Of a stretch of 64,000 nt of DNA, positions 1 to 64,000 are shown piece after piece (positions within the stretch are counted from its first letter, which is position 1; each line of letters begins with the position of its first letter). This DNA is from Bacillota bacterium. Lineage in GTDB: Bacteria > Bacillota_I > Bacilli_A > RF39 > UBA660. The DNA lies in contig DOEC01000006.1 in NCBI GenBank assembly GCA_003524085.1, forward strand, positions 1,146 through 65,145, in the 5' to 3' direction. The notes under the pieces are model-generated. The model saw only the letters and a program-made list of their open reading frames with translations, was not told the DNA's origin and did no database searches. Position numbers and translations under genes: made by a program.

Positions 1-605
1 CAGTGACTACCCCATGAAATTATACCAAAACTTAAAAATGCAATTGCAGCTAGTCCTCCAGCAAGTCCGTCTTCTCCATCAGTTATATTAACCGCATTTG
101 ATGAGCCTACTAAAAGGAATAATATAAAGAAGCCATATGCCCATTTAAGGTCAATATCTAAGTTTAAACTTGTTACTATTAAATGAGTACTTCCACCATC
201 TTTCATATAAATATAAAAGAAAACTATTGCTATTAATATTTGTACAATTAACTTTTGTACAACAGTTAATCCATCATTATGATGCCTTTTAATCTTCTTT
301 AAATCATCTGCTAGTCCAAGTAGACTATAACTAATAAATACAAATAGTATAATTATAAGTGAAGACGATATTTCAAGTGATCCTCTTATATAAAGAAGTA
401 ACATTGCAATTATAGTAGGAATTATAAATATAAGTCCCCCTATAGTTGGAGTTCCTTCCTTTTGTAAGTGTCTTTCTGTAATCATTGTACAGATAGTTTG
501 TCTAAAATTTAATTTTTTCAATAATGGTAAAAGAATTAAGCCTGCGAATACTGATAAAAAGAAACCAAGCATTAACCCCAAAATTGATTTTGCTAGTATT
601 AACAT
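1..605 (-). CDS. mraY: Phospho-N-acetylmuramoyl-pentapeptide transferase MraY, N-terminal part (runs off window start)
   Basis: Hand translation of the minus strand from ATG at 603-605 gives MLILAKSILGLMLGFFLSVFAGLILLPLLKKLNFRQTI...HLQKEGTPTIGG. It is polytopic and lies directly downstream of a class B PBP as in dcw clusters. It is absent from the ORF track because it is truncated. Confidence 0.7.
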   Translation of the reverse strand, partial: MLILAKSILGLMLGFFLSVFAGLILLPLLKKLNFRQTICTMITERHLQKEGTPTIGGLIFIIPTIIAMLLLYIRGSLEISSSLIIILFVFISYSLLGLADDLKKIKRHHNDGLTVVQKLIVQILIAIVFFYIYMKDGGSTHLIVTSLNLDIDLKWAYGFFILFLLVGSSNAVNITDGEDGLAGGLAAIAFLSFGIISWGSH

Positions 606-678
606 TGTGTCTTCCTCCTTACTTCTAATTATACACTACTAATCACTATTATTTCAAATGTTTTAGTATAACTAATCA

Positions 679-2598
679 TTAATTTAACATTAATTTTACA
701 ACCGACCCTTCTTTTACACGTTTCCCACTTTCAGGATTAGTCATTATTACAGTTTCACCACTTCCAGAATATTCTAGTTTAAAACCATTTAATAGTTGTT
801 TTGCTTCTTTTATAGTTTTTCCCCTTACATCTGGTACTGTGGTATACTTTGTCTCATACCAAAAGTATTCTCTTGGCATACCTTCAGTTGTTGATTCTAA
901 GTTGTGTAGGTTAATTATTCCGTTAAATACGTTTCTTGCAATCGGAGCTGAAGTAGAGCCACCATATTGTGTTGCGCCTTTTGCTCCATCTACTCCGATA
1001 TAAACAATATATTCTGGATCGTTAGCTGGCATAAAGCCTATAAATGACAAAATGTAATTTCCAATCATGTATCTTCCATCACTTCCAACTTTTTGTGCTG
1101 TTCCAGTTTTTCCGCCTATTCTATATCCTTCAATGTATGCATTATGTCCACTTCCATTTGCAACAACGCTTTCTAGTGCGTATTTGACTAAGTTGCTTGT
1201 TTCTTTTGTAATTAAATTTTCTTTTTTTAATGTAGGATATATTTCTTTTATGATTAGTCCAGTTTCTCTTTCACTAATGCTTTTCATTACATATGGTGTA
1301 TACATATTTCCGTCATTTATTATACTACTTACGGCTAAGACTTGCTGCATTGCCGTTACTGAGACACCTTGACCAAAACTAGTTGTCGCAAGTTCTAGTG
1401 GTCCTACTTTATCTAAGGGAAATATAATTCCTTTGCTTTCTCCATTTAGATCTATTCCAGTTTTCTTACCAAAACCAAATTTATCTATGTAGTTAAAAAG
1501 CACATCTTTCCCAAGTTTATTACCAAGAACTACAAAACCGGGGTTACAAGAGTTTTCTACTACTTCTAAAAACGTTTCTTCACCGTGACCTCCTGCTTTC
1601 CAACAATGTAAAGTACTACCTGCTACTTTTATTTTTCCTGTGTCATAGTACTTATCTTCAAATAAATTAACCTTTCCCTCATTTATGGATGCGGCTAGTG
1701 TTAAAATTTTGAATGTTGAACCGGGCTCAAAGCTACTCCAAATAGCTAAGTTTCTATTTATTACTTCTACACTATAACTCTGGTATTTCTCTGGTTCAAA
1801 ACTAGGACGACTAGCCATTGCAAGTATTTCTCCAGTTTTAGGTTTCATAACTATTCCAATTGCGCCTTCCATGTTGTACTTAACCTCGGCATTATCAAGT
1901 TCACTTTCTAACATTAGTTGTAAATCTAAATCAATTGTTAAATTTATATCTAAACCTGATACTGGACTTGCGTATACTTCAGGCACTGAAAGTTTTTTAC
2001 CTTTGCCATCACTATAATATTTAATACTTCCATCTGTACCTGTCAAGTATTTGTCATACATTAACTCTAGCCCACTTAAACCTTGATTATCTATTCCAAC
2101 ATAACCGATTACATGGCTAAGTGTTTTACCGTATGGATAATTTCTTTTAGTTTCTTTAAGTAAATATACTCCGTCATAGTTTAGTTCATTAATTTTTGAT
2201 GCGATTTCGTAACTTAAATCTCTTCCTTCTGGGTGTACTCTTTCTATTGATGTTTTTTTAGAAACGTGTTTATACATATCTTCATAGCTTACTCCAAGAA
2301 TTTCACTAATATTTTTTGCAACAGTTTCTTTATCTTTAATCTGTGCTGGAATTAATATAAGGCTAGAAGTTGTTACGTTTCCTGCTATTACTTTCCCGTT
2401 TCTATCAAGTATTCTACCACGGTCAGCTCCAACGGGTAAGTTTCTACTCCATAAACTATTAGCGAGTGTATTTAATTTTCTGTATTCTATAACTTGTATG
2501 TAAAAAACTTTAATAATGACTATTAAAAATATCGCTATTACTATTAGAAAAACCAATTTAATTCTACTATTTTGCGTATTTTGAAACATATAATTCAC
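679..2598 (-). CDS. Class B penicillin-binding protein (FtsI/SpoVD-like transpeptidase with one C-terminal PASTA domain)
   Basis: 639-aa ORF with an N-terminal TM. It has SxxK (STFK), SxN (SCN) and KTG (KTGTA) motifs. The C-terminus VPDVRGKTIKEAKQLL...VVKLMLN is PASTA-like. Confidence 0.9.
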   Translation of the reverse strand: MNYMFQNTQNSRIKLVFLIVIAIFLIVIIKVFYIQVIEYRKLNTLANSLWSRNLPVGADRGRILDRNGKVIAGNVTTSSLILIPAQIKDKETVAKNISEILGVSYEDMYKHVSKKTSIERVHPEGRDLSYEIASKINELNYDGVYLLKETKRNYPYGKTLSHVIGYVGIDNQGLSGLELMYDKYLTGTDGSIKYYSDGKGKKLSVPEVYASPVSGLDINLTIDLDLQLMLESELDNAEVKYNMEGAIGIVMKPKTGEILAMASRPSFEPEKYQSYSVEVINRNLAIWSSFEPGSTFKILTLAASINEGKVNLFEDKYYDTGKIKVAGSTLHCWKAGGHGEETFLEVVENSCNPGFVVLGNKLGKDVLFNYIDKFGFGKKTGIDLNGESKGIIFPLDKVGPLELATTSFGQGVSVTAMQQVLAVSSIINDGNMYTPYVMKSISERETGLIIKEIYPTLKKENLITKETSNLVKYALESVVANGSGHNAYIEGYRIGGKTGTAQKVGSDGRYMIGNYILSFIGFMPANDPEYIVYIGVDGAKGATQYGGSTSAPIARNVFNGIINLHNLESTTEGMPREYFWYETKYTTVPDVRGKTIKEAKQLLNGFKLEYSGSGETVIMTNPESGKRVKEGSVVKLMLN

Positions 2599-2661
2599 CG
2601 CTTAAGTATATGTTGCTTTTATAAATTTATAACTTTAGATAGGATAGTCTCTTTTTGATTC

Positions 2662-2747
2662 CTTAAAATCTTACGGTTAAAAGTCTTAAAATCTTACGGT
2701 TGAAAATCTTAAAATCTTACGGTTAGAATTCTTAAAAGTGTACGGTT
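2662..2747. repeat. Four tandem direct repeats, period 23 bp (17-nt core CTTAAAATCTTACGGTT plus 6-nt spacers)
   Basis: Cores lie at 2662-2678, 2685-2701 and 2708-2724 (identical) and 2731-2747 (CTTAAAAGTGTACGGTT, 3 substitutions). The array ends 4 nt before a -35 box. Confidence 0.9.
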
Positions 2748-2751
2748 ATTA

Positions 2752-2780
2752 TTGAAAATATGCTTATTTTATGGTAAAAT
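2752..2780 (+). promoter_or_regulatory. SigA-type promoter of the DUF4143 ATPase gene
   Basis: TTGAAA (2752-2757), 17-nt spacer, TAAAAT (2775-2780) with an upstream TG. An AGGAG RBS follows at 2787-2791. Confidence 0.6.
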
Positions 2781-2800
2781 TAATACAGGAGATGAGATAT

Positions 2801-4072
2801 ATGACTTTAACAAAAGAAGGATATAAAGATAGATTAATTGATAAAAAAATTAATGAGTGTTTGAAAGTTTTTGGGGCTGTTTCTATAAATGGACCTAAAT
2901 GGTGTGGGAAAACTTGGACTAGTTTAAATCACGCTAAAACAGTTAAGTATATTAATACAAACGATAAAAAATTATTTAATCTAGCTCAAATGGATGTTAA
3001 TCAAATACTTGTAGGTGATTATCCAATACTAATAGATGAATGGCAATTAATTCCACAGATATGGGATAGTGTTAGAAGAAAATGTGATGAAGATAAAATT
3101 AAAGGAAAATTCATTTTAACTGGCTCAGCTGTAGAAAAAGAAAATACAGTAGACCACTCAGGTGCTGGAAGAATATGCAAGTTAAATATGAAAACAATGT
3201 CTCTTTATGAATCTGGTGACTCAGATGGTTCTGTTTCTTTAAATGATTTGTTTAAAAATGCTGAAATTAAAAATCAACCTACTAGGGAATTAACACTTCT
3301 AGAAATATCAGATTTAATATTAAAAGGTGGTTGGCCTGAAAATACTGATAAATCAGCGAAGGACTCACAATTGATAGCTAAAAGTTATATTGAAGATATT
3401 TTAGATAAAGATATTAACGAAATAGATGGCGTTCAAAGAGATAGAAATAAGATGGAAATGTTGTTAAAGTCTCTTGCTAGAAATGAGTCAACATTAGCTT
3501 CTAACGAAACTTTAATAAAAGATATTATAGAGAATGAATATGACTCAATAAATAAAGAAACTGTTGGAGAATATTTAAATGTTTTAGATAAATTATTTTT
3601 AATTGAAAACCAACAAGCTTTTAATCCAAACGTCCGTTCAAGAGATAATGTAGGAAAAACTGCAAAGAGACACTTGACTGACCCTTCTTTAGCTTGTGCT
3701 TTACTTGGCTTAAACTATAATAAATTAATTAACGATTTAAATACTTTTGGTTTCTTGTTTGAAGCTCTAGTTGAAAGAGACTTAAGGATTTATTCAGAGT
3801 ATAATGACGGGGAATTAAGACACTTTAGAAATAATGTTAGTGGTTTAGAAGTTGACGCTATTGTAATTAACGAAGATGGAGAATATGGTGCTGTTGAAAT
3901 TAAGTTAGGTGCTAACCAAATTGAGGAAGCTAAGGAAAACCTTTTAAAATTTTATGAAAAAGTTGATAAGAAACCCAAGTTTATGTGTATCATATGTGGT
4001 TTATGGGGAAATGTAGTTAAGGACCCTGTTAGTGGAATTTATATATTACCTATAACTTCATTAAGACCTTAA
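2801..4072 (+). CDS. AAA+ ATP-binding protein, DUF4143 family
   Basis: ORF track 2771..4072. I prefer ATG 2801 because the longer ORF start overlaps the -10 box. Walker A-like GPKWCGKT, Walker B-like ILIDEWQ, and a typical ~420-aa AAA_14/DUF4143 layout. Confidence 0.7.
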   Translation: MTLTKEGYKDRLIDKKINECLKVFGAVSINGPKWCGKTWTSLNHAKTVKYINTNDKKLFNLAQMDVNQILVGDYPILIDEWQLIPQIWDSVRRKCDEDKIKGKFILTGSAVEKENTVDHSGAGRICKLNMKTMSLYESGDSDGSVSLNDLFKNAEIKNQPTRELTLLEISDLILKGGWPENTDKSAKDSQLIAKSYIEDILDKDINEIDGVQRDRNKMEMLLKSLARNESTLASNETLIKDIIENEYDSINKETVGEYLNVLDKLFLIENQQAFNPNVRSRDNVGKTAKRHLTDPSLACALLGLNYNKLINDLNTFGFLFEALVERDLRIYSEYNDGELRHFRNNVSGLEVDAIVINEDGEYGAVEIKLGANQIEEAKENLLKFYEKVDKKPKFMCIICGLWGNVVKDPVSGIYILPITSLRP

Positions 4073-4124
4073 AATGTGATTAAACAAAATCGCATTTTTT
4101 TATGTCATAAAAAAAGCATTTGAA

Positions 4125-4640
4125 TTAGTTACATTCAAACACTTTATCACCAAACACATATACATTATCACTTTTTTTAGCAGTGTATTCTTTATCTTTA
4201 TACTTAAAAGTTATTTTCTTTCCTTTAATCTTACTAATTGTAACGTCTTTTTTTAGATTATCCATTAATGTATCATCTATTTGATAATCTAATATACATC
4301 CACCTGTTCCTGTAGTATAAAGTTCTGCATCTATTTCTCTATATTTTCTAGCTAAAACTTTGTTTAACTCTTCATTTAATTTTCCAGTAAATACTGAATT
4401 TATAGTATCCTCTATTTTTTCATAACTGTTATATGTACTATTAGCTGTTTTATACCAATTAACATCTTTTAATGTGACTTTTGAGTCTTCATAAACAGGT
4501 AACCCTACTCCTTCAGTAATATAAATTGACGCATAAGCTTTTTCTAATGAGTCATAAAACATTGTAGTTTTTTCTTCATCAGTTGTTCCGCATCCAGTTA
4601 ATAACACAAGTGATAAAATAACAATAATAATCTTTTTCAT
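4125..4640 (-). CDS. Lipoprotein of unknown function
   Basis: Signal peptide with lipobox MKKIIIVILSLVLLTGCG. 171 aa. Confidence 0.65.
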   Translation of the reverse strand: MKKIIIVILSLVLLTGCGTTDEEKTTMFYDSLEKAYASIYITEGVGLPVYEDSKVTLKDVNWYKTANSTYNSYEKIEDTINSVFTGKLNEELNKVLARKYREIDAELYTTGTGGCILDYQIDDTLMDNLKKDVTISKIKGKKITFKYKDKEYTAKKSDNVYVFGDKVFECN

Positions 4641-4698
4641 TTCTTCATACTCTCCTTTATATTAATAATTTTATCATATTTTTTTATATTTTTATAGA

Positions 4699-6612
4699 CT
4701 ATTTTAACAATTTTTCTATTTTTTCTAATAGTAAGTCAAAATCAAATCCACTAGTTTCTAATACTTCTCTTTCTCTATTAGAATATACATAATCATTTAA
4801 AGTTATTAAATATTTATCACTATAAACAAATTTATTCCAAATATTATCACTACTCATTTCAATAGCTACCACTTTAGCGCCTACTGGAAATAACTCTTGC
4901 TTATACTCTTTTTCATTCTTTAAATATAAGTTAACGCTTGGCATTGATACTACTCTTGTAAATAAGCCTCTGTTTTCTAATTCATCACTTATTCTTAAAG
5001 ATAATTCTACTTCATTACCTGTTGAAACTATTACACCACCAAGTCTACCTTTTTCTTTCTTAATGATGTATGCTCCTTTACTTACTTCATTGATAGAAGA
5101 ATTATCTAACATTCCTTTATATTTTTTAGTTATAATTAATGCACTTGGTATTTTTTTATTTATAATATAGTCCCAAGAACCAACTAATTCATTCACATCA
5201 GCAGATCTCATTACATTTAAATTAGGAATACTTCTTAAATCGCTTAATTCATTAACTACTTCAGTATATTTATTATTACTTGTATCTATAAAAGTATCGT
5301 TAACAAAGATATAACTTACTGATTTTTTAATTATACTAGACATTTTAAGTGAAGACTTCATGTAGCTAGAATTACTTAAAGTTGTTTCTATTACTGGTTT
5401 TAAGTTTAGTAAAGACATTCCATTTGCTATCATACCACCTGATAAATATTTAGTACCTAAATATATAGTTTTATCTTTATCAAATTCTATTTTAGTTTCA
5501 TTTTTATTATATAAATCAATATTAATCATTAACGGGCACATACTAGAAATAGCATTAAGTAAATTATTATTTGTTTCTCTTAAGTCTTCTTGCATATTTT
5601 CATCAAATCCAACTTTGATATTTTTAATATTCATTTTAAAGTTATCTTCTTCTAATAAACTTATTATTTTTTTCTTTTCTTCATTCACTTCAATAATCTT
5701 ATTATATGTACTTACCCATTCATTATAGTAAGTGTTATTTTTTTCTAAGATATTTTTAAATTCATTATATGAACTTGCTGATATGTGATATGGCACTTGT
5801 GTAATACTCATTTTTTCTTTAACTAAAGCTAAATCGTTTTCACTTATTACATACTCATGACCCTTTGGACTTGCTTGCATACTTGTACCTATTGCTATCA
5901 TTGTTTTAATTTCAATTATGCTAGGTTTACCACTTTCTTTAGCTCTTGTAATAGCTTTATCTATTAAAGTATAATCTTCTGCATTAGTTACTGTTTCAAC
6001 AAAATAGCCTAGGCTTTCTAAATATTTAAGTTTGTTTGTGTAGCTAGATGTATCTTTTTTACCATCCACTGTAGTTTCAAATGAATTATATAAAATAATT
6101 AGATTATTTAAGTTTTCTTTAGCAGCTACTTCTAAAGATTCCATTGCTACAGGACTAGAGATGCACTCATCTGTTACTAATGTATAAGTGTAGAAATTAA
6201 TTAGTTCTTTACCAAGCAACTTTTGCATGTATTTACTACCAAGTGTAACTCCTACAGCCAAAGACAACCCTTCACCATTTTTTCCAGTTGTACTTTCAAT
6301 ACCAATACTAGGGTTAAGTTCAGGATACACACTTAGTTTACCACTTCCATAATTTTTAACATCTTCTAGTGTTATGTTGTAGCCTGAATATAAAAGTATA
6401 CTATATAATAAAGGTGCAGCACCTGGTGTGGACAATATAAATCTGTCTCTATTTATCCAAGTTGGATCAGTACTTACAAAATGCATGTGTTTTGTAAATA
6501 CCGTATATATTGTCGGTGCTAGAGAAAGCGTTAGTCCAGCGTCACCTAGTCCCCTATTATAAATCATGTCTACACTCAAACTTCTTAAAGAATTAATTAA
6601 CTTAGTATCCAT
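4699..6612 (-). CDS. Transketolase-fold protein lacking canonical ThDP/catalytic residues (putative pseudoenzyme)
   Basis: 637 aa, collinear with transketolases (DRDRFILS, GIESTTG, FYTYTLV, MIANGMS, VVSMPS). The SGHPG, GDG..N, REF and DGPTHQ motifs are replaced (see findings). Confidence 0.7.
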   Translation of the reverse strand: MDTKLINSLRSLSVDMIYNRGLGDAGLTLSLAPTIYTVFTKHMHFVSTDPTWINRDRFILSTPGAAPLLYSILLYSGYNITLEDVKNYGSGKLSVYPELNPSIGIESTTGKNGEGLSLAVGVTLGSKYMQKLLGKELINFYTYTLVTDECISSPVAMESLEVAAKENLNNLIILYNSFETTVDGKKDTSSYTNKLKYLESLGYFVETVTNAEDYTLIDKAITRAKESGKPSIIEIKTMIAIGTSMQASPKGHEYVISENDLALVKEKMSITQVPYHISASSYNEFKNILEKNNTYYNEWVSTYNKIIEVNEEKKKIISLLEEDNFKMNIKNIKVGFDENMQEDLRETNNNLLNAISSMCPLMINIDLYNKNETKIEFDKDKTIYLGTKYLSGGMIANGMSLLNLKPVIETTLSNSSYMKSSLKMSSIIKKSVSYIFVNDTFIDTSNNKYTEVVNELSDLRSIPNLNVMRSADVNELVGSWDYIINKKIPSALIITKKYKGMLDNSSINEVSKGAYIIKKEKGRLGGVIVSTGNEVELSLRISDELENRGLFTRVVSMPSVNLYLKNEKEYKQELFPVGAKVVAIEMSSDNIWNKFVYSDKYLITLNDYVYSNREREVLETSGFDFDLLLEKIEKLLK

Positions 6613-6672
6613 ATTTTCACCTTCTTATTATAATTTAATTATAACACATGAGAAAATACTAAGCAACTATTT

Positions 6673-6828
6673 TTATGCGTAGTAAACTTCTACCTCTATT
6701 GGAGTTTTCACATTACTAGCATTTACATCTTCTATCTTTTTAGTAAGCATAAATGCAAGTATCGCTATAATAAAATAGAATAACAATATACCTTTCATAC
6801 TATTAAATAATTTTTCAACTTTTTCCAT
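6673..6828 (-). CDS. Unannotated 51-aa single-pass membrane protein, divergent from lexA
   Basis: Hand translation gives MEKVEKLFNSMKGILLFYFIIAILAFMLTKKIEDVNASNVKTPIEVEVYYA*. An AGGAGAG RBS lies 8 nt upstream, and the gene has its own consensus promoter. It is below the length shown in the ORF track. Confidence 0.55.
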   Translation of the reverse strand: MEKVEKLFNSMKGILLFYFIIAILAFMLTKKIEDVNASNVKTPIEVEVYYA

Positions 6829-6852
6829 TTCATTCACTCTCCTTATGCACCT

Positions 6853-6929
6853 ATTTTATAACATATATTAGTTTGTGTCAATATTAAATCGCAAAAATGT
6901 TTGACAAATTTACATTTGTGTGTTAAACT
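6853..6929. promoter_or_regulatory. Divergent promoter pair (small gene / lexA), each carrying a 16-bp ACA-N10-TGT palindrome
   Basis: Minus strand: TTGACA (6876-6881), 17 nt, TAAAAT (6853-6858). Plus strand: TTGACA (6901-6906), 17 nt, TAAACT (6924-6929). Palindromes are ACATATATTAGTTTGT (6861-6876) and ACAAATTTACATTTGT (6904-6919). Confidence 0.6.
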
Positions 6930-6952
6930 ATTATCAGAAAGGATGTGAAACT

Positions 6953-7570
6953 ATGGAAAAATTAACTAAAAAACAAGAAGAAGTCTTGACAGTTATTAAA
7001 AAATACATAGCTGAACACGGCTATGCTCCAAGTGTAAGAGAAGTTTGTGAACTTATGAATTTAAGTTCAACTGCAACTGTATTCGTACATATGAGACATC
7101 TTATGAAGAAAGGATATTTAAAACAAACAGATAATAAATTTAGAACACTAGAAGTTTTAGTACCAAACGAATACTTAGAAAAAAATGAAGACGTTGTAAA
7201 CGTTCCACTACTTGGAAAAGTTACATGTGGTAACCCTATTGAAGCTATTGAGTTTCCTGATGAATACATAGCTTTACCAGCATTCATGATACCTAAGAAA
7301 GAAGAAATATTTACATTAAAAACTGAAGGAATGAGCATGAAGAACGTTGGAATATATGATGGAGATATAGTTATAGTAAAAAGACAAAAGAATGCAAAAA
7401 ATGGAGATTATGTTGTAGCACTTGATGAAAATGGATTTACTACATTAAAGACATTTTATAAAGAAAATGGATATTTTAGACTACAACCAGAAAACGAAAC
7501 TATGGACCCTATTATACTTGATAAAGTTGAGATACTTGGAATTGCAATAGGTCTATATAGAAAGTTTTAG
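6953..7570 (+). CDS. lexA: LexA repressor
   Basis: ORF track 6920..7570, with the start moved to MEKLTKKQEEVL (RBS AAAGGA). N-terminal wHTH (GYAPSVREVCELMNLSSTATV). C-terminal S24 peptidase with GMSM and VVKRQ (Ser/Lys dyad context). Confidence 0.9.
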   Translation: MEKLTKKQEEVLTVIKKYIAEHGYAPSVREVCELMNLSSTATVFVHMRHLMKKGYLKQTDNKFRTLEVLVPNEYLEKNEDVVNVPLLGKVTCGNPIEAIEFPDEYIALPAFMIPKKEEIFTLKTEGMSMKNVGIYDGDIVIVKRQKNAKNGDYVVALDENGFTTLKTFYKENGYFRLQPENETMDPIILDKVEILGIAIGLYRKF

Positions 7571-7571
7571 T

Positions 7572-7612
7572 AAAAAAATATAGAAGCTAACTGATAACTT
7601 CTATATTTTTTT
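7572..7612. terminator. Bidirectional rho-independent terminator between convergent lexA and nusG
   Basis: A-run, stem ATATAGAAG (7578-7586) / CTTCTATAT (7598-7606), then a T-run. Confidence 0.8.
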
Positions 7613-7616
7613 ATGT

Positions 7617-8156
7617 CTAGCATTTGCTAATTTGAACTAAATCTACTTCTACTGGTGTTTCTTGTCCAAATAAATCTATTAAAACATTTAACTTTTCGTT
7701 TTCTAAATCAATACTTTGAACTTTACCAAACATTCCATTAAATGGTCCATCAACAATTTTAACTGAATCGCCTTCTTGTAAGTCTGTTTCAATGTCAAGT
7801 CTACTAAGTCCTTCACTAGCTAGAATTTTATCTATTTCTTGTGGAGATAATGGAATTGGTTTAGCACCCTTACCACTACTACCGATAAATCCAGTAACTC
7901 CTGGAGTATTTCTAACTGCATACCAAGCTTCGTCACTCATAATCATTTCAACAAGTACATAACCTGGAAACATCTTCTTTGTTTTTTCTTTCTTAATGCC
8001 ATCTTTAATTTCAACTTCTTTAGTTTCTGGAACAATAACTCTAAAAATATTATTTCCCATACCCATTGAGTCTTTTCTCATAAGTAAGTTTTCTTTTACT
8101 TTACTTTCATGGCCTGAATAAGTATTAACAACATACCATAACTTTTGATTTTCCAT
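7617..8156 (-). CDS. nusG: Transcription termination/antitermination factor NusG
   Basis: 179 aa. It starts WYVVNTYSGHE, has the NGN domain, and a C-terminal KOW (GDSVKIVDGPFNGMFGKV). Confidence 0.95.
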   Translation of the reverse strand: MENQKLWYVVNTYSGHESKVKENLLMRKDSMGMGNNIFRVIVPETKEVEIKDGIKKEKTKKMFPGYVLVEMIMSDEAWYAVRNTPGVTGFIGSSGKGAKPIPLSPQEIDKILASEGLSRLDIETDLQEGDSVKIVDGPFNGMFGKVQSIDLENEKLNVLIDLFGQETPVEVDLVQISKC

Positions 8157-8159
8157 AAT

Positions 8160-8339
8160 TTATCCCACGATTCCTTTCAAGAAAGTAAATAATACATCTA
8201 GTAAGTAAAAATATCCACCAAAGAACACCATTAAAGTAAGAACCATTACTGAATACTTAAATAAATCTTTACCACTAGGCCACCTTACCATCTTTTTTTC
8301 TTTACTAACACCTTTAAAAAATGCCTTGATTTTTTTCAT
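8160..8339 (-). CDS. secE: Preprotein translocase subunit SecE
   Basis: This is the ORF track frame, with the likely start at MKKIKAFFKGVSKEKKMVRWPS... after a GGAGGG RBS. Single C-terminal TM, located immediately upstream of nusG. Confidence 0.8.
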   Translation of the reverse strand: MKKIKAFFKGVSKEKKMVRWPSGKDLFKYSVMVLTLMVFFGGYFYLLDVLFTFLKGIVG

Positions 8340-8349
8340 AAGTCCCTCC

Positions 8350-8373
8350 ATAAAAAAAACACTTACGTGTTTC
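8350..8373 (-). terminator. Weak hairpin plus T-run between sigE and secE
   Basis: On the minus strand: AAACAC-GTAA-GTGTTT followed by T8, ending just before the secE RBS. The stem is only 6 bp. Confidence 0.35.
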
Positions 8374-8418
8374 AGTAATTTAAATATACTACAAATTAAA
8401 GAAAAATACAAGTGTTTT

Positions 8419-9105
8419 TTAAACTTTCATTAAACTTTTTAGCCTTTTTATAGCTTTTTTTTCAATTCTTGAGATATAGCTTTGACTTATACCTAACATA
8501 TCAGCTACTTCTTTTTGAGTATATTCTTTTTGATTATATAAGCCATACCTAAGTGTTAGTATTTCTTTATCTCGTTTATTTAAGTTTTCTATTTCTTTAA
8601 TTAGAAGTTCTTTATCAACAATACTTTCATATTCCTTTTCTACTATATCATCAGGTGTTCCTAAAACATCTTCTAAATGTAGTTCGTTACCATCTTGATC
8701 TAAATTAATAGAGTCTTCAAATGAAATTTCAACTTTCCTTCTTTTATTCTTTCTTAAAAACATAAGTATTTCATTATCAATACATCTACTAGCGTATGTT
8801 GCTAGTTTTATGTTCTTGTCTAGTTTATATGTCTTAACTCCTTTGATAAGCCCGATTGTACCAATGCTAACTAAATCTTCTAAGTCATACATTGTATTAT
8901 CATACTTTTTAGCAAGAAAAACTACAAGTCTTAAGTTGTGCTCGATTAGTTTGTTTCTTGCATGCATATCTCCATTATTACTCTTAATGACTAGCTCTTC
9001 TTCCATGCTTTTTTCTAAAGGTGGTGGAAGTATATCGGTACTTCCTAAGTAAAAAACTTTTTCTTTATCCTTAAACAAACTACTTATAAAATCAAATATT
9101 TTCAT
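8419..9105 (-). CDS. sigE: Sporulation sigma factor SigE (pro-sigma-E)
   Basis: 228 aa. YLGSTDILPPPLEKSMEEEL, HARNKLIEHNLRLVVFLAKKY, SIGTIGLIKGV, KLATYASRCIDNEILMFLR and ISQSYISRIEKKA closely follow the B. subtilis SigE pattern. It lies directly after spoIIGA. Confidence 0.9.
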   Translation of the reverse strand: MKIFDFISSLFKDKEKVFYLGSTDILPPPLEKSMEEELVIKSNNGDMHARNKLIEHNLRLVVFLAKKYDNTMYDLEDLVSIGTIGLIKGVKTYKLDKNIKLATYASRCIDNEILMFLRKNKRRKVEISFEDSINLDQDGNELHLEDVLGTPDDIVEKEYESIVDKELLIKEIENLNKRDKEILTLRYGLYNQKEYTQKEVADMLGISQSYISRIEKKAIKRLKSLMKV

Positions 9106-9106
9106 G

Positions 9107-9895
9107 TTATCCCTCCATTAATAAATAATTTAATAAAACTTCTACTTTGTTAGACTTTAACTTATCTTTTACTACACCTACTACTATATTCTTTTTTACT
9201 CCAATACCTTCTATAAATATTTTCTTAACTTTGTAACACCTCAACAATCCACCCTCATTAATACTTTGGTATGGTATATAGAAAAATGGAGTGTTTTTAA
9301 TTATACTTTCAAACTTTTTAGAATTAGTTATGATAACTGGTCTATTTGTATATGGATCTATTAAAGTGTTTCCTGTGTCCATGTAGCCTATGAGTTCTAG
9401 TTTACTTTCATTAATATAGATATCCACTTTATAATATAAACTATTAATTTCACGAATAACTTTCATTTGTTTATAATAGATATACATTATAATTGGAGTA
9501 CATATTAATATAAAGATGTAATTAATACTTATGCCTTTATGAAAAAATACCATACCAATATTCTTATAACTAAAGCTTACGTTTAAATAATATATAAACC
9601 CTCCTAAGATTATGCTTATTAAATAAAAATATACCAAGTTAGTTATAAAATACTTAAAGTCAGAATAACCAAATGTTATGAGTATTATCAAAACTGATAA
9701 AAATACCTTAAGTAAAAAGAGTGTTAAAGTAGTTAAGGGCACGAATAAAACAATGATAGTTATACTTCCTAGTAAAGAACCCAATACTATTTTTTTAATA
9801 GAAGTTCTTCTTTTAAGGACAATACTTGTAGTAAGTAAAAGTATAAAATCAAAAAAGAAGTTTAAAAATATTATTAAGTCAACATACACTTTCAT
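9107..9895 (-). CDS. spoIIGA: Sigma-E processing peptidase SpoIIGA
   Basis: 262 aa with five N-terminal TM segments and the aspartic protease motif MDTGNTLIDPYTNRPVII. Confidence 0.9.
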   Translation of the reverse strand: MKVYVDLIIFLNFFFDFILLLTTSIVLKRRTSIKKIVLGSLLGSITIIVLFVPLTTLTLFLLKVFLSVLIILITFGYSDFKYFITNLVYFYLISIILGGFIYYLNVSFSYKNIGMVFFHKGISINYIFILICTPIIMYIYYKQMKVIREINSLYYKVDIYINESKLELIGYMDTGNTLIDPYTNRPVIITNSKKFESIIKNTPFFYIPYQSINEGGLLRCYKVKKIFIEGIGVKKNIVVGVVKDKLKSNKVEVLLNYLLMEG

Positions 9896-9954
9896 GTAAC
9901 CACCAATACAAGTATAATAAAAACGACAAGCATATTTTGTCGTTTTATAGTTTT

Positions 9955-10761
9955 TTATTTTCTTTTTAATCCTTTAGAATATAATTCGTTATATGACCCA
10001 TCCATTAAAGCTATTTGCATGTCTTCATAAATAGACTTTAATTCTTCTAAAGCAATATCTTTAAACATAGTCTGTCCATATATTTCTTCATTAACAGGCT
10101 CTAAAATATTTAAGTGACTCTTTAAAGTACTAGCTATTAATCTAAAGTTAAAGTAATTAAACTTACCTTTTTCATTGATAAACTTATGATAGAAATCAAT
10201 TAATGGACTAATAGATACTAATGTAGGATCATTATATTTTAGTGAGTCTCTTAAACATCTAAGTAAATCAAACTCATCTATACTGTCTCTTGAAGATGAC
10301 ATTATTTCTTTGCTTTTAATTAAGCTTTCAATATATTTTATGTCTCTTGAGTTTTCTCTAAGAGTTTTTTCTAACATTCCTCGGTTTAACAAATCCTTGT
10401 CTTTCTTATAAAATATTGGAAGTGTTCTAACATCTTTTTTAGCACGATACATAATTACTAATTTATGATTATTTCTTAAGTCAACGTCATAGTTAGACTT
10501 TAGTTCAAAGTCATTATTAAATCTAGTAGTAAAATTATCAATTTCTTCTAGTGTTGAAGGCATGGTTACTTTTAAATATTTAGTAAATTCTGCATAGCCT
10601 TCACTATAATGAAAGACTAAATTTCCAAGAAAATACTTGTTTTTAGCATCATCATTATATTTAGCAATTAACCTTTTAATTTCAGAAGTACTATACTTTT
10701 TAAAACTTCTAGTTTCAACCCCAGCCTTAATTCCAATACTATATCTATTAACTTTACCCAT
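9955..10761 (-). CDS. Hypothetical protein (268 aa)
   Basis: ORF track only, and I recognise no motif. It has a strong promoter and an AAGGGG RBS. Confidence 0.5.
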   Translation of the reverse strand: MGKVNRYSIGIKAGVETRSFKKYSTSEIKRLIAKYNDDAKNKYFLGNLVFHYSEGYAEFTKYLKVTMPSTLEEIDNFTTRFNNDFELKSNYDVDLRNNHKLVIMYRAKKDVRTLPIFYKKDKDLLNRGMLEKTLRENSRDIKYIESLIKSKEIMSSSRDSIDEFDLLRCLRDSLKYNDPTLVSISPLIDFYHKFINEKGKFNYFNFRLIASTLKSHLNILEPVNEEIYGQTMFKDIALEELKSIYEDMQIALMDGSYNELYSKGLKRK

Positions 10762-10783
10762 AAGACACCCCTTATCTAGTTAA

Positions 10784-10813
10784 AATTATACCATATTTTG
10801 TACAATATGTCAA
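10784..10813 (-). promoter_or_regulatory. Promoter with the conserved AATTATACCATATTTTGTAC core (TTGACA / TG-TATAAT)
   Basis: On the minus strand: TTGACA (10808-10813) and ATGGTATAAT. This is a 19/20 match to the cores at 37126 and 45169. Confidence 0.6.
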
Positions 10814-10832
10814 CTTTACACATAAAGGTACT

Positions 10833-10931
10833 TTATTTGAATATGATTAATTTATGATAATTCTTAGCTGCTACTTTAGCATTTTCATTTATTATTTCAG
10901 TCTTTATATTACTTAAATATTTTTCTTCCAT
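10833..10931 (-). pseudogene. 5' remnant of a further DUF1016 paralog at the distal end of the array
   Basis: Directly after the stop and RBS of copy 1, the hand translation reads MEEKYLSNIKTEIINENAKVAAKNYHKLIIFK*. The first ~25 codons are homologous to the array N-termini, and homology is then lost. Confidence 0.6.
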
Positions 10932-10943
10932 AAGCTTTTCCTC

Positions 10944-11852
10944 CTAACTAATTTGCACAGTTTTATTTATTTTAAATTCTACTATAGTTACTTGATTATC
11001 TTTTACGTAATGAGCTTCAAACTTATTTACTGACTTTGTTATAATTATTCCAATAGTACTATTTTGAGTTATATTTTTTAAGTGTTCGTCAATATAGTTC
11101 ATATACGTTTTTATTTGACCATAGTCACTTTTCTTATATTCTCTTGATTTTATCTCTACTACACAATATCTACTTTCAACCACATTATAAAATAGATAGT
11201 CTATATAATTCTTTTTGTCTCCAATGTTAAGTTTATATTCTCTTCCGACGTAAAAATATCCACCGCCTAATTGTTTCATAAAACTATCTAAGTTTTCATA
11301 AATAATTTCTTGTAATATTTTTTCAGTATAAACTTCATAACTTTTATTAGGTGTTAACACTATTGGACTGGGGACACTTTGAATTAAAGAAAGTTCTTCT
11401 TTATTTAAAAGACTTTCTTTTGCTTCAGTTGAGAGTCTACCATACTCATTACTCTTTATTCTTTCAGCTAATGCTCTTTTACTTAAATTATCTCGTTTAG
11501 TAATATGAATATAATACTTAATTTCTTTGATATCTCTTAGTGATAATAAAATCTTGTAATGACTCCACGTCAATTGTCGCTCCAGTGGAGCGACTTTTTG
11601 AATTAATAAATAAAATTGTTGTATCTTATATAAATCTTTTTCCTTATATCCACTTCCAAATTCCTTAGTTAAAATACTTGCATATTTTTTTACTATTCCT
11701 TCTCCATAGTGTTTACCTGCTTCTACTAGTTCCCTTCCTATATTATAATTCATTGTAAGTTTTACATTATTTATCTGATAATTCTTAGCTACTACTTTAG
11801 CATTTCCATTTATTATTTCAGTCTTTATATTACTTAAATATTCGTCTATCAT
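10944..11852 (-). CDS. DUF1016/YhcG-family PD-(D/E)XK nuclease-domain protein, array copy 1
   Basis: 302 aa. YhcG-N pattern (NYNIGRELVEAGKHYGEGI, EFGSGY, LTWSHYKILL). C-terminal IDYLFYN...VVEIK nuclease core and GQIKTYMNYID. Confidence 0.8.
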   Translation of the reverse strand: MIDEYLSNIKTEIINGNAKVVAKNYQINNVKLTMNYNIGRELVEAGKHYGEGIVKKYASILTKEFGSGYKEKDLYKIQQFYLLIQKVAPLERQLTWSHYKILLSLRDIKEIKYYIHITKRDNLSKRALAERIKSNEYGRLSTEAKESLLNKEELSLIQSVPSPIVLTPNKSYEVYTEKILQEIIYENLDSFMKQLGGGYFYVGREYKLNIGDKKNYIDYLFYNVVESRYCVVEIKSREYKKSDYGQIKTYMNYIDEHLKNITQNSTIGIIITKSVNKFEAHYVKDNQVTIVEFKINKTVQIS

Positions 11853-11864
11853 AAATTTTCCCTC

Positions 11865-12773
11865 CTAACTAATTTGCACAGTTTTGTTTATTTTAAATTC
11901 TACTATAGTTACTTGATTATCTTTTACATAATGTGCTTCAAACTTGTTTACTGATTTTGTTATAATTATTCCAATAGTATTATTTTGAGTTATATTTTTT
12001 AAGTGTTCGTCAATGTAGTTCATATACGTTTTTATTTGACCATAATCGCTTTTTCTATATTCTCTTGCTTTTATTTCAACTACACAATATCTACTGTCAA
12101 CTACATTATAAAATAGATAATCTATATAATTCTTTTTGTCTCCAATGTTAAGTTTATATTCCCTACCAATAAAAGCGTAGCCTCCACCAAGTTGATGCAT
12201 AAAATCTTCTATATTTTCAAAGATTATTTCTTGTAATATTTTTTCAGTATAAACTTTATAACTTTTATTAGATGTCAACACTATTGGACTTGGGACACTT
12301 TGAATTAAAGAAAGTTCTTCTTTATTTAAAAGACTTTCTTTTGTTCCATCTGAAAGTCTATCATACTCATCACTTCTTATTATTTCAGCTAATTTTCTAT
12401 AACTTAAATTATCTCTTATAGAAATATTAGTATAATAATTGATTTTATTGATATCTTTTAAAGGTAAAAGTAATCTTATGTGTTCCCAAGTCAATTGGTG
12501 CGGCAATGCCGCACCTTTTTCAAAAAGAACATAAAATTGACGCATTCTCTTTAAATTAGATACAGAATATCCACTTCCAAATTCCTTAGTTAAAATACTT
12601 GCATATTTTTTTACTATTCCTTCTCCATAGTGTTTACCTGCTTCTACTAGTTTCCTTCCTATATTATAATTCATTGTAAGTTTTACATTATTTATCTGAT
12701 AATTCTTAGCTGCTACTTTAGCATTTCCATTTATTATTTCAGTCTTTATATTACTTAAATATTCGTCTATCAT
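11865..12773 (-). CDS. DUF1016/YhcG-family PD-(D/E)XK nuclease-domain protein, array copy 2
   Basis: 302 aa paralog. A 12-nt gap with TAG-GAGGG stop/RBS overlap separates it from its neighbours. Confidence 0.8.
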   Translation of the reverse strand: MIDEYLSNIKTEIINGNAKVAAKNYQINNVKLTMNYNIGRKLVEAGKHYGEGIVKKYASILTKEFGSGYSVSNLKRMRQFYVLFEKGAALPHQLTWEHIRLLLPLKDINKINYYTNISIRDNLSYRKLAEIIRSDEYDRLSDGTKESLLNKEELSLIQSVPSPIVLTSNKSYKVYTEKILQEIIFENIEDFMHQLGGGYAFIGREYKLNIGDKKNYIDYLFYNVVDSRYCVVEIKAREYRKSDYGQIKTYMNYIDEHLKNITQNNTIGIIITKSVNKFEAHYVKDNQVTIVEFKINKTVQIS

Positions 12774-12785
12774 AAATTTTCCCTC

Positions 12786-13694
12786 CTAACTAATTTGCAC
12801 AGTTTTGTTTATTTTAAATCCTACTATAGTTACTTGATTATCTTTTACATAATGAGCTTCAAACTTATTTACTGATTTTGTTATAATTATTCCAATAGTA
12901 CTATTTTGAGTTATAGTTTTCAAGTGTTCGTCAATGTAGTTCATATACGTTTTTATTTGGCCATAATCGCTTTTCTTATACTCTCTTACTTTTATTTCAA
13001 CTACACAAAAACAGTTCATTTTGTAATTGTATAAAAGATAGTCTATATAATTCTTTTTATCTCCAATATTGAGTTTATATTCTCTACCAATAAAAGAGTA
13101 TTCTCCACCAAGTTGATGCATAAAATCTTCTATATTTTCAAATATTATTTCTTGTAATATCTTCTCATTATAAAATTCATAGCTTTTATTTGGTGTCAAT
13201 ACTATCGGACTGGGTATGCTTTGAATTATTGAAAGCTCTTCTTTGTTTAAAATACCCTCTTTCGTTTCAGTTGAAAGTCTGCCATACTCATTACTTCTTA
13301 TTCTTTCAGCCAATGCTCTTTTGCTTAAATTATCTCGTTTAGTAATACTAATATAATACTTGATTTCTTCTACATTTTTTAATGGTAAAAGTAATTTATA
13401 ATGAGACCAAGTCAAAAGTTGCCCCACTGGAGCAACTTTTTGACTTAAATCATAAAATTGCTTCATTCTTGTTAATTCTGTAAAAGTATATCCCTTACCA
13501 AATTCTACCGTTAATTCCTTTGCATATTTTTTTACTATTCCTTCTCCATAATGTTTACCAGCTTCTGCTAGTTCCTTACCAATATTATAGTTCATTGTAA
13601 GTTTTACATTGTTTATCTGATAATTTTTAGCTATTACTTTAGCATTACCATTTATTATTTCATTCTTTATATTTTCTAAATAATTGTCTATCAT
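12786..13694 (-). CDS. DUF1016/YhcG-family PD-(D/E)XK nuclease-domain protein, array copy 3 (first in the operon)
   Basis: 302 aa paralog. Same termini as the other copies, with divergent blocks at residues ~60-100 and around the nuclease core (IDYLLYNYKMNCFCVVEIK). Confidence 0.8.
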   Translation of the reverse strand: MIDNYLENIKNEIINGNAKVIAKNYQINNVKLTMNYNIGKELAEAGKHYGEGIVKKYAKELTVEFGKGYTFTELTRMKQFYDLSQKVAPVGQLLTWSHYKLLLPLKNVEEIKYYISITKRDNLSKRALAERIRSNEYGRLSTETKEGILNKEELSIIQSIPSPIVLTPNKSYEFYNEKILQEIIFENIEDFMHQLGGEYSFIGREYKLNIGDKKNYIDYLLYNYKMNCFCVVEIKVREYKKSDYGQIKTYMNYIDEHLKTITQNSTIGIIITKSVNKFEAHYVKDNQVTIVGFKINKTVQIS

Positions 13695-13721
13695 AAATTT
13701 TTCCTCCTAATATATTTATTC

Positions 13722-13765
13722 GACAAAAAACGCGAAAAGTCTTTTTTTTATTTTGACTTTACGCG
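13722..13765 (-). promoter_or_regulatory. Terminator-like hairpin plus U-tract inside the 5' leader of the DUF1016 array (attenuator candidate)
   Basis: On the minus strand: CGCGTAAAGTC, 13-nt loop, GACTTTTCGCG, then TTTTTTG, ending ~14 nt before the GGAGGA RBS. The element is repeated at 26227-26269. Confidence 0.5.
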
Positions 13766-13855
13766 AAATTCGACGTGTTTTTTTACATGTTTTGTGTAAA
13801 CTAAGTTATAAAAAAAGAAAGGATAAACAACTTATAAAAGCTATTTGCTCCTTCC

Positions 13856-13892
13856 CCATAAAAATTGATGCTTTAGCAAAAGTAAGCATCAA
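13856..13892 (-). terminator. Rho-independent terminator after the arc operon transporter gene
   Basis: Stem TTGATGCTT / AAGCATCAA (13865-13873 / 13884-13892) flanked by T-runs on both strands. Confidence 0.7.
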
Positions 13893-13925
13893 TTATTTTT
13901 TATTTTTTTTTGATTATTTGATTTT

Positions 13926-15368
13926 TTAAACAATTGAGAATAACATCAATACTAAAATGTTTACTATTGCAATTGTTATAACTACTTTTAATGCCCATTT
14001 GAACCAAGTTGAATAGTCTACTTTAGCAAGAGCAAGTCCTCCCATTATTGCTCCACAAGTTGGAGTTATTAAGTTTACTAATCCATTTGCACTTACAATA
14101 GTCATAGCCGCTACTTCAGTTGAATAACCTAAGCTTGCAGCAAGTGGTCCAGTTATTGGAGTTGAAAGTGTTGCAAGTCCACTACTTGATGGTACTAAGA
14201 ATGATAACACTATATGTAGTAAGTAGTTTAGTGGAACGAATACTAATTCTGGTAGTTTACTTAAATGTTCAGTTGCATTATAAATAATGTAATTGTCTAA
14301 GTAAGTTTGTTTCATTAATACAGAAGCTCCTCTTGCTACTGCTATTACTAAGATAACACCTATCATATCTTTTGTTCCATCAATAAATGTATCTACAAAC
14401 TCTTTTTCTTTGTAACCATTGATTAAAGATATTACTATACTCATTAAGAAGAACCAAAGTGCAGACTCGTAGAAGTACCAGTTACCTAAACTAGAGCCTG
14501 TAAGCCATCCAGTAAATCCATCAAAGAAAGTTATGTCAAATTCTCCCCATGGAATAAATCCTATAATCATTATTAAGAATGTTAAAGCAAAAACACATAA
14601 AGTTATTTTTTGTTTTGTAGTTAAAACTTCTTTTTGCTTTGATTTTTCCTCAAATTTACCAAATTCTTTTTCAGCTTCTTCTTGCTCTCTTAAAGAAAGT
14701 ATAGTTGAACCTTTATCTTTTTTAACTTTACTTGCATAAGCTAACACAAACAATGTTGATATTAGGTAAGCTAATAACCATAAGATTATGCCTATAAATA
14801 ATACAGTTCCTTGATTATATTCTACACCAGCTGCTCTTAAAGCAGATAATACAGCTCCTGTTGCAAATGGGTTAACTGTTGAACCAAGAACACCAGTACC
14901 AGCACCTAATAAAACTACTGCTGCACCTACAAGTGGGTCCATTCCTGCGGCAAACATCGTAGCTGCTAGAAGTACGTAGAAGCCAACTGTTTCTTCAAGC
15001 ATTCCATATGTTGTACCACAAATTGAGAAGATAAACATTAATATTGGTATTAACCATAATTCTTTACCTTTTAATTTTTGTACTAAAACTTTGATACCTG
15101 TTTCTAAAGCCTTAGTTTTGTCTATTATTTTAAGGAATCCTCCTAAAATAAGTACGAATATTGCAACATCTACAGCATTTTCAAATCCCAATATTGGTGC
15201 TAGTAAGATTTGGCTTAATTTAGCCCCTACTGTACCACTTCCATTTACTATTTCTTCACCAACGAATTTAGCATCTGGTAGTAAATGTGAAAGAATTCCA
15301 AGTACTACTATAACTATCATTATAATAGTATATGCTGATAACATGCTTCTATTCTTTTTCTTTGTCAT
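13926..15368 (-). CDS. YfcC/DcuC-type anaerobic carrier family membrane protein (putative arginine/ornithine exchanger of the ADI operon)
   Basis: 480 aa and polytopic. It is the last gene of the arcA-arcB-arcC operon, 1-nt gap after arcC. Confidence 0.65.
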   Translation of the reverse strand: MTKKKNRSMLSAYTIIMIVIVVLGILSHLLPDAKFVGEEIVNGSGTVGAKLSQILLAPILGFENAVDVAIFVLILGGFLKIIDKTKALETGIKVLVQKLKGKELWLIPILMFIFSICGTTYGMLEETVGFYVLLAATMFAAGMDPLVGAAVVLLGAGTGVLGSTVNPFATGAVLSALRAAGVEYNQGTVLFIGIILWLLAYLISTLFVLAYASKVKKDKGSTILSLREQEEAEKEFGKFEEKSKQKEVLTTKQKITLCVFALTFLIMIIGFIPWGEFDITFFDGFTGWLTGSSLGNWYFYESALWFFLMSIVISLINGYKEKEFVDTFIDGTKDMIGVILVIAVARGASVLMKQTYLDNYIIYNATEHLSKLPELVFVPLNYLLHIVLSFLVPSSSGLATLSTPITGPLAASLGYSTEVAAMTIVSANGLVNLITPTCGAIMGGLALAKVDYSTWFKWALKVVITIAIVNILVLMLFSIV

Positions 15369-15369
15369 A

Positions 15370-16305
15370 TTATTTTCCTCCTTTTATGACTGTACCATTT
15401 TTATATTCTAATGCGTCACTAGCGCATTCTAGCGATGTAATTATTGCAGTTTTATTTCTGTTTTCTACAAAATTTATACATGCTTCTATTTTAGGCAGCA
15501 TACTTCCAGGAGCAAACTGGTTATCACTTATATACTTTCTTGCTTCTTCTACTGTGATAGTATCTAACCCAGTCATATTTTCTTTATTGTAGTTTAAGTA
15601 TACTTTATCAACAGCAGTTAATATAAGTAACACATCAGCATCTACTTCTTTAGCAAGTAAACTAGCTGACTTATCTTTATCAATTACTGCATCTACTCCT
15701 TTTAGAAGATTATTTTCCATTATAACTGGAACTCCTCCACCTCCAGCACATATAACAATTACATCATCTTCAACAAGTTTTTTTATAACTTTGTCATTTA
15801 GTATTTTTTTAGGTATAGGAGATGGTACTACTCTTCTATATCCACGGCCTGCGTCTTCTTTAAAAATGTAACCTTTTTCACTTTCTATTACACTGGCTTC
15901 TTCTTTAGTGTAAAACATTCCAATAGGTTTAGTAGGATTTTTAAAACATCCATCATTTTTATCAACTAAGACCTCTGTTATTAAGGCTACTATAGATTTG
16001 TCAATGTCTCTTTTGTTTAGTTCATTCATTATTGACTGTTCTATATGGTAACCAATATAACCTTCACTCATACTACCACACTCTGCAAATGGCATTGATG
16101 GAGTAGCAGCACTTCCATTACTAGCATACTCCATTGCAAGAGAGATTTGCCCAACTTGCGGTCCATTTCCATGTGTAAGTATTACTTTGTTACCTTTTTC
16201 TATAAGGTCCACTATTACTTTAGAAACACCCTCTAGAATAGATAATTGTTCACTAGGAGTCTTCCCTAGAGCATTTCCTCCTAGAGCTATAACTATTTTA
16301 CTCAT
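15370..16305 (-). CDS. arcC: Carbamate kinase
   Basis: 311 aa. It has IVIALGGNAL, THGNGPQVG and ICAGGGGVPV motifs. Confidence 0.9.
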   Translation of the reverse strand: MSKIVIALGGNALGKTPSEQLSILEGVSKVIVDLIEKGNKVILTHGNGPQVGQISLAMEYASNGSAATPSMPFAECGSMSEGYIGYHIEQSIMNELNKRDIDKSIVALITEVLVDKNDGCFKNPTKPIGMFYTKEEASVIESEKGYIFKEDAGRGYRRVVPSPIPKKILNDKVIKKLVEDDVIVICAGGGGVPVIMENNLLKGVDAVIDKDKSASLLAKEVDADVLLILTAVDKVYLNYNKENMTGLDTITVEEARKYISDNQFAPGSMLPKIEACINFVENRNKTAIITSLECASDALEYKNGTVIKGGK

Positions 16306-17297
16306 TACTCTTCCCTCATTGTTAGATATATTACAGCTTTAATTGTATGTAATCTATTTTCAGCTTCATCAAATACTTTTGATTTTGGACTATTAAATAC
16401 TTCGTCAGTTACTTCCATTTCTTTTAGACCAAATTTTTCATATATCTCTTTTCCAATTGTTGTATTTAAATCATGAAATGATGGTAAGCAGTGTAAAAAT
16501 ATTGCGTTTTCGCTTGCATTTGACATAACACTCATGTTTACTTGATATGGACTAAGTAATTTAATACGACTAGCCCATACTTCATCTGCTTCTCCCATTG
16601 AAACCCATACGTCAGTATATATTACGTCAGCACTCTTAGTAGCAACATTTACGTCTTCTTCTAAAGTTATAGTACACCCATTAGTACTAGCAATTTCCTT
16701 ACAAGTATTAACTAACTCTTCTTGTGGCCATAATTCACGTGGAGCACATGCTACAAAGTTTATTCCCATTTTAGCACATACTACCATAAGTGAATTTGCA
16801 ACGTTGTTTCTAGCATCTCCCATAAATACTAACTTTAAGCCCTTTAAATATCCAAAGTTTTCTTCAATAGTCATAATATCTGCAAGCATTTGTGTTGGAT
16901 GAAATTCTGTTGTAAGTCCGTTCCATACAGGTACTCCAGCATTTTTGGCTAACTCTTCTACTATTGTTTGACTGTATCCACGATATTCTATTCCATCATA
17001 CATTCTACCTAATACTTTAGCAGTATCAGCAATACTTTCTTTTTTACCCATTTGACTAGCATTAGGATCTAAATACGTCACTCCCATACCAAGGTCAAGT
17101 GCAGCAACTTCAAAAGCACATCTTGTTCTAGTTGAAGTTTTTTCAAATAAAAGTACAATGTTTTTATTTGGTAAATATTTATGTTCAATATGTAATTTCT
17201 TTTTTTCTTTAAAATCTTTAGATATGTCTAGTAAAAACCTTATTTCTTCAGGTGTATAATCTAATAATTTTAAGAAATGTCTTCCTGTTAAATCCAT
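16305..17297 (-). CDS. arcB: Ornithine carbamoyltransferase (catabolic context)
   Basis: 330 aa. It has [17 protein letters not shown] and HCLPS motifs and lies between arcA and arcC. Confidence 0.9.
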
Positions 17298-18541
17298 TAT
17301 ATATCCTCCCTAACTAGTGGCATACTCATACATCTTGGGCCACCTCTTCCACGTGATAATTCAGCACTTGGCATTTCAAGAACTTTTATTCCGTGTTCTC
17401 TTAGTATATTGTTAGTCATGTTGTTTCTATCGTATACTACTACTACACCAGGCGCTATACAAAGAGTGTTTGTTCCGTCATTCCATTGTTCTCTTTCACT
17501 AGATATTTTTTCTCCTCCAGCACATGGAATAAGTGTAATTTTCTTTCCAAGATATTTTTCTAATATTTCTTCTAAACTACCTTCTACTTTTTTAACATTT
17601 AAGTCTTCAAATGTAGTTGGATCATCTCCTTCAGTAATTTCGTAAACTTCTAGAGTGTTCATTATTCCTGGATGGTATGTAAACTTATCATAATCTATTT
17701 GTGTAAATACAGTGTCTAAATGCATAAATGCACGACTTTCTGGTATTTTGAAAGATAGTACTGTTTCTACTTCACAAGTAGGTTCTTTAAATAAGTTTTT
17801 AGCAAGTTCATCAATTGCGGCAGGCTCTGTTCTTTGTGAGATACCTACAGCAATAACTTTATTACTTATGTTTAATACGTCTCCACCTTCAATGTGGTAA
17901 GGTAGGTTTCTACTATAGTACCTTTTTACTTTACCCTTGAAGTCAGGATGATACTTGAATATAAAGTCAGCATATATAGTTTCTCTATTTCTAGTAACTG
18001 AATACATTCTATTTAGTATTGCCCCGTTACCACAGCTTGCGAATGGGTCTCTTGTAAAGTAGAGGTTTGGTATTGGGTCAGCTAAGAAGTCACTCTCATC
18101 ACTTACAAAGTCAACTAAGCTTTTTTCTACTTCTCTTTTTCTTAATGGTATTTCTTCTATTTTTATACCACTCATTGTTTTTAATACTAATTCTTTTTTA
18201 TCAGTAAAGCTATGTAAGTAGTCATATACTAGAGTTCTATATTTAGGAGTAGTTATTCCAGCTTCATAGATAAATTCTTTTAGAAATTCGTCTAGTATTT
18301 CTTCACTAATACTTAATACTTCACTAACTAGGTCTTCTAGATATACTACTTCTATACCATTTTCTTTTAGAATTCTTGCGAATTCGTCGTGTTCAGCTTG
18401 CGCGACTGGTAAGAAAGGTATATCATCAAATAAAAGTCTTCCTAATGTATCTGGAGTTAGATTAAGCAGTTCATTTCCAGGTCTATGAAGAAGTACTTTC
18501 TTAAGTGGACCTATTTCACTTTTAACATTAATTCCTTGCAT
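17297..18541 (-). CDS. arcA: Arginine deiminase
   Basis: 414 aa. It has the [17 protein letters not shown] start, FTRD, HLDT and C-terminal [10 protein letters not shown] (catalytic Cys). Confidence 0.9.
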
Positions 18542-18580
18542 AAATCATTTCCTTTCTTTTGTAGTGTTCCTACTATAATA

Positions 18581-18609
18581 AGTATACCAGTAAAACTTAA
18601 GTTTTTCAA
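18581..18609 (-). promoter_or_regulatory. Candidate arcA promoter
   Basis: On the minus strand: TTGAAA (18604-18609), 17 nt, TATACT (18581-18586). Confidence 0.45.
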
Positions 18610-18908
18610 CTAAAAAAACATATAAACTATTATTAATTTATATATTTTAATTTTAAATTATTTATTATATTAATGCACTCTGTAAGTTGACAAGAAGTTT
18701 TCTTTTTTCTTACAAAACGCAAGAAAGAAAGACGTCTATCTGTTAGTATTAAGATAAATGTTAACAAATAACCAAAGATTGGCGTCTAATCACTAAACGT
18801 TCCTTACGTTTATATTGTATACTATTTTTTGTTTTATGCAAGTATTTTTACTATTATGTTAATTATTTCATCTTTCATTGCATTGTAATTTAAATCATGA
18901 TGTTTATG

Positions 18909-19430
18909 TTATACTACTACATAACAATAATTATCTACTAGTCCAATAATTATATGCACTTGTTCATTAATATGATATTCATTAAATCCATTATTTAAAA
19001 GTATTGTACTTATTTTTTCAGTTATCAATTGTTCTCTACTTTTAAATATATCACTTATTTCTGGGTCTAAGTGACTCATTGCCATTAATTCTTCGTGAGC
19101 TTCTTTTTTTATATTGTGTACACTAATAAACTTTTCTATTATTTTACTTAGTAGTAAATTAATACTAGTTTTATCAATTATTACATTGTCTATTATATCT
19201 ATCATTGGAAACATTATTTTATCAGTATAATCTTTTACTCCATGAATAAATATTTCTCTTTTATCTTTAAAATACTGATATATTATTCCAGTAGAAAAAC
19301 GTGCATATTTCGCAATATCAACACATGTTACATTATGGTAAGCTTTTTAACACATTAATAAAAAACCTTTTTCAATAATTGTTTTTTTCTTTTTTATTTA
19401 AGTCTTTTTTATAGGTTCATGTACATTCAT
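18909..19430 (-). pseudogene. TetR-family regulator interrupted by two in-frame TAA codons
   Basis: A single frame from ATG 19428-19430 reads MNVHEPIKKT*IKKKKTIIEKGFLLMC*KAYHNVTCVDIAKYARFSTGIIYQYFKDKREIF...MFPMID..., joining track ORF 18909..19214. The stops lie at 19398-19400 and 19347-19349. Confidence 0.7.
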
Positions 19431-19440
19431 ATGAACCTCC

Positions 19441-20370
19441 TTATATTTTAGTATAGCATTTGGTTTTCAAAAAACTTTTAATTTCTTTTATATTTTTACT
19501 TTCATAATAATTAATTAAAAGAAGTTTAAATTCATCAGTTAATTCTGAAGGTATACTAATTATTCCTAAACCATTTTTAATAAGATAATGATTAGCAAAT
19601 ATAACTGCAGTTCTTTTGTTACCATCTACATATATTTGTTTTTTCATCGTATATAAAAGTAGTTCTATTGCTTTGTCAACTTTATTATTTTTTTTATTTA
19701 TAATTTTGTTAAGTTCGTCTTTAACATCACTTTCAATGGGTATACCAGGCATCCAAGAAGTTCCACCTATTTTAACTGGAACGCTTCTTATTTTGCCAGC
19801 TGTGCTATAAAATCCTTCTATACATAGTTTATTAATTTCACAAAGTAAATTATAGTCTGTTGGTGAAAGTAATACTCCTTCACTTAGAACAAATTCCCAT
19901 GCATGTTTTAAATCAAGAACTTTTAAAACGTCAGTAGAAGATATTCCACTTACTTCCCCACCTTCAATTATTGTTTCAGTAAGAGCAAAAGTTGTTGATA
20001 TTCCTTCTAAGACTGCTTGTTTGTAAATTGTATCAACTAAATTTCTTTTTGCAAAGTCAACATTTAATTTAACTTTATCGCTAAGAACAAAATTATCTAC
20101 ATTTTCTTCTTTTAAAATATTATTTAATCTTTTTATCTCTTTTTTTAATTCTTTAACTTTTATATTATTATTTAGTATTAGGTTATATAATTCATCACTA
20201 TATTCTCCTACATATCTACTTATTAGTTTTCCATTATCTCTATAGTGAACATAAATATATTTATTACATTCCTTATCTCTAACTTCAATTGAGCCATGTA
20301 TAATAGAAGAAACTTGAGTTTCTAATCTTTTTTTATCATCTAACATACCAATTAATTCAACATTTTTCAT
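19441..20370 (-). CDS. Fic/Doc-family protein with a variant active-site motif
   Basis: 309 aa. The Doc-like motif reads QIYVDGNKRTAVIFANHYL, so the position of the conserved His in HxFx(D/N)(A/G)NKR is Gln. Confidence 0.65.
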   Translation of the reverse strand: MKNVELIGMLDDKKRLETQVSSIIHGSIEVRDKECNKYIYVHYRDNGKLISRYVGEYSDELYNLILNNNIKVKELKKEIKRLNNILKEENVDNFVLSDKVKLNVDFAKRNLVDTIYKQAVLEGISTTFALTETIIEGGEVSGISSTDVLKVLDLKHAWEFVLSEGVLLSPTDYNLLCEINKLCIEGFYSTAGKIRSVPVKIGGTSWMPGIPIESDVKDELNKIINKKNNKVDKAIELLLYTMKKQIYVDGNKRTAVIFANHYLIKNGLGIISIPSELTDEFKLLLINYYESKNIKEIKSFLKTKCYTKI

Positions 20371-20405
20371 ACTATATCTCCTTTATATACATTATAACAC
20401 ACCTT

Positions 20406-20456
20406 TAAAAAAATGTGAAACATTTTAAGTGTTTTTTCACTGATTTTGTTTCACAT
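20406..20456 (-). terminator. Terminator after the epimerase gene
   Basis: Arms ATGTGAAAC (20413-20421) / GTTTCACAT (20448-20456) with an inner AGTG/CACT pairing. A T7 run follows on the minus strand. Confidence 0.5.
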
Positions 20457-20469
20457 TTTGTTATACTAA

Positions 20470-21480
20470 TTATTTATTACTTTTTATTTCATTAACTAAG
20501 TCTTTAATTGTATATTTAATACTTCTTGTTTGATAATCTAAATCTTTTTTTGCTTTAGCATTTGTAAAGTTAGAATTAGCATTTAATGTATACAATGAAT
20601 ACCTAGTAAATAATGGTGTTGTTTTTCTAAGTCTATAATATAATTCAAATAAAAACGCAATATTTTTAACCATGTTTATTGAAATAACTTTTTTTATTGG
20701 TTTAGCTTTTCCATACTCACAAACCAAATCAGCTATTTTTTTAATAGTTACATATTCACCTGATAAAATATATCCTTCTCCTTTTTTACCTTTAGTACAA
20801 GCATTAATAACACCTCTAGCAACATCTCTTACATCAACAAAGTCATACCCACCCTCAGTTAATAAAGGAACTTTTTCATTTAAGATTTTTTTTATTAAAA
20901 CTGTCATATTAGTATTGGTAAAATCATTTACCCCTAATAAACCTGAGGGGAAAACAACACAAGCATTTAAATTATTGTTTTTAACTTCATTAAATACATA
21001 CCTAGTTGTTTCAGCTTTAGTCTTTGCATATAAACCAACAATTTTATTTGGATCAAAACTTGCATTTTCATCCATTACTTCATGATTTAATTTTTCTTCT
21101 ATTGCATGTACACTACTAACATAGATTAGTTTAGCATTTATTTCTTTGGCTTTTTTTATAATGTTTTTAGTACCTTCAACATTAACTTGATATACTCTTT
21201 CGTTATATTTACTATCAAGGTATACTATTGAAGCACAATGAATAACATAAATATTTGTTTTTTCTTTAACACTTTCATCAATATTAAATATATCCTTTAA
21301 TGTTTCTATCTTTGTTACATCACCAAGGAATTTTTCGCATTTAAGCCCTTTAAGAGCATCTATTTTATCGTTAGGCAAAACTAATGCTCTTATTTCATTT
21401 TCATTATTTTTTTCTAGTAACCTTACAATATTATTTCCAAGAAAGCCATTAGCGCCTGTTATTATATAAATATTTTTCAT
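20470..21480 (-). CDS. NAD-dependent epimerase/dehydratase (SDR, dihydroflavonol-reductase-like)
   Basis: 336 aa with the N-terminal ITGANGFLGNNIV Rossmann motif and YAKTK (YxxxK). Confidence 0.8.
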   Translation of the reverse strand: MKNIYIITGANGFLGNNIVRLLEKNNENEIRALVLPNDKIDALKGLKCEKFLGDVTKIETLKDIFNIDESVKEKTNIYVIHCASIVYLDSKYNERVYQVNVEGTKNIIKKAKEINAKLIYVSSVHAIEEKLNHEVMDENASFDPNKIVGLYAKTKAETTRYVFNEVKNNNLNACVVFPSGLLGVNDFTNTNMTVLIKKILNEKVPLLTEGGYDFVDVRDVARGVINACTKGKKGEGYILSGEYVTIKKIADLVCEYGKAKPIKKVISINMVKNIAFLFELYYRLRKTTPLFTRYSLYTLNANSNFTNAKAKKDLDYQTRSIKYTIKDLVNEIKSNK

Positions 21481-21641
21481 ATATTACACCACCATTTCCT
21501 TATAAATTTTTCTAGAAATACCACCCCATCATAGTGTTCTTGTTCAAATATTAGTAATATATTTGAAATCTATTATTTAAATTCTTAGTAGACCTTTATA
21601 ACCAATTTAATATACAATATTTATTATTACACGTATTTTAT

Positions 21642-22364
21642 TTACCTTTTATGACTTTTCATAAAATCTTTTATTCTTTTATTTTTAGTTGTTTTTAATT
21701 CTTCACTTGTTCCATTAAATATAATATTACCATTTTCTAAAAACAATACTCTCGTTGATACTTCAGTTACAAATCTCATTTCATGACTTACTATAATAAG
21801 AGTCATTTTTTTATTTGCAAGTTCTTTTATTAAATCAAGTACCTCTTTTACCATTTCCGGATCAAGCGCACTAGTGGGTTCATCAAACAAGATTACTTCA
21901 GGTTTCATAATTAATGCTCTTACTATTGCTACTCTTTGTTTTTGACCACCTGAAAGTTCAGATGGATACGCATCTTTCTTATCAAGTAAACCAACACTTT
22001 CTAAAAGTTTTAATGCTTCACTAGTAGATTTTCCTTTACTCATAATTTTTAAATTTATAGGTGCTAAAGTAATGTTTTCTAATACTGTTAAATGTGGAAA
22101 CAAGTTAAAACTTTGAAATACCATACCCATTTTTTCTCTTACATGACTTACATTAATATTGTTTTTAGTTATATCCACTTTATGAAAAAGTATTGTTCCA
22201 TCATCAGGCTTTTCTAATAAATTTAAACATCTTAAAAGTGTTGATTTACCACATCCACTTGGACCAATTATACTTATAACATCTCCCTTTTTAACATCAA
22301 AAGAGACACCTTTTAGTACTTCTAAAGAACCAAAGCTTTTCTTCAAATTCTTAATTTTTAGCAT
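21642..22364 (-). CDS. Amino-acid ABC transporter ATP-binding protein
   Basis: 240 aa. Walker A GPSGCGKST, signature LSGGQKQR, Walker B ILFDEPTSALD. Confidence 0.9.
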   Translation of the reverse strand: MLKIKNLKKSFGSLEVLKGVSFDVKKGDVISIIGPSGCGKSTLLRCLNLLEKPDDGTILFHKVDITKNNINVSHVREKMGMVFQSFNLFPHLTVLENITLAPINLKIMSKGKSTSEALKLLESVGLLDKKDAYPSELSGGQKQRVAIVRALIMKPEVILFDEPTSALDPEMVKEVLDLIKELANKKMTLIIVSHEMRFVTEVSTRVLFLENGNIIFNGTSEELKTTKNKRIKDFMKSHKR

Positions 22365-23031
22365 TGTTTAGTCTCCTTTCCATTAGGTTTACTAATTTAG
22401 AAAGACCTAAAGTCATTATTAAATATATTATTGCTACAATTATAAGTGGGAAAAAGTAGTCATATGTTCTAGAAGAAATTATGTCCGAAGCTTTTGTTAG
22501 TTCTAAAATTCCAATATATGCTCCTACTGATGTTTCTTTTAAAAGTGTTATAAACTCATTACCTAATGCTGGAAGTATATTTTTTATAGCTTGTGGCAAG
22601 ATTATTAACTTCATAGTCTTATGATAGTTTAATCCTAAACTTAAACCTGCTTCTAATTGTCCGTTGTCTATGCTATTAATTCCAGAACGGATTATTTCAC
22701 TTACATAAGCACCCGAATTTATTCCAAAAGCTATTATCCCAACTAATGTTATATTAATGTTTACACTTTTAAATATTACATAATAGATTATCATTAACTG
22801 AAGTATTACTGGAGTTCCCCTTATTACATTAACATAAATTTCACATATTTTATTTAATATTTTTCCTTTTTTATTTACTTCATAATTATTTCTTATTAAT
22901 GAGACTAACGTTCCAATTATTATACCTATTATAACAGCAAAAAAAGCAATTATAACTGTAGTTGTTAATCCACTCAAAATATATTTATATCTATCATCTA
23001 CAATTAATGTTTTATATAAACTATCTTTCAC
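22351..23031 (-). CDS. Amino-acid ABC transporter permease
   Basis: 226 aa polytopic protein of the HisM/GlnP type, overlapping the ATPase gene. Confidence 0.85.
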   Translation of the reverse strand: MKDSLYKTLIVDDRYKYILSGLTTTVIIAFFAVIIGIIIGTLVSLIRNNYEVNKKGKILNKICEIYVNVIRGTPVILQLMIIYYVIFKSVNINITLVGIIAFGINSGAYVSEIIRSGINSIDNGQLEAGLSLGLNYHKTMKLIILPQAIKNILPALGNEFITLLKETSVGAYIGILELTKASDIISSRTYDYFFPLIIVAIIYLIMTLGLSKLVNLMERRLNNAKN

Positions 23032-23044
23032 TCTTTACTCCTTT

Positions 23045-23761
23045 TTATTTTGTATGATTAATTATATATTCTTCTATTTTCCCACTACTTTTTAACTCTT
23101 CTAAACACTCATTAATACTATTAAGTAATTCAGTATTTCCTTTTCTAACTATCATTCCATAAGAGTCAGTTACTAAGTAACCTGGTAATATTTTAAGTTC
23201 TGTATTTTCTTTTACAATTTCTTTAGCTGGTAACTCATCCATAACTAGTACAGTAACTTTTCCTCTTTTTAAGTCCTCTACTGCACTTAAATATTTCTTT
23301 TGTCTTACTATTTCAGTATCTTTAAAGTTTTTTGTTACATAAGAGTCAGCAATTGTACCTAGTTGTACTGCAATTTTTTCTTTTGAAATATTGTTTATAC
23401 TTTCTATATTGCTATCAGTTTTCACTAATACAACCTGTTTAGATGTAACATAATTTATGCTAAAGTCTACTTCTTCGTCTCTTTCAGGAGTATAACTAAT
23501 TCCTGCTGCAGCAAAGTCTGCCTTTTTAGTTTTCACTTCATTTATAAGTGAGTCAAAAGCCACATCCTTAATTACTAATTTCTTGTTTAATTTTTCAGCA
23601 ATATATTTAGCTATGTCAACATCTACTCCTACAATTTCCCCGTTTTCATAATATTCATAAGGAGCAAAACCTGCTTCTGTAACCATTACTAATTCATCAC
23701 TATTTTTAGTACATCCACATAGAATAAAAGTTATAACAATTAACACAAAAATTTTTTTCAT
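23045..23761 (-). CDS. Amino-acid ABC transporter substrate-binding lipoprotein
   Basis: 238 aa with lipobox ILCGCT. It has the family 3 SBP pattern (APYEY, GVDVDIAKYIA). Confidence 0.85.
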   Translation of the reverse strand: MKKIFVLIVITFILCGCTKNSDELVMVTEAGFAPYEYYENGEIVGVDVDIAKYIAEKLNKKLVIKDVAFDSLINEVKTKKADFAAAGISYTPERDEEVDFSINYVTSKQVVLVKTDSNIESINNISKEKIAVQLGTIADSYVTKNFKDTEIVRQKKYLSAVEDLKRGKVTVLVMDELPAKEIVKENTELKILPGYLVTDSYGMIVRKGNTELLNSINECLEELKSSGKIEEYIINHTK

Positions 23762-23813
23762 AATATACCTACTTTCTTAATAATAAATATACCACAAATT
23801 AGTTTCTTTTACA

Positions 23814-23842
23814 ATAAAAAAAGTTAGACTTAACACTAACTT
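23814..23842 (-). terminator. Terminator overlapping the miaB stop codon
   Basis: On the minus strand: AAGTTAG, 8-nt loop, CTAACTT, then a T7 run. Confidence 0.6.
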
Positions 23843-25248
23843 TCTATATATTTTCCATTTAAGCTAAAACTATGAGCTTCAGTAATTATAACATCTACTA
23901 TTTGTCCGATTAAATCTTTATCACTTTCAATATTAACTAGCTTCATATTTTCAGTATATCCCATGTATTTTTTAGGATCTTTTTCGCTTGGAGAAACAAC
24001 TAGGCATTTAACAACTTTATCTACCATTTTTAAGTTACTCTCTAGGCTATATTTATTTACTAGTTCATTTAATTTGTATAGTCTACTTTCTTTTTCTTCT
24101 TTTGGAGTATCATCAGGTAGTTTCATAGCTGGTGTACCCACTCTTGGACTAAATATAAATGTGAAAGCTCCATCAAATTTGCAAGTGTTTACTACGTCAA
24201 GTGTCTCATTAAAATCACTTTCTGTTTCGCCTGGAAATCCAACTATTATATCAGTTGTTATACTTACACCTTTTACTTTAGTTCTTATTTTGTTATATAA
24301 AGTAAGATACTCTTCTTTTGTATACTTTCTTCCCATAAGTTTTAATATTCTATCGCTTCCACTTTGAATTGGTAAGTGCACGTATGGCATAACGTTATCA
24401 TATTTACTTATCACATCTATCATTTCATCAGTAAAGTCCCAAGGATGTGACGTAACAAACCTAATTCTCTCAATATTAGTTTTTGCTACATCTATAAGCA
24501 AGTTTGCTAAAGTATAGTCTTCATACAAGTCTTTTCCATAAGCGTTTACGTTTTGTCCAAGAAGAGTTACTTCTTTGTAGCCTTCACTTTTAAGTTTTTT
24601 TATTTCTTTAATGATGCTTTCCTTTTTTCTACTTCTTTGAGTACCTCTAGTGTAAGGGACTATACAGTATGTACAGAATTTATCACAACCTAATTGTATA
24701 TCTACCCATGCAGAATACTTGCTTTCTCTTTTTTCAGGTATTCCCTCACATATATTACCTTCTATACTATATACTTCTACGTTTTGTTTACCAGTTTTTA
24801 TAGAGTTATTTATTACATTAACCATATTATCTAAGTTGTGTGTTCCAAATACAAAGTCTACATATTTATATTTAGACATAATTTCATTTACTACACTTTC
24901 TTCTTGAGCCATACATCCACATATTCCAAGTAGTATATCATGATTTTCTTTTAATTTTTTAACTAGACCTAGAAAACCAAAGACTTTGTCATGGGCATTT
25001 TCTCTAATAGCACAGGTGTTTAAAATAACTATGCTTGCTTCTTCAATATTGTCAGTTTCAACCATTCCATTTTGTGATAATACTCCTTTTACTCTTTCTC
25101 CATCGTGGACGTTCATTTGACATCCATAAGTTCTTACATAGTATTTTTTCCCTATTAAACTTTCATCTAAACTTACATCTTTATATTCATAATTTATTGG
25201 TTTACTATTGTTTCTTTTTTTTGCTTCTAACATATTAGGTACTTGCAT
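23836..25248 (-). CDS. miaB: tRNA-2-methylthio-N6-dimethylallyladenosine synthase MiaB
   Basis: Track ORF 23836..25266, with the start moved to MQVPNM after a GAAAGGAAG RBS. It has the UPF0004 N-domain (YYVRTYGCQMN), radical SAM CDKFCTYC and a TRAM C-terminus. Confidence 0.9.
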   Translation of the reverse strand: MQVPNMLEAKKRNNSKPINYEYKDVSLDESLIGKKYYVRTYGCQMNVHDGERVKGVLSQNGMVETDNIEEASIVILNTCAIRENAHDKVFGFLGLVKKLKENHDILLGICGCMAQEESVVNEIMSKYKYVDFVFGTHNLDNMVNVINNSIKTGKQNVEVYSIEGNICEGIPEKRESKYSAWVDIQLGCDKFCTYCIVPYTRGTQRSRKKESIIKEIKKLKSEGYKEVTLLGQNVNAYGKDLYEDYTLANLLIDVAKTNIERIRFVTSHPWDFTDEMIDVISKYDNVMPYVHLPIQSGSDRILKLMGRKYTKEEYLTLYNKIRTKVKGVSITTDIIVGFPGETESDFNETLDVVNTCKFDGAFTFIFSPRVGTPAMKLPDDTPKEEKESRLYKLNELVNKYSLESNLKMVDKVVKCLVVSPSEKDPKKYMGYTENMKLVNIESDKDLIGQIVDVIITEAHSFSLNGKYIES

Positions 25249-25275
25249 AAATTCACTTCCTTTCAAGTAGTTACA

Positions 25276-25304
25276 AATATATCACTAAATGTGGTTATTG
25301 TCAA
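25276..25304 (-). promoter_or_regulatory. miaB promoter
   Basis: On the minus strand: TTGACA (25299-25304), 17 nt, TATATT (25276-25281). Confidence 0.55.
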
Positions 25305-25469
25305 TTATTTTAGGTGTTTTATAAGTTACAAAATTAAGTGAATTCATTGGAAAACCTTTAACAAAACTAAAGGCAGCTAAATCTTTGATTTCTGTCAAAA
25401 AGGTGTGACAGTTTCGCACTTTTTTGAAAACATCTTATATGAGCCATTTAAATTTCCAACCACTGGTTG

Positions 25470-25997
25470 GAATTTTTTTGAAATTTGTTAGATGGTATTA
25501 TTATAGTACTAGGTACCATTTCTTTTGCTTGAGTTTCTGTTTTTTTCTTTTAATTTGATTTCTTGTTTTCAAAGATAATTTATCGTATTCATTAATTTTT
25601 ATTTTTTTCTCTAAGTGCACGCTCACTTAAATTACCTCGTTTAAGTTATATTAATGTAATACTTGATTTCTCCTAAGTTTTTTAAAGGTAAAAGTAATTT
25701 ATAATGTGACCAAGTCAATTGGTCATCCAATGGATGACCTTTTTCAATAAAATTATGGAATAATCTCATGTATTTAAGATTTGTAATCCCGTAATTTGTA
25801 CCAAATTCTTTTGTTAATTCTTTTGCATACTTTTTAACTATACCTTCGCCGTAGTGTTTACCAGCTTCTGCTAATTCCTTTCCAATATTATAATTCATTG
25901 TTAGTTTTACATTGTTTATCTGATAATTCTTAACTATTAATTTAGCATTACCATTTATTATTTCACTCCTTATATTCTCTAAATAATTTTCTTCCAT
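25470..25997 (-). pseudogene. Fourth DUF1016 paralog, truncated and disrupted (no nuclease domain)
   Basis: Track ORF 25641..25997 (MEENYLENIRSEIINGNAKL...YYINIT) stops at ~118 aa. Homology continues out of frame (KINEYDKLSLKTRNQI...VPSTIIIPSNKF) to ~25475 and ends at a hairpin, TTCCAACC-ACT-GGTTGGAA. Confidence 0.7.
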
Positions 25998-26226
25998 GAT
26001 TACATCCTTTCACCATTACAATTGCGTCTGTTTTAAATCTAGTGACAAAAATATTTTGTTTTAATATTCACGTATGTTTTCAAAATTAGTTTTCTCATAT
26101 TTTAAATATGAAATATAAACTTAGATAAATTCTTAATAAGAAATCTACTAGTTATCTTAAAAAATAATCTCATAATTTACTCTCCTTTCTAGGAAAGGCT
26201 TTTTAACCCTCCTAATATATTTATTC

Positions 26227-26269
26227 GACAAAAAACGTGAAAAGCCTTTTTTTATTTTAACTTTACGCG
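26227..26269 (-). promoter_or_regulatory. Second copy of the DUF1016 leader hairpin plus U-tract
   Basis: On the minus strand: CGCGTAAAGTT, loop, GGCTTTTCACG, TTTTTTG. It lies within an ~95-nt block (26208-26303) that is about 85-90 percent identical by eye to 13703-13800. Confidence 0.5.
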
Positions 26270-26323
26270 AAATTTAACGTGAAATTTTACACAAAAATGT
26301 AAAATTTACTAGTGTTTTTATCA

Positions 26324-26342
26324 TTGTCACTTAGTTGTCACT
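26324..26342 (+). promoter_or_regulatory. Two TTGTCACT direct repeats with 11-bp phasing upstream of the dlt-like operon promoter
   Basis: TTGTCACT occurs at 26324-26331 and 26335-26342, about 30 nt upstream of the -35 box. Confidence 0.4.
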
Positions 26343-26371
26343 TTATATGTGATAAAATGACATAAATTTAG

Positions 26372-26400
26372 TTGATAAGTAAATTGATTTTTGCTATAAT
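26372..26400 (+). promoter_or_regulatory. Promoter of the dlt-like operon
   Basis: TTGATA (26372-26377), 17 nt, TATAAT (26395-26400). An AAGGAAG RBS precedes ATG 26430. Confidence 0.6.
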
Positions 26401-26429
26401 ATTGATGTTTAAAAAAGGAAGTAAGAAGT

Positions 26430-27926
26430 ATGAAACAAGTATTAGAATATTTAGAAAAAAATGACAAAAATAAAACAGCAGTTATATGTGAAAATGAATC
26501 TATTACATATGAAGAGTTAATTAGTAAATCCAAACTAGTTGGGTCTAACCTTATAAATAAAGTTAAAATTAATGAACCAGTAATAGTTTTTATGGATAAA
26601 GGTATAACTACACTAGAAGTATTTTTTGGTATTTTATATAGTGGTGGGTGTTATAGTTTAGTAAATCCAGAGTTTCCTCAAAATAGAATTAAATCTATTT
26701 TAAATACTCTTGAAGCAAAATGCGTTATTACAAATATAGAAAACTATGAAAAAGCTAAAGAAGTTTTTAATGGAATAAATATAATTAAGTGTGAAGATTT
26801 AGTTAGTGGTAGTATTTTAGAAAGTGAATTAGAAAACATTAGAAGATCTAAACTAGACATAGACCCAGTATATATTAATTTTACAAGTGGTAGTACTGGG
26901 GTACCAAAAGGTGTTGTAGTAAGTAATAGAAGTATAATTGATTTTATTGATGTATTTACTAACCTATTTGATATTAAAGAAAGTGACATAATTGCAAACC
27001 AAGCACCATTTGATTTTGATGTTTCAGTAAAAGACATCTATAGCGCACTTTGTAAAGGTTCTACTTTGTTAATAGTACCAAAGAAATTATTTAGTAGTCC
27101 TGCTAATTTGCTTGATTACTTAGTTATAAACAACGCTACTACACTTATCTGGGCAGTCAGTGCATTATGTTTAATTACTACATTCCACGGCCTAGACTAC
27201 AAAGTTCCAACAAGTGTTAACAAAATAATCTATAGTGGTGAAGTAATGCCTCTTAAACACTTGAAAATATGGATGGATAAATTACCTAATGTAAGAGTAA
27301 TTAACGTATATGGTCCAACTGAAATAACTTGTAATTGTACATATCATGAAGTTGACAGAAGTAGAACTTATGTAGAAAATATTCCTATTGGTAAAAGTTT
27401 TCCTAATGAAAAAGTTTTCTTACTTGATGAAGAAAACAAACTAGTTAATACTCCTAATATTTCTGGAGAAATATGTGTAAGTGGAACTTGTCTTAGTTTA
27501 GGATACTATAATAATAAAGAAGTTACAGATAAAGTATTTATGCAAAACCCACTAAACAATAAATACATTGAACCTATTTATAAAACTGGAGACCTAGCAA
27601 TGTATGATGAAAATATGGACTTGTTTTTTAAAGGAAGAAAAGACTTTCAAATTAAATATATGGGCCACAGAATAGAGCTTGAAGAAATAGACACAGAAGT
27701 ACTTAAGTTAGATGGTGTTAAAAGATGTCTCACATTATTTGATGAAAAGAAAAGTAAACTTTGGTGTTTCTATGTAGGAGAAGTTACTAAAGAGGATATT
27801 ATATCTTTCTTAAAAGTAAATGTTCCAGAATACATGGTGCCTACTAAGTATGTTAAGTTAGAAGAGTTTACTCTTACTAAAAATGGTAAAATAGATAGAA
27901 ATGTATTAAAGGAGATGATTAAATGA
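26430..27926 (+). CDS. DltA-like carrier-protein ligase (stand-alone adenylation enzyme)
   Basis: 498 aa. Motifs are FTSGSTGVPKGV, NQAPFDFDVSV, YGPTE, YKTGD, GRKDFQIKYMGHRIELEEI and NGKIDR. It is collinear with DltA but has YSGEVMP where B. subtilis DltA has FCGEVLP. Confidence 0.85.
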   Translation: MKQVLEYLEKNDKNKTAVICENESITYEELISKSKLVGSNLINKVKINEPVIVFMDKGITTLEVFFGILYSGGCYSLVNPEFPQNRIKSILNTLEAKCVITNIENYEKAKEVFNGINIIKCEDLVSGSILESELENIRRSKLDIDPVYINFTSGSTGVPKGVVVSNRSIIDFIDVFTNLFDIKESDIIANQAPFDFDVSVKDIYSALCKGSTLLIVPKKLFSSPANLLDYLVINNATTLIWAVSALCLITTFHGLDYKVPTSVNKIIYSGEVMPLKHLKIWMDKLPNVRVINVYGPTEITCNCTYHEVDRSRTYVENIPIGKSFPNEKVFLLDEENKLVNTPNISGEICVSGTCLSLGYYNNKEVTDKVFMQNPLNNKYIEPIYKTGDLAMYDENMDLFFKGRKDFQIKYMGHRIELEEIDTEVLKLDGVKRCLTLFDEKKSKLWCFYVGEVTKEDIISFLKVNVPEYMVPTKYVKLEEFTLTKNGKIDRNVLKEMIK

Positions 27927-29083
27927 ACTATGAAAATATTTTAAGTAAGTACTCTACTCCACTTTTTATCTATGACTGTGATAAGTTAGAACAAAGAGTT
28001 AATTACTTAAAAAATATGTTAGATACTGATTTATGTTATGCAATTAAAGCTAACTCATTTGTTATAAAAGAAATTGAACCATTAGTATCAAGAATTGAAA
28101 TATGTTCTTATGGAGAATACATGATATGTAAAGATAATGGTGTTAAAAATGATAAGATGGTATTAAGTGGGGTTAATAAAAACTATGATGAGTTTGAAAA
28201 AATTATAAAAGAAGAAAATAATATATTAAGATACACCATTGAAAGTATTACTCAGTTTAATATGTTAAAAGAGTTATCTAGTAAATATAAGAAGAATATT
28301 AATATACTACCTAGAATTACAAGTGGTAACCAGTTTGGAATTACAAAAGAAGAACTATATTATATAATAGAGAACTTAACAGAATTTATGACTTTAACAG
28401 GTATAGAATTCTTTAGTGGAACACAAAAACACAGTATTAAGAGAATTGTTAATGAGTTTACTCTAGTTAATGAGATATTTGATTATATAGAAAACACTTA
28501 TAAACTAACTGATTTAGAGTTAGAGTATGGTCCTGGGTTACCTGTTTACTATTTTGAAGAAGAGAGTTTTAATGAAGAAGAATTTTTAAATGAAGTTAAA
28601 AACAATATTCATACATTCTTTAAAGGTAGAAAAGTTATTCTTGAAATTGGAAGAAGTTTAGTAGCAAATTGTGGTGAATATATTACTAAAGTTGTTGATT
28701 TAAAAGAAAATAAGACTGGAAAATACGCTATTATTGATGGTGGAATTAATCATTTAGTATATTATGGTGGCACGATGGGAATGATGAGACCAAAGTTTGA
28801 AATACTAAACAAAAGTAATACCAAAGAAAATATATACAACATATTTGGGTCTCTTTGCACTATTAACGATATAATTGTTAAGAATGTAAGCTTGCCTGAG
28901 TTAGAAATAAATGATACATTTGTGTTTAAGAATACTGGAGCTTATTCAGTAACTGAAGGAATTAACCTATTTTTAAGTAGAGATATGCCTAAAGTGTTAC
29001 TGCTAAAAAATAAGAATGTGTTATTAGTAAGGGACAACATTAACACATATAAGCTAAATAGTCCTAATTATGGAGGTAAATAA
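27923..29083 (+). CDS. Type III PLP-dependent decarboxylase (Orn/DAP/Arg decarboxylase family)
   Basis: 386 aa. YAIKANS (PLP Lys), EIGRSLVA (EPGR-like), IDGGINH, GSLCTINDI and NTGAYSV. It overlaps the ligase gene by 4 nt. Confidence 0.8.
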   Translation: MNYENILSKYSTPLFIYDCDKLEQRVNYLKNMLDTDLCYAIKANSFVIKEIEPLVSRIEICSYGEYMICKDNGVKNDKMVLSGVNKNYDEFEKIIKEENNILRYTIESITQFNMLKELSSKYKKNINILPRITSGNQFGITKEELYYIIENLTEFMTLTGIEFFSGTQKHSIKRIVNEFTLVNEIFDYIENTYKLTDLELEYGPGLPVYYFEEESFNEEEFLNEVKNNIHTFFKGRKVILEIGRSLVANCGEYITKVVDLKENKTGKYAIIDGGINHLVYYGGTMGMMRPKFEILNKSNTKENIYNIFGSLCTINDIIVKNVSLPELEINDTFVFKNTGAYSVTEGINLFLSRDMPKVLLLKNKNVLLVRDNINTYKLNSPNYGGK

Positions 29084-29084
29084 A

Positions 29085-29315
29085 ATGGAAAAATTATTAG
29101 AAATATTAGAGGAAATCAAGCCTGGTGTAGACTATGAAAATATTGATACTTTAATTAATGACCACTACTTAGATTCACTTTCTATACTTTCTTTAATAAG
29201 TGAACTAGAAGATGAATTTGATATTGTTATACCAACAGTTGAAATAATACCAGATAACTTTAATTCAGTTAAAAGTATGATGGCTCTAATTAACAAATTA
29301 AAAGAGGAAGATTAA
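29085..29315 (+). CDS. DltC-like acyl/aminoacyl carrier protein
   Basis: Track ORF 29070..29315, with the start moved to MEKLLEIL after a GGAGG RBS. The phosphopantetheine Ser context is YLDSLSILSLISELEDEF. Confidence 0.85.
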   Translation: MEKLLEILEEIKPGVDYENIDTLINDHYLDSLSILSLISELEDEFDIVIPTVEIIPDNFNSVKSMMALINKLKEED

Positions 29316-29317
29316 TT

Positions 29318-30883
29318 ATGCAATATAGTGAGTTATCTTACTTTCTTTTTTTACCTTTAGTAATGTTACTTTACACTTTTACTCCTAAGAAATTTAGATA
29401 CATTACTTTACTAGTAGCAAGTTTATTCTTCTTTTATACATTAAGTGGAAAATTATTAATTTATGTCGTATATAGTACTCTTATAATGTACTTTGCTTCT
29501 TTATTAATTGACCACTTTAATGAGTTAGAAGATAATATAAACGAAGAAATGCCTAAAGAAGAAAAGAAAGCTTTAAAATTAAAATATAACAAATATAAAA
29601 AAATAACTTTAGTAATTAGTATACTCTTGCTTTTGTCTACACTACTACTAACTAAATATTTGAACTTCTTTATTACAGTAATAAATGATGTATTTAAAAG
29701 TGGTTTATCTTTAACACGTATTCTAGCGCCTATTGGAATTAGTTTTTATACTTTTGAAGTATTGTCTTATTTAATAGATATATATCATAAAAAATATAAA
29801 GCTAATAAAAATATTTTGAAATGTGCCTTGTATATAGTGTTCTTCCCAACTTTAATGGAAGGACCAATTGCAAGGTATGAACAAATTAAAGATAGTTTAT
29901 TTAGTGGAGAAACAATTAATTATACTAATATGTGTTTTGCTCTTCAAAGAATAGTATATGGTCTTGGTAAAAAGCTTATTATTGCAGACAGATTAAATCC
30001 TATAGTAAAAATGATATTTAATAATTATAGTAACTATAATGGTGGAGTTGTTTTATTAGGTGGAATACTTTATACCATTCAGTTATATATGGACTTTTCT
30101 GGAATTATGGACATTGTAATTGGTAGTGGGCAGATATTTAATATTAAATTACCTGAAAACTTTAAACAACCATTTTTTTCTAAAAATATAAGTGATTTTT
30201 GGTCTAGGTGGCATATCACTCTTGGAACGTTTTTTAAAGACTATATCTTCTACCCTATTTCATTATCTAGAATTTCTAGAAATATTACTAAAATCCTAAG
30301 AAAAAAACTTGGTAGTCATTTTGGACCTTTAGTAAGTGGTTCAATTGCTTTATTAGCAGTTTGGCTAAGTAATGGTTTATGGCATGGAGCAGGATACCAA
30401 TACATCTTATTTGGAATGTATCACTTTGTACTAATCTTACTTGGTAATATATGTATGCCATTAATTAATAGATTTTATGATAAGACAAAAATAAATAAAG
30501 AAAGTGTTTTTGTTAAGTGTTTTAGCATTTTAAGAACTACTATATTAGTAATATTTGGAGAAATAATATTTAGATCAAACTCTGTAAAAGATGCATTATC
30601 TATGATTAAAAGAATATTTACTAACTTTAGTTTTGATATAGTTAAACCTTTAAATAAGATAGGACTAGACATATACGATATGATTATTATTTTAGTTACT
30701 CTTATTGTTATAGTGGTTATTAGTATTTTAAAAGAAAAGAATATTAACGTTAGAGAAATTATTAGTAAAAAGCCTATCTATATTAGATGGATAATCTATT
30801 ATGCTCTTATATTATATGTTTTAATCTTTGGTGCTTATTTGGGTCCATATATTCCGGTTGACCCAATGTATGCTAATTTTTAG
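29318..30883 (+). CDS. MBOAT family O-acyltransferase (DltB/AlgI-like)
   Basis: 521 aa and polytopic. It has FWSRWHITLGTFFKDYIFYP and the conserved His in GLWHGAGY. Confidence 0.85.
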   Translation: MQYSELSYFLFLPLVMLLYTFTPKKFRYITLLVASLFFFYTLSGKLLIYVVYSTLIMYFASLLIDHFNELEDNINEEMPKEEKKALKLKYNKYKKITLVISILLLLSTLLLTKYLNFFITVINDVFKSGLSLTRILAPIGISFYTFEVLSYLIDIYHKKYKANKNILKCALYIVFFPTLMEGPIARYEQIKDSLFSGETINYTNMCFALQRIVYGLGKKLIIADRLNPIVKMIFNNYSNYNGGVVLLGGILYTIQLYMDFSGIMDIVIGSGQIFNIKLPENFKQPFFSKNISDFWSRWHITLGTFFKDYIFYPISLSRISRNITKILRKKLGSHFGPLVSGSIALLAVWLSNGLWHGAGYQYILFGMYHFVLILLGNICMPLINRFYDKTKINKESVFVKCFSILRTTILVIFGEIIFRSNSVKDALSMIKRIFTNFSFDIVKPLNKIGLDIYDMIIILVTLIVIVVISILKEKNINVREIISKKPIYIRWIIYYALILYVLIFGAYLGPYIPVDPMYANF

Positions 30884-30894
30884 GAGGTAATGTT

Positions 30895-31818
30895 ATGAAA
30901 AATATATTAAAATCCACATTATTTTTAAGTATACTTTTAGTTATCATTATATATATGGGAAAAATCTTTACTCCTAAAGATAACACTTTAGAAAGTGGGA
31001 TGAATGAAGTAAGAGCTAATGGAATACTTGGAGAAAAAGATGATATTGATGTTATTATAATTGGAGACTCTTTAACATACAGTTCATTTATACCAATTGA
31101 GATGTATAAAGAATACGGGTTTACTTCATATGTAATGGGTACTCATGCACAAAGAAGTCATGATACTTATAAGTTACTTAAGAATGCTCTTAATTATCAA
31201 AAACCTAAAGTTGTAGTACTTGAAACTAATCTTTTATTTAGAAAATATAGTTTTAATAGAGATATGCTTAGTAAGCTTGAAACAATACTACCTTTCTTTG
31301 ATTATCATAATAGATGGAAAAATCTAAGTTTTAAAGATTTTACTAGTGAAATTAATTATACTTACACTGACCCGACTAAAGGATATATGTTAAAGAAAAG
31401 TGTTAAAAGTGGAAAGACTTATAATTATATGAAAAAAGATAGTAAAGTTACTCATATAGTTAATAGAAATTATGTTTATTTAGAGAAAATAAAAAAGTTA
31501 TGCAGTGAAAATAATATCAAGCTAATTTTGGTAAGCGCATCAAGTGAAAGGAATTATAACTTTAGTAAACATGAAAGTATTGAAAAATATGCAACCAAGA
31601 ATAAAATAGACTATATTGATTTAAACTTAGAAGATGTTAAAATTGACTGGGAAAAAGATACTACTGATAAAGGAGATCATTTGAATTATTTGGGAGCTTT
31701 AAAAGAAAGCAAGTTTTTTGGTAATATTTTAAAAGATAGGTATAATCTGGTAGATAAAAGAGGTACACTAGAAAGTTGGGATAAACTAGAAATGGTGTAC
31801 AATAAAAAAGCTAGATAG
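30895..31818 (+). CDS. Membrane-anchored SGNH/GDSL-like protein (DltD/AlgX-position analog)
   Basis: 307 aa with an N-terminal TM. Block I is VIIIGDSLTYSSF, and the C-terminal region has DKGDHLNYLG. Confidence 0.6.
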   Translation: MKNILKSTLFLSILLVIIIYMGKIFTPKDNTLESGMNEVRANGILGEKDDIDVIIIGDSLTYSSFIPIEMYKEYGFTSYVMGTHAQRSHDTYKLLKNALNYQKPKVVVLETNLLFRKYSFNRDMLSKLETILPFFDYHNRWKNLSFKDFTSEINYTYTDPTKGYMLKKSVKSGKTYNYMKKDSKVTHIVNRNYVYLEKIKKLCSENNIKLILVSASSERNYNFSKHESIEKYATKNKIDYIDLNLEDVKIDWEKDTTDKGDHLNYLGALKESKFFGNILKDRYNLVDKRGTLESWDKLEMVYNKKAR

Positions 31819-32170
31819 TATAACATACTACACTAGCTACTGCATAAACTTCATCATGCGTAATTGAAAGGCTAAATTTTAGTCTTTCTTTTTTTATGTA
31901 TTCACTTAGTTTTCCATAGAAATTAAAGTAAGGCATGCCATTATTATGTAACACTTCTATATCAAGGATACTATATACGCTTAAATTTACTCCTAAGCTT
32001 TTTAAAAGAGCTTCTTTGGCAGCGAATACTCCCGCCTTTGTTTCTATGCTTTTATGACTAGCAAAATACTCTAATTCACTACTTGTAAACACACTACTTA
32101 ATTTTTTTATTTTGTTTATACTTTCAACCCTGACTATATCTATTCCATTAGTTATCATTTTTTTCCTCAA
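31811..32170 (-). CDS. acpS: Holo-[acyl-carrier-protein] synthase
   Basis: 119-aa track ORF. The likely start is MITNGIDIVRVESI at 32158. FTSSELEY and FAAKEALLKSLG motifs are present. Confidence 0.85.
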   Translation of the reverse strand: MRKKMITNGIDIVRVESINKIKKLSSVFTSSELEYFASHKSIETKAGVFAAKEALLKSLGVNLSVYSILDIEVLHNNGMPYFNFYGKLSEYIKKERLKFSLSITHDEVYAVASVVCYTI

Positions 32171-34127
32171 GAGTACTTTCTTTTTGCGCTACTTTTTTAA
32201 AGTAGTCTGTTTTTAATGTTAAATCATTCTTCTTTATTAATTCACTTATATAGTGGTTCATGTTTTCTAAGTCAGTTATATTTATCCATTTACCATTAGT
32301 TACTTCTCCACCCTCAACATAAACTTTTCCGTTATACCAAGAGTAATCACTAAAGAATACGTATCCATTATAATTTTTAGATAGAGCATTAGTACCTATA
32401 TAATTATTAGAATTATAGTCTATCCCATATAAATTAAGTATTGTTGGAAGTATATTTAACTGACTTGTTACATCAGTAACTGTCTTTTTACTCTTACCAT
32501 CATATATAAAGAATGGTGTATGATTTATCAAGTTATTTGATGTTTCCTTGTATTTATCTAGTATAGTTTGGTCACTTAATGTATATAAGTAATGATCAGT
32601 AAATACGACTATTGCTGTGTTAGACATAAGATTTTTTTCTTCAAGTTTATTTAGAAGAAGTTCTACCATATAGTCTGTTTCTTTTGCTTGTCTTAAAGCA
32701 CATTCTTCTTCTGTTAATGTAGGTAATTTATAGTCTTTTGGAAGTTTGTCAACATTCAAGTTTTCTAAAGCATCTAATTCTACTAATCTTTTACATACAC
32801 CTTTTTCAGTACTAAATGGTAAGTGACTACTATAAGTAATGATATAGTCTACAAATTTTTTTTCACTAAACATTCTATTACTAAAGTCCTCATTTAAAAT
32901 TAGTTCTCTATCTAACTCATATTCTTTATTTTTATACTCATACATATCAACTAGACCATAATAGTTATCATATCCCCAGTTTTTATAGTTAACTCCCCTA
33001 CTATAGAATTCGCTTGTATTCATGTGAAATGCATTAACCGAATAGCCTAAGTTCTTAAATAGTTTTGACAAAGTATAAGGAAATGTGTTTTTACTAAATG
33101 AATAAGCGTTTTGTGTATAACTTAGTGGTGTTATAAAACCAGTATTAACAGCAAATTCACTATTAAAAGTACTTCCTCCACCATTATAATATGAGTAATG
33201 ATTTTTAAAGTTTATTCCTTTATTCATTAGTTTATATAAAGTTGGAGTGTTTTCTTTAGTTAACATCCACGAGTCTACACCTTCTAATTGAAGTATTATT
33301 AAGTTTTTGTCTTTTAATAAACCAGTGTACCTATCTGTAGTTTTTTCATCTTCCATGTTATAAATACCATCTAAAAATGACATTTCTTCTTCGCTAGTTG
33401 TTTTTTTAGGTTTTAAGAATGTTACATAAAAATTTCTTACATTGTATTCATAAAATCCACTTATTCTCATACTTTTATTGTTATCATTAAAGCTTATGTA
33501 AATGTTTCTAGGATTACGCCAGGTTGACCAAGTAAGTTCTTTGTCAGATTTTCCGTACACTAGTGGTGTAAGAGTGTGTCCTACTAAGAAGATTACTAAA
33601 ATTACTGCTAGTTTTTTATATCTATTTTTTTCTACTTTTGGATAAAATTTAAATAAGTATATAGTTAAAGATAATATTAAAAGCATAAGTATGTAAACCC
33701 ATATGTTACAGTTAATAATCGCATCCATGAAGTAGCCTGAGCCTTCTCCTGCAAGTAATACTAGAGAAAAATCAAAGAATGTATCTGTCATACTATAGTA
33801 GACATTGTTTACTGTAAACAAGGCAAAACTAAGGATAAAAAATACTACGTATATAGATTTACCTATTTTTCCCTTAAATGAAGTACTAAGTCCAATTATT
33901 AGAGTTACCCATAATAAAGTAAATAAATTTGGGGCTAATCTATATATGCCATAAAAGTTTATTTTATATCCTAAAATTCTTGTAAACAAGTCCATCAATA
34001 TAAATGGAATACTTATTAATATTATACTTTTATTTCTTATAAAAAAGGCGATTATCTTTTTAAATATGTTATCTTTTTCTTTTATATTTTTCTTTTTTTC
34101 TTTCACATCTTTTTTCATTTTAATCAC
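32148..34127 (-). CDS. ltaS: Lipoteichoic acid synthase family protein (LtaS-type sulfatase-fold)
   Basis: 659 aa with five N-terminal TM segments. The extracellular sulfatase domain shows ILQLEGVDSW and GGGSTFNSEFAVNTG. Confidence 0.85.
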   Translation of the reverse strand: MIKMKKDVKEKKKNIKEKDNIFKKIIAFFIRNKSIILISIPFILMDLFTRILGYKINFYGIYRLAPNLFTLLWVTLIIGLSTSFKGKIGKSIYVVFFILSFALFTVNNVYYSMTDTFFDFSLVLLAGEGSGYFMDAIINCNIWVYILMLLILSLTIYLFKFYPKVEKNRYKKLAVILVIFLVGHTLTPLVYGKSDKELTWSTWRNPRNIYISFNDNNKSMRISGFYEYNVRNFYVTFLKPKKTTSEEEMSFLDGIYNMEDEKTTDRYTGLLKDKNLIILQLEGVDSWMLTKENTPTLYKLMNKGINFKNHYSYYNGGGSTFNSEFAVNTGFITPLSYTQNAYSFSKNTFPYTLSKLFKNLGYSVNAFHMNTSEFYSRGVNYKNWGYDNYYGLVDMYEYKNKEYELDRELILNEDFSNRMFSEKKFVDYIITYSSHLPFSTEKGVCKRLVELDALENLNVDKLPKDYKLPTLTEEECALRQAKETDYMVELLLNKLEEKNLMSNTAIVVFTDHYLYTLSDQTILDKYKETSNNLINHTPFFIYDGKSKKTVTDVTSQLNILPTILNLYGIDYNSNNYIGTNALSKNYNGYVFFSDYSWYNGKVYVEGGEVTNGKWINITDLENMNHYISELIKKNDLTLKTDYFKKVAQKESTLEEKNDN

Positions 34128-34252
34128 GTATATATTGTACCAAATATCTTACTGTTTGTCTAGATGGTCTTAACATATTTAAATATAACTAGTATTATTT
34201 TTTTCTAAATAAAAAGAAAAAACTTTAGTTAATTTTTATTTACTTTTAATAA

Positions 34253-34570
34253 TTATTTGACTAACTTTATATCAATTATATCTTTAATGTCTATTACTTC
34301 GTTGTTTATTGTTAATAATTTAGTTTTATCCCTAGCTATTAAAGTGCAAGATTTGTCTCCATTTTTTGTGGTTACACACACATTTACTTTATATATAAAG
34401 TTGTTACTTGAAAATATATCGTTAATCTTTTTTCTTATTAGTATTTCTTTCATGTTATCATCTATTATTTTTGTTTCATTTAAATTATCTTTTCCATAGT
34501 AAAATTCTTCATTGTTTTTTATTATTCCAGTATTTTTATTTACAAATATATTAGGTAGTTTTTTATTCAT
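34253..34570 (-). CDS. Hypothetical protein (105 aa)
   Basis: ORF track only. A GGGGGAAAC RBS lies upstream. Confidence 0.45.
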   Translation of the reverse strand: MNKKLPNIFVNKNTGIIKNNEEFYYGKDNLNETKIIDDNMKEILIRKKINDIFSSNNFIYKVNVCVTTKNGDKSCTLIARDKTKLLTINNEVIDIKDIIDIKLVK

Positions 34571-34627
34571 AGTTTCCCCCTAGTAAAGTGTATGATTATT
34601 TTTTTATTTAATTCCATAATTTAGCAG

Positions 34628-34657
34628 TTGACTATACAAACAAAGACGTGTTATACT
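34628..34657 (+). promoter_or_regulatory. Promoter of the Y-family polymerase operon with an embedded ACAAAC-N4-ACGTGT element
   Basis: TTGACT (34628-34633), 18 nt, TATACT (34652-34657). ACAAACAAAGACGTGT lies at 34636-34651 in the spacer. Confidence 0.5.
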
Positions 34658-34684
34658 TAATGCGAACAAAGGATGGTGTTTGTC

Positions 34685-35929
34685 ATGGAAGAAAGAAATA
34701 TTTTATGTATTGATTTAAAGAGTTTTTTTGCTTCAGTTGAATGTATTGAAAGAAATTTAGACCCGTTTACTACTCCCTTAATTGTTGCTGATCCATCTAG
34801 AAAAGGTGGGGCGATTACTCTTGCAGTTACTCCATATATGAAAACTCTTGGTGTACCTTCTCGTGGAAGAGTTTTTGAGATACCTAAAGGAATTAAATAT
34901 ATTACAGCTACTCCTAGAATGAGTTTGTATGTTAAGAAAAGTAAAGAAGTTATTAATTGTTTTTTAGATTTTGTAAGTAAAGAAGATATGCATGTGTACT
35001 CTATAGACGAAGCGTTTTTAGATGTTACTGATTATTTAAAGTTATATAAGATGGATGATGTTACTTTAGCTAAAAACATAATGGCTAGAATTAAAGAGAA
35101 GACAGGACTTACTAGTACGTGTGGAATTGGGCCCAACTTACTTCTTGCTAAGGTTGCACTTGATATTGAGAGTAAACATAGTCCTGACTTTATCGCTAAG
35201 TGGACTTATGAAGATGTGAAGACTAAGTTATGGAATATAACACCATTAGACGAGATGTGGGGAATTGGATCTAAAACTATGAAAAAACTAAATGATCTAG
35301 GAATATATAAGGTTGGAGATATTAATAAGTATGGTAAAGAGTTTTATAAGAAAAGATTTGGTGTGTTAGGCGAAGAGTTGTATTTGCACGCGAATGGGAT
35401 AGATTATAGTAATATTAAAAATGATAGATATGAAGTTAAAAATAAAAGTTATGGACTTAGTCAGATATTATATAAAGATTATACTCCTAGTGAAGTTATT
35501 TTAATTGTTAAAGAGATGTGTGAGACCGCTACTAAAAGACTTAGAAGTAATAAAAAAGCATGCGAAGTAGTTGGTTTTGGTATTGGATACTCTAGAAGTG
35601 TTGGTGGTGGGTTTTATCATTCTAAGAAGTTATCTTCTCCTACTGATAAAGATAGCGTTATTTATGAAGTGTGCAAAAGTATACTTGATGCGTATATTGA
35701 AGAACTTCCTATTAGAAAGGTAAGTATTTCTCTTGGTAAATTAAGTGATAATAATTATGTACAGTTAAATTTATTTGATACAAACGAAGAAAGTTATGAT
35801 GAGACTATGAAAACAATTGACGAGATAACTAAGAGATTTGGGGATAATGCTATTTTAAAAGCGTCTAGTTTACTTGATTATAGTACAATTAAAATGCGTA
35901 ATAAGAAGATGGGTGGACATAATAAGTAA
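34685..35929 (+). CDS. Y-family DNA polymerase (DinB/UvrX/YqjW-like translesion polymerase)
   Basis: Track ORF 34673..35929. ILCIDLKSFFASVEC, YSIDEAFLDVT and the HhH WGIGSKTMKKL are present. Confidence 0.9.
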   Translation: MEERNILCIDLKSFFASVECIERNLDPFTTPLIVADPSRKGGAITLAVTPYMKTLGVPSRGRVFEIPKGIKYITATPRMSLYVKKSKEVINCFLDFVSKEDMHVYSIDEAFLDVTDYLKLYKMDDVTLAKNIMARIKEKTGLTSTCGIGPNLLLAKVALDIESKHSPDFIAKWTYEDVKTKLWNITPLDEMWGIGSKTMKKLNDLGIYKVGDINKYGKEFYKKRFGVLGEELYLHANGIDYSNIKNDRYEVKNKSYGLSQILYKDYTPSEVILIVKEMCETATKRLRSNKKACEVVGFGIGYSRSVGGGFYHSKKLSSPTDKDSVIYEVCKSILDAYIEELPIRKVSISLGKLSDNNYVQLNLFDTNEESYDETMKTIDEITKRFGDNAILKASSLLDYSTIKMRNKKMGGHNK

Positions 35930-35939
35930 TGGTGATATT

Positions 35940-36245
35940 ATGTATAGAAAAATGATTAAATGGAAACCATTTAATACCTTACTTAAGTATAAAGATATTT
36001 TAGAAATTGATAAAAATAGACAGTTAGTTGATAAGCCTGTTATTATGGAAGACAGGATATATGAAATTAATGATGTGTTAAAGAGTGTGAATTCTTCTAC
36101 TTTAGTTAGAGTAAAATATTTTAATAAAGGAATGCTATTATATAAAGAAGGATATGTTAGTAAAATTGATACAATAGAAAAATATATTCTAATAGATAGA
36201 TTTAGAATATATTTTAGGGAACTTATTAAAATTGAAGTTATTTAG
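35940..36245 (+). CDS. YolD-like protein (UmuD-position partner of the Y-family polymerase)
   Basis: Track ORF 35874..36245, with the start moved to MYRKMIKWKPFNTL. ~100 aa, located immediately downstream of the polymerase as in uvrX-yolD and yqjW-yqjX pairs. Confidence 0.6.
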   Translation: MYRKMIKWKPFNTLLKYKDILEIDKNRQLVDKPVIMEDRIYEINDVLKSVNSSTLVRVKYFNKGMLLYKEGYVSKIDTIEKYILIDRFRIYFRELIKIEVI

Positions 36246-36759
36246 TTAATGAATGTACGACCATGTTGTCTTGATATTCTACTAAGTCTGGATATATTTT
36301 AAATAGAGTGTCTAAATCTTTCTTCTCTACTACTCTGTGTCCTAGAGTGTTAAAGTGAGTGGGATTTCCCATTACTGCTAGTGAAGTATCTATTACTACT
36401 TTCTTGTTATTAAGTACTGTTTCTACTACCCAGTGGCCGCCGAAAGAGCTACCCTCCGTACCTTTGAAGTGTGGGTTTACTACGTACACGGCTTCACTAT
36501 ATATTCCAAGTTTATCTAGTAAAAGAACAAGTTCATATGAACAGGTTTTGCATCTTCCACCAGTTAAGCCTAGTCTAAAAAGGTCAATAAATGCAAGAGG
36601 GCCATACCCAGTTATTCTAATTGGTGTTTTGTCTTTTGAAATTATATCCCATAAAAGCTCGTCAAACTCAGTTAGTTTGTTTTTACTATAAAGTTCATTA
36701 AATACTTTTTTAAATTCTTTATTGTTTCTTAATAACTCTTCTCTAAATACATTTTTCAT
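36238..36759 (-). CDS. Hypothetical protein, possibly transglutaminase-like Cys-His-Asp fold
   Basis: 173 aa. Candidate triad contexts are GGRCKTCS, GGHWVVE and VVIDTS. The assignment is weak. Confidence 0.35.
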   Translation of the reverse strand: MKNVFREELLRNNKEFKKVFNELYSKNKLTEFDELLWDIISKDKTPIRITGYGPLAFIDLFRLGLTGGRCKTCSYELVLLLDKLGIYSEAVYVVNPHFKGTEGSSFGGHWVVETVLNNKKVVIDTSLAVMGNPTHFNTLGHRVVEKKDLDTLFKIYPDLVEYQDNMVVHSLTK

Positions 36760-36793
36760 TTGTTTTCTCCTAGAAATATTGTATCAATAAATT

Positions 36794-37102
36794 CTATAGT
36801 TTTAAAGTCTTTTCTTTACCTTTAATGATAATGTTGTTATTTTGTGTAAATGACATGTCATATTCCTTAAAGTTTATCTTATCTAAAATTTGTTTTGGAA
36901 TTTTTATTTTGTTACCTACTTTTTCAACACTATAAGTATTTGCTAGTATTATTCTATAAACTTTTCTATTTTGACTAGTCATACTTAAATTTATGTTTTG
37001 TTTTAAGTTTGAAAGGATAAGAGTGTTTTCGTCTATCAAAGTAATGGATGTGAAATTTAAGTTTTCTGGTATTATCAAAAAATTATTTTTTATTTCAAAC
37101 AT
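36794..37102 (-). CDS. Hypothetical protein (102 aa)
   Basis: ORF track plus a GGGGGC RBS and a consensus promoter. Confidence 0.5.
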   Translation of the reverse strand: MFEIKNNFLIIPENLNFTSITLIDENTLILSNLKQNINLSMTSQNRKVYRIILANTYSVEKVGNKIKIPKQILDKINFKEYDMSFTQNNNIIIKGKEKTLKL

Positions 37103-37125
37103 AATGTAGCCCCCTTAATTACTAT

Positions 37126-37156
37126 AATTATACCATATTTGGTACTGTTTTGTCAA
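37126..37156 (-). promoter_or_regulatory. Promoter with the conserved AATTATACCATATTTGGTAC core containing palindrome TACCA-N4-TGGTA
   Basis: On the minus strand: TTGACA (37151-37156), 18 nt, TATAAT (37127-37132). The palindrome lies at 37131-37144. Confidence 0.6.
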
Positions 37157-37220
37157 AAATTTGTGCTTTTATTTTTTAGGGTTAATTGATATAATTATAA
37201 TAGGTAAAGGTAGGGATTAT

Positions 37221-39230
37221 ATGGACAACGTTTTAAGTGAACTAGTGAAAAAACTAGAAAAAGGAGAAAGTGTAAGTAATTTAGTCAGTGAATTTAAAAT
37301 CAGTGAGTTTGAGCTTTTTGGTTATGTAAGAAAGTTAAAGGAAACTGGTATTAATGTTATTAGGACTGAAAAGAATAATGAAGTTAGACTAATAATTAAT
37401 CACCATCCTGATTATACAAAAGAAAATGTATATAATATTAATGTGGACGTAAACTTGAATACTAAGTTTGCTGTTATAAGTGATACTAGATTTGGTTCAA
37501 CAAACGAGCAAATTGCTATTTTAAATGACTTATATAAAAAGTTTTTAGAGTGTGGTGTTACATATGTAATTGTAGCAGGAAATTTACTTGAAGGCGAATA
37601 TAAAAACAACGATGTTTATGAATATGGTAAAAGTTTAATTAGTAATACTAGTATTGGGCAAGCTAATCATTTATTAGAGTTTTATCCTAAGGTAACTGGT
37701 ATTACTACTCTTTTTATTACAGGAAAAACTGACCATACTTGGAGTAAAGAGTTAAATGTTGGAGAATATATTAGTAGTAACAGAGATGATTTAATTTATT
37801 TAGGGCCTAAAAGTGCAACTATTAATTTTAATAAAGTTATGTTTAGGGTTGAGAATTTGAAAAAGCAAGGAGAAAGCTATACTATCGCATATCCACCACA
37901 GAAGTATTCTAGAAGTATGCCTAGTTATGAAGATTATGACGCGATATTTTTAGGTGGCACATTGACTGCACAGGAGTTTCCCACAATTAGAGATACTAAG
38001 ATGTTTGCAATACCTTCTGTAGTTGCTAGAACTCCAAAGATGAGAAATTTAAGTCAACAAAATACTATAGGTGCGTATGTTTTTGATATTAGTTATACTA
38101 AAAATGGAAAATTAAAGAGTATGAAGTCTACACTTATTCCCTACTACGTTCCTAGTAAAGAAAACTATATTACAATAAAGCCTCTTATAATAAGTGATAG
38201 TAAAGATAATGTTAAAGTTAAGCCTGTTAAAGATAATATGACTAGTATGTTAGATAGAATATATAGAAATATTAAGAAGGAAGAGAGTTTTAGTGATTTG
38301 ATGAATAGACTTTCAATTAATGAAAATGAACTTTATGGCGTGATTGACCTACTTCAAGAAAGAGGAAGAGATATTGGTATTAGTGAAATTGATGGGGTTC
38401 TTGTCGTTAGAAAAAATGTTAAAAAAATTAGAAAGACTGAGATAAAGCTACCTAAAGAAGAATTACATAAAAAGGTGTTTCTAGTTGTAAGTGATACGCA
38501 TTACGGAAGTATTTATAGTCAGCCTTCTATGGTAAATACATCTGTTTATGAAGCTTATAACCGTGGAATTACTGATATATTTCATGTTGGAGATATTACT
38601 GATGGAGATTATAGTAGAATTAGGCCAATACATAATTATGAAGTGTTTTTATATGGTGCGACTGGACAGCTTGAGTACACCTTAAATACTTTGCCTAAGT
38701 TTCCTGGAATGAAGTGGCACATTATTACTGGAAGTCATGATCAAACTCACCTATTTAATTATGGAGTCGATATTGGAAAAGAATTAGAAAAAAGAAGAGA
38801 CGATATTGAGTTTCTTGGGCAAGACAGAGGCTTTTATTATTTTGACAACTGCAAGATGGAGCTATTTCATCCAGGTGGTGGGACAAGCAGAATACTTTCT
38901 ACAAAGCCACAGAACGGAATTGATCAGATACCAAGTCATACTAAACCTAAAATCAGTTTAAGAGGACATTACCACAAGTCTTATTATATGTTTTATAGAA
39001 ATGTTCACACTTTCTTGTGTCCATGTAATGTTGATACATCTTCATTTATGATGAAAAATGAGATACCTAATTTGATGGGAAATTATTTCATTACTATTTG
39101 GTATGACGATAATGGAGATATTGAATATTTAGAAACTGAACCTATGATTTTTACTAATGAAGATGTGACTTACAGAGATTTTGAAAATCCTAAAAAGTTT
39201 ATAAAAAGCAAAATTAATAAAAAAATTTAA
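37221..39230 (+). CDS. Tandem-duplicated wHTH-metallophosphoesterase protein (degenerate first unit, intact second unit)
   Basis: Track ORF 37161..39230, with the start moved to MDNVLSEL (RBS AAAGGTAGGG). Unit 2 has DTHYGS, VGDITDGD, GSHDQ, FHPGGG and RGHYH. Unit 1 has DTRFGS, AGNLLEGE and TGKTDH at the aligned positions. Confidence 0.7.
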   Translation: MDNVLSELVKKLEKGESVSNLVSEFKISEFELFGYVRKLKETGINVIRTEKNNEVRLIINHHPDYTKENVYNINVDVNLNTKFAVISDTRFGSTNEQIAILNDLYKKFLECGVTYVIVAGNLLEGEYKNNDVYEYGKSLISNTSIGQANHLLEFYPKVTGITTLFITGKTDHTWSKELNVGEYISSNRDDLIYLGPKSATINFNKVMFRVENLKKQGESYTIAYPPQKYSRSMPSYEDYDAIFLGGTLTAQEFPTIRDTKMFAIPSVVARTPKMRNLSQQNTIGAYVFDISYTKNGKLKSMKSTLIPYYVPSKENYITIKPLIISDSKDNVKVKPVKDNMTSMLDRIYRNIKKEESFSDLMNRLSINENELYGVIDLLQERGRDIGISEIDGVLVVRKNVKKIRKTEIKLPKEELHKKVFLVVSDTHYGSIYSQPSMVNTSVYEAYNRGITDIFHVGDITDGDYSRIRPIHNYEVFLYGATGQLEYTLNTLPKFPGMKWHIITGSHDQTHLFNYGVDIGKELEKRRDDIEFLGQDRGFYYFDNCKMELFHPGGGTSRILSTKPQNGIDQIPSHTKPKISLRGHYHKSYYMFYRNVHTFLCPCNVDTSSFMMKNEIPNLMGNYFITIWYDDNGDIEYLETEPMIFTNEDVTYRDFENPKKFIKSKINKKI

Positions 39231-39248
39231 AAAATATTATAAAAAGTA

Positions 39249-39278
39249 TTGACATAGGCACTAATTTTATGGTACACT
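39249..39278 (+). promoter_or_regulatory. tRNA-Ala promoter
   Basis: TTGACA (39249-39254), 18 nt, TACACT (39273-39278) preceded by TGG. It has the same -10 context as the tRNA-array promoter. Confidence 0.55.
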
Positions 39279-39310
39279 TTTAATGCTTGATTTAATCAAG
39301 TGCCTACCGT

Positions 39311-39387
39311 GGGGAATTAGCTCAGTTGGCTAGAGCACCTGCCTTGCACGCAGGGGGTCGCGGGTTCAAGTCCCACATTCTCCACCA
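39311..39387 (+). tRNA. tRNA-Ala (anticodon UGC)
   Basis: GGGGAATTAGCTCAGTTGG...CCTTGCACGCAGG...TTCAAGTCCCACATTCTCCACCA. The G3:U70 identity pair is present and CCA is encoded. Confidence 0.95.
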
Positions 39388-39401
39388 AATATATCTATAG
39401 A

Positions 39402-39428
39402 AGTCCTTTTTTCTAAGGACTTTTTTTG
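39402..39428 (+). terminator. Rho-independent terminator after tRNA-Ala
   Basis: Stem AGTCCTT / AAGGACT followed by a T7 run. Confidence 0.8.
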
Positions 39429-39544
39429 TTATACTACTAGTGAAGTGTTAATTAATTTAGTTAAAGATACAAAAGACGTTAAAGTAAAAACTATGAGACT
39501 TTGATGTCTTTTTTTAAAGAAAAAAAAGAACTATTTGGTTCTTC

Positions 39545-40489
39545 TTAGTATTTAAAGACTTCTACAAATATGTTAAAAGCTACTTTAAGAGCGTCATGTC
39601 TTACCATGCCATTATCTATTATAAAATAGTTGTCTTCTATTACAGTGATGTCTTTTAAGTTTTCTTTATCTAGTAAGACTTGGTCTTTTTGTTCACTAGT
39701 TTGATATTTTTCTAATATATTTTTATCTATCTTTTTATTGTTTGCAAGTACTACGTCTACTTTTCTTTTGCCTAAGTATGAGTTTAATAAATTTACGTGG
39801 TCGCTTACTTTAAAGTTATCTGTTTCGCCTGGTTGAGTAACCATGTTTGATACGTATATTATTTTGGCATTTGACTCGTCTATTGCGTCTATGATTTCTT
39901 TGTTTATTAAATTTGGTATGATACTTGTAAATATGCTACCCATGCTTAGTATGATGGCGTCTGCATTTTTAATTACTTTTATTGCTTCAGGTGTTATTAC
40001 TGGTGCTTCCTTATAGAAAACTTTTTTTATTTTCTTTGGACTTAGAGATATTTCTTTTTCGCCTTCAACAATTGTTTTATCTTTCATCTCTGCCATTAAT
40101 GTAACGTTATCTTCTGTTAATGGAACAACTTTTCCTTTCAAGTTAAATACTTTTGATAAAGCTTCTATTCCATCACTTAAATTGCCAGTTATTTCTTTTG
40201 CAGCTGTTAATATTAAATTCCCTACTGCGTGACCATTTAAATCGCTATATGTGCTGAACCTGTAATTAAATAGTTTTTCTACGAGTGGCTCAGTTTCACT
40301 TAGTGAAATTAATACTCTTCTAATGTCGCCTACTGCTGGCGTTTTAAATTCTTCTCTTAATTTACCAGTTGAAGAACCATTATCGCATACACTTACTATT
40401 GCAGTTATGTCTAACGGAAATTTTTTAAGGCCCTGTAAAAGTACAGAAAGGCCTGTTCCTCCACCTAGTACTACTACTTTTTTATTCAT
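39545..40489 (-). CDS. yvcK: YvcK/CofD-family gluconeogenesis/cell-shape factor
   Basis: 314 aa. VVLGGGTGLSVLLQGLK and AIVSVCDNGSSTGKLR...VGDIRRVL are present. Confidence 0.8.
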   Translation of the reverse strand: MNKKVVVLGGGTGLSVLLQGLKKFPLDITAIVSVCDNGSSTGKLREEFKTPAVGDIRRVLISLSETEPLVEKLFNYRFSTYSDLNGHAVGNLILTAAKEITGNLSDGIEALSKVFNLKGKVVPLTEDNVTLMAEMKDKTIVEGEKEISLSPKKIKKVFYKEAPVITPEAIKVIKNADAIILSMGSIFTSIIPNLINKEIIDAIDESNAKIIYVSNMVTQPGETDNFKVSDHVNLLNSYLGKRKVDVVLANNKKIDKNILEKYQTSEQKDQVLLDKENLKDITVIEDNYFIIDNGMVRHDALKVAFNIFVEVFKY

Positions 40490-41443
40490 TTATCCCCCAT
40501 AATTAATATAATATTCATAATATTCATCAAATGTTATATTCTCATTATGTATAATTCTTGCAGCATTTGAGCCAACATATCTTAGTCTCCATGCATCATA
40601 TGAGAATCCTGTTATGTTTTCTTTATCCTTTGGATATCTTAAAATAAAGCCATATTTGTAAGCATTTTCCAAAATCCATGTGTGTTCTGGACTGTTTTCC
40701 ATGTCTGAGCCTTCTGTATAAAGTGGCTTTACTACAACACTTAGACCAGTTTGATATTCTGAGTGACCAGGACGTGCTGCAACTTTATCGGCATAGTCTA
40801 CACCACTACTTGCTTCAATATCATTATATGCTTCTTCTTGATCAGCATAACTTCTATATCCTTGACTTACTACTAAATTATATCCACTTTCTTTAGCAGC
40901 GTCTAGCATATTTGTAAGACTATCATACATCATTTTACTTACTTGTTTTCCTTCATATGCATAGCTTAAACTAACGTCTACTAAATCACTTGGCACGTAG
41001 GTTTCTGATAGCTTGTAAAATTTATTTACTAACATCAATTCTCCTTTTGAAGTGTCTGTATCTGCTATACTTTTGTACCAGCCTAAAGATGCTTTTGTGT
41101 TTACTTTAGCTACTATATCAGTTAAATTACCATTATTTTCATTTATATAATCCAAGTATTTATCTAAGTTTGCAAATATAAACTTTTTTTCTTTCATTAG
41201 TTTTGTTATGTTTACATTGTATTTATGATTTAGTAATGTGTTAATCTCGTCTTCTTTTAAAGTCTTAATGTATTCTATTTCATTATCAGAATAGCCTACT
41301 TCGCCCAGTTTGTATTCTATGGTTTTTCTCAAATTGCTTTCATCTATTAAAGATTTAATACCTATTATAACTACTACCAAAATTACTACAACAATACCTA
41401 CAAATACTCCTAATTTTTTAACATTTAATTTTTTCTTTGTCAA
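40490..41443 (-). CDS. M15B (VanY-type) D-alanyl-D-alanine carboxypeptidase, membrane anchored
   Basis: 317 aa with an N-terminal TM. SQGYRSYADQ, PGHSEYQTGLSVV and YGFILRYP are present. Confidence 0.8.
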   Translation of the reverse strand: MTKKKLNVKKLGVFVGIVVVILVVVIIGIKSLIDESNLRKTIEYKLGEVGYSDNEIEYIKTLKEDEINTLLNHKYNVNITKLMKEKKFIFANLDKYLDYINENNGNLTDIVAKVNTKASLGWYKSIADTDTSKGELMLVNKFYKLSETYVPSDLVDVSLSYAYEGKQVSKMMYDSLTNMLDAAKESGYNLVVSQGYRSYADQEEAYNDIEASSGVDYADKVAARPGHSEYQTGLSVVVKPLYTEGSDMENSPEHTWILENAYKYGFILRYPKDKENITGFSYDAWRLRYVGSNAARIIHNENITFDEYYEYYINYGG

Positions 41444-41513
41444 ATCTTATCACCTTAAGTATATTATACAAAAAAACTTCAAATTTCTCAATATTAAAAG
41501 AAGACTTTTTAAA

Positions 41514-42242
41514 CTAAGTTGTTAAAATTAGGTCTTTTAATTTTTTTAGTTTATCTTTGTCTTCTTTTGATACTCTAAATGAGTCATTCACTTTGCTTGT
41601 TGCTTTTCTTACAATAAAATCCGGTAATTTAGTGTTTTTTATAAATTCGTAAGTGTCACTTGTAAACTTTACGTATAGTTCACAAAGTAGCCACGATATT
41701 GCCATGTCTACGTAATAAGCATGTGTTGTCTCTTTTTTTATTAAATCAAATATGACGCTTAAATTTTCTTTTTTTAAATAATGGTCTAATATTATAACGT
41801 AGCCAAATCTTTTTGTAAATTCATGAGAACTTTTTAGAAAATTGAATGAATATTCAATAGTTGTGTTATCTAATATTTTTGAAGAATTGCTAATCATGTC
41901 AGTAAAGCTCCACGAGTCCATTTTCTTTGTATAATTCTTTATGTATTTGGTATACTCTTTTAAATCTGACATGTTTGAAATCACTAATCCTGACAAAATT
42001 TGTACTTCATATATATTAGAACTATTTGCAAAAGTTATGAAATCCAAGTAATTAGTTTTCATTATTTCCTTTGAAATTTTTTTCAAAACTGGAATACGCA
42101 AACCTAGAGTTTTGTAACTGGTATTAATTATTTTATCGTTAAAGTTTTTGTATTTTTCATCACTCAATGTTTGTAAATAATTGGTTAACTCAAGAAAGGT
42201 TTGTTCCTTCCATTCATTACACATTAATATTGTATTCCCCAT
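41514..42242 (-). CDS. DNA alkylation repair protein (AlkD-like HEAT-repeat family)
   Basis: 242 aa. The N-terminal pattern LSDEKYKNFNDKIINTSYKTLGLRIPVLKKISKEI is typical of the family. Confidence 0.55.
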   Translation of the reverse strand: MGNTILMCNEWKEQTFLELTNYLQTLSDEKYKNFNDKIINTSYKTLGLRIPVLKKISKEIMKTNYLDFITFANSSNIYEVQILSGLVISNMSDLKEYTKYIKNYTKKMDSWSFTDMISNSSKILDNTTIEYSFNFLKSSHEFTKRFGYVIILDHYLKKENLSVIFDLIKKETTHAYYVDMAISWLLCELYVKFTSDTYEFIKNTKLPDFIVRKATSKVNDSFRVSKEDKDKLKKLKDLILTT

Positions 42243-43645
42243 ACCACTACTTCTTTAGCTGGTCTACCACATATTGCACATTTTCCTGTTATTTTTTCTT
42301 CATTTTCAAGTATGCATCTAGATTTTATGCCTGTTTTGTCCTTTAGTTTAATTTCACATTCAGTATTTCCACACCAGTCTGCTTTTATAAACCCCGGATG
42401 TTGTTTAATAATTGATGACATTTCATCCATATTTGTAGCAGTGTATGTTAGTGTATTCATTCTTTCTAGAGCTTTTTTGTATAAGTTATTTTGAATGTCT
42501 TCTAATAAAAATTCTATTTTGTTTAAAAGTTCTTCTATTTTTACTGTTATTTTTTCTCTACTATCTCTTCTTACTAATGTGACTTCGTTATTTTCTAGAT
42601 CTCTTGTACCCATTTCTATTCTAATAGGTGTGCCATTAACTTCACTTTCGGCAAATTTGAAACCTGGTGATTTTTCTGAGTCATCCACTCTAAATGTTAT
42701 GTTATTTTCTTTTAATTTAGTTTTTATTATTTCTAGAGCACTACTTACAGAAATGTCACTGCCAATCGGAATTATATCAACTTTTATTGGAGCTACTTTT
42801 GGTGGAAGAACAAGTCCATAATCATCTCCGTGTACCATAATAACTGCACCTATCATTCTATTTGATGAACCCCAAGAAGTTTGATATGCATATTCATAGT
42901 TGTTGTCTTTATTTAAGAATTTTATGTCGTAAGCTTTGCTAAATTTTTGTCCAAAATAATGTGACGTTCCACTTTGAAGGCATATTCCATTATACATTAA
43001 CGCTTCAATTGTTAAAGTGTATTCTGCACCTGCAAATTTTTCTTTTTCTGTTTTTCTTCCTGACATAACTGGTACTGCTAGATAGTCAGTAAAGAACTTT
43101 TTATAGATATTTAGCATATCGTGTGTTTCTTTTTCAGCTTCTATTTGTGTTGCATGTACTGTGTGACCTTCTTGCCAAAAAAATTCTCTACTTCTTAAAA
43201 ATGGCCTTGTTTCCTTTTCCCATCTTACTACACTGCACCATTGATTGTATTTAAGTGGTAAATCTCTATATGATTTTACTACATCGTGGTAGTAATCGCT
43301 AAATAACGTCTCACTTGTTGGGCGAACAGCTAATTTTTCTTCAAGTGGTTTCGAACCACCTATTGTTACCCAGGCTACTTCTGGTGCAAAACCTTCTACT
43401 AACTCGCCTTCCTTTTTTAGTAAGTTTTCTGGTATAAACATTGGCATCATGACATTTTTATGTCCAGTTTCTTTAAACATTTTATCCATGTTTTCTTTAA
43501 TACTTTCCCATAAAGCACATCCATTTGGTTCAAAAATTGTGCAACCTTTCACATTTGAATATCTTGCTAAATGAGCTGCGTTAACTACATCTGTGTACCA
43601 AGCTGCAAAGTCAACATCTCTACTTGTTATTTTGTTATTTTTCAT
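42224..43645 (-). CDS. proS: Prolyl-tRNA synthetase, archaeal/eukaryote-like type (no INS editing domain)
   Basis: Track ORF 42224..43690, with the start moved to MKNNKITSRDVDFAAWY after an AGGAGG RBS. Class II motifs are present. The C-terminal Zn-like CGNTECE...CAICG region ends in ...WGIQY. Confidence 0.9.
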   Translation of the reverse strand: MKNNKITSRDVDFAAWYTDVVNAAHLARYSNVKGCTIFEPNGCALWESIKENMDKMFKETGHKNVMMPMFIPENLLKKEGELVEGFAPEVAWVTIGGSKPLEEKLAVRPTSETLFSDYYHDVVKSYRDLPLKYNQWCSVVRWEKETRPFLRSREFFWQEGHTVHATQIEAEKETHDMLNIYKKFFTDYLAVPVMSGRKTEKEKFAGAEYTLTIEALMYNGICLQSGTSHYFGQKFSKAYDIKFLNKDNNYEYAYQTSWGSSNRMIGAVIMVHGDDYGLVLPPKVAPIKVDIIPIGSDISVSSALEIIKTKLKENNITFRVDDSEKSPGFKFAESEVNGTPIRIEMGTRDLENNEVTLVRRDSREKITVKIEELLNKIEFLLEDIQNNLYKKALERMNTLTYTATNMDEMSSIIKQHPGFIKADWCGNTECEIKLKDKTGIKSRCILENEEKITGKCAICGRPAKEVVVWGIQY

Positions 43646-43840
43646 AAAATCTTTCCTCCTAAAATAAAAAGGACAGCATAAGGAGTGCAAAAGTGCACGG
43701 TGCCATCCCTTGTTTTTCTTTATTATTTATAACGGTTTTTAGCCGGGAATACTTTTATATTCCACTTTAGAAAGTAGGAAAATTTATTCTTATTATTAGT
43801 TTTCACCAAACACTAACTCTCTATAAATAAAAAGATAAAT
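43646..43840 (-). promoter_or_regulatory. T-box riboswitch leader, proline specifier (CCU)
   Basis: On the minus strand: AGAGAGT...GGTGAAA stem I elements, specifier TTCCTAC (CCT at 43776-43778), and T-box-like GGGATGGCACCGTGC (43693-43709). A terminator helix and T-run precede the RBS. Confidence 0.8.
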
Positions 43841-43876
43841 TCATTCTTTCATCACAAGTTTTACATTGTTATTTTA

Positions 43877-44641
43877 TCATTTTTTTCTTAAAGTTGCAAC
43901 ATAATTGTATGAGTTTGTGTCCTGAACAGCGTCAACTTTATCAATAATATAGCCGTTTTCTTTAAAACCAGTGAAAAAGTCACTGTATTCATGCCACACA
44001 TAGTTTGCCTGAACTTCGCCAGTTTCGTTTAAATGTGTAAAAACATTCTTCATAATTTCGTTGTACTTCGTCACATCTATTCCTAAAAATGAATAAATAT
44101 TTGACAATAAGATTAAATCATAGTCATTAGTTATTTCATTTAATATATTTGGAAATACTCCTATAATGAAGTTTGGAAGTGGCTTGATGTGCAATAGTTC
44201 TTTTAACTCATTGTAGTTATTTTTATCTAAATAAGGTATTACTCTTCCAGACATAGTGTTTACTTTATTGTTAAATCCGATTACAATATATGTTAGTTTG
44301 TTAAGTCCACGCTTGTAAGCAAAATCAAAGAAAGTTTTTACATCTTTTGGTAAATGTTTTCTTAGTTTTTGATATATAGCTTTGTTTTTCATATTTGATT
44401 TAATAAAAAATTCTACAAATTCTTCATATGTCAAAACTTTAATTGCAATGTATTTAAAAATTAAATAGTACTTTGAAGGAGCGAACATATCAAAACAGGT
44501 AACTTCTTCTGCTCCATATAAAATGCTTGAAAAATACTGATCTCCACTGCCTATTACACTCAAGACTTTCTTGTTTTTGAAATCGTATAAATCTTGATAA
44601 CTCGTTAAGTTTTCGTTACTAAATCTATATAATTTATTCAT
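43877..44641 (-). CDS. DUF3419/BtaA-N-like SAM-dependent (Rossmann) protein
   Basis: 254 aa. VLSVIGSGDQYFSSILYGAEEVTCFDMF...LTYEEFVEFF resembles the DUF3419 pattern, and no DNA methyltransferase motifs are present. Confidence 0.4.
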   Translation of the reverse strand: MNKLYRFSNENLTSYQDLYDFKNKKVLSVIGSGDQYFSSILYGAEEVTCFDMFAPSKYYLIFKYIAIKVLTYEEFVEFFIKSNMKNKAIYQKLRKHLPKDVKTFFDFAYKRGLNKLTYIVIGFNNKVNTMSGRVIPYLDKNNYNELKELLHIKPLPNFIIGVFPNILNEITNDYDLILLSNIYSFLGIDVTKYNEIMKNVFTHLNETGEVQANYVWHEYSDFFTGFKENGYIIDKVDAVQDTNSYNYVATLRKK

Positions 44642-44656
44642 ACCAAGACCCCATTT

Positions 44657-45145
44657 TTATTTTCTGACTGCATTTTTTTGAAATTCAGGAAATTTGTCAT
44701 AGTCTAATTTGTTTATTATTTCTATTGTTGGCTTTTTATTAGAATATGAACTAAACCTTGTATAGTTACCATCCTCATATGAAAAACTTATAATTTCGCC
44801 TAATTCTGTTGTGGTTGTAATGTTGTTGTACCTCGTTATATTAAACAATAATATCACTTCACCATTTTTAAATTTTATAGTTCCAGTGATATCTCTATTT
44901 TCTATGATTTCTCCATCTGTTACATAATATATGCCACTTATATACCCATATTCTTTTCCTTCAGGTGTAACTTGTAAACCCATTAGCACACTTTTGACAG
45001 GTTTACTACTAATTTTTAATTCAGTGTCTGTAAACTCTTTACTGTTTAAAATAACGCGTATTATATTGTTCAAATCAAGTCCACTATTTATGTTGTCTTT
45101 GCTAAAGCAAAAGAAATTTTCAAACAAAATATTATATTCATTCAT
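44657..45145 (-). CDS. Hypothetical protein (162 aa)
   Basis: ORF track plus a GAGGGGGAG RBS and a consensus promoter. Confidence 0.5.
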   Translation of the reverse strand: MNEYNILFENFFCFSKDNINSGLDLNNIIRVILNSKEFTDTELKISSKPVKSVLMGLQVTPEGKEYGYISGIYYVTDGEIIENRDITGTIKFKNGEVILLFNITRYNNITTTTELGEIISFSYEDGNYTRFSSYSNKKPTIEIINKLDYDKFPEFQKNAVRK

Positions 45146-45168
45146 TTTAACTCCCCCTCAATCAAAAT

Positions 45169-45199
45169 AATTATACCATATTTGGTACAAAAAAGTCAA
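45169..45199 (-). promoter_or_regulatory. Promoter with the conserved AATTATACCATATTTGGTAC core
   Basis: On the minus strand: TTGACT (45194-45199) and ATGGTATAAT. The 20-nt core at 45169-45188 is identical to 37126-37145. Confidence 0.6.
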
Positions 45200-45278
45200 A
45201 TTTTAAATTAAATTATTAATAAGTAAAAACATTTTAACTATTGGTTATTTAAATAAAAGTCTTATTTATAAACATTCA

Positions 45279-46043
45279 CTAATGAGTTTTTTTGGTTTTC
45301 TGCTTTTCTTTAAAGCCTTTAATATCATTTTCTGGAGATACCCATTTGACACATACTTCATATCTGTCTTTTGTCTTATTTTCAGTTGTTAAACATCTCT
45401 TTTTAGGGCCAATTGTTAAACAAGAAATATGAGGAGTTTTATAATTCAAACATTTTTTATCTAAAAATAAATCATATAAATCATATTTGTTAATCCAAAC
45501 ATATTTGTCAGGTGTTCCACAAATTAAAGCATCAATATCGTATTTTGAATTTCTTCCTCTTATAACAAATCTATCAACCATTTCTATTATTATTTTCGTC
45601 TTATTAATATATTTGTTAAATATATCTACTTCGTCTTGATATAATAGGCGATAATCTTCAGAACTTAATTTTTTACTGTAATCACGAGTTCCATCACTAT
45701 TTCTTCTATAGCCATAATGAAAACTTAAATAATAATCTATCACTTTGTATGGGATATTTAAATTAATCAAAAACCTTTCAAACTCTTTAACTGGTTCTTG
45801 ACTAACTGAATTATAATGTCCTGATTTTATGCTAATACCTTTAGTATATTTTTTAAATTGAATAAATATATCAGCTTTCTGAAGTTTTTTGTTTTTATAG
45901 CAAATTATTGGTTCACTATTATCAATGGTGCCATCAAATATATTGGTTAAGAATTCTTGAGTGTTAGAATCAAATTCATATAAATATTTTTTATTAAAAA
46001 AATTTACAAAATCTCTTTCGTTTTTAAAACCATTATTGCGCAT
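45279..46043 (-). CDS. Putative HinP1I/MspI-like type II restriction endonuclease homolog (solitary)
   Basis: 254 aa. The N-terminal NGFKNERDFVNFF recalls HinP1I DGFKNEKDIADRF. KADIFIQF...ISIKSG is a candidate D...SxK core. The C-terminal LTIGPKKR block also resembles the family. All comparisons are from memory. Confidence 0.35.
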   Translation of the reverse strand: MRNNGFKNERDFVNFFNKKYLYEFDSNTQEFLTNIFDGTIDNSEPIICYKNKKLQKADIFIQFKKYTKGISIKSGHYNSVSQEPVKEFERFLINLNIPYKVIDYYLSFHYGYRRNSDGTRDYSKKLSSEDYRLLYQDEVDIFNKYINKTKIIIEMVDRFVIRGRNSKYDIDALICGTPDKYVWINKYDLYDLFLDKKCLNYKTPHISCLTIGPKKRCLTTENKTKDRYEVCVKWVSPENDIKGFKEKQKTKKTH

Positions 46044-46130
46044 TCAACACCTCCTTTATAAATTGAAAATCAATACCTAAATAGAACCTAAAAAAATAAA
46101 ACCCCGTAAACATGGAGTTAAATTACTAAA

Positions 46131-46207
46131 TGGTCGGGAAGACAGGATTTGAACCTGCAACCACTCGGTCCCAAACCGAGTGCTCTACCAAGTTGAGCCA
46201 CTTCCCG
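46131..46207 (-). tRNA. tRNA-Pro (UGG)
   Basis: The reverse complement gives CGGGAAGTGGCTCAACTTGG...CTCGGTTTGGGACCGAG...CCA. Confidence 0.95.
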
Positions 46208-46212
46208 ATAAA

Positions 46213-46289
46213 TGGCGTCCCCAAGAGGAGTCGAACCCCTAACCTTTTGATCCGTAGTCAAACGCTCTATCCAGTTGAGCTATGAGGAC
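46213..46289 (-). tRNA. tRNA-Arg (ACG)
   Basis: The anticodon loop on the minus strand is CTACGGA. Cloverleaf and CCA are present. Confidence 0.9.
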
Positions 46290-46332
46290 AGCCTGTCCAA
46301 AATATATATAAGCTCCGGCTGGCTTTTAAAAA

Positions 46333-46408
46333 TGGTGGCTTCAGTTGGAATCGAACCAACGACACCAAGATTTTCAGTCTTGTGCTCTGCCAACTGAGCT
46401 ATGAAGCC
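46333..46408 (-). tRNA. tRNA-Phe (GAA)
   Basis: GGCTTCATAGCTCAGTTGG...CAAGACTGAAAATCTTG...CCA. Confidence 0.95.
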
Positions 46409-46412
46409 ACAA

Positions 46413-46488
46413 TGGCGGTTCCGACGGGAATTGAACCCGCGATCCCTCGCGTGACAGGCGAGTGTGATAACCGCTACACCACGGAACC
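46413..46488 (-). tRNA. tRNA-Asp (GUC)
   Basis: GGTTCCGTGGTGTAGCGG...CTCGCCTGTCACGCGAG...CCA. Confidence 0.95.
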
Positions 46489-46495
46489 TTATTTT

Positions 46496-46572
<77 letters not shown>

Positions 46573-46590
46573 ATGTTAGTTTTTTAATTT

Positions 46591-46683
46591 TGGCGGAGGA
46601 AAAGGGATTTGAACCCCTGCGCCGCTTTCACGACCTCCTGGTTTTCAAGACCAGTCCCTTCAGCCAGACTTGGGTATTCCTCC
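46591..46683 (-). tRNA. tRNA-Ser (UGA), long variable arm
   Basis: GGAGGAATACCCAAGTCTGG...CTGGTCTTGAAAACCAG...CCA. 93 nt. Confidence 0.9.
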
Positions 46684-46690
46684 AACAAGA

Positions 46691-46779
46691 TGGTGCCTCG
46701 GGCCGGACTTGAACCGGCACGGTATTTAACTACCGAGGGATTTTAAGTCCCTTGCGTCTACCAATTTCGCCACCGAGGC
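46691..46779 (-). tRNA. tRNA-Leu (UAA), long variable arm
   Basis: GCCTCGGTGGCGAAATTGG...AGGGACTTAAAATCCCT...CCA. 89 nt. Confidence 0.9.
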
Positions 46780-46803
46780 GTGTCACAATTTTTTATTAAA
46801 AAA

Positions 46804-46879
46804 TGGTGACCCGCTGGAGATTCGAACTCCAGACCCCTTGATTAAAAGTCAAGTGCTCTACCGGCTGAGCTAGCGGGTC
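46804..46879 (-). tRNA. tRNA-Lys (UUU)
   Basis: GACCCGCTAGCTCAGCCGG...CTTGACTTTTAATCAAG...CCA. Confidence 0.95.
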
Positions 46880-46891
46880 AATATTATAAAT

Positions 46892-46967
46892 TGGTTGCCT
46901 CGGCGGGATTCGAACCAGCGAAATGCACGAGTCAAAGTCGTGTGCCTTACCACTTGGCTACGAGGCA
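46892..46967 (-). tRNA. tRNA-Gln (UUG)
   Basis: TGCCTCGTAGCCAAGTGG...CACGACTTTGACTCGTG...CCA. Confidence 0.9.
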
Positions 46968-46974
46968 ATCTAAG

Positions 46975-47058
46975 TGGTGGAGAGACATGGATTCGAACCA
47001 TGGAACCCGAAGGAACAGATTTACAGTCTGCCGCGTTTAGCCTCTTCGCTATCTCTCC
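46975..47058 (-). tRNA. tRNA-Tyr (GUA), long variable arm
   Basis: GGAGAGATAGCGAAGAGG...CAGACTGTAAATCTG...CCA. 84 nt. Confidence 0.9.
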
Positions 47059-47065
47059 AAAAAAA

Positions 47066-47141
<76 letters not shown>

Positions 47142-47147
47142 AAATTA

Positions 47148-47224
47148 TGGTGGGCGACGAGAGACTCGAACTCCCGACCTCCTGCTTGTAAGGCAGATGC
47201 TCTAACCAACTGAGCTAGTCGCCC
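47148..47224 (-). tRNA. tRNA-Val (UAC)
   Basis: GGGCGACTAGCTCAGTTGG...CTGCCTTACAAGCAG...CCA. It is the first gene of the array. Confidence 0.95.
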
Positions 47225-47245
47225 ATGTCACTGCTGACATGATTA

Positions 47246-47274
47246 AGTGTACCATTTTATTTTTAATATGTCAA
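47246..47274 (-). promoter_or_regulatory. Promoter of the 12-tRNA array
   Basis: On the minus strand: TTGACA (47269-47274), 17 nt, TACACT (47246-47251) preceded by TGG. A leader palindrome ATGTCA-N4-TGACAT lies at 47225-47240. Confidence 0.6.
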
Positions 47275-47284
47275 CATTTTTTCG

Positions 47285-47647
47285 TTAATTTTCTTTGTTT
47301 TTTTTTATTTCTTTTATTTTTTGGTTTGTCCAGTTCTTCAAATTAGCATGCAACAGTCCAAAACCACTGCCAGATTCCGGTATCATTGACAATTGTTGCT
47401 CAACTTTGTAGTCTATTTTCTTTATAGAAAGTTTGACTTCTCTTTTATCCTCATTAATATCTAAAACCTTAACATTTATTATATCTCCAATGCTAAACAA
47501 ATCGTTAAGATTTTTAACAAATTGGTTTGAAACCTCAGAAATATGAACTAACCCACTATAATCATCTTCCAAGCTCACAAAAACACCATAAGGGGTTATA
47601 CCTGTTACCTGACCTTTCACAATATTGTTAAGTTTAATACTATTCAT
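47285..47647 (-). CDS. S1 RNA-binding domain protein (YabR/GSP13-like)
   Basis: 120 aa. GQVTGITPYGVFVSLEDDYSGLVHISEVS...GDIINVKVLDINEDKREVKLSIKK. Confidence 0.85.
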   Translation of the reverse strand: MNSIKLNNIVKGQVTGITPYGVFVSLEDDYSGLVHISEVSNQFVKNLNDLFSIGDIINVKVLDINEDKREVKLSIKKIDYKVEQQLSMIPESGSGFGLLHANLKNWTNQKIKEIKKNKEN

Positions 47648-47689
47648 ACGACATCACATGTACATTATACCAAATTTTTGTTATTTAGT

Positions 47690-48592
47690 CTACATATTTT
47701 CTAACCATTCTACTTTGGGTATGTTATATTTTTTGTTAATCATATTAAACACATCAAATAATAGTATTTCATAATCCCTAGACTTACTTATAAACTTCAT
47801 AAGCGTTTTCTCATCAACTTCTTCTTCTAAAATTAATTTAACCTGGTCGAAATAATATACCGGATACAGTAATCTAGAAAACAATAATCTTAAATTTACA
47901 CGATTAAATTTTTTTAACGTTTCAACAACTTCCTCTAAATCCAATGTCCCATCAAAAAATTTTGTTTCAATATAAAGCGCTGTATCTCTTATTTCATAGT
48001 CAAATGTAAAGTTAATCGCGTTGTTAATTAAACCACTTAAAACATATTTGTTTAGTCTCTTATGGCCTAATGAAACCTTAGCGTCGTTCATATTTTCAGT
48101 TTCTTTTATATCAACATAGTAACTAATTGCGTTTTCAGCTAGGCCTACATAATAATCAAATGATTCTTGAATAAGTGGATAGTCTATGTTAAGGTCTGCC
48201 ATTTCACTTTCAAACACATCTATTTTCTTGCCCCATAGAACATCATAAGGTACGACATTATTGTTTTTTAGTATTAATAAATTATTAAAGTATATTAAAT
48301 CTTTTAACGAATATTTATCATTTTCTAGTGAATTTACCCTTAATAATACATATATCTTATCATTTAGTGCTACATAGAAAGTCTTGTTTTTATTAATTAT
48401 AAATGTGTCCACGAATATATTTCTTTTATATAACGAATTTGTTACTTTTACTAAAAATTCTATTTCTTCTATAGATTTTGACGTTTCTACAAAGTAATAT
48501 TTAAAGTCATTAAAATAAAAGTAGCAACCATTGTTAATTTCTACTATTTTACTAGGATAAATATTGTAATAATAGTTTATTGTTTCTTTCAT
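47690..48592 (-). CDS. CotS/YutH-like spore coat protein (kinase-like fold)
   Basis: 300 aa. The N-terminal pattern is similar to B. subtilis YutH (YY.F...S.EE...L......L...). The yutD and yunB neighbours match that gene neighbourhood. Confidence 0.5.
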   Translation of the reverse strand: MKETINYYYNIYPSKIVEINNGCYFYFNDFKYYFVETSKSIEEIEFLVKVTNSLYKRNIFVDTFIINKNKTFYVALNDKIYVLLRVNSLENDKYSLKDLIYFNNLLILKNNNVVPYDVLWGKKIDVFESEMADLNIDYPLIQESFDYYVGLAENAISYYVDIKETENMNDAKVSLGHKRLNKYVLSGLINNAINFTFDYEIRDTALYIETKFFDGTLDLEEVVETLKKFNRVNLRLLFSRLLYPVYYFDQVKLILEEEVDEKTLMKFISKSRDYEILLFDVFNMINKKYNIPKVEWLENM

Positions 48593-48628
48593 AGTATCAC
48601 TAGTAAATTATATACAAAAAAACTGCAA

Positions 48629-49621
48629 TTATGCAGCTTGTTTATATGATAATGTTTGGTCAGGCATTGATTTTTGGTAATTCATGTTCTGTGCACTTTC
48701 CAACTTTTTTATTTTAGCTTGAAGTTCAGCTATTATTTCGTCTTTTTTCATTAGCTCTGCTCTTATTCTCTCAAAGCATATTTCTACGGCGTCTTTTTGT
48801 TTTTCTGTCTTTTCTTCTTGTTTGTATAATTCTTGTGGTGTAACAAGTTTTTCACTGCTTACTTCAGGCATATCAAATGCAGGCTCAGACACTGGTCCTG
48901 ATGTGACATCAACTACTGGTTCATTAGCAGATTCAGGTATAGGTGTTGATGTTTCTGTAGAAGGTACATCTACAACTGGTTCAGAAATAGCTGGCATTGC
49001 TGAAACTTCTGGGGTTACAGGTACAACTGGTTCTGCTGGACTAGCAGCTGCGATTTGGTCAAATATATTAGTACTTTCTAATGCAGGTTCAGCTTCTGCT
49101 GGTTTTACTTCTTCTTTTGCTTCTGACACTACTGGAGTTGGTTCTTGTACTGGTGCTGGTTCAGCAGGTGTTTGTACTATTGTTTCAGGGGTAACAGCAG
49201 GTTCTGGTGTTACACTCACTTCTGGTGTTTCAGAAGGAGTTTCAATTGTAAATGAGCTTTCCAAAGAAATACTTGCAAATTTTTCTTTATCAGTATCTTT
49301 TATTCCAATTACTCTTGAACCTAATAATTCTACAACACCACTTATATTCTTTGAACTATCCATTTTATTTCCTTGAATAATTGATTTCATAGCTGCTTTT
49401 ACATTATCCCATACGCTTTCATCAGTTATAGCAACAAATTTAAATAACCCTGGAGTTTCTTCAGTTACTTCAGAAATATAAACTTTACTCATTCCTTCTT
49501 TTAATCTCTCATTTTTTGATATTATAGCAAATGTCTTATTTAAATCTTTTATATCAAAATAATATACTATTTCTACATTTTCATTTGTTCCATCTAAATT
49601 TTTAACAGTGATTGTTTTCAT
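48629..49621 (-). CDS. DUF1292-like N-domain protein with a long Pro/Glu/Val/Thr-rich linker and a C-terminal coiled coil
   Basis: 330 aa. The N-terminus is ITVKNLDGTNENVEIVYYFDIKDLNKTFAIISK...ITDESVWDNV. The low-complexity segment is TPEVSVTPEPAVTPETIVQTPAEPAPVQEPTPV... Confidence 0.55.
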   Translation of the reverse strand: MKTITVKNLDGTNENVEIVYYFDIKDLNKTFAIISKNERLKEGMSKVYISEVTEETPGLFKFVAITDESVWDNVKAAMKSIIQGNKMDSSKNISGVVELLGSRVIGIKDTDKEKFASISLESSFTIETPSETPEVSVTPEPAVTPETIVQTPAEPAPVQEPTPVVSEAKEEVKPAEAEPALESTNIFDQIAAASPAEPVVPVTPEVSAMPAISEPVVDVPSTETSTPIPESANEPVVDVTSGPVSEPAFDMPEVSSEKLVTPQELYKQEEKTEKQKDAVEICFERIRAELMKKDEIIAELQAKIKKLESAQNMNYQKSMPDQTLSYKQAA

Positions 49622-49693
49622 TATCTCACTCTCCTACTATTAACATCATACCATAAAAAAACATTTTTTACAAATGTTTTTTGAATTTTTTAG

Positions 49694-49963
49694 CTATTTT
49701 TTTTCTAAAATGAAGTATTTACAACCATAAGCACAATTTTCTTCTATATATTTATCTATTTTTTGATAGTCATTTATGCTATTATTAATCTTGTTTTCTT
49801 TTTTTGTAAATCCTTTTAGTCTTAATTTTGAATAAGCATAATCTCCCACAATATAATCGTAATCTTTAAAGTAATCAGTTACCAATTGTGTTACTTCTTC
49901 AATATCAAAACATTCACCTTTATCTTTTATTAATTTATATTCTTGCTCTAATAAGGTCATCAT
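49694..49963 (-). CDS. YutD-like protein (DUF1027)
   Basis: Track ORF 49694..49990, with the start moved to MMTLLEQ after an AGGAGG RBS. YIVGDYAYSKLRLKGF is present. Confidence 0.6.
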   Translation of the reverse strand: MMTLLEQEYKLIKDKGECFDIEEVTQLVTDYFKDYDYIVGDYAYSKLRLKGFTKKENKINNSINDYQKIDKYIEENCAYGCKYFILEKK

Positions 49964-49997
49964 TTTCCTCCTAATAAAATTATACAACAAATTTATA

Positions 49998-50726
49998 CTA
50001 ATTGCTACTAGTAATTGGACTAGTTACTGCATAAGACCCACCGTACACGTTTGGAATTTTACCCTGTATTATTTTTACCACTAACGGAATACTATTATTT
50101 ACTAATACGTCTTTTGAAATAAGTGGTAACATAAATCTCATATTTACTGTCACGTCAATGTAAACTTTTAGTAAAGAGTTGTTTATTCCATATGATGACA
50201 CTTCTGTTTTAATATTGCTTACTATACTACCTATTACTTTAGCTTTTAGTGGAACTTTTGGGCCAATATTTGAAAGTGTATAGTTTCCTGTAATATATCC
50301 CAATGGTATTTTGTATATTAAGTCCTCTGTTTCAATCTCGGTATCTTCAAGTTTATATCTTCCGTTTTCAAATGATTTTAAATCTTTGTATACTGCTTTA
50401 TTTAATTTCACTAGGCTTTTATTTATTTTAGCTGTGTTAAAGTCTACGCTTATTACTTCATCATTCTTATTTGTAAGTGTATTAAAAAAAGACATTGTTT
50501 CTTCTTCAGAAAATGAAATACTTTCTACAGCGTCACTTATTATTAATGAACTTATCTTTTTTACTTCGTTTTCGGCATACACTTCTAATGGTGGCACAAT
50601 TTTCGTATTTATGTATTTAAAGGTTAAACTGACTATTAGTAAAACTAGAAATGTCACAATTAAAATGGTATCTTTTTTTGTTAGTTTTATTAACAAATTT
50701 CGTTTTAATCTCATTTTCTTTTTCAT
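49998..50726 (-). CDS. yunB: Sporulation protein YunB
   Basis: 242 aa with an N-terminal TM. IPLGYITGNYTLSNIGPKVPLK, YGINNSLLKVYIDV and IPLVVKIIQGKIPNVYGG closely follow B. subtilis YunB. Confidence 0.85.
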   Translation of the reverse strand: MKKKMRLKRNLLIKLTKKDTILIVTFLVLLIVSLTFKYINTKIVPPLEVYAENEVKKISSLIISDAVESISFSEEETMSFFNTLTNKNDEVISVDFNTAKINKSLVKLNKAVYKDLKSFENGRYKLEDTEIETEDLIYKIPLGYITGNYTLSNIGPKVPLKAKVIGSIVSNIKTEVSSYGINNSLLKVYIDVTVNMRFMLPLISKDVLVNNSIPLVVKIIQGKIPNVYGGSYAVTSPITSSN

Positions 50727-50760
50727 ATTAAATTATATAATAAAAATAAAAGAACTATTA

Positions 50761-51672
50761 CTAAAATAGTTCCAAATCAAACACGTAGTTACCTATTATT
50801 ATTAGTGAAGCCACTATTGATAAAATAAGTATTATTATCAAGAATGTTTTTATAAATGAAGACTTTTTCACACTTTTTTCTAATTCATCAAAACCTTCAA
50901 AATCATCTTTACTAAATGTCATTGAGTTTGTGTAAAAGCTCTTGTCTAAGTCACTCATTTTTTCTTTTAGGTTAACTAATTCTTCAGTTTTTTGTTCTTG
51001 TAAACTTTCAGTTTCTTTAGTCTCAAGCTTTTTAGCGTCAATGTACTCGCTTATTTCATTTGTTAAGTCTTTTTTACTTTGTTCTTCTTCAATTGGTCCA
51101 GTTGTATCTCCGCCTGCCATTAATTCTTCTAGTAAGTTTACGTCTCCTTTATGTATTGTTACAGTGTTTATTAAATCCACTATTGTTCTTTCGTCTGTAT
51201 TCAAAGTTGCTGTTGGCTCATCAACGTCATCGTTGTCTATCTCTTTATACATCTTTATTTTGTCAAGAATATCATATTCACTACTTCTTACTTGTTTATA
51301 TCTTTCTTCACTATATTCAATACTTCTATTTTCTCTTGCTTTTTCTAAAACGGAATTAATGTCATAAACTTTTTTAACTTCAGTTTTTGGTAGCGAAGTT
51401 GGTTCTTCTTCAGGTAAGGAAATCATTTTTCTTCTAACTTTATTTTTTTCGTTATTTTCATTAATGTATTTTTTAATTTTTTCTAGGTCAATTGTTTTAC
51501 CAGTTTGCTCAATTATTTTAACATTTGAATTATTGTTTACACGTGAAAGCTCACACTCTTTTACTTCGTCATATAAAGCAATATTTTTGCTTACTCTACT
51601 TTGAGTGTTTTCTACTTGCTCATTATTTAAATAATTATATTTTTCCATTCTAGAACTCATATTTTTCACCAT
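50761..51672 (-). CDS. Acidic, C-terminally membrane-anchored hypothetical protein
   Basis: 303 aa. K/E/N-rich with a single C-terminal TM (FIKTFLIIILILSIVASLIIIGNYV). Confidence 0.5.
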   Translation of the reverse strand: MVKNMSSRMEKYNYLNNEQVENTQSRVSKNIALYDEVKECELSRVNNNSNVKIIEQTGKTIDLEKIKKYINENNEKNKVRRKMISLPEEEPTSLPKTEVKKVYDINSVLEKARENRSIEYSEERYKQVRSSEYDILDKIKMYKEIDNDDVDEPTATLNTDERTIVDLINTVTIHKGDVNLLEELMAGGDTTGPIEEEQSKKDLTNEISEYIDAKKLETKETESLQEQKTEELVNLKEKMSDLDKSFYTNSMTFSKDDFEGFDELEKSVKKSSFIKTFLIIILILSIVASLIIIGNYVFDLELF

Positions 51673-51763
51673 ACTAATTTTATCATATTTTTTGCGAAAA
51701 TAGAAGTATATTAATTGATTTTCTTTAAATTTAATTATATAATATTTTTAGGAGGAAATGAAA

Positions 51764-51961
51764 ATGGAAAAGATAGAAATTAATAAGGATGCGTGTATCG
51801 GATGTGGAATGTGTGTGCATGACCACCCAAATTATCTAATTTTTGATGAAAACGGGCAAGCTGAGCCTGTTGGAAAGGAAGTTAAACCAGAGGACAAGAA
51901 AAGCTTTTTAGATACAATTGAAAGCTGCCCTACAGAAGCTATTTCAATAGTTCAAGAATAG
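51764..51961 (+). CDS. Small ferredoxin (single [4Fe-4S]/[3Fe-4S] type)
   Basis: Track ORF 51758..51961. CIGCGMC...CP motif. The AGGAGG RBS favours ATG 51764. Confidence 0.8.
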   Translation: MEKIEINKDACIGCGMCVHDHPNYLIFDENGQAEPVGKEVKPEDKKSFLDTIESCPTEAISIVQE

Positions 51962-51991
51962 AAATAAAGTCTTACATAATGTAAGGCTCTT

Positions 51992-52702
51992 TTATTTTAG
52001 ACTGTATAATTTTTTTACTTCTTTTAAAGATAACTCTCTATATTCTCCACTTTTTAATCCACTTAAATCTAAAAATGCGTACTTTTCTCTTTTTAATTTT
52101 TCTACGTCATAATTTAAAGCGTTAAACATATCTTTTACTTGATGGTTTCTACCTTCAGTTATTACAACTTTAACATAACTTACGTCTGTTTTTTTGTCGT
52201 ACCTATCTAATTTAAAGATAGCTTTCTTTGTTTTTTTACCATTTAAAAGTATTCCACTACTTAAAGTAAGAGCGTCTTCTTTTTTAAAGAAACCTTTAAC
52301 TTTTGCGTAGTACTCTTTTGTAACATCATGTTTTGGATGAGTTAAAATATTAGATAGTTCTCCATCATTTGTAAGTAAGATTATGCCTGTTGTATCATAG
52401 TCAAGTCTGCCAACTGAAAACACTCTTTTTTCACTTTTTACTAAATCGCAAACTGTTTTTCTTCCCTTATCATCTGTTACTGAACTTATTACGCTGCGTG
52501 GTTTATAAAGAAGAAAATATGAGTGATCCTGTTTTCTTAAAATTTGATTATCTATTTCTATTAAATCTGCGTCAGTTACTTTAGTACCAAGCTCTTTTAC
52601 AACACTTCCATTTACTTTTACTTTTCCTTTTAAAATTAATTCTTCAGCTTTTCTTCTGCTAGTATAGCCGCATTCACTTATATATTTTTGTAATCTTTCC
52701 AT
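51992..52702 (-). CDS. Pseudouridine synthase, RsuA/RluB family
   Basis: Track ORF to 52714, with the start moved to MERLQKYISECGYTSRRKAEELI (S4 domain). The catalytic RLDYDTTGIILLTNDG is present. Confidence 0.85.
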   Translation of the reverse strand: MERLQKYISECGYTSRRKAEELILKGKVKVNGSVVKELGTKVTDADLIEIDNQILRKQDHSYFLLYKPRSVISSVTDDKGRKTVCDLVKSEKRVFSVGRLDYDTTGIILLTNDGELSNILTHPKHDVTKEYYAKVKGFFKKEDALTLSSGILLNGKKTKKAIFKLDRYDKKTDVSYVKVVITEGRNHQVKDMFNALNYDVEKLKREKYAFLDLSGLKSGEYRELSLKEVKKLYSLK

Positions 52703-52726
52703 AAATAACACCACTTACATTATAAA

Positions 52727-53782
52727 TTATTTTTTCCAAAAAAACAACTTACTTTTTAGTGAATGTTCTTTTTGATGTTTAGAAATTATAAATATATTAG
52801 CTTCTGTTACATATTTATTGTCAACATAAACTATGGCTTTTCCTATTACTTCTTTATCTTTTACTTTCTTCTTTTTTATAATATCTATATCTATTTTGAT
52901 CTTGTCTCTTTCATCTTTTTTTAGCATTACTTCCACGTCTTCATTGATATATAAATGGTAACTCTTATAATATTCACTTTTTACATTAAATGTTTTTTTA
53001 TTCAATATTTTATAACTATCATACTCTTTAAAATATTCTTCATATAACTTTTTGTGAGTATTAAATCTATCTTTTTCTTTCATTGTTACTACAATTAAGT
53101 TTTCTCCTGCTTTAGTTGCACTTGAAACAAACATATACCCTGCTTTTTCTGTATAGCCAATTTTTCCACCTGTTAAAAATTTATAACTTCTTAATAGTTC
53201 GTTTTTGTTATACCAAATGTGAGCTTCTATGTTCGAAGTAAGCATATACTTTTTTAATTTTGTAATTTCCATAAATGTCTTATTTGTAGTTGCATATCTC
53301 ATTAGAAGAGCTAAATCATGGGCAGTGCTTATATTTTCTGTTTCATTATCTAGTCCATGCGGATTTTTAAAATTGGTAGATGTCATTCCTAGCTTATTTG
53401 CAAGGATATTCATTTCTTTTATAAAGTTATCATACCCAATAGTCTCTGTAGCTATTACCATTGCCGCGTCATTACCACTTCGTAAGTTGAGTCCAACCAG
53501 TAAATCATATAAAGTCATGCATTCTCCAATATCTAAATAAATCATTGAACCGTAGACACTTAGTACTTCTTTTCCAGCACAAAGTACGTCAGTAGTGCTT
53601 GCGTTTTCTAAAGCCACCAAAGACGTCATTATTTTTGTAGTACTTGCAATTAACATCTTTTCGTCCATGTTTTTTGAAGACAAAATTCTAGAACTTTTAG
53701 TGTCCATTACAACGTAACTTTCTAGTGCATCAATTTTTAAAATTGGAATTAATAAAATAACAAATAATATAATCTTTTTCAT
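52727..53782 (-). CDS. D-alanyl-D-alanine carboxypeptidase (PBP5/DacB/DacF-like, S11)
   Basis: 351 aa with a signal peptide. SxxK (ASTTKIMT), SxN (SGND) and KxG (GKIGYT) motifs. Confidence 0.85.
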   Translation of the reverse strand: MKKIILFVILLIPILKIDALESYVVMDTKSSRILSSKNMDEKMLIASTTKIMTSLVALENASTTDVLCAGKEVLSVYGSMIYLDIGECMTLYDLLVGLNLRSGNDAAMVIATETIGYDNFIKEMNILANKLGMTSTNFKNPHGLDNETENISTAHDLALLMRYATTNKTFMEITKLKKYMLTSNIEAHIWYNKNELLRSYKFLTGGKIGYTEKAGYMFVSSATKAGENLIVVTMKEKDRFNTHKKLYEEYFKEYDSYKILNKKTFNVKSEYYKSYHLYINEDVEVMLKKDERDKIKIDIDIIKKKKVKDKEVIGKAIVYVDNKYVTEANIFIISKHQKEHSLKSKLFFWKK

Positions 53783-53817
53783 AGCAAATTTTATGTTTTA
53801 AATAAAGAAAAAAGAAC

Positions 53818-54363
53818 TTATTCTTGTTCATAATTATAAGTTCCATGTATTTTTTCTAATGTGGTTTTGTCAAGTGGCGACACTTTCCAACTACCATCTT
53901 CTTTAGTTAAATTTATTTCTATTGTGTATTCTACTCGGTCAGTAGTGTTTTGCATAGATTTAAGTTTGTAATCCATAAATTTGTCGTTATCGTATGAGTC
54001 ATTTGTTAAAAATTCACTTTCATGAGTACTCTTATAACTTTCAGCATCTTTTTGTGCTTTATAGAAATCGTACACAGTAATTTTAGCTTTAACCGTTGCA
54101 TCGTCACCATTTACTGTTTCGTCTTCTATAGTATACTTTAAGTCTGAGTACTGCATTTTCATAATATTAGTGTATGTAGTTTTTTGATAATCAGTTGTTA
54201 ATGTTGTTCCTTCTACAACTAATTCTAAATCGTCTAAAACTGCATTATCTAGATTTTGATATTTTTTAAATAACTCTTCTACTTTCTTTGTTGGAGTATT
54301 TTTATTTAGACTACACCCTACTAATAAGAACACACTTAAACATATAACTAAAATTTTCTTCAT
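53818..54363 (-). CDS. Lipoprotein of unknown function
   Basis: 181 aa with lipobox LLVGCS. Confidence 0.6.
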   Translation of the reverse strand: MKKILVICLSVFLLVGCSLNKNTPTKKVEELFKKYQNLDNAVLDDLELVVEGTTLTTDYQKTTYTNIMKMQYSDLKYTIEDETVNGDDATVKAKITVYDFYKAQKDAESYKSTHESEFLTNDSYDNDKFMDYKLKSMQNTTDRVEYTIEINLTKEDGSWKVSPLDKTTLEKIHGTYNYEQE

Positions 54364-54408
54364 TATTCCACCTCTAGTTATAGATTAACCAAAAATTTCT
54401 AATATATA

Positions 54409-55041
54409 CTATTTTTTTACAGTTAACATATTTAATAGAGAATAGAATTCACGATGTTTATCTGTATAATCTTTTTTTATAGATTTTACTAGCAAAGTGT
54501 AGGCATTTATTGCTGCTTCTTTATTAAACCATTCATAATATAAATAATTAATTTTTTCTTCATCTAATTTTATAATTTCTAATTCTTCTAGTATTTTGTC
54601 GACTAAACTGTTTTCGTCTCTTAGCATTTTGTTTTTAGTGATATTATTATTAATTACATTATATGCTAAAGCAGTCATTCTCATTGTTTTAGACATATTA
54701 GATATTTCTACTTCTTCATTAATTAAAAACTTACTTTTCTTAATAACTAAACCCTTTTTATCAACTAGCACCATAAGGCTATTTATTCCATCAGTTACTA
54801 TAAATGAATACTCTAGTGTTTCTACATTTTTGGATGTAAAGACCTGGGTTTTATCTTTTACTACACTTAGAAACTCTTTATCTATTCTTACTTTTTTGTA
54901 TGTCAAATCTCCTAAAATATTAGTTTTCACCTTAAATAATGGGCACCTTCTTACGTGATAAAAATCGTCTGTTGTTTTCCAGTCATAAAAATCATAAAGC
55001 ATATCATTAAAATTTACTAATATATCGTACACATATACCAT
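54409..55041 (-). CDS. Hypothetical protein (210 aa)
   Basis: Track ORF 54409..55110. The start is moved to MVYVYDILVNFND, immediately after the stop of the upstream small ORF and an AAGGAAAGGAAA RBS. Confidence 0.5.
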   Translation of the reverse strand: MVYVYDILVNFNDMLYDFYDWKTTDDFYHVRRCPLFKVKTNILGDLTYKKVRIDKEFLSVVKDKTQVFTSKNVETLEYSFIVTDGINSLMVLVDKKGLVIKKSKFLINEEVEISNMSKTMRMTALAYNVINNNITKNKMLRDENSLVDKILEELEIIKLDEEKINYLYYEWFNKEAAINAYTLLVKSIKKDYTDKHREFYSLLNMLTVKK

Positions 55042-55043
55042 TG

Positions 55044-55244
55044 TTATTTTCCTTTCCTTAAAGCATAAATTATTAAAAGTACTCCAGGAATTATAAGTAA
55101 GCATTCCCACCTTCTAGATATATAGTTTACATAATTTATAAAAGTATACCCGATGCTTAATAAATTTATGTATATTATAATGAATGTTAAACTAAATCCA
55201 GTTAGAAGTATTCCTATAATTAAAGTTAAAAATTTGAATAACAT
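55044..55244 (-). CDS. Small two-TM membrane protein (66 aa)
   Basis: ORF track. Two hydrophobic helices, translationally coupled to the next gene. Confidence 0.45.
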   Translation of the reverse strand: MLFKFLTLIIGILLTGFSLTFIIIYINLLSIGYTFINYVNYISRRWECLLIIPGVLLIIYALRKGK

Positions 55245-55313
55245 ATTTACACTCCCTACTTAAATAGTATTTATTTATCACAAGTTTTAGTATATAATTA
55301 TATTGGTGATATT

Positions 55314-56117
55314 ATGAAAGAAATATTAATTTATGTATTTTTGGGAATTGTGCAAGGTTTAACCGAGCCATTACCAATTAGTTCAAGTGGACACGTTTTT
55401 GTTTTGAAGAAACTTCTTGGAATTACCGCAAGTGACTTAAACTTTGAAATTGTTGTTAATTTTGGTAGTTTACTTGCAATTTTGCTTATTTATAAAGACG
55501 ATTTGATTAGACTTATTAAGAATTTCTTTATGTATTTTAAGGTAAAGAATGAAGAAACTAAAAGAGATTTTAAGTATTGCTGGTTAATTGTACTTGGTAG
55601 TATTCCAGTTGGTATAATGGGATTATTATTTAAAGACATGATAGAAGAAAAACTTAATAATATGACAATTGTAGGAATTGCATTTTTAGTTACAAGTTTA
55701 TTTTTACTTTTAGTTAGTAACATCAGAGGTAAAAGAAAAGAAAGTGATATGAACATAATGGACTCAGTTGTTATTGGACTTACTCAAGTTGTAGCTTTAA
55801 TTCCTGGAATTAGTAGAAGCGGTTCTACACTAATTGGTGGCTTATTTAGAAAACTTGATAGAGAAACAGCATTAAAATACTCATTTATGCTTTATATTCC
55901 AGTCAGTGTTGGTACTACACTACTTGGTTTCAAAGACTTATTAGAAACATCTAACTTACACGACATCGTACTTCCTTATGGACTTGGATTTATTGCTTCA
56001 ATGGTAGTGTCATACTTTACTTTAAGATGGTTTATAGGCGTGGTTAAAAAAGGTAATTTAAAATATTTCAGTTTATACACTTTAATACTTGGAATTTTAA
56101 TTCTAATATTTATGTAA
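55314..56117 (+). CDS. uppP: Undecaprenyl-diphosphatase
   Basis: 267 aa. GLTEPLPISSSGH and PGISRSGSTL motifs. Confidence 0.9.
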   Translation: MKEILIYVFLGIVQGLTEPLPISSSGHVFVLKKLLGITASDLNFEIVVNFGSLLAILLIYKDDLIRLIKNFFMYFKVKNEETKRDFKYCWLIVLGSIPVGIMGLLFKDMIEEKLNNMTIVGIAFLVTSLFLLLVSNIRGKRKESDMNIMDSVVIGLTQVVALIPGISRSGSTLIGGLFRKLDRETALKYSFMLYIPVSVGTTLLGFKDLLETSNLHDIVLPYGLGFIASMVVSYFTLRWFIGVVKKGNLKYFSLYTLILGILILIFM

Positions 56118-56124
56118 GCAAAAG

Positions 56125-56155
56125 AAAACTCTAGAATAATATCTAGAGTTTTTTA
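56125..56155 (+). terminator. uppP terminator
   Basis: Stem AACTCTAGA / TCTAGAGTT followed by a T-run. Confidence 0.8.
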
Positions 56156-56179
56156 ATAAAAAAAGCCTTATTTAGGCTC
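56156..56179 (-). terminator. Terminator after the coiled-coil gene pair
   Basis: On the minus strand: AGCCT, AAATA loop, AGGCT, then a T-run. Confidence 0.55.
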
Positions 56180-57715
56180 TTATTCAAAATAATCAATATC
56201 TTCTAGAAAGTCGTCGTCAGTATTTTCTTCTTTGGTTTCTTGTTCTTCACTACTATTTACTTTTTTCTCAGTTGTATTTTCAATTTCTACAGGCTCTTCA
56301 CTAGATGTTTCTTGAGTCTCTACAGAACTACTTTCTTTAGTTTCTTCTTCGTCTTCATCATACATTGAAGTTTTAACTAATTCTTCTTTTATTTTAGGAG
56401 CTTTATTTGTTTGTGTGTCGTCTCCTCTAGACCAAATACTTTCTATTTCTTCTTTTATAACATCAACGTTAACATATAAGTATTGTTGTTCATTATATAA
56501 ACTATTTATTCTGTTAGTGTATTCAAGTTGTTTAATCTTGTCTTCAAATTTACTTAAAGTATCTACTCCATCATTTTGAATTCTATCGTTAAGTATCTCT
56601 AGACTTCTTTCTTCTTTAATTATTTCGTTATGTAAGTTATTGTAGTTTATATCCAAGTTTCTTAACTCTTCATTAAAGTTTTCTATATCTAGTTCATACT
56701 TATTTTCTAAGAATTTATCACTATTTATTTCGTCGTTTAATAAATTTATGATACTAGCATATTCGCTTTCTAAGTTGTTTAAATTTGACTCATTAAATAA
56801 TAATTCTTCAAGAGTTTTAAGCTTTTCTTCTTTTTTAAGTCTTTCAATTCTAGTACTAAGGAAAAGATTTTTTGACTCGTCAATAAGAGTATTTAACTCT
56901 TCTTTTCTTTTTTCTATTCCAGTAATAGTACTTTTAAATGTTTCAATTCTTTTGTTATGATATTTAGTTTTCTCAAATAAACTTTCTTTGATTTCGTCAC
57001 TTGAGTAATTATTTTTTTCTAAAACGTTAGTTATATCATTTTTCTTGTTGTTGTATAGATCAATTAATTCAAAGATATTGCTACCTTTTATTTCATCTAA
57101 AGTACGTTCGTAATTATTTTTAGCACGTTCTGTTAAAGTATCAAGTAAGTCTTTTACTTCCACTAAAGATCTATTGTTTTTAAAAGCACTAAGTAGTTCA
57201 GTTCCAATTAATATAGAATTCTTTTCTTTGTTATCAAGTGCTTCATTTACTAAAGATAATTCTCTTTCTAAAGTGTTAAGATAAACTTCATCCTTACTTT
57301 TGTCTGAATCATCAGTATAACTTAAATTATCAAGTTTGTAGTTTACTACTTCTATTAGTTCTTCAACACTATTAAGTTCTTTAGTAATAACTTCAATGTC
57401 GCCAGTAGTTTTTGCTTTAACTTTGCATTTTAAAGTTTTATCATTTAGCTTAAGTTCTAATTCACTCTTCTGATTTTTTAAATTGTTTAATGTTTCTGTT
57501 AAGTATTTTTTTTCTTCTTCGTCTTTAATCTTCTTATCTTTGTCAATATAGTCGTGAGTGTCTAGCTTACTTTTAATACTATCTATTTCTTCAGTTAAGT
57601 AGTTCTTTCTTGACTCTAGATAGTCAGTATCTTCTAGTACTCTTAAGTCAGTTATTTTGTAACCACTCTTTTTGACAAGTATACCAATTAAGTCTTCTAA
57701 TGCACGATAGTTCAT
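56180..57715 (-). CDS. Long coiled-coil protein with acidic tail (paralog B)
   Basis: 511 aa. N-terminus LEDLIGILVKKSGYKI, heptad-rich K/E/N body, a conserved YLYVNVDVIKEEIESIWS block, and a D/E/S-rich C-terminus ending DDFLEDIDYFE. Confidence 0.6.
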   Translation of the reverse strand: MNYRALEDLIGILVKKSGYKITDLRVLEDTDYLESRKNYLTEEIDSIKSKLDTHDYIDKDKKIKDEEEKKYLTETLNNLKNQKSELELKLNDKTLKCKVKAKTTGDIEVITKELNSVEELIEVVNYKLDNLSYTDDSDKSKDEVYLNTLERELSLVNEALDNKEKNSILIGTELLSAFKNNRSLVEVKDLLDTLTERAKNNYERTLDEIKGSNIFELIDLYNNKKNDITNVLEKNNYSSDEIKESLFEKTKYHNKRIETFKSTITGIEKRKEELNTLIDESKNLFLSTRIERLKKEEKLKTLEELLFNESNLNNLESEYASIINLLNDEINSDKFLENKYELDIENFNEELRNLDINYNNLHNEIIKEERSLEILNDRIQNDGVDTLSKFEDKIKQLEYTNRINSLYNEQQYLYVNVDVIKEEIESIWSRGDDTQTNKAPKIKEELVKTSMYDEDEEETKESSSVETQETSSEEPVEIENTTEKKVNSSEEQETKEENTDDDFLEDIDYFE

Positions 57716-57719
57716 ATTA

Positions 57720-59045
57720 TCACCAATCCAATTCTATTCTTTTATTTTTCTTTTCTTCTGCTTTTACTTCTTCTTTAATAACTTCTTTAGTTTCTTCTTT
57801 TACAGGTTTTTCTTCTAAAGCTAGTTCTTCTTTTCCTAAAATTTCTTCTAAACTTTTAACAGGTTCAGCTTTAATAACTTCTGGGACTATTTGTTTAGTC
57901 TCTTCTATTACTTCACTAGGTATTTCTTCTTCACTGCTAATAACTACTTCTTTATCAACATTTTTTTCTGTAAAAGTATCACTTTCTTTAAAATCATTGT
58001 TAACAACTTCTTGTTTATCCACATTTATTTTTGTGTTTGACCATTCTTTTATAAGTTCTTCTTTAACTTTACTAGCGTCAACATAGATTACATCTTTTTT
58101 ATTTTTTAAATAATCTATTTCAAGTCTAATCTTTTCTTTCTCATTGATGTCTATTATTCTTTCCGTCGTGTTAACGTAATTATCTTCTTTTAGTTTGTTA
58201 GATACATTATTCATTTTTGTAGTACATTTATCAAGCTCGTCTAGTAAAATTTCTTTTTTATTATTATTGTTAGTTCTGTTATTTCTAACATTTTCTAACA
58301 TCTTTTCTGCTTTTTCTAATGTATCTTTATTTCTTTCTTGTTTGCTTTCTAAATCATTTTTTGCATTTTCTAGTCTTTCGTATACTTCAAATGAGATGTC
58401 TGTATTTACTCCTTCATTAAGAACTCTGTCTATTCTTGTAAGGTCTTTATCTAACTTATCAATGTAATCTTTTATCTTATTAACAATGTTTACATCTTTT
58501 AACTCTACTTCTCTTAATTCGTCTAATTCCTTATTAACTGTTTTTAATTCAGCATTAAGTGAGTCTATTTTGTTGTCAAGATAAGCTTTGTATTTCTCGT
58601 CCATTTCTCTTTCTTCAGTATTCTTGTATTCGTAAGTATTAATTTTATCATTTAGTTCATTATACTTACTTTCAAGTTCATTAAGTCTTGTGTAAAGATT
58701 ACCAGCACTTAAGTTTTCTGTTCCTTTACTTGCAAGATTACCAAGAAGTTCTATTCTAGCTTTAACACTTGTATACTCTTTCCCTTCTTTATATGCATTA
58801 AGTAAGCTTTTACCAACTATTTCAGCGTTGTTTTCCCAATTTGCTTGTCTTAGTTTTAATGCATCTATTATTTTACTAAGAGTTTTTTGATTATTGCTAC
58901 CTTCTTTTTCACTTTGTAATTTCTTTATACTTTCTTTTGTCTTAGCAAGTTCTTCTTCACTATAGTTACTGTTAATGTCAAATCCAGCTTTCTTTACAAG
59001 TAAACTTACTAAACTTTTTATTGCTTCAAAATTATTGTTCATCAC
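57720..59045 (-). CDS. Long coiled-coil protein with acidic tail (paralog A)
   Basis: 441 aa. N-terminus IKSLVSLLVKKAGFDI, a conserved VIYVDASKVKEELIKEWS block, and an E/K/V-rich C-terminus. Confidence 0.6.
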   Translation of the reverse strand: MMNNNFEAIKSLVSLLVKKAGFDINSNYSEEELAKTKESIKKLQSEKEGSNNQKTLSKIIDALKLRQANWENNAEIVGKSLLNAYKEGKEYTSVKARIELLGNLASKGTENLSAGNLYTRLNELESKYNELNDKINTYEYKNTEEREMDEKYKAYLDNKIDSLNAELKTVNKELDELREVELKDVNIVNKIKDYIDKLDKDLTRIDRVLNEGVNTDISFEVYERLENAKNDLESKQERNKDTLEKAEKMLENVRNNRTNNNNKKEILLDELDKCTTKMNNVSNKLKEDNYVNTTERIIDINEKEKIRLEIDYLKNKKDVIYVDASKVKEELIKEWSNTKINVDKQEVVNNDFKESDTFTEKNVDKEVVISSEEEIPSEVIEETKQIVPEVIKAEPVKSLEEILGKEELALEEKPVKEETKEVIKEEVKAEEKKNKRIELDW

Positions 59046-59178
59046 TAACCACCTTATTTTCCTATTAATATGATATCATAATTATTTGTCAATTACAATT
59101 TTCATTTTTTAGACAATGAGTTTACAAAAAAAGCTAGACAAAGTGTCTAGTTAAAATGTCTTATTTTTGTAAATTATA

Positions 59179-60177
59179 CTATAATGTTTTCGTTTCATTA
59201 TTAAGTTCAGTTTTGTATGAAGTGATAGCTTCTTTTAAATCACTTTCTATTTTATATATTCCTAATGCTTTAGAAAAACTTTGTAAGTCAGTCCTGTAAG
59301 GTATGGAGAATGCTTGGTAAATGTTGTTTATATATGCTTTATCACTCTTTAATTTATCATACATATAATAACCATACACACATCCGAAAATATAATATAA
59401 ACTTCTTTGTGGGTGTAAGTCTTCTATTTCACTAGCAAAATAATCTTTTATTTTTGATAACTCTCTGTTATAGCTTTCTTCAGTCATTTTCCCGTATAGT
59501 TTTTTATAACTATCATACTCGAAGTCTCCAAAAGTAAAGTAAACATTAATGAATGCCATAATACGTATTAAATAACTTTTATTTAAAGTGTTCTTAAACC
59601 TTAGTTTTCTAACATACTTCATTTCTTCATTGTATCCCATACTGGATAACTCGTCTTCCATCAAGAATTCAGTAAATATTGCTAGGCTTTCACTCACCAT
59701 ATGGTCAGTTGTATTTTCAGGTATTCCAACAGTGTAATGAGCTAGTTCATGGGCAAATATTACTGCGTCAGTTATGTATCCTGAGTTTGGTATAGAGATA
59801 AATCTAAAATCGTCTTTTATTCCTGCACATCCAGCAACTATACCTTCATGTATACTTGGTAAATAGTCTTTATCATACTCATATTCTCTAAAATCAATTG
59901 TACCATCAGATAATATTTTATCAATTGTTTCATTACTTATTGGATAGTTATACTTTTTAAAAATTTTTTTAACTAAATCTATTTTTGTAAGTAAATCAAG
60001 TCTTTTATAATTTTCTAAGTCAACTTTGCTAAACTTTACATCAGCTAATTCTTCTTTTAGGTCTAAATATAATTCACTTATTTTAATAATTAAATTCAAG
60101 TTAGCTAATGTAATACCACTTAGTTTATTTTTAGATAAAAATTCATCTAACTTTATCTTTAATTCTTCGTTAGTCAT
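59179..60177 (-). CDS. Small HExxH (gluzincin/M3-like) metallopeptidase-like protein, paralog 2
   Basis: 332 aa. ITDAVIFAHELAHYTVGIPE...SESLAIFTEFLME. It overlaps the SPFH gene stop by 8 nt. Confidence 0.55.
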   Translation of the reverse strand: MTNEELKIKLDEFLSKNKLSGITLANLNLIIKISELYLDLKEELADVKFSKVDLENYKRLDLLTKIDLVKKIFKKYNYPISNETIDKILSDGTIDFREYEYDKDYLPSIHEGIVAGCAGIKDDFRFISIPNSGYITDAVIFAHELAHYTVGIPENTTDHMVSESLAIFTEFLMEDELSSMGYNEEMKYVRKLRFKNTLNKSYLIRIMAFINVYFTFGDFEYDSYKKLYGKMTEESYNRELSKIKDYFASEIEDLHPQRSLYYIFGCVYGYYMYDKLKSDKAYINNIYQAFSIPYRTDLQSFSKALGIYKIESDLKEAITSYKTELNNETKTL

Positions 60178-60922
60178 TCTTTTTAGTCAATCCTTCTATT
60201 GCTTTTAATACTTCAATAGGAAGTGCAAATATTACTGTGTTACTTTGATCACTACTTAAATCGTTTAGAGTTTCAAGAGTTCTTAAATGTAAAGCACCAG
60301 GCGCCATGCTTAAGTTTTCTGCTGCCTTTTTAAGGTTCTCACTTGCTTCTACTTCACCGTGGGCTTTTGTGATAACTGCTAGTTTTTCTCTTTCAGCTTC
60401 TGCAACACGAGCAATTACTCTTTTCATTTCTTCAGGTAAACTGATATCTTTTAATTCTACGTTTTCAACTTTTATTCCCCATGGGTCAGTTGCCTCGTCT
60501 ACTATTTTACATATTTCAGTACTTATTTTATCTCTTTCACTTAATAATTCGTCTAGGCTTACACTACCAACTGCATTTCTCATTGTTGTCTGCGCTAGTT
60601 GACTTACTGCATAATTAAAGTTTTCAACTGCAAGTATTGCTTTAGATGCATCAAATATCTTATAGTATAATACTGCATTAATTTTAATTGATACGTTATC
60701 TTTTGTAATTGCTTCTTGTTCTGGTACGTCCACTGCTTTTGTTCTTATGTCAACTTTTTTAAATGAGTCAATAACCGGTAAGATTAAATTCCAACCTGGG
60801 TTCATTATCTTTTTAAACTTACCAAATCTAAATTTTATTCCCCTTTCATATTCGTTAATTTGTCTTATAGAACTAAATATTACAATTAGTACTATAACTG
60901 CTACAGGTATTAACAATTCCAT
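60170..60922 (-). CDS. SPFH-domain (stomatin/slipin-like) membrane protein
   Basis: 250 aa with an N-terminal TM. INEYERGIKFRFGKF and the band-7 core. A coiled region is EAEREKLAVITKAHGEVEAS. Confidence 0.85.
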   Translation of the reverse strand: MELLIPVAVIVLIVIFSSIRQINEYERGIKFRFGKFKKIMNPGWNLILPVIDSFKKVDIRTKAVDVPEQEAITKDNVSIKINAVLYYKIFDASKAILAVENFNYAVSQLAQTTMRNAVGSVSLDELLSERDKISTEICKIVDEATDPWGIKVENVELKDISLPEEMKRVIARVAEAEREKLAVITKAHGEVEASENLKKAAENLSMAPGALHLRTLETLNDLSSDQSNTVIFALPIEVLKAIEGLTKKND

Positions 60923-60957
60923 ATTCTTCTCCTCCTTTATTTTAACGGTACTATTTT

Positions 60958-61959
60958 TTACCTTATTTTTTCATGTCTATTTAATTCATCTATTGTGTCA
61001 GCAACCTCTTTTTTTAAATCAAACAACGTTACTTCTATTGCTTTTAAAAACTCAATTAGATCGTATTCACTATACTTATAAGACTTTTTAATTACATTAA
61101 TATACGACTTATCACTTATAAATCTTTTTGCAATATTTCTACCTACTAGACATCCAATTAAGTATCTCATTTTAATTGTAATGTTAGTTCTTCTATCATA
61201 TGCATCTTCTGTTTCATTTTCTCTCTTTTCTAGAAAATACTTTACATCATTTATTATATAATCATATTCTTCAAAAGATAACCCAGGAAACAATCTAGAC
61301 ATTCTTTCTTTTGAAATATCTTTAAAAGCCATATATGTTTCTAAAACGTATAATGTGTTATAGATTTCTTTAGTGCAGCTATATGCATTAGCAACTCTTA
61401 TTTTTGTAAATAAACGTGTATCTTTTTGATAGCCCATTTTATCAAGATTTTCAAGCATTAAACTTTCTACAAAAATTGCATATATTTCTGACTTAAATGT
61501 GTCGTTATAAGATTCTGGACAACCATAAATGTAATGTGCTAGCTCATGTGAAAGCATTACTGCATCTGTAACTTTGCCATTGTTTGTTATAGTTACTTTG
61601 GGAGTTTCATTCCAAACCACACTAGTAGAACCAATAATTTTATCATAGTCACTTCTACTATTTGATGGGTCATTAAATACAATTACACCATTATTAATTA
61701 GCTTATCTATATCAATATTTTCAAGCTGCACACAATATTTAGAAAACAATTCTTTAGTTAACTTAATTGAACTACTAATATCCATGTCACTTATTTGTCT
61801 CATATTAATATCTTTATATTTAAAATCTATTAAATATGGTCCTAATTTAATATACTTTTTGGCTATTTGTATAAATGCGCCTAAATCATTTAATAATTCT
61901 TCGTCGTCTATTTTATCAACTAGTTCTTTTACTTTTTCTTTTAGCTCATCATCACTCAT
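60958..61959 (-). CDS. Small HExxH (gluzincin/M3-like) metallopeptidase-like protein, paralog 1
   Basis: 333 aa. VTDAVMLSHELAHYIYGCPE...SEIYAIFVESLML. It is collinear with 59179..60177. Confidence 0.55.
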   Translation of the reverse strand: MSDDELKEKVKELVDKIDDEELLNDLGAFIQIAKKYIKLGPYLIDFKYKDINMRQISDMDISSSIKLTKELFSKYCVQLENIDIDKLINNGVIVFNDPSNSRSDYDKIIGSTSVVWNETPKVTITNNGKVTDAVMLSHELAHYIYGCPESYNDTFKSEIYAIFVESLMLENLDKMGYQKDTRLFTKIRVANAYSCTKEIYNTLYVLETYMAFKDISKERMSRLFPGLSFEEYDYIINDVKYFLEKRENETEDAYDRRTNITIKMRYLIGCLVGRNIAKRFISDKSYINVIKKSYKYSEYDLIEFLKAIEVTLFDLKKEVADTIDELNRHEKIR

Positions 61960-61963
61960 TTAT

Positions 61964-63034
61964 TCACTCCCCTATTTCTTTATTTTTCTCTATATTAACA
62001 CTACTAATCTCGTCAAATCTTTTGCTTATTTTATCAGTAGTAATATGGATATCTCTAACATCTTTGTTAACTGTCTCCATGTGTTGACTAAGTTTATCCC
62101 ACCTTTCTTTATAACGCATAAATTCTTCTCCTAGTTTATTTAATTCAGTGTGAATAATACTTGTATATTTATCTCTTTCCATACCCATTAAAATTGCTTG
62201 AACAAGTGTAAGTAAACTCATTAATGTAGTAGGACTTGCAATATAAACGTGCCTTGAATAGGCGTAGTTGATAAGGTTTGGATGGTATGCATTTATTTCA
62301 GCAAATATAGCTTCAGCTGGTAAAAACATTATTGCTTCATCTGATGTTTCTCCACTTATTATGTACTTACTTCCAATTGCATCAATATGTTTTTTCACAT
62401 CACTTTCAAACATCTTTTCTCTTCTTATTCTTTCTTCATCTGTTATTCCTTTTTCTAGCATATATCTATAGTTCTCCAATGGAAACTTTGAGTCAATACA
62501 AATTCTACCTAATGGAGATGGTGCAAAAACTATCGCGTCAGCAATAACGCCCGTACTTAAAGAATATTGTAAACTATAAACTTTATCATTCTTATCTCCG
62601 AAAACACTAGATAATATTTGATGCAAATTAACTTCTCCAAAAATACCACGACTTTTCTTATCCGTTAACACTGACTGTAAACTCACTATATCATTAGATA
62701 GCCCATCTATTTTCTTTTGTGCCTCGTCTATTTTAGCAAGACGCTCTAAAACTGACGCAAAAGTCTTGTTAGTCTTTTCAAAATTCACATCAAGTCTTTC
62801 ATTAACTTTATCATTAATCATATTAAGTTTGTGCTCTATTCTATCATTTAGTTTATCAAAGTCACTAGTTAAATCTCTAGAAAAATTTAACTTAAAATCT
62901 CCAATTTCCCTTATAATATCTCCTTCTACCTTACTTAAAGAAATATCATTTTCCTTATTCTTTTTAATATTTAATAACACTATAATTAACAATATTACTA
63001 CTAATACAACTAAACCTAATATTACATACTCCAT
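61964..63034 (-). CDS. rmuC: DNA recombination protein RmuC
   Basis: Track ORF to 63049, with the start moved to MEYVILG after an AGGAG RBS. It has an N-terminal TM, a coiled coil, and the RmuC C-domain (RGIFGEVNL, VIADAIVF, CIDSKFPLENY, MFLPAEAIF). Confidence 0.85.
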   Translation of the reverse strand: MEYVILGLVVLVVILLIIVLLNIKKNKENDISLSKVEGDIIREIGDFKLNFSRDLTSDFDKLNDRIEHKLNMINDKVNERLDVNFEKTNKTFASVLERLAKIDEAQKKIDGLSNDIVSLQSVLTDKKSRGIFGEVNLHQILSSVFGDKNDKVYSLQYSLSTGVIADAIVFAPSPLGRICIDSKFPLENYRYMLEKGITDEERIRREKMFESDVKKHIDAIGSKYIISGETSDEAIMFLPAEAIFAEINAYHPNLINYAYSRHVYIASPTTLMSLLTLVQAILMGMERDKYTSIIHTELNKLGEEFMRYKERWDKLSQHMETVNKDVRDIHITTDKISKRFDEISSVNIEKNKEIGE

Positions 63035-63055
63035 ACTATCACTCCTCATAATTCA

Positions 63056-63084
63056 ATTTTAACATAAGCCAATTACATTGTCAA
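63056..63084 (-). promoter_or_regulatory. rmuC promoter
   Basis: On the minus strand: TTGACA (63079-63084), 17 nt, TAAAAT (63056-63061). Confidence 0.6.
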
Positions 63085-63155
63085 CCTTTTGTTCGCTAAT
63101 TTTGTAATAAAAAAATTCTACTACAAACATCTTTCACTTCTCATATTTAAATAAC

Positions 63156-63188
63156 AAATATAAAACAGTAGAGTTTTAGTTCTACTGC
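63156..63188 (-). terminator. Rho-independent terminator downstream of the DGR template repeat
   Basis: On the minus strand: CAGTAGA, 8-nt loop, TCTACTG, then TTTTATATTT. Confidence 0.65.
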
Positions 63189-63413
63189 TTTATATTGGTA
63201 AATACCTAGATCCGTTATTTACTCTGTTTCGGGTTTCCTACTAAAGAGTAAGGACTGACATTTACTGTATTCAAGTTATTTCTAACTTAGGAAATAAACT
63301 TGTTTCTCTACATCTTAGTCTACTATAACATTTGTTATGACTTTTCTTTTAAATTTAAACTCATTAACGAAATAATTTTTACAATATATTTCAAGCTTAA
63401 CTCTAGAGAAGTT

Positions 63414-63531
63414 GGCGGGACGCACGGCGTTAGTGTTGTCCACGTTGTTGTTGTTCAAATTCGCATTGTCGGAATTCCAGTTCCACACGTTCGCGTTCCC
63501 ATTGTTCCAATTGTTAGGAGACAAGGACCAC
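63414..63531 (-). repeat. DGR-like template repeat (TR), adenine-rich
   Basis: 118 nt. The minus strand reads TGG TCC TTG TCT CCT AAC AAT TGG AAC AAT GGG AAC ... AAC GCC GTG CGT CCC GCC and aligns ungapped to 63831-63948. It lies in no long ORF, and the 72-aa N-rich track ORF here is spurious. Confidence 0.75.
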
Positions 63532-63740
63532 ACGAGTAAGGCAAGCTGAAGCCACGCGTACTTTATAGCTTATTCCTATATCAAAAGTGTTTTCACACTT
63601 GATACCAAAATTAAATTTTCACAACTGGCACTCACGCGCCAGAAAGTATTAGTCTTTCTAGCACAGGTTAGTCAGTATTCATTTTTTTGCTTACCACCAA
63701 CTTACGTCGGTGGAGCCGTCCGGATTACAAGAGTCTCAGT

Positions 63741-64000
63741 TTAGCATCCACTTGAAGTTTCCACTATTTCATATGGTGTCTCATATGTCCCATCTCCTGT
63801 ACTATATTTGATACAAGATTTGAGAGAAATGGCGGGACGCACGGCGCTTGCGGGGCGGACGCGGCGGTAGTCCAAGTACACATTGCCGGAAGCCCAGTAC
63901 CACACGTACGCGCTAGACCCATACCATTGAATAGGCGACAAGGACCACCAATATGTTGATACTTGAGAACCAGTACTATTACTAATAAACCATGCATATG
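63741..64000 (-). CDS. C-terminal part of a DGR target (variable) protein, open to the window edge
   Basis: The frame of track ORF 63741..63941 has no stop up to position 64000. It reads ...YAWFISNSTGSQVSTYWWSLSPIQWYGSSAYVWYWASGNVYLDYRRVRPASAVRPAISLKSCIKYSTGDGTYETPYEIVETSSGC*. Confidence 0.7.
   Translation of the reverse strand, partial: YAWFISNSTGSQVSTYWWSLSPIQWYGSSAYVWYWASGNVYLDYRRVRPASAVRPAISLKSCIKYSTGDGTYETPYEIVETSSGC
63831..63948 (-). repeat. DGR-like variable repeat (VR) at the 3' end of the target gene
   Basis: It has the same length as the TR. Most differences sit where the TR has A. The two repeats share the 3' GC-rich 16-mer CGCCGTGCGTCCCGCC (IMH-like). Confidence 0.75.

Follow-up and report, generated by a model that had tools for sequence, protein, structure and literature searches.

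The main finding of this analysis is a cassette of five tightly coupled genes that combines a carrier-loading ligase, a PLP decarboxylase, a carrier protein, an MBOAT and a membrane-anchored SGNH protein. It lies in a stretch of 64,000 nucleotides from a Bacillota bacterium (contig DOEC01000006.1), which is referred to below as the window. The evidence tips, by no wide margin, towards a self-contained envelope amino-acylation module, in which a Dlt-type carrier-fed front end is joined to a PatA/PatB-type MBOAT-SGNH back end and supplemented by a decarboxylation step that is absent from both.

Organization and conservation of the cassette

The features of the cassette and of its borders are the following:

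26430-31818, + strand: whole cassette, five tightly coupled genes (ligase, PLP decarboxylase, carrier, MBOAT, SGNH protein)
26372..26400, + strand: promoter-like site, TTGATA and TG-TATAAT with a 17-nt spacing; the ligase ATG follows about 30 nt downstream
26430..27926, + strand: gene 1, adenylating ligase for amino acids, stand-alone and of ANL/A-domain type, 498 aa; AMP-binding 201 bits
27923..29083, + strand: gene 2, PLP decarboxylase with an alanine-racemase fold, from the DAPDC/BtrK clade, 386 aa; K42 as PLP lysine and Cys312 of catalytic type
29070..29315, + strand: gene 3, stand-alone carrier protein of aminoacyl/peptidyl type, 81 aa; Ser36 of the motif D35-S36-L37 is the phosphopantetheine site
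29318..30883, + strand: gene 4, MBOAT, 521 aa; DltB-like core at residues ~2-419 (His299, His356) plus a C-terminal extension; Pfam MBOAT
30863..30880, + strand: end of the MBOAT coding sequence, hexapeptide PMYANF with Tyr518, fitting the FXYXXF acyl-shuttle motif
30895..31818, + strand: gene 5, protein of SGNH/GDSL fold, 307 aa, membrane-anchored, with a TM helix at the N-terminus; G57-D58-S59 and G260-x-H262 invariant
31866..31888, + strand: terminator-like hairpin and T-run, 48 nt past the gene 5 stop, within the convergent acpS ORF
31811..32170, - strand: AcpS-type 4'-phosphopantetheinyl transferase, 119 aa, convergent, with an 8-nt overlap with the cassette
32148..34127, - strand: membrane protein of the sulfatase family with LtaS architecture, 659 aa; listed for context and not conserved with the cassette

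All five genes are translationally coupled, and the frame of the decarboxylase gene, which is placed between the ligase and carrier genes, overlaps both of them. At least 325 species genomes carry the cassette, the majority of them from uncultured Bacilli, Lachnospiraceae and Oscillospiraceae of gut and rumen, and the 80 loci with the most similar decarboxylase were inspected. An identical five-gene order was present in every locus long enough to show it (74/74), with median intergenic gaps along the cassette of -4, 4, 1 and 8 nt, and the decarboxylase occupied the same slot in all of these complete loci, across distant hosts. The operon structure is borne out by gene calls made independently on other contigs, and the co-conservation of the five genes spans hosts of 25-47% GC. 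Clustered at 50% identity, the SGNH component alone gives 468 clusters (E<=1e-30). Gene content, operon structure and strict co-conservation are shown by these data.

An earlier note, made from the sequence alone, had described a dlt-like operon of five genes with an embedded decarboxylase, and this description was confirmed at 26430-31818 (+). The co-transcription and co-conservation that its reading requires are supported by the translational coupling and by the range of hosts. The promoter-like site has 11 of 12 matches and an extended -10, and had the top + strand score in a scan of 25200-35000; it is a consensus match only, and such sites are no commoner in the region than in shuffled sequence. 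The terminator-like hairpin is likewise only a consensus match.

The same note had linked the operon to the convergent acpS and ltaS genes. In 43 of the 80 loci acpS occupies this place and has this orientation, and its product matches ACPS with 42.5 bits and TIGR00556 with 59 bits, above the cut-off. It is inferred that AcpS is the likely source of the holo-carrier; the function of Dlt in L. plantarum requires AcpS (PMC9338922). The ltaS link failed as a conserved feature, the ltaS-like neighbour being adjacent in only 3 of the 80 loci; its product contains a Sulfatase domain (101 bits) and reaches 95 bits with the LtaS equivalog, against a cut-off of 970.

Ligase and carrier protein

The ligase matched the AA-adenyl-dom profile with 311 bits and remained below the cut-offs of the DltA equivalog TIGR01734 (286 vs 560) and of NF003417 (300 vs 476). 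Its identity is 27-34% to four solved DltAs, which share 41-56% among themselves, and 29-30% to module 2 of LgrA. Alignment to DltA and GrsA identified the specificity positions as D197, V198, K201, I267, S269, V292, C301, N302 and K487, giving a pocket D-V-K-I-S-V-C-N-K, compared to D-L-M-(F/M/L)-C-T-V-A-K in DltA; the alignment left position 278 ambiguous. The pocket is unlike that of DltA at six of the eight compared positions (236, 239, 301, 322, 330 and 331), and D197, V198, K201, S269, C301 and N302 are identical in >=97% of 80 ligase sequences. The scores under the equivalog cut-offs, the low identity and the divergent pocket rule out a DltA orthologue. The earlier observation that the ligase differs from DltA at a Cys therefore held, and five further pocket positions differ too.

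Position 239 contacts the distal group of the substrate side chain; a Glu there belongs to the Orn/Lys/Arg codes and a Gln to the Glu/Gln code (PMC12283262), and for this reason Lys201, which occupies that position, fits a carboxylate. An acid substrate is an inference resting mainly on this one pocket residue, with no biochemical evidence.

The carrier gave 24 bits with PP-binding, over its cut-off, and its DSL motif is invariant among orthologues. It scored 28 bits vs a cut-off of 68 and 16 vs 52 with the DltC equivalogs, and its best PDB matches were peptidyl carrier proteins (33 bits), DltC reaching 25 bits.

The decarboxylase

The best solved match to the profile of the decarboxylase family was BtrK (144 bits), with an identity of ~24%, while 175 bits were obtained with the lysA model TIGR01048 vs a cut-off of 298, and the Pfam match to Ala_racemase_N was weak (23 bits). 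Three motifs, LCT, DGGxxH...GxxM and GTQ, are common to the family and BtrK, their DAPDC counterparts being (I/V)CE, DAGMNDLIRP and GSQ; the substrate motifs of the DAPDCs, (I/V)CE, NDLIRPxxY and HxGSQ, are replaced by LCT, NHLVYYGxTM and FSGTQ. The score, the missing DAPDC motifs and the cassette-locked position of the gene exclude LysA. The precedent of BtrK, which the earlier note had invoked for decarboxylation of a carrier-tethered amino acid, held in that BtrK, and not LysA, is the nearest solved match. Action on a tethered amino acid is itself inferred, and has the indirect support of the BtrK-like motifs and of Lys201 in the ligase.

Thiotemplated decarboxylation is established for BtrK, CtaF and VinO, which act on Glu-, Asp- or 3-methyl-Asp-S-carrier in their pathways. 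It remains possible that the decarboxylase of the cassette acts first on a free amino acid, converting Asp to beta-Ala or Glu to GABA, and that the ligase loads the product for export. Against this, the invariant Lys201 beside the amino-binding Asp197 suggests that the substrate of the ligase retains a second carboxylate; the decarboxylase gene lies between, and overlaps, the ligase and carrier genes; three of the three characterized pairs of a decarboxylase and a stand-alone carrier act on the tethered substrate, CtaF rejecting free Asp; and the three family motifs are common to BtrK and not to the DAPDCs.

A further alternative is that the PLP enzyme epimerizes the tethered amino acid from L to D without decarboxylation, producing a D-aminoacyl donor like D-Ala. 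The alanine-racemase fold with the weak Ala_racemase_N match speaks for it, as do the absence of an alpha-carboxylate to lose in a thioester-linked alpha-amino acid and the compatibility of K201 with alpha-activated Glu. This reading is considered very improbable, and on-carrier decarboxylation is preferred.

The MBOAT and its SGNH partner

With the DltB model the MBOAT gave 154 bits vs a cut-off of 375, covering residues 2-419, and its PDB matches were DltB structures only (74 bits, with WHG aligned). His356 of WHG and His299 of RWH are invariant among orthologues and align to DltB. The C-terminal extension contains two hydrophobic segments, 445-478 and 486-514, and a PxYxxF C-terminus occurs in 74 of 75 MBOAT orthologues, the P, Y, A and F being invariant. 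The FXYXXF motif and its role as a shuttle have been described for DltX and PatA, NgPatA ending in FIYANF (PMC12148441); position 1 of the hexapeptide in the cassette is Pro and not Phe. No DltX-like micro-ORF was found adjoining the cassette. The intact catalytic residues and the fused shuttle motif are shown, and the assignment as a DltB/AlgI-type MBOAT is corrected to a PatA/AlgI-like one in mechanistic terms, in that the protein carries a fused tyrosine shuttle and DltX is absent.

The AlphaFold model of gene 5 (pLDDT 95.7) showed an SGNH fold preceded by a TM helix at the N-terminus; placement outside the cytoplasm is inferred from this topology. PatB, OatA-C and DltD are among its structural neighbours, and the closest are generic GDSL esterases, DltD being no nearer. 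Neither domain search nor structural comparison places gene 5 in the DltD family. Thus, for the SGNH protein that had been noted in the DltD position, the fold held and the family assignment failed.

Instead of acting on a wall polymer, the cassette might make or modify a secreted small molecule, a surface protein, or the head group of a membrane lipid or glycolipid, and the MBOAT/SGNH pair would then have another role than acylating teichoic acid or peptidoglycan. In favour of this, no polymer-synthesis or glycosyltransferase gene was co-conserved with the cassette in the analysis of the conserved flanks of related loci, for which reason the acceptor polymer remains unidentified; the ltaS-like neighbour is rare, and generic GDSL esterases are nearest to gene 5. 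Pairs like DltA/DltC can also feed lipid modification, as in AlmEFG of Vibrio. On the other side, the descriptions to date of a fused FXYXXF shuttle with a membrane-anchored, extracytoplasmic SGNH partner concern the acylation of envelope polymers (PMC12148441), and PatB, OatA-C and DltD count among the structural neighbours of gene 5. Moreover, no condensation, thioesterase or PKS gene was found in the cassette by domain search and flank analysis, and a class B PBP with a PASTA domain is encoded in the window, so that the host has a wall. A non-wall target is accordingly held to be unlikely.

An ordinary D-alanylation (dlt) operon with an inserted housekeeping lysA is all but excluded. The top NCBIfam names, DltA, lysA, DltB and, weakly, DltC, would favour it. 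The scores, however, are far under the curated cut-offs (286/560, 175/298, 154/375 and 28/68), six residues of the invariant DltA pocket, Cys included, are replaced in the ligase, the DAPDC motifs are absent from a decarboxylase that keeps its slot in all complete loci, DltX is lacking and gene 5 is not DltD.

Proposed pathway and its significance

In the envelope amino-acylation module that is preferred here, the neighbouring AcpS would convert the 81-aa carrier into its holo form. The ligase would then adenylate an amino acid with a second carboxylate and thioesterify it to the carrier, the candidates being Asp via the beta-carboxyl, Glu via the gamma-carboxyl, or meso-diaminopimelate; such a substrate is inferred from the invariant Asp197/Lys201 pocket and the divergence from DltA. 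The BtrK-like PLP decarboxylase would strip the free alpha-carboxylate from the tethered residue to give, by analogy with BtrK, CtaF and VinO, a beta-alanyl-, gamma-aminobutyryl- or lysyl-S-carrier. At the cytoplasmic face the MBOAT is predicted to take the acyl group off the carrier and, via His356, to pass it to Tyr518 of its own PMYANF at the outer face, a step inferred from the conserved residues and the published PatA/DltX mechanism. From there the acyl group would move onto Ser59 of the SGNH protein, and finally to an ester on an envelope polymer. That loading precedes decarboxylation is an inference, as are the identity of the substrate and that of the acceptor, and biochemical evidence is lacking.

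The different ligase and the built-in BtrK-like decarboxylase suggest that the envelope probably receives an as yet unidentified amino-acyl group. It is tempting to go further and to see here a widespread, undescribed envelope pathway of gut Firmicutes, in which on-carrier decarboxylation of a dicarboxylic amino acid makes the donor, an omega-amino-acyl or lysyl group rather than D-alanine is placed onto a wall or membrane polymer, and an MBOAT with its own tyrosine shuttle is, for the first time, fed by a carrier; this bolder reading may as easily prove wrong as right. The interpretation put forward in the earlier note is supported, every part of it that could be tested computationally having held, and its suggestion of an undescribed variant stands so far, since no published description of the cassette was found in the literature searched.

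D-alanylation by Dlt is the model for the tuning of surface charge in Gram-positive bacteria, for resistance to cationic antimicrobial peptides and for host signalling. The cassette would be a second, chemically distinct, carrier-fed amino-acylation route, and through it thiotemplated PLP decarboxylation, so far known in antibiotic pathways, would enter cell-envelope biology. It runs counter to the current generalization that MBOAT/SGNH pathways with a fused shuttle have no carrier protein, and raises the question of whether an aminoacyl-S-carrier donor is acceptable to an MBOAT with a fused tyrosine shuttle. If the bolder reading is true, the surface chemistry would be new, and the cassette would connect the Dlt type of MBOAT-SGNH system with the PatA/AlgI type in evolution. 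Synthetic genes would suffice to reconstitute the front half, consisting of ligase, carrier and decarboxylase, with no need to culture a host.

Comparison with known systems

With DltABCD/DltX the cassette shares a stand-alone adenylating ligase that loads a small carrier, a single tight operon, a DltB-like MBOAT core with conserved His (DltB being the only solved relative), a membrane-anchored extracytoplasmic SGNH-fold partner and, by inference, dependence on an AcpS-type PPTase. It differs in that the ligase is not a DltA orthologue, a PLP decarboxylase is encoded between ligase and carrier, the shuttle motif is on the MBOAT itself and not on a separate DltX microprotein, and the SGNH protein stands outside the DltD family.

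The exosortase A (PEP-CTERM/EpsH1) ligase and decarboxylase, a functionally uncharacterized system, are also an AMP-forming ligase/DAPDC-like pair linked to surface-polymer loci by genome context. These are Gram-negative exopolysaccharide loci, unlike the cassette, whose proteins match TIGR03098 and TIGR03099 at 170 and 159 bits, far under the cut-offs of 592 and 478, and no exosortase/PEP-CTERM neighbours appeared in the conserved flank analysis of its loci.

The resemblance to BtrI/BtrJ/BtrK (butirosin), CtaD/CtaE/CtaF (closthioamide) and VinN/VinL/VinO with FlvN (macrolactams) is that genes for a loading enzyme, a stand-alone carrier and a PLP decarboxylase lie together; like the ligase of the cassette, VinN and FlvN work by adenylation, whereas BtrJ and CtaD are ATP-grasp enzymes. 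Those systems feed cytoplasmic antibiotic assembly (NRPS, PKS, transacylases), while the cassette leads to an MBOAT-SGNH pair for export and transfer.

As in PatA/PatB, the MBOAT has an invariant catalytic His and a C-terminal hexapeptide carried on two extra hydrophobic segments, together with a separate SGNH partner containing catalytic-type Ser and His. PatA/PatB-type systems, which O-acetylate peptidoglycan, alginate and other polymers, use acetyl-CoA as donor and have neither carrier protein nor ligase (PMC12148441), whereas the cassette encodes ligase, carrier and decarboxylase, and its donor is therefore presumably an aminoacyl-S-carrier.

Organization of the cassette

The region 26430-31818 of the window contains five closely packed genes on the forward strand, facing two genes on the reverse strand.

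Genes and signals of the cassette region (window positions, strand, feature)
26372-26400, +, sigma-70-like promoter site, strong (11/12, extended -10); consensus match only
26430-27926, +, ligase, ORF of 498 aa; AMP-binding (Pfam/NCBIfam)
27923-29083, +, decarboxylase, ORF of 386 aa; Orn/DAP/Arg decarboxylase (Pfam/NCBIfam)
29070-29315, +, carrier, ORF of 81 aa; PP-binding (Pfam/NCBIfam)
29318-30883, +, MBOAT, ORF of 521 aa; MBOAT (Pfam/NCBIfam)
30895-31818, +, gene 5, ORF of 307 aa
31866-31888, +, terminator-like hairpin; consensus match only
31811-32170, -, acpS, convergent; 8-nt overlap with the end of gene 5
32148-34127, -, gene of LtaS architecture, preceding acpS; N-terminal membrane region and sulfatase domain

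The five ORFs were found at the positions reported in an earlier note, made without database searches, and all the motifs quoted there are present. Neighbouring genes overlap by 4 nt and 14 nt at the first two junctions and are separated by 2 nt and 11 nt at the last two. Gene 5, which encodes a membrane-anchored SGNH-fold protein in the DltD position, matched no family model in the Pfam and NCBIfam searches. No second ligase or MBOAT gene is present in the 64-kb window.

The terminator-like hairpin sits within the acpS coding sequence (window 31811-31888) and, given also the 8-nt overlap of gene 5 with acpS, transcription of the cassette and of acpS may interfere. The LtaS-architecture gene shares 23 nt at its stop with the start of acpS. 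Against the curated LtaS model (cut-off 970) its product reached just 95 bits, and its real activity is uncertain.

Other features of the window were recorded. Three tandem full-length YhcG/DUF1016 PDDEXK-nuclease paralogues (10944-13694, -; 302 aa each, 78-82% identical) are accompanied by a fourth, truncated copy (25641-25997, -; N-terminal 118 aa only, 67-75% identical), which directly precedes the promoter region of the cassette. Twelve tRNA genes within about 1.1 kb (46134-47224, -) account for a local GC peak (0.40), and one isolated tRNA is found at 39311-39384 (+). The ORFs 37161-39230 (+, 689 aa), 56180-57715 (-, 511 aa) and 36238-36759 (-, 173 aa) gave no Pfam match at E<=1e-4.

Conservation across genomes

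When one genome per GTDB species was scanned with a pattern, 325 genomes were found to encode a relative of the decarboxylase. The flanks were analyzed for the best 80 of these by decarboxylase similarity, the remaining 245 being outside all counts. By tblastn and ORF-level blastp the order ligase-decarboxylase-carrier-MBOAT-gene 5 was found in 74 of the 80 loci, the other six being truncated at contig ends; the median intergenic gaps were -4, 4, 1 and 8 nt, and independent gene calls on further contigs gave a matching arrangement. The earlier note would have been refuted by genes that are not co-transcribed or not co-conserved, and within this sample that was not the case.

The hosts are mainly uncultured gut and rumen Bacilli and "Tenericutes" MAGs (human, rabbit, mouse, ruminants), together with Lachnospiraceae, Oscillospiraceae and further Clostridia, and the GC content of the loci ranges from 25% to 47%. 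No cultured host was identified, every named record being a MAG or a metagenome contig. Five loci (L011, L032, L038, L057, L063) lie on MAG contigs labelled 'uncultured Muribaculaceae', with a GC of 27-32%, that bear this Firmicute-type cassette; the taxonomic assignment is probably an error of binning or of automatic naming.

The earlier note had also connected the operon with acpS and ltaS. The first association held, a convergent acpS recurring in 43 of the 80 loci; the second failed as a conserved link, an ltaS-like gene adjoining the cassette in just three loci, those of the closest relatives. In L. plantarum, Dlt function depends on AcpS, which docks on DltC (PMC9338922); this makes a role for the conserved acpS neighbour plausible. 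In 15 of the 80 loci the ligase is directly preceded by genes for an OmpR-type response regulator and a HisKA histidine kinase, recalling the two-component control of dlt operons; this pair, absent from the window, is nearly always on the ligase strand (L073:5785-7407, L080:6113-6892 and 13 other loci). Apart from acpS and the two-component system, no recurring flank neighbour was found in the 80 loci.

Specificity of the ligase and the carrier

The ligase fell far below the cut-offs of both DltA equivalogs of NCBIfam (286 against 560; 300 against 476) and narrowly missed that for amino-acid adenylation in general (311 against 317). In the PDB its best matches were NRPS adenylation domains (LgrA module 2, 204 bits), DltA giving 170-184 bits. 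Cassette ligases share 46-71% identity among themselves, 27-34% with DltA and 29-30% with LgrA module 2; the DltAs of four genera share 41-56%. The carrier, with an invariant D35-S36-L37 motif, is nearer to generic aminoacyl/peptidyl carriers than to DltC (NCBIfam and PDB comparison).

The comparison at Stachelhaus positions 235/236/239/299/301/322/330/331/517 gave D-L-M-(F/M/L)-C-T-V-A-K for the four DltAs, whose sequences were taken from PDB alignments and verified, and D197-V198-K201-I267-S269-V292-C301-N302-K487 for the window ligase. Numbering follows a GrsA reference segment; the comparison with DltA is independent of it. Position 278 is ambiguous, three alignments giving I240, W241 or A242. 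Since at least 97% of the 80 orthologues share D197, V198, K201, S269, C301 and N302, one substrate common to the family is inferred from sequence alone, and D-Ala is an unlikely candidate.

In NRPS codes the residue in contact with the distal end of the substrate side chain is that at position 239; this is Glu when Orn, Lys or Arg is bound and Gln in the code for Glu/Gln (PMC12283262). The invariant Lys at this position, one helical turn from the amino-binding Asp, would fit a substrate with a second carboxylate. A code for Glu with Lys-239 exists (DAKDLGVVDK); documented support covers only the general role of the position.

The search of annotated plasmid records yielded nothing beyond NRPS adenylation domains and a single unrelated cluster from Paenibacillus. 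The latter holds the nearest ligase relative in annotated plasmid/chromid records (36% identity; L081:7965-12304, Paenibacillus cellulosilyticus NZ_CP054613.1); unannotated, it differs from the cassette in comprising a ligase, a GNAT acetyltransferase, a 76-aa carrier, a KAS III-like enzyme and a metallo-beta-lactamase-fold protein.

The decarboxylase

On the lysA model the decarboxylase scored 175 bits (cut-off 298). As a single sequence it had a slight preference for meso-diaminopimelate decarboxylases (DAPDCs; 99 bits) over BtrK, the L-glutamyl-S-BtrI decarboxylase (86 bits). A profile built from 15 family members placed BtrK first among solved structures (144 bits), then SbnH (139), with genuine DAPDCs at 135 or less. 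At three motifs of the substrate region the family sides with BtrK over DAPDC.

Substrate-region motifs (cassette family; BtrK; DAPDC)
After the catalytic Cys: LCT; LCT; (I/V)CE
Specificity loop: DGGINH...VYYGxTM; DGGMHH...TFRGRSM; DAGMNDLIRPxxY
PLP-stacking: (Y/F)FSGTQ; VYTGTQ; CHIGSQ

The PLP lysine K42, ExGR, Cys312 and GAY are invariant. A rival reading, in which the PLP enzyme bearing these motifs would act as an epimerase, is regarded as very unlikely. That the cassette is an ordinary dlt operon with an added lysA is all but excluded, being contradicted by the curated cut-offs, the ligase pocket residues, the missing DAPDC motifs and the strict synteny.

Residues 278-286, the invariant VYYGGTMGM loop corresponding to the DAPDC specificity region, form the only segment with a model pLDDT below 50. 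On this prediction the loop could become ordered only upon binding of a partner or substrate.

For several DAPDC-clade enzymes the substrate is conjugated or tethered (BtrK, MccE, FigC, SbnH, AcsE; PMC7857480), and in the literature those paired with a stand-alone carrier act on the thioester. In butirosin biosynthesis BtrK converts Glu-S-BtrI to GABA-S-BtrI; Asp-S-CtaE is converted to beta-Ala-S-CtaE, free Asp not being a substrate (PMC7183216); and the adenylation enzyme VinN loads its carrier before 3-methyl-Asp-S-VinL is decarboxylated (PMC11284099). The alternative that the free acid is decarboxylated first and the product then loaded is a less likely possibility.

The MBOAT and its putative acyl shuttle

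DltB was the sole NCBIfam match of the MBOAT (154 bits against a cut-off of 375, residues 2-419), and DltB structures were its only solved relatives (74 bits). His299 and His356 align with the DltB RWH and WHG histidines. The protein extends about 100 residues further at the C-terminus, with hydrophobic stretches at 445-478 and 486-514 and PMYANF as its last six residues; PxYxxF is C-terminal in 74 of 75 orthologues, most commonly as PIYADF.

In the Dlt pathway the shuttle tyrosine of FXYXXF is borne by the microprotein DltX; in acyl-CoA-dependent MBOAT/SGNH pathways the MBOAT itself carries the motif at its C-terminus, on an extra pair of TM helices, as in N. gonorrhoeae PatA, ending FIYANF (PMC12148441). 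A separate DltX was rejected, no FxYxxF-ending micro-ORF being found upstream of the cassette in the window. Across all 80 loci only two FxYxxF-ending ORFs were detected, both kilobases from the cassette and probably due to chance. Because PxYxxF is fused and a DltX micro-ORF is lacking, the cassette is a hybrid of a presumed carrier-protein donor and a fused shuttle.

Among SGNH relatives, one locus (L016:13029-14900) has two tandem paralogues after the MBOAT, 43% and 49% identical to the window protein, and another protein (P0346, 924 aa) is a fusion of an SGNH relative, a DUF4300 domain and a second, partial GDSL region.

Proposed pathway

The best-supported reading, inferred from sequence alone and by analogy as regards decarboxylation on the carrier, has five steps. 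AcpS would prime the carrier; the ligase would load it with a dicarboxylic amino acid; the decarboxylase would act on the loaded carrier to strip off the alpha-carboxylate still present; the MBOAT would move the acyl group via His356 to Tyr518 on the outer face; and the SGNH protein would accept it on Ser59 and then esterify an envelope polymer. PLP chemistry can remove a carboxylate only from the carbon that bears the amine, and therefore the amino acid would be tethered through its side chain (the beta-carboxyl of Asp or the gamma-carboxyl of Glu) or, for diaminopimelate, through the far end. The resulting groups would be beta-alanyl, gamma-aminobutyryl or lysyl, without a confident ranking.

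The host is inferred to be walled, since one of the window genes is for a class B PBP with a PASTA domain; the acceptor could be a teichoic acid, peptidoglycan or another glycopolymer. Across the 80 loci the cassette has no co-conserved glycosyltransferase or polymer-synthesis gene, which leaves no clue to the acceptor; a non-polymer acceptor or product is held to be unlikely.

Comparison with known systems

No description of the cassette was found in the full-text literature searched, and a prior mention is not excluded. Of the candidate substrates, Asp has the nearest precedent with an adenylation-type loader, in VinN and FlvN, the latter loading Asp itself (PMC11284099). The hybrid of carrier donor and fused shuttle is absent from the description in PMC12148441. 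Every module is of a known kind, and it is the combination of a carrier-fed pathway, a decarboxylase and a fused shuttle that is likely to be new.

Follow-up and report, generated by a model that had tools for sequence, protein, structure and literature searches.

We found that in the window, meaning the whole 64,000-nucleotide stretch of contig DOEC01000006.1 from an uncultured gut Bacillota bacterium, a stomatin-type SPFH gene lies between two paralogous genes for predicted half-size, M3B-like zinc peptidases, and that SPFH genes are linked to members of this peptidase family (HExxH genes) at 12 of the 36 loci; these 12 represent two lineages that differ in their flanking genes. This two-lineage pairing hints at a new scaffold-protease partnership without proving it. 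The reading that we favour, tentatively and at a little under even chances, is that the peptidases are co-transcribed with the stomatin-type SPFH protein and with RmuC, and that they work at the SPFH assembly.

Organisation of the rmuC-SPFH-HExxH locus

The cluster consists of four open reading frames, all on the minus strand. Its first gene, rmuC (61964..63049), encodes an RmuC-family membrane-anchored protein (Pfam RmuC, 2.8e-56) with a hydrophobic segment at its N-terminus. It is followed by the upstream paralogue HExxH_A (60958..61959; 333 aa), the SPFH (Band 7) gene (60170..60922; 250 aa; Band_7, 2.2e-42) and the downstream paralogue HExxH_B (59179..60177; 332 aa). The close packing described in the original prediction was recovered in full, with rmuC immediately upstream in the same direction, a 4-nt gap between its stop and HExxH_A, and an 8-nt overlap of the HExxH_B start with the SPFH stop (ATGACTAA; 60170..60177, minus strand).

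The region's best sigma-70-type promoter-like site lies 5' of rmuC (63056..63084, minus strand; TTGACA, a 17-nt spacer and TAAAAT with an extended TG), agreeing at 11/12 positions, by consensus match alone, and a terminator-like hairpin (63157-63196) is found just 5' of that site. At the other end, a terminator-like hairpin with a T-run (CTAGACACTTTGTCTAG then CTTTTTTTGT; 59134..59150, minus strand) lies 29 nt past the HExxH_B stop and is followed by another promoter-like site (59070-59098) before the next gene, so that the unit appears to be rmuC-HExxH_A-SPFH-HExxH_B. Shine-Dalgarno motifs accompany the internal genes, namely GGGGAG 9 nt upstream of HExxH_A, a strong AAAGGAGGAG before SPFH, and a GAAGG-type motif for HExxH_B within the SPFH 3' end. 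Taken with the gap and the overlap, these signals are all consistent with a single operon. The genes CC1 and CC2 were considered as further members of the unit and are probably separate, since terminator and promoter signals intervene between HExxH_B and CC1; both are also missing from the second SPFH-HExxH lineage. The locus belongs to a region of conserved core synteny that includes bacA and DUF3603. A DGR-like repeat pair is present just upstream of the cluster.

The HExxH proteins as a half-size M3B-like family

HExxH_A and HExxH_B are true paralogues, aligning over their full length with 30% identity (E=4e-41), as had been proposed for the ~330-aa proteins on either side of SPFH, and the HExxH motifs originally quoted occur in both. 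Across 101 sequences, and again in 96, the only invariant columns are H143, E144, H147 and E163. In the structure model HExxH falls within helix 136-150, and E163, the predicted third zinc ligand, belongs to the next helix (156-179), which is the arrangement of clan MA(E) gluzincins. HExxH_A has its HELAH motif encoded at 61534-61548 and, as the candidate for the third zinc ligand, E158 (61486-61488). The second His and the Glu are spaced 16 residues apart in HExxH_B and 12-21 across the family. When compared with close relatives, HExxH_A and HExxH_B have dN/dS values of 0.17-0.23, indicating purifying selection and therefore real genes; gene-wide positive selection is ruled out by the same values (~0.2). 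Within species, HExxH_B is 98-100% conserved.

The sequence searches returned little. Single- and two-sequence searches of Pfam, NCBIfam, PADLOC, PHROGs and PDB gave nothing significant for HExxH_A or HExxH_B, and neither matched the Pfam Peptidase_M3 or M3_N models or NCBIfam pepF at E<=1, as was the case for the 101 family members at E<=0.01. A profile search of the PDB with the family reached just E=0.068, to 2qr4, and the HExxH model searched against the viral fold library gave a giant-virus peptidase alone (E=6e-3). The metagenome scan used a 9-sequence sub-alignment of the family. An AF2 model built from a two-sequence alignment (pLDDT 62) was set aside.

The predicted fold is nevertheless similar to solved structures of M3B enzymes (oligoendopeptidase F and Pz-peptidase A; PDB 2h1j, 2qr4, 3ahm, 3ce2). 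The minimal M3-like core put forward in the original prediction thus stands at the level of fold, but finds no counterpart among the M3 sequence models. Family members are 310-360 aa long, against 565-600 aa in M3B; their sequence identity to M3B is ~10% and their His-to-Glu spacing is shorter. In the alignment to a 587-aa PepF, the HExxH region corresponds to residues 341-414, from which it follows that approximately the first 230 PepF residues have no equivalent in the family, and the full M3B two-domain architecture of ~600 aa, which encloses a substrate channel, was not found. As modelled, the family retains the M3B catalytic lobe together with the greater part of the helical body. The M32 carboxypeptidases (Taq/Pfu CP) and the M2 enzymes (ACE/ACE2), which are full-size, two-lobed proteins of 500-600 aa or more, match it more poorly than M3B does, and our literature searches found no truncated M3B enzyme. 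We place HExxH_A and HExxH_B in a family, as yet uncurated, of ~330-aa predicted zinc metallopeptidases, soluble, cytoplasmic and presumably catalytic.

Two-copy states have also evolved on at least three occasions, as the A/B pair, as the P0204/P0138 types and as the N and C halves of four ~700-aa fusion proteins, with two divergent copies retained after each of three independent duplications. These repeated two-copy states, the fusions included, suggest a dimeric enzyme, and the HExxH proteins probably act as dimers, which would be homodimers where there is a single gene and an A-B heterodimer in the window.

Linkage of SPFH and HExxH genes and the competing explanations

In the clade of the window, SPFH is followed by an HExxH gene with the identical ATGACTAA overlap in 8/8 loci, even where the HExxH gene is merely 29-36% identical. 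The SPFH protein is 91-98% conserved clade-wide, against 29-90% identity for the coupled HExxH gene, and between otherwise close genomes three deep paralogue types have come to occupy the downstream slot without disturbing the overlap. HExxH_A occurs, among the clade loci, only in the window, L001 and L002; in the relatives without it rmuC directly precedes SPFH. 

The second lineage comprises four loci at another genomic location (ffh...SPFH...sufBD-ssb), and rmuC is missing from it. In L032, L033 and L034 a tandem pair of HExxH paralogues comes immediately after SPFH; in L011 the gene after SPFH is HAD-like, and a lone HExxH gene comes next. Another locus, L012, carries the HAD-HExxH pair with no SPFH directly upstream, its contig ending ~1.6 kb upstream of the HAD-like gene. 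In both linked lineages SPFH is always upstream of HExxH and on the same strand. The SPFH proteins of the second lineage are 76-81% identical to that of the window, and this close kinship means that the linkage may be one inherited adjacency and not two independent events.

The remaining 24 of the 36 loci, which include all other clades, have no SPFH gene within 4-5 kb. Among them are both fusion-protein loci and the clade that the NJ tree puts closest to that of the window (SpoU-HExxH-ZnuA). The neighbouring genes vary among these loci (SpoU/ZnuA, amidase, pyrG, rplS/lepB, VanY). Conserved linkage to SPFH, as anticipated by the original prediction, was thus recovered in two lineages but not family-wide.

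In a possible, if somewhat doubtful, account the HExxH proteins would act alone as oligopeptidases of the cytosol, a compact functional PepF analogue in small, AT-rich Bacillota genomes that is functionally unconnected to SPFH, the adjacency being an inherited accident in one related group and the 8-nt overlap a product of genome compaction. The SPFH-less majority with its unrelated neighbours agrees with such an account, as do the SPFH kinship, by which one ancestral adjacency could explain both lineages, and the intervening HAD-like gene in L011 together with the arrangement in L012. SPFH and HExxH also differ widely in their rates of evolution, and this discordance, combined with the paralogue replacement, is usually unexpected in a tightly co-evolving complex. 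However, the SPFH-HExxH pair persisted while the genes on either side changed wholly between the lineages, the downstream slot took in three deep paralogue types without loss of the overlap, and gene order and orientation are the same in both lineages. These observations speak against the stand-alone account; the reading that we favour would have HExxH physically or functionally coupled to SPFH.

Paralogue replacement between close genomes and relaxed constraint are likewise reminiscent of arms-race loci, and could be taken to indicate that rmuC-SPFH-HExxH is a conflict or defence module, in which a nuclease-like membrane RmuC and a scaffold act with rapidly diversifying proteases whose role is to sense or cleave targets of the invader or the host. 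The match of RmuC to the PADLOC RT-associated RmuC model (8.6e-13) and the nearby DGR-like repeats would fit this, but we consider it quite improbable: PADLOC and PHROG give no match for the SPFH partners or HExxH, phage and plasmid tblastn gave no match, the locus is part of conserved core synteny, HExxH_B is nearly invariant within species, selection is purifying and not diversifying, and the second lineage lacks rmuC. Finally, it is very improbable that the HExxH proteins are regulatory ImmA/IrrE (M78)-type domains or catalytically dead pseudo-peptidases, since, although the local motif HEL(A/S)H...E..A..F is similar to the M78 signature and Pfam gives merely faint, sub-threshold matches (DUF6933, Peptidase_M91), the M78 reading is ruled out on fold, Pfam returns no M78 match, IrrE-like structures appear in the viral fold library solely at E>0.3, and the HExxH genes have no HTH neighbour, the usual M78 companion.

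A stomatin without NfeD and its putative peptidase partner

The SPFH protein has the features of SPFH1 or prokaryotic stomatins, namely a Band 7 domain closest to stomatins, an N-terminal anchor (a single hydrophobic segment, residues 2-18) and a C-terminal helical region. Among PDB sequences it is matched best by human stomatin (1e-58), PH1511 (2e-56) and QmcA (4e-40), with HflK at just 1e-13. Around one third of p-stomatin genes lack an adjacent NfeD gene in any case, and the claim that no NfeD partner is present here was borne out: no flanking gene in the window matches Pfam NfeD, and ORF and TM inspection of the 64 kb revealed no evident small NfeD-like ORF (~3 TM plus a soluble domain). 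Pfam NfeD was also absent from the Pfam-annotated neighbours of L006, L011, L030 and L032-L034, and no adjacent nfeD was found in the loci checked, which sets them apart from SPFH-NfeD operons. Two candidates for a cryptic NfeD were rejected; the 160-aa gene in L011 and L012 is HAD-like (FIDLDG motif, weak NT5C/HAD matches), and the divergent 175-184-aa gene upstream in the second lineage encodes an all-TM protein devoid of a soluble domain.

The stomatin-STOPP/NfeD operons (Pyrococcus PH1511-PH1510; E. coli QmcA-YbbJ) likewise combine a stomatin-type SPFH1 gene, in each case a close sequence relative of ours, with another gene; the archaeal partner is a protease that acts on the stomatin. Here the partner is a predicted soluble zinc gluzincin, whereas in those operons it is a membrane NfeD with an OB-fold or a ClpP-type serine protease, and the HExxH gene is 3' of SPFH, in contrast to the reportedly usual nfeD-first order. 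HflK/C-FtsH and prohibitin-m-AAA / SLP2-YME1L also join an SPFH scaffold to an HExxH zinc metalloprotease, and offer a conceptual model with the protease at or inside the cage. FtsH, however, is an AAA+ M41 protease anchored in the membrane, and its gene does not lie beside hflKC, whereas the HExxH proteins are predicted to be ATP-independent, soluble and M3B-like, are operon-coupled, and accompany a stomatin-type and not an HflK/C-type SPFH protein. Besides FtsH, our literature searches found no earlier SPFH-gluzincin pairing.

Under the favoured reading, the four genes would be co-transcribed and HExxH_B translationally coupled to SPFH. The SPFH protein, held in the membrane by its N-terminal TM and with its body facing the cytoplasm, would assemble into the usual stomatin ring or cage. 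The peptidase, made in step with it, would work at or on this assembly, where it would trim peptides and unfolded segments or else process the tail of the SPFH protein. Such a pair would parallel PH1511-PH1510, HflK/C-FtsH and prohibitin-m-AAA. A bolder version, which we regard as unlikely, is that dimerised half-size gluzincins (A+B here, homodimers or fused pseudo-dimers elsewhere) rebuild the two-lobed chamber and dock on the cytoplasmic face of the stomatin cage in place of NfeD/STOPP, forming a module that clears peptides or processes stomatin independently of ATP and is specific to one group of uncultured gut Bacillota.

SPFH scaffolds are increasingly viewed as protease-confining cages, as with HflK/C and FtsH, prohibitin and m-AAA, and stomatin and STOPP. 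The locus described here provides a concrete candidate for the partner of the NfeD-less third of bacterial stomatins, a predicted compact soluble zinc peptidase family outside every curated database; the coupled stomatin is highly conserved, and the pairing has been kept despite genome rearrangement. Apart from SPFH, the HExxH family represents a minimal version of the M3/M32/M2 fold, and could reveal the elements of that fold that catalysis requires, and whether two half-size subunits can build channel-forming peptidases.

The rmuC-SPFH gene cluster and its surroundings

We found that four closely packed ORFs occupy positions 59179-63049 of the minus strand, namely rmuC (61964-63049; Pfam RmuC, 2.8e-56), HExxH_A (60958-61959; 333 aa), the SPFH/Band 7 gene (60170-60922; 250 aa; Band_7, 2.2e-42) and HExxH_B (59179-60177; 332 aa). 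The original prediction, which placed an SPFH gene between two HExxH paralogues with rmuC upstream, is borne out at the sequence level, including the 4-nt gap from the rmuC stop to the HExxH_A start and the HExxH_B start that precedes the SPFH stop by 8 nt (overlap ATGACTAA). The paralogy it proposed also holds, as HExxH_A and HExxH_B are 30% identical end to end (E=4e-41) and the motifs it quoted are common to both. The 35 nt between HExxH_A and SPFH contain a strong Shine-Dalgarno motif, AAAGGAGGAG. NCBI annotates HExxH_A (HBP12679.1), SPFH (HBP12678.1) and HExxH_B (HBP12677.1), all three from a Firmicutes MAG, as hypothetical proteins.

On consensus matches alone, we observe the region's top promoter-like site directly upstream of rmuC (11 of 12 positions, extended TG), a hairpin followed by a T-run 29 nt past the HExxH_B stop, and a second promoter-like site after this hairpin, ahead of the next gene, a layout that fits a single four-gene unit, rmuC-HExxH_A-SPFH-HExxH_B. 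Within 63034-63084, the -10 element of the rmuC promoter-like site ends just 7 nt before the first ORF ATG (63049), so rmuC translation may really begin at the Met six codons further in, or from an mRNA with almost no leader; alignments to more distant rmuC relatives begin no earlier than residue 28-31. Downstream of HExxH_B, two adjacent minus-strand genes (56180-59045) encode coiled-coil proteins with acidic tails, CC1 (57720-59045, 441 aa) and CC2 (56180-57715, 511 aa), and probably form a separate transcription unit. Neither has a family match in Pfam or NCBIfam, and their mutual likeness is limited to a 20-aa N-terminal motif, ..L..LVKK(A/S)G(F/Y).

Judged from its sequence, the SPFH protein is of the stomatin type (SPFH1). 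Among solved structures, human stomatin (1e-58) matches it best, ahead of Pyrococcus PH1511 (2e-56) and then E. coli QmcA (4e-40); HflK and HflC reach only 1e-13. A single N-terminal hydrophobic segment is followed by a Lys/Arg-rich stretch, which by the positive-inside rule would place the body of the protein in the cytoplasm. The predicted lack of an adjacent NfeD partner held for the flanking genes, since Pfam NfeD had no match in them or in the Pfam-annotated neighbours of related loci; additionally, no NfeD-like ORF is evident within the 64-kb window. Two candidate "cryptic" NfeD partners, one a HAD-like and the other an all-TM protein, were rejected. Hinderhofer et al. 2009 (PMC2636767) counted 229 of 353 SPFH1 genes as part of an NfeD operon, and 50 genomes whose SPFH1 has no identifiable NfeD1; a missing NfeD is therefore a common minority state and unremarkable by itself.

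The genome is an AT-rich gut MAG of about 27% GC, labelled Bacilli, Tenericutes or Firmicutes. The 44% GC at the window end is explained by a minus-strand repeat pair (63414-63538 and 63831-63955) resembling a diversity-generating retroelement, in which an adenine- and Asn-codon-rich 'template' copy (...WSLSPNNWNNGNANVWNWNSDNANLNNNN...) and a 'variable' copy inside an ORF running off the window (...WWSLSPIQWYGSSAYVWYWASGNVYLDY...) finish with the identical GCCGTGCGTCCCGCC. Template adenines account for 23 of the 42 mismatches overall, a share that reaches about 74% within the 3' 80 nt. Between the pair and rmuC there is no reverse transcriptase, and none of the window's large ORFs, a subset of which was compared with Pfam, resembled one; it may lie beyond 64000. 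A template-like copy also occurs upstream of rmuC in L001, one of the two closest genomes. Elsewhere on the minus strand we observe three tandem, near-identical 302-aa YhcG/DUF1016 PDDEXK-nuclease genes (10944-13694), and, 12 kb from them, 118 aa of a fourth, fragmentary copy (25641-25997); an array of 12 tRNA genes in 1.1 kb (46134-47224); and a putative arginine deiminase pathway cluster (13926-18541). One isolated tRNA is at 39311-39384. In the arginine deiminase cluster, Pfam confirms arginine deiminase and a DcuC-type carrier, and the two genes between them are ornithine carbamoyltransferase-like and carbamate kinase-like by position and N-terminal sequence only. Finally, the sporulation genes spoIIGA, an adjacent sigma factor and yunB (8419-9895 and 49998-50726) suggest that the organism may be a spore-former.

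A half-size gluzincin family

Pfam has no family that matches HExxH_A, HExxH_B or the 101 homologues, and the two window proteins are likewise without matches in NCBIfam, PADLOC and PHROGs. When 1.84 billion cluster representatives were searched exhaustively with the profile, only 134 clusters were recovered, almost all of 310-360 aa, with HExxH near residue 140 in every sequence spanning that region. Across the alignment of 101 full-length members (mean identity to HExxH_B about 20%) the sole invariant columns are H143, E144, H147 and E163, with G92, G116 and D137 nearly invariant; the family consensus is NNG..tD...LVHELSHYRNQP...LLTE.LA..EELIF.DYL...GY.

The AlphaFold2 model built from this alignment is confident (pLDDT 92, pTM 0.91) and has a small beta-sheet ahead of the HExxH helix (136-150), with E163 on the helix that comes next (156-179), a predicted layout that is the canonical gluzincin arrangement. 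Foldseek, the check proposed at the outset, places the M3B-type structures Pz-peptidase A and PepF on top. PepF 2qr4 is also the best, though weak (E=0.068), PDB sequence match of the family profile, and the two align precisely across HExxH...E (109-179 of the profile with residues 341-414 of the 587 in PepF), which implies that the family lacks an equivalent of roughly the N-terminal 230 residues of PepF. The "minimal M3-like catalytic core" originally proposed is therefore well supported. Because the M3B sequence model and architecture do not apply to it, the family falls outside M3B and is most aptly called a new M3B relative of half size among the gluzincins; this peptidase-family assignment is solid.

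Paralogue turnover and selection

The window clade comprises the window and seven further loci taken from genome and metagenome assemblies; the order rmuC-SPFH-HExxH-CC1-CC2 is kept throughout it, and all of its loci share the same ATGACTAA overlap. Only three of them (the window, L001 and L002) have HExxH_A, while rmuC directly abuts SPFH in L003-L006, indicating that HExxH_A is a lineage-specific addition to an older core of SPFH and the downstream copy; in L030 just 175 nt were recovered upstream of SPFH, containing an rmuC 3' fragment. Genomes that are otherwise close differ deeply in the type of paralogue that follows SPFH. Relative to the window, L006 retains 90% identity in RmuC, 95% in SPFH and 79% in CC1 versus 29% in HExxH; the corresponding SPFH, CC1 and HExxH values are 93%, 73% and 36% in L030 and 92%, 55% and 56% in L003. 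The three diverged types in this slot (window 59179-60177, L006 5001-6035, L030 915-1931) share 25-37% mutual identity beside SPFH genes 93-95% identical, with the 8-nt overlap preserved, which points to paralogue replacement or differential loss rather than clock-like divergence. In the NJ tree HExxH_A groups with the L030 type and HExxH_B with the L003 type, the L006 type branching outside, and all five form one clade. CC1 and CC2, syntenic with the cluster throughout, are fast-evolving (53-96% identity).

On at least three occasions a locus came to hold two divergent copies: as HExxH_A and HExxH_B in the window clade, as the P0204 and P0138 types in a second lineage, and as the N- and C-halves, each a separate group, of four ~700-aa tandem two-domain fusion proteins (P0132, L009 595-2622; P0160, L035 4001-6064; P0137; P0249). 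The fusions carry HExxH in both halves, the second as HE(I/F/A)(K/R)H, and SPFH is not adjacent to the P0132 and P0160 genes. This repeated keeping of two diverged copies, in one case as a covalent fusion, suggests that the working unit may be a dimer readily becoming a heterodimer. Nei-Gojobori dN/dS between the window and L001 and L002 is 0.17-0.23 for HExxH_A and 0.20 for HExxH_B, compared with 0.02-0.05 for rmuC and 0.06-0.08 for SPFH; both paralogues are under purifying selection, with constraint several-fold weaker than on rmuC and SPFH.

SPFH linkage and its interpretation

In the second lineage (L011, L032, L033, L034) SPFH is 76-81% identical to that of the window and the setting differs, with ffh, spoVS, a methyltransferase and a TM protein upstream and sufBD and ssb downstream. 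SPFH is followed directly by two tandem HExxH paralogues in L032, L033 and L034; those of L032 and L033 are 29% identical to each other with HExxH in both, and both L034 genes match the family profile. L011 instead has SPFH, a HAD-like gene and a single HExxH gene. This conserved 160-aa HAD-like gene lies directly upstream of the HExxH gene in two loci assigned to the lineage, L011 (4488-4970) and L012 (1598-2080), and its product carries a FIDLDGV motif with weak NT5C/HAD_2 matches.

The linkage is thus conserved and orientation-specific in two lineages and has survived rearrangement of both flanks, but 24 of the 36 loci examined have heterogeneous neighbours and no SPFH within 4-5 kb. These 24 include the SpoU-HExxH-ZnuA clade, closest to the window clade in the NJ tree, the two fusion proteins sampled and all 17 metagenome loci. 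The linkage is restricted to two lineages whose organisms are probably related and does not extend across the family.

The best-supported reading, which we hold tentatively and at slightly under an even chance, is that HExxH_A and HExxH_B would be active, soluble zinc oligopeptidase-like enzymes, made together with a cytoplasm-facing stomatin assembly in the window's lineage and probably acting there, by analogy with PH1511-PH1510, HflK/C-FtsH and prohibitin-m-AAA. Its main rival, possible if rather less than evenly probable, treats them as stand-alone cytosolic peptidases whose SPFH adjacency reflects inherited gene order. A defence module is unlikely given the core synteny, the lack of PADLOC or PHROG matches for SPFH and HExxH, the lack of phage or plasmid homologues in tblastn searches, the purifying selection and a second lineage without rmuC.

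The pairing of an SPFH scaffold with a protease is known in principle, and the SPFH-peptidase partnership proposed here is a reasonable, unproven hypothesis. Its peptidase side, a half-size M3B-like gluzincin family that is uncurated and whose gene here is translationally coupled to that of a stomatin, is undescribed in the literature searched.

What the first reader, a model, noticed from the sequence alone, without database searches (positions are those of the whole stretch)
63414..64000. Diversity-generating retroelement signature (TR/VR pair) at the window edge, with no reverse transcriptase nearby and unusually many non-adenine differences
Two 118-nt segments lie 417 nt apart and align without gaps on the minus strand.

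- The proximal copy (63414-63531) is full of AAC/AAT codons. It reads WSLSPNNWNNGNANVWNWNSDNANLNNNNVDNTNAVRPA and lies outside any real gene.
- The distal copy (63831-63948) is the C-terminal part of an ORF that stays open to position 64000. It reads WSLSPIQWYGSSAYVWYWASGNVYLDYRRVRPASAVRPA.

By my hand count 23 of 36 mismatches are at TR adenines, whereas VR adenines opposite a non-A TR base are rare. This is the asymmetric A-mutagenesis hallmark of DGRs. Both copies end in the identical GC-rich CGCCGTGCGTCCCGCC (IMH-like), and the local GC content is far above the surrounding genome.

Two things are unusual. About 13 differences are not at adenines, including one stretch that aligns better with codon-sized indels. 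And the ~1.3 kb downstream of the TR holds a terminator and rmuC, not an RT or avd gene. So this is either a DGR with an atypical layout (RT upstream of the target gene or in trans), a VR serviced by another TR, or a decaying element.
Basis: partly seen in the sequence, partly recalled or inferred. Interest (0 to 1): 0.7.

Follow-up and report, generated by a model that had tools for sequence, protein, structure and literature searches.

The report
RT-less satellite cassette of a DGR
The window edge holds a genuine template/variable repeat pair of a diversity-generating retroelement. It is one of several satellite copies (target gene plus its own template RNA) scattered in the chromosomes of an uncultured gut Bacilli clade, and in a related genome the reverse transcriptase lies hundreds of kilobases away; in this particular lineage the variable repeat appears frozen.

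Summary

It is a real DGR component. In 111 homologues of the 509-aa target, variability sits only on TR codons with A at position 1 or 2 (2.5 versus 0.1-0.2 bits). Proteins identical outside the VR differ at 8-17 VR residues.

No RT, Avd or MSL gene lies in the 64-kb window or the 14 kb beyond it. In relatives the target is multi-copy, in at least six chromosomal contexts. Some copies have only a VR. Some (rmuC, IleRS) carry their own TR with conserved flanking RNA. One sits in a canonical core: target-TR-MSL-Avd-RT, with an IGNYSSQ/YMDD RT. On one 702-kb contig the core lies about 190 and 340 kb from two other copies.

Most non-adenine mismatches arise because the window's VR derives from another TR allele ("type 2", W-N-G-S-N-A) than its neighbouring TR ("type 1", W-N-N-G-N-A). 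The count falls from 13 to 6-7.

The window's VR is static. It is identical in eight contigs that differ by 0.4-2.7%, whereas core VRs differ at 16-24 nt between contigs with identical flanks.

The RT of the window's own genome was not found. Verdict: a new variant of a known kind.

The parts
63741..64000 (-). 3' end (last 85 codons plus the stop at 63741-63743) of the DGR target gene. The full gene encodes 509 aa, with an N-terminal signal anchor and a DUF6273-like C-terminal domain. It continues beyond the window.
   Evidence: tblastn of the L001 509-aa protein matches residues 425-509 at 100% identity to 63998-63744. The gene was called on L001 at 7765-9294. DUF6273 match: E = 0.3 for this protein; 24.5 bits (cut-off 23.5) for the 824-aa paralogue.
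63831..63948 (-). Variable repeat (VR), 'type 2' (WSLSP IQ W Y GS S A Y ...). It is static in this lineage.
   Evidence: It is identical in L001-L005 and L011, with one non-A SNP in L007. Its best match is to TR allele 2 (20-21 A-site and 6-7 non-A mismatches) rather than the adjacent TR (23 and 13).
63830..63846 (-). IMH-like GC-rich 3' end of the VR (CGCCGTGCGTCCCGCCA), identical to the 3' end of the TR. Partial similarity continues for about 35 nt into the diverged flanks (ATTTCTCTCAAATC... against AACTTCTCTAGAGT...).
63532..63740 (-). Non-coding spacer between the target stop codon and the TR, with conserved local hairpins (for example 63713-63694 CCACCGAC-GTAA-GTTGGTGG). The window and L011 lack the 5' arm (16 nt) of a 9-10 bp GC-rich hairpin that is present in the seven other TR loci; its 3' arm remains at 63716-63724.
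   Evidence: Alignment A2 and RNAalifold. One stem shows a G-C to A-U compensatory change in the RT-core loci (pair of columns 132/143).
63414..63531 (-). Template repeat (TR), allele 1, with 35 adenines. Its 19 Asn/Asp/Thr codons with A at position 1 or 2 are in frame with the VR. It is not part of a conserved ORF.
   Evidence: The VR of L015 (same rmuC context, 95.5% identical locus) differs from exactly this TR at 18 adenines and at 0 other bases.
63197..63413 (-). Conserved non-coding segment 3' of the TR, analogous in position to the BPP-1 'Sp' region. It is the most conserved part of the cassette.
   Evidence: It is 94.6% identical to the segment next to the RT core of L022 and 89.4% to that of L023. 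The TR itself is only 85% and 73% identical. The fold z-score is -2.2. There is no Rfam match.
63157..63196 (-). Terminator-like hairpin ending the cassette. Homology to cassettes in other chromosomal contexts stops at about 63148.

Best explanation
**What the region is.** 63148-64000 is the downstream part of an RT-less 'satellite' cassette of a multi-locus diversity-generating retroelement in an uncultured, low-GC gut Bacilli clade. The rest of the target gene lies beyond the window edge. A cassette consists of:
- a conserved promoter region;
- a 509-aa secreted or surface protein whose DUF6273-like C-terminal domain carries the VR;
- about 210 nt of structured spacer;
- a TR;
- about 220 nt of highly conserved 3' RNA;
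- a terminator.

**Inferred mechanism.**
1. The cassette's TR unit is transcribed.
2. A DGR reverse transcriptase with Avd and a MutS-like accessory protein, encoded at a distant core locus, recognises the conserved flanks.
3. It copies the TR into adenine-mutagenised cDNA.
4. The cDNA replaces any VR in the genome that carries the shared 5' homology (TGGTCCTTGTC) and the IMH (GCCGTGCGTCCCGCC).

**Why neighbours need not match.** Several TR alleles share these ends, so the TR that wrote a VR need not be its neighbour. The window's VR was last written from a type-2 TR, while a type-1 TR lies beside it.

**State in this lineage.** This VR has not been rewritten for a long time.

**Shown:**
- the anatomy of the cassette;
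- adenine-directed hypervariation across the population;
- the core locus and its distance in a relative;
- the allele mismatch;
- the stasis of the window's VR.

**Inferred:**
- use of satellite TRs in trans;
- RNA recognition through the conserved flanks;
- presence of an RT in the window's own genome.
For: **The pair carries the adenine signature.** 23 of 36 mismatches are at TR adenines (p = 3e-7).

**The VR family is hypervariable only where the TR has adenines.**
- In 111 homologues, entropy is 2.5-2.6 bits at TR codons with A at position 1 or 2 and 0.05-0.22 bits elsewhere. The residue sets are as predicted: ATT gives I/V/L/F, GAC gives D/G/V/A.
- 35 protein pairs identical outside the VR differ at 8-17 VR residues, apart from one pair that differs at a single residue.

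**A canonical core exists in the clade.**
- L022 has target-VR-TR-MSL-bAvd-RVT_1, and its TR/VR pair shows 18 A-site and 0 non-A differences.
- The RT has the IGNYSSQ and YMDD motifs.
- Eight core VRs from contigs with an identical RT show 15-20 A-site and 0-1 non-A differences from an invariant TR (seen in nine contigs); six of the eight VRs are distinct. Pairs with 100.000% identical 5.8-kb flanks still differ at 16-24 VR bases.

**One contig carries the core and remote copies.** The 701,950-nt contig holds the RT core at about 495 kb, a TR-bearing RT-less cassette at about 154 kb and a VR-only paralogue at about 303 kb.

**The window cassette is a copy of the core's module.** It is 83% identical over 826 nt to the VR-to-Sp module of the L022 core, and the 3' flank is 94.6% identical.

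**Satellite TRs appear to be working templates.**
- TR allele 1 was found only in RT-less cassettes. The 17 core loci fetched carry TR2b or TR3 wherever a TR was recovered (14 of them).
- Type-1 VRs nevertheless diversify between near-identical proteins.
- The VR of L015 fits the window's TR with 18 A-site and 0 non-A differences.

**No core genes near the window cassette.** RT, Avd and MSL are absent from the window, L001 and L015.
Against: - The RT was not located in the window's own genome. The link between satellites and core rests on a related genome and on sequence homology.
- The window's VR still has 6-7 non-A differences from the best TR allele sampled. About 4 remain after allowing for TR polymorphism.
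- The VR is invariant across the lineage, so this copy may no longer be serviced at all.
- No transcript or cDNA data are available.
- Covariation support for the flanking RNA structure is thin: 7 of 152 pairs among nine closely related sequences.
- VR types could also be shuffled between paralogues by gene conversion rather than by retrohoming.
- Some contigs (L015, L016) collapse the VR and TR into one copy, a reminder that metagenome assemblies of this repeat family can be chimeric.
Confidence: 0.8

Rival explanations
1. Fossil: the window's lineage has lost the DGR core. The TR and VR here are relics drifting by ordinary mutation, and the adenine bias is a footprint of past activity.
For: - The VR is identical in the window, L001-L005 and L011, and has one non-A SNP in L007, despite 45-116 SNPs per 12 kb and 2.7% divergence.
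- About 4 non-A differences from any sampled TR remain unexplained, and two of them are synonymous, as expected for an old VR.
- The window and L011 share a 16-nt deletion in a conserved hairpin.
- No RT lies within about 78 kb.
Against: - The TR, the IMH and the 217-nt 3' flank are intact. The flank is 94.6% identical to the one beside an active core.
- The target ORF is intact in L001.
- RT-less cassettes are the normal state in this clade, so absence of a nearby RT says nothing.
- The RT family is very common in the clade: clusters of 384 and 302 members, and one exact RT sequence listed in 144 blocks of the contig index.
Confidence: 0.3
2. The TR/VR mismatch arose by homologous recombination or gene conversion between paralogous cassettes, or between strains, rather than by retrohoming from a remote type-2 TR.
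For: - Paralogues share 82-93% identity and a conserved upstream region.
- All four TR-type and VR-type combinations occur in both the rmuC and IleRS contexts.
- The context upstream of the core target differs between contigs that have an identical RT.
Against: - This does not conflict with the DGR reading; it changes only how the mismatch arose.
- TR alleles share both homology ends, so cross-writing is mechanistically expected.
- Partial rewriting of the VR is seen in the core: L026 and L032 share the 3' half.
Confidence: 0.25
3. An ordinary partial gene duplication that diverged by chance, with no retroelement involved.
For: The adjacent pair has 13 non-adenine differences, more than DGR callers usually allow (criteria quoted from PMC6642488).
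Against: - The adenine bias has p = 3e-7.
- The TR is built from in-frame AAY codons.
- Hypervariation across the population is confined to those codons.
- Relatives carry a canonical RT/Avd core with the same TR flanks.
Confidence: 0.01

Closest known systems
MSL-containing DGRs ('Architecture D' of Wu et al. 2018, PMC5758913; examples include the Legionella DGR and the Bacteroides DGRs with Msl, bioRxiv 10.1101/2024.11.15.621889)
   Same: - The core in relatives is target-TR-MSL-Avd-RT.
- The RT has the [I/L]GxxxSQ motif.
- The TR is rich in AAY codons.
- The VR lies in the C-terminal domain of a secreted protein.
- The TR/VR pair ends in a GC-rich IMH.
   Different: - The window locus has none of the protein components.
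- Extra TR units, complete with flanking RNA, are duplicated to distant chromosomal sites.
- One core (L023) has an additional 118-aa gene between MSL and Avd.
DGRs with remote targets (Treponema denticola, PMC4891356; the remote targets more than 100 kb away in Wu et al. 2018; Thiohalocapsa PB-PSB1, PMC10907252)
   Same: - One RT serves several paralogous target genes scattered in the chromosome, here at least six contexts.
- VR-only paralogues lie next to housekeeping genes.
- Some copies look static or left over.
- Doré et al. explicitly consider an RT and/or a TR acting in trans.
   Different: In those systems, as described, the TR stays with the RT. Here some remote targets bring their own TR and flanking RNA, with TR alleles that differ from the one beside the RT, and neighbouring TR and VR often do not match.
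Bordetella phage BPP-1 DGR (mechanistic prototype; target requirements in PMC3240598)
   Same: - Adenine-specific TR-to-VR information flow.
- A GC-rich IMH followed by a flank that differs between TR and VR.
- A conserved non-coding segment 3' of the TR, where BPP-1 has its spacer RNA.
- avd-TR-brt is known to work in trans from a plasmid.
   Different: - This system is chromosomal and not phage-linked: 0 hits in viral and phage collections.
- No GC-rich 4-nt-loop hairpin lies within 4-34 bp of the VR; the only such hairpin is about 100 nt away and is half deleted in the window.
- The VR is followed by 27 more codons.

Membership tests
Diversity-generating retroelement (DGR) | A TR/VR pair whose differences fall at TR adenines | tested here: met
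   In the window, 23 of 36 differences are at A (p = 3e-7), with 13 non-A differences. Against TR allele 2 the counts are 20-21 A-site and 6-7 non-A. In related loci they are 15-20 A-site and 0-1 non-A.
Diversity-generating retroelement (DGR) | A DGR-clade reverse transcriptase ([I/L]GxxxSQ motif) in the same locus | tested here: not met
   There is no RT, Avd or MSL in the 64-kb window, in L001 or in L015 (14.4 kb beyond the VR): motif scans and tblastn with all E > 1. Relatives do have it: the L022 RT carries IGNYSSQ and YMDD, and the L023 RT lies on the same 702-kb contig as two further target copies.
Diversity-generating retroelement (DGR) | The VR is hypervariable in populations at TR-adenine positions, while the TR is invariant | tested here: met
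   Met for the gene family and the core. Not met for the window's own VR in its lineage: it is identical in eight contigs, with one non-A SNP in a ninth (L007).
Diversity-generating retroelement (DGR) | An IMH: a GC-rich stretch identical in TR and VR, followed by flanks that differ | tested here: met
   A 17-nt identical run (CGCCGTGCGTCCCGCCA) is followed by related but distinct flanks.
Diversity-generating retroelement (DGR) | A GC-rich hairpin or cruciform with a 4-nt GRNA loop 4-34 bp downstream of the VR (PMC3240598) | tested here: inconclusive
   None lies at that distance. A 9-10 bp GC-rich hairpin with a 4-nt ACCC loop sits about 100 nt downstream in seven other TR loci, but its 5' arm is deleted in the window and L011. 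VR-only paralogues have different hairpins.
Diversity-generating retroelement (DGR) | The VR lies in a C-type-lectin-like or other known variable-protein fold | tested here: inconclusive
   The VR region aligns to the C-terminal end of Pfam DUF6273, a reported DGR target domain (papers). E = 0.3 for the window protein and 3.7e-4 for P0042; the 824-aa paralogue scores 24.5 bits, above the cut-off. The AlphaFold model has pLDDT 43.8 and is unusable. A PDB profile search found nothing.
Architecture D (MSL-containing) DGRs, Wu et al. 2018 | A small MutS-domain-I-like accessory gene together with avd next to the RT | tested here: met
   Met in relatives only: MutS_I E = 2.3e-6, bAvd E = 1.6e-6, DivGenRetAVD E = 5e-8. 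These genes are absent from the window.
DGR with remote targets | VR-bearing paralogues far from the RT on the same replicon | tested here: met
   On the 701,950-nt contig, the RT lies within the fetched stretch 485,302-506,417, P0009 within 292,837-314,375 and P0093 within 143,919-165,448. This was not shown for the window's own genome.

The most novel reading that the evidence does not exclude
A single chromosomal RT/Avd/MSL core drives a network of dispersed, self-contained 'DGR RNA' genes (satellite TRs with conserved 5' and 3' RNA flanks). Their different TR alleles cross-write a family of at least six paralogous surface-protein genes wherever the shared IMH occurs. Each paralogue also sits behind its own poly-G tract, a possible on/off switch. 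That would be a two-layer antigenic or adhesive variation system with templates supplied in trans, an arrangement that RT-anchored DGR surveys cannot see.
Probability: 0.45. Interest if true: 0.7.

Novelty: new variant of a known kind. Interest (0 to 1): 0.55.

Why it matters
**Blind spot in DGR surveys.** Surveys start from the RT and look for repeats nearby. By their authors' own statement they miss remote components (PMC8144416). This clade shows that whole target+TR modules can live without an RT, next to housekeeping genes, and that their TR alleles are never seen beside an RT. This implies three things:
- a DGR RNA can be supplied from a separate locus in nature;
- one RT can use several templates;
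- a TR and the VR next to it need not be partners, which explains 'too many non-adenine mismatches' calls such as this one.

**Natural material for engineering.** The very conserved 217-nt segment 3' of the TR is a candidate for the RNA element that the RT/Avd complex recognises. It would be useful for engineering trans-acting DGR templates.

**Relevance to gut biology.** The system marks a hypervariable, probably phase-variable, surface-protein family in a common but uncultured human-gut Bacilli lineage.

Tried and rejected
- **First rmuC look-up.** The look-up with the longest rmuC ORF failed; the second ATG gave 21 contigs.
- **Phage origin.** TR patterns, the target protein profile and its C-terminal domain found nothing in viral contigs or phage genomes. 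A phage origin is rejected for lack of any hit.
- **Known RNA family.** Rfam has no family on the TR flanks.
- **RT right behind the TR.** The 375-aa ORF just downstream of the TR in L013 and L014 looked like an RT candidate, but it is an HTH protein followed by an SDR and IleRS.
- **Second TR copy elsewhere.** The genome-contig scan gave one hit only (L009, a Hadza MAG titled 'uncultured Bacilli bacterium') and the metagenome scan gave seven. Neither revealed a second context for this TR with an RT.
- **Structure of the target.** Prediction from 25 close homologues gave pLDDT 43.8, so no fold search was run. A PDB sequence profile search was empty.
- **Tying the RT to the window's lineage.** Shared samples did not help: none of the ten RT contigs shown came from a sample carrying the window's rmuC lineage. 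Synteny did not help either: no overlap exists between the window and any RT-context locus.
- **Hairpin deletion as the cause of VR stasis.** Considered, but VR-only paralogues lack that hairpin and still diversify, so it remains only a note.

Full report
**1. The observation**

On the minus strand, 63414-63531 and 63831-63948 align without gaps, 417 nt apart. A script count gives 36 mismatches over 118 nt. 23 fall at the 35 adenines of the proximal copy and 13 at its 83 other bases. Fisher's exact test gives p = 3.4e-7.

The proximal copy reads WSLSPNNWNNGNANVWNWNSDNANLNNNNVDNTNAVRPA and the distal one WSLSPIQWYGSSAYVWYWASGNVYLDYRRVRPASAVRPA. Both end in the same 17 nt, CGCCGTGCGTCCCGCCA. The region has 47-61% GC in a window of 28.3%.

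Downstream of the proximal copy lie a terminator-like hairpin (63196-63157) and rmuC (PF02646).

**2. What lies beyond the window edge**

The RmuC protein, read from its second ATG, is on 21 metagenome contigs from human gut samples. L001 extends 10 kb further.

- The VR-bearing ORF is a 509-aa protein with an N-terminal signal anchor.
- It has no significant Pfam match. Its VR region aligns weakly to the C-terminal end of DUF6273, and the match is significant in paralogues. DUF6273 is a reported DGR target domain (papers listed).
- Upstream are a VTT-domain gene, a rhodanese gene, a TraG/VirD4-like gene, a two-component system, a class-I tRNA-synthetase gene (PF00579) and a Mur ligase gene, but no RT.
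- L015 reaches 14.4 kb upstream of the VR.
- A YxDD scan and tblastn with the RT, Avd and MSL proteins found later give nothing in the window, L001 or L015.

About 78 kb around the pair is therefore free of DGR protein genes.

**3. Is the system alive?**

The target protein has more than 7,400 homologues. The best 120 are 81-100% identical.

- In their alignment, variability is concentrated in the VR.
- The VRs split into two types: 50 of type 1 (W-x-x-G-x-A) and 61 of type 2 (W-x-G-S-x-A).
- Mean column entropy is 2.57 and 2.52 bits at TR codons with A at position 1 or 2. At all other codons it is 0.22 and 0.05 bits.
- The residue sets are those adenine mutagenesis predicts: ATT gives I/V/L/F, GAC gives D/G/V/A, ACT gives T/A/S/P.
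- 35 protein pairs with no difference in about 465 non-VR residues differ at 8-17 VR residues, except one pair that differs at a single residue.
- Type-1 VRs behave the same way: for example 1 non-VR difference against 14 VR differences.

This is targeted hypermutation on a very short time scale.

**4. Where the reverse transcriptase is**

Gene neighbourhoods of seven homologues and the pattern-scan loci show that the target gene is multi-copy and dispersed among housekeeping genes.

| Context | Loci | Content |
|---|---|---|
| rmuC | window, L001 | VR and own TR |
| IleRS/SDR | L013, L014, L019, L021 | VR and own TR |
| HisRS | L018 | VR only |
| EF-Tu | L017 | VR only |
| RNase Y | L020 | VR only |
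| WhiA | L022 | canonical core |

In L022 the target is followed by a TR, a 133-aa MutS-domain-I-like gene (MSL), bAvd and a 371-aa RVT_1 protein. That protein carries IGNYSSQ, the DGR-type [I/L]GxxxSQ motif, and YMDD. This is Architecture D of Wu et al. 2018 (PMC5758913).

A sister RT (P0262) lies on the 701,950-nt Hadza contig that also carries two other copies:

| Element on the contig | Position |
|---|---|
| P0093, IleRS context, with its own TR | about 154 kb |
| P0009, HisRS context, VR only | about 303 kb |
| RT core | about 495 kb |

In that core the RT follows an 824-aa target of the same family and a different TR ('TR3'). MSL, a 118-aa ORF and Avd lie between the TR and the RT.

Ten loci from different samples carry an identical RT protein. 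An invariant TR was recovered in nine of them and a VR in eight, of which six are distinct. These VRs differ from the TR at 15-20 adenines and 0-1 other bases. Contigs whose 5.8-kb flanks are 100.000% identical still differ at 16-24 VR bases.

**5. What the window cassette is**

From the VR to the terminator, the window is 83% identical over 826 nt to the corresponding module of the L022 core, and 76% identical to that of L023. Homology with cassettes in other chromosomal contexts ends at window position about 63148, just after the terminator.

In a nine-locus alignment, conservation is uneven:

| Segment | Identity to L022 core | Identity to L023 core |
|---|---|---|
| 217 nt 3' of the TR | 94.6% | 89.4% |
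| TR itself | 85% | 73% |
| 5' spacer | 69% | 58% |

Local hairpins are kept, with a few compensatory changes. Covariation is weak because the sequences are close. The segment has no Rfam match and a modest fold z-score of -2.2.

I read the cassette as a duplicated target-VR-TR-flank module that kept everything needed in cis and none of the proteins.

**6. Why there are 13 non-adenine mismatches**

TR alleles differ between loci:

- Allele 1 (window, L011, L013, L014, L016) encodes SP-N-N-W-N-N-G-N-A.
- Allele 2 (L009, L019, L021, L022) encodes SP-[T/I]-N-W-N-G-S-N-A.
- The two share both ends.

The window's VR (SP-I-Q-W-Y-G-S-S-A) is of type 2. Against allele-2 TRs it shows 20-21 A-site and 6-7 non-A differences, instead of 23 and 13. 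After discounting positions that are polymorphic among TRs, about four remain, two of them synonymous.

The reverse case also exists: L019 has a type-2 TR beside a type-1 VR. Other matches across loci are clean:

- The VR of L015 (rmuC context) fits the window's TR exactly, with 18 A-site and 0 non-A differences.
- The VR of L012 and L014 fits the TR of L011 with 18 and 0, better than the TR next to it in L014 (17 and 2).

All four TR/VR type combinations occur in both TR-bearing contexts. Allele 1 was never seen next to an RT in the 17 core loci fetched, of which 14 yielded a TR. Since type-1 VRs diversify, an RT-less satellite TR must be a working template, unless unsampled cores carry it.

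**7. State of the window's own VR**

The VR is identical in the window, L001-L005 and L011, and has one non-A SNP in L007. Yet these contigs differ from the window by up to 116 SNPs per 12 kb (L002 by none, the others by 45 or more), and L011 differs from L001 by 2.7%. Compared with the core, which changes at zero flank divergence, this copy is effectively frozen. Its residual non-A differences fit an old VR.

Possible causes:
- loss of the RT in this lineage (untested);
- selection for this VR sequence;
- a local defect.

On the last point, the window and L011 share a 16-nt deletion. It removes one arm of a GC-rich hairpin that all seven other TR loci have just after the stop codon. However, VR-only paralogues lack that hairpin and still diversify, so I do not lean on it.

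**8. Comparison with what is known**

- Remote VRs are known in Treponema denticola (PMC4891356), in the survey of Wu et al. (PMC5758913) and in Thiohalocapsa. For Thiohalocapsa, 'RT and/or TR encoded elsewhere' was considered (PMC10907252).
- Multi-TR loci are known (PMC6642488).
- avd-TR-brt works in trans experimentally (quoted).
- RT-anchored surveys state that they miss remote components (PMC8144416).

In the library I searched I did not find dispersed RT-less TR-bearing cassettes with their own TR alleles and a conserved flanking RNA. I therefore rate this a new variant of a known kind, not a new kind.

**9. Limits**

- The RT of the window's own genome was not found. The genome and metagenome scans were exhausted, and no locus overlaps both the window and an RT context.
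- Metagenome contigs of a multi-copy family can be chimeric: L015 and L016 collapse the VR and TR into one copy.
- The fold of the target is not established.
- Transcription and cDNA synthesis are inferred, not observed.

Noticed in passing
L001:7651-7660 (about 105 nt upstream of the target ATG, outside the window); also L010:538, L014(-), L016(-), L017:9888, L018:9884, L019:9891, L021:9888, L023:5433: Every paralogue of the target gene, including the RT-core operon, has a conserved upstream region of about 190 nt containing a poly-G tract of 8, 9, 10 or 13 G, in a 28% GC genome. This looks like a slipped-strand phase-variation switch on each copy. Illumina poly-G error could contribute to the length differences.
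   Followed up: partly
window 63716-63730 (minus strand; alignment A2 columns 30-45): The window and L011, the lineage with the frozen VR, share a 16-nt deletion that removes the 5' arm of a 9-10 bp GC-rich hairpin (CCGTCCGAAA-ACCC-TTTCGGACGG). In the seven other TR-bearing loci this hairpin follows the target stop codon.
   Followed up: partly
L015:14444-14805 and L016:3024-3150: Two metagenome contigs have a single repeat copy joining the target gene directly to the TR's downstream flank. In L016 that copy is the unmutated TR sequence. This is either assembly collapse across the repeat or a real VR-TR deletion.
   Followed up: no
L026-L032, 1-1100: Contigs with an identical RT protein have different genes upstream of the core target: WhiA, a DHH/DHHA1 protein, or another gene. 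This suggests rearrangements or chimeric assemblies at the repeated target genes.
   Followed up: no
L023:9324-9680, L024:2414-2770: An extra 118-aa ORF sits between MSL and Avd in the TR3-type core and has no family match. By eye its sequence resembles the MSL protein (for example 'VSVYVDD' and 'VSLYVNN'), so it may be a second MSL-like gene.
   Followed up: no
L036:515-1710: An IS element (HTH_Tnp_1 plus rve transposase genes) is inserted between WhiA and the core target gene in one 655,724-nt contig.
   Followed up: no
window 46131-47224 and 39311-39387: The other GC-rich islands of the window are a cluster of 12 tRNA genes and a single tRNA-Ala, not further TR or VR copies.
   Followed up: yes
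window 10944-13694 (minus strand): Three tandem ORFs of exactly 302 aa each lie at 10944-11852, 11865-12773 and 12786-13694. They look like a tandem triplication and were not examined.
   Followed up: no
window 59179-60177 and 60958-61959 (minus strand): Two paralogous ORFs of 332 and 333 aa with no Pfam match both contain an 'HELAHY' motif. They flank a Band_7 gene just downstream of rmuC.
   Followed up: no
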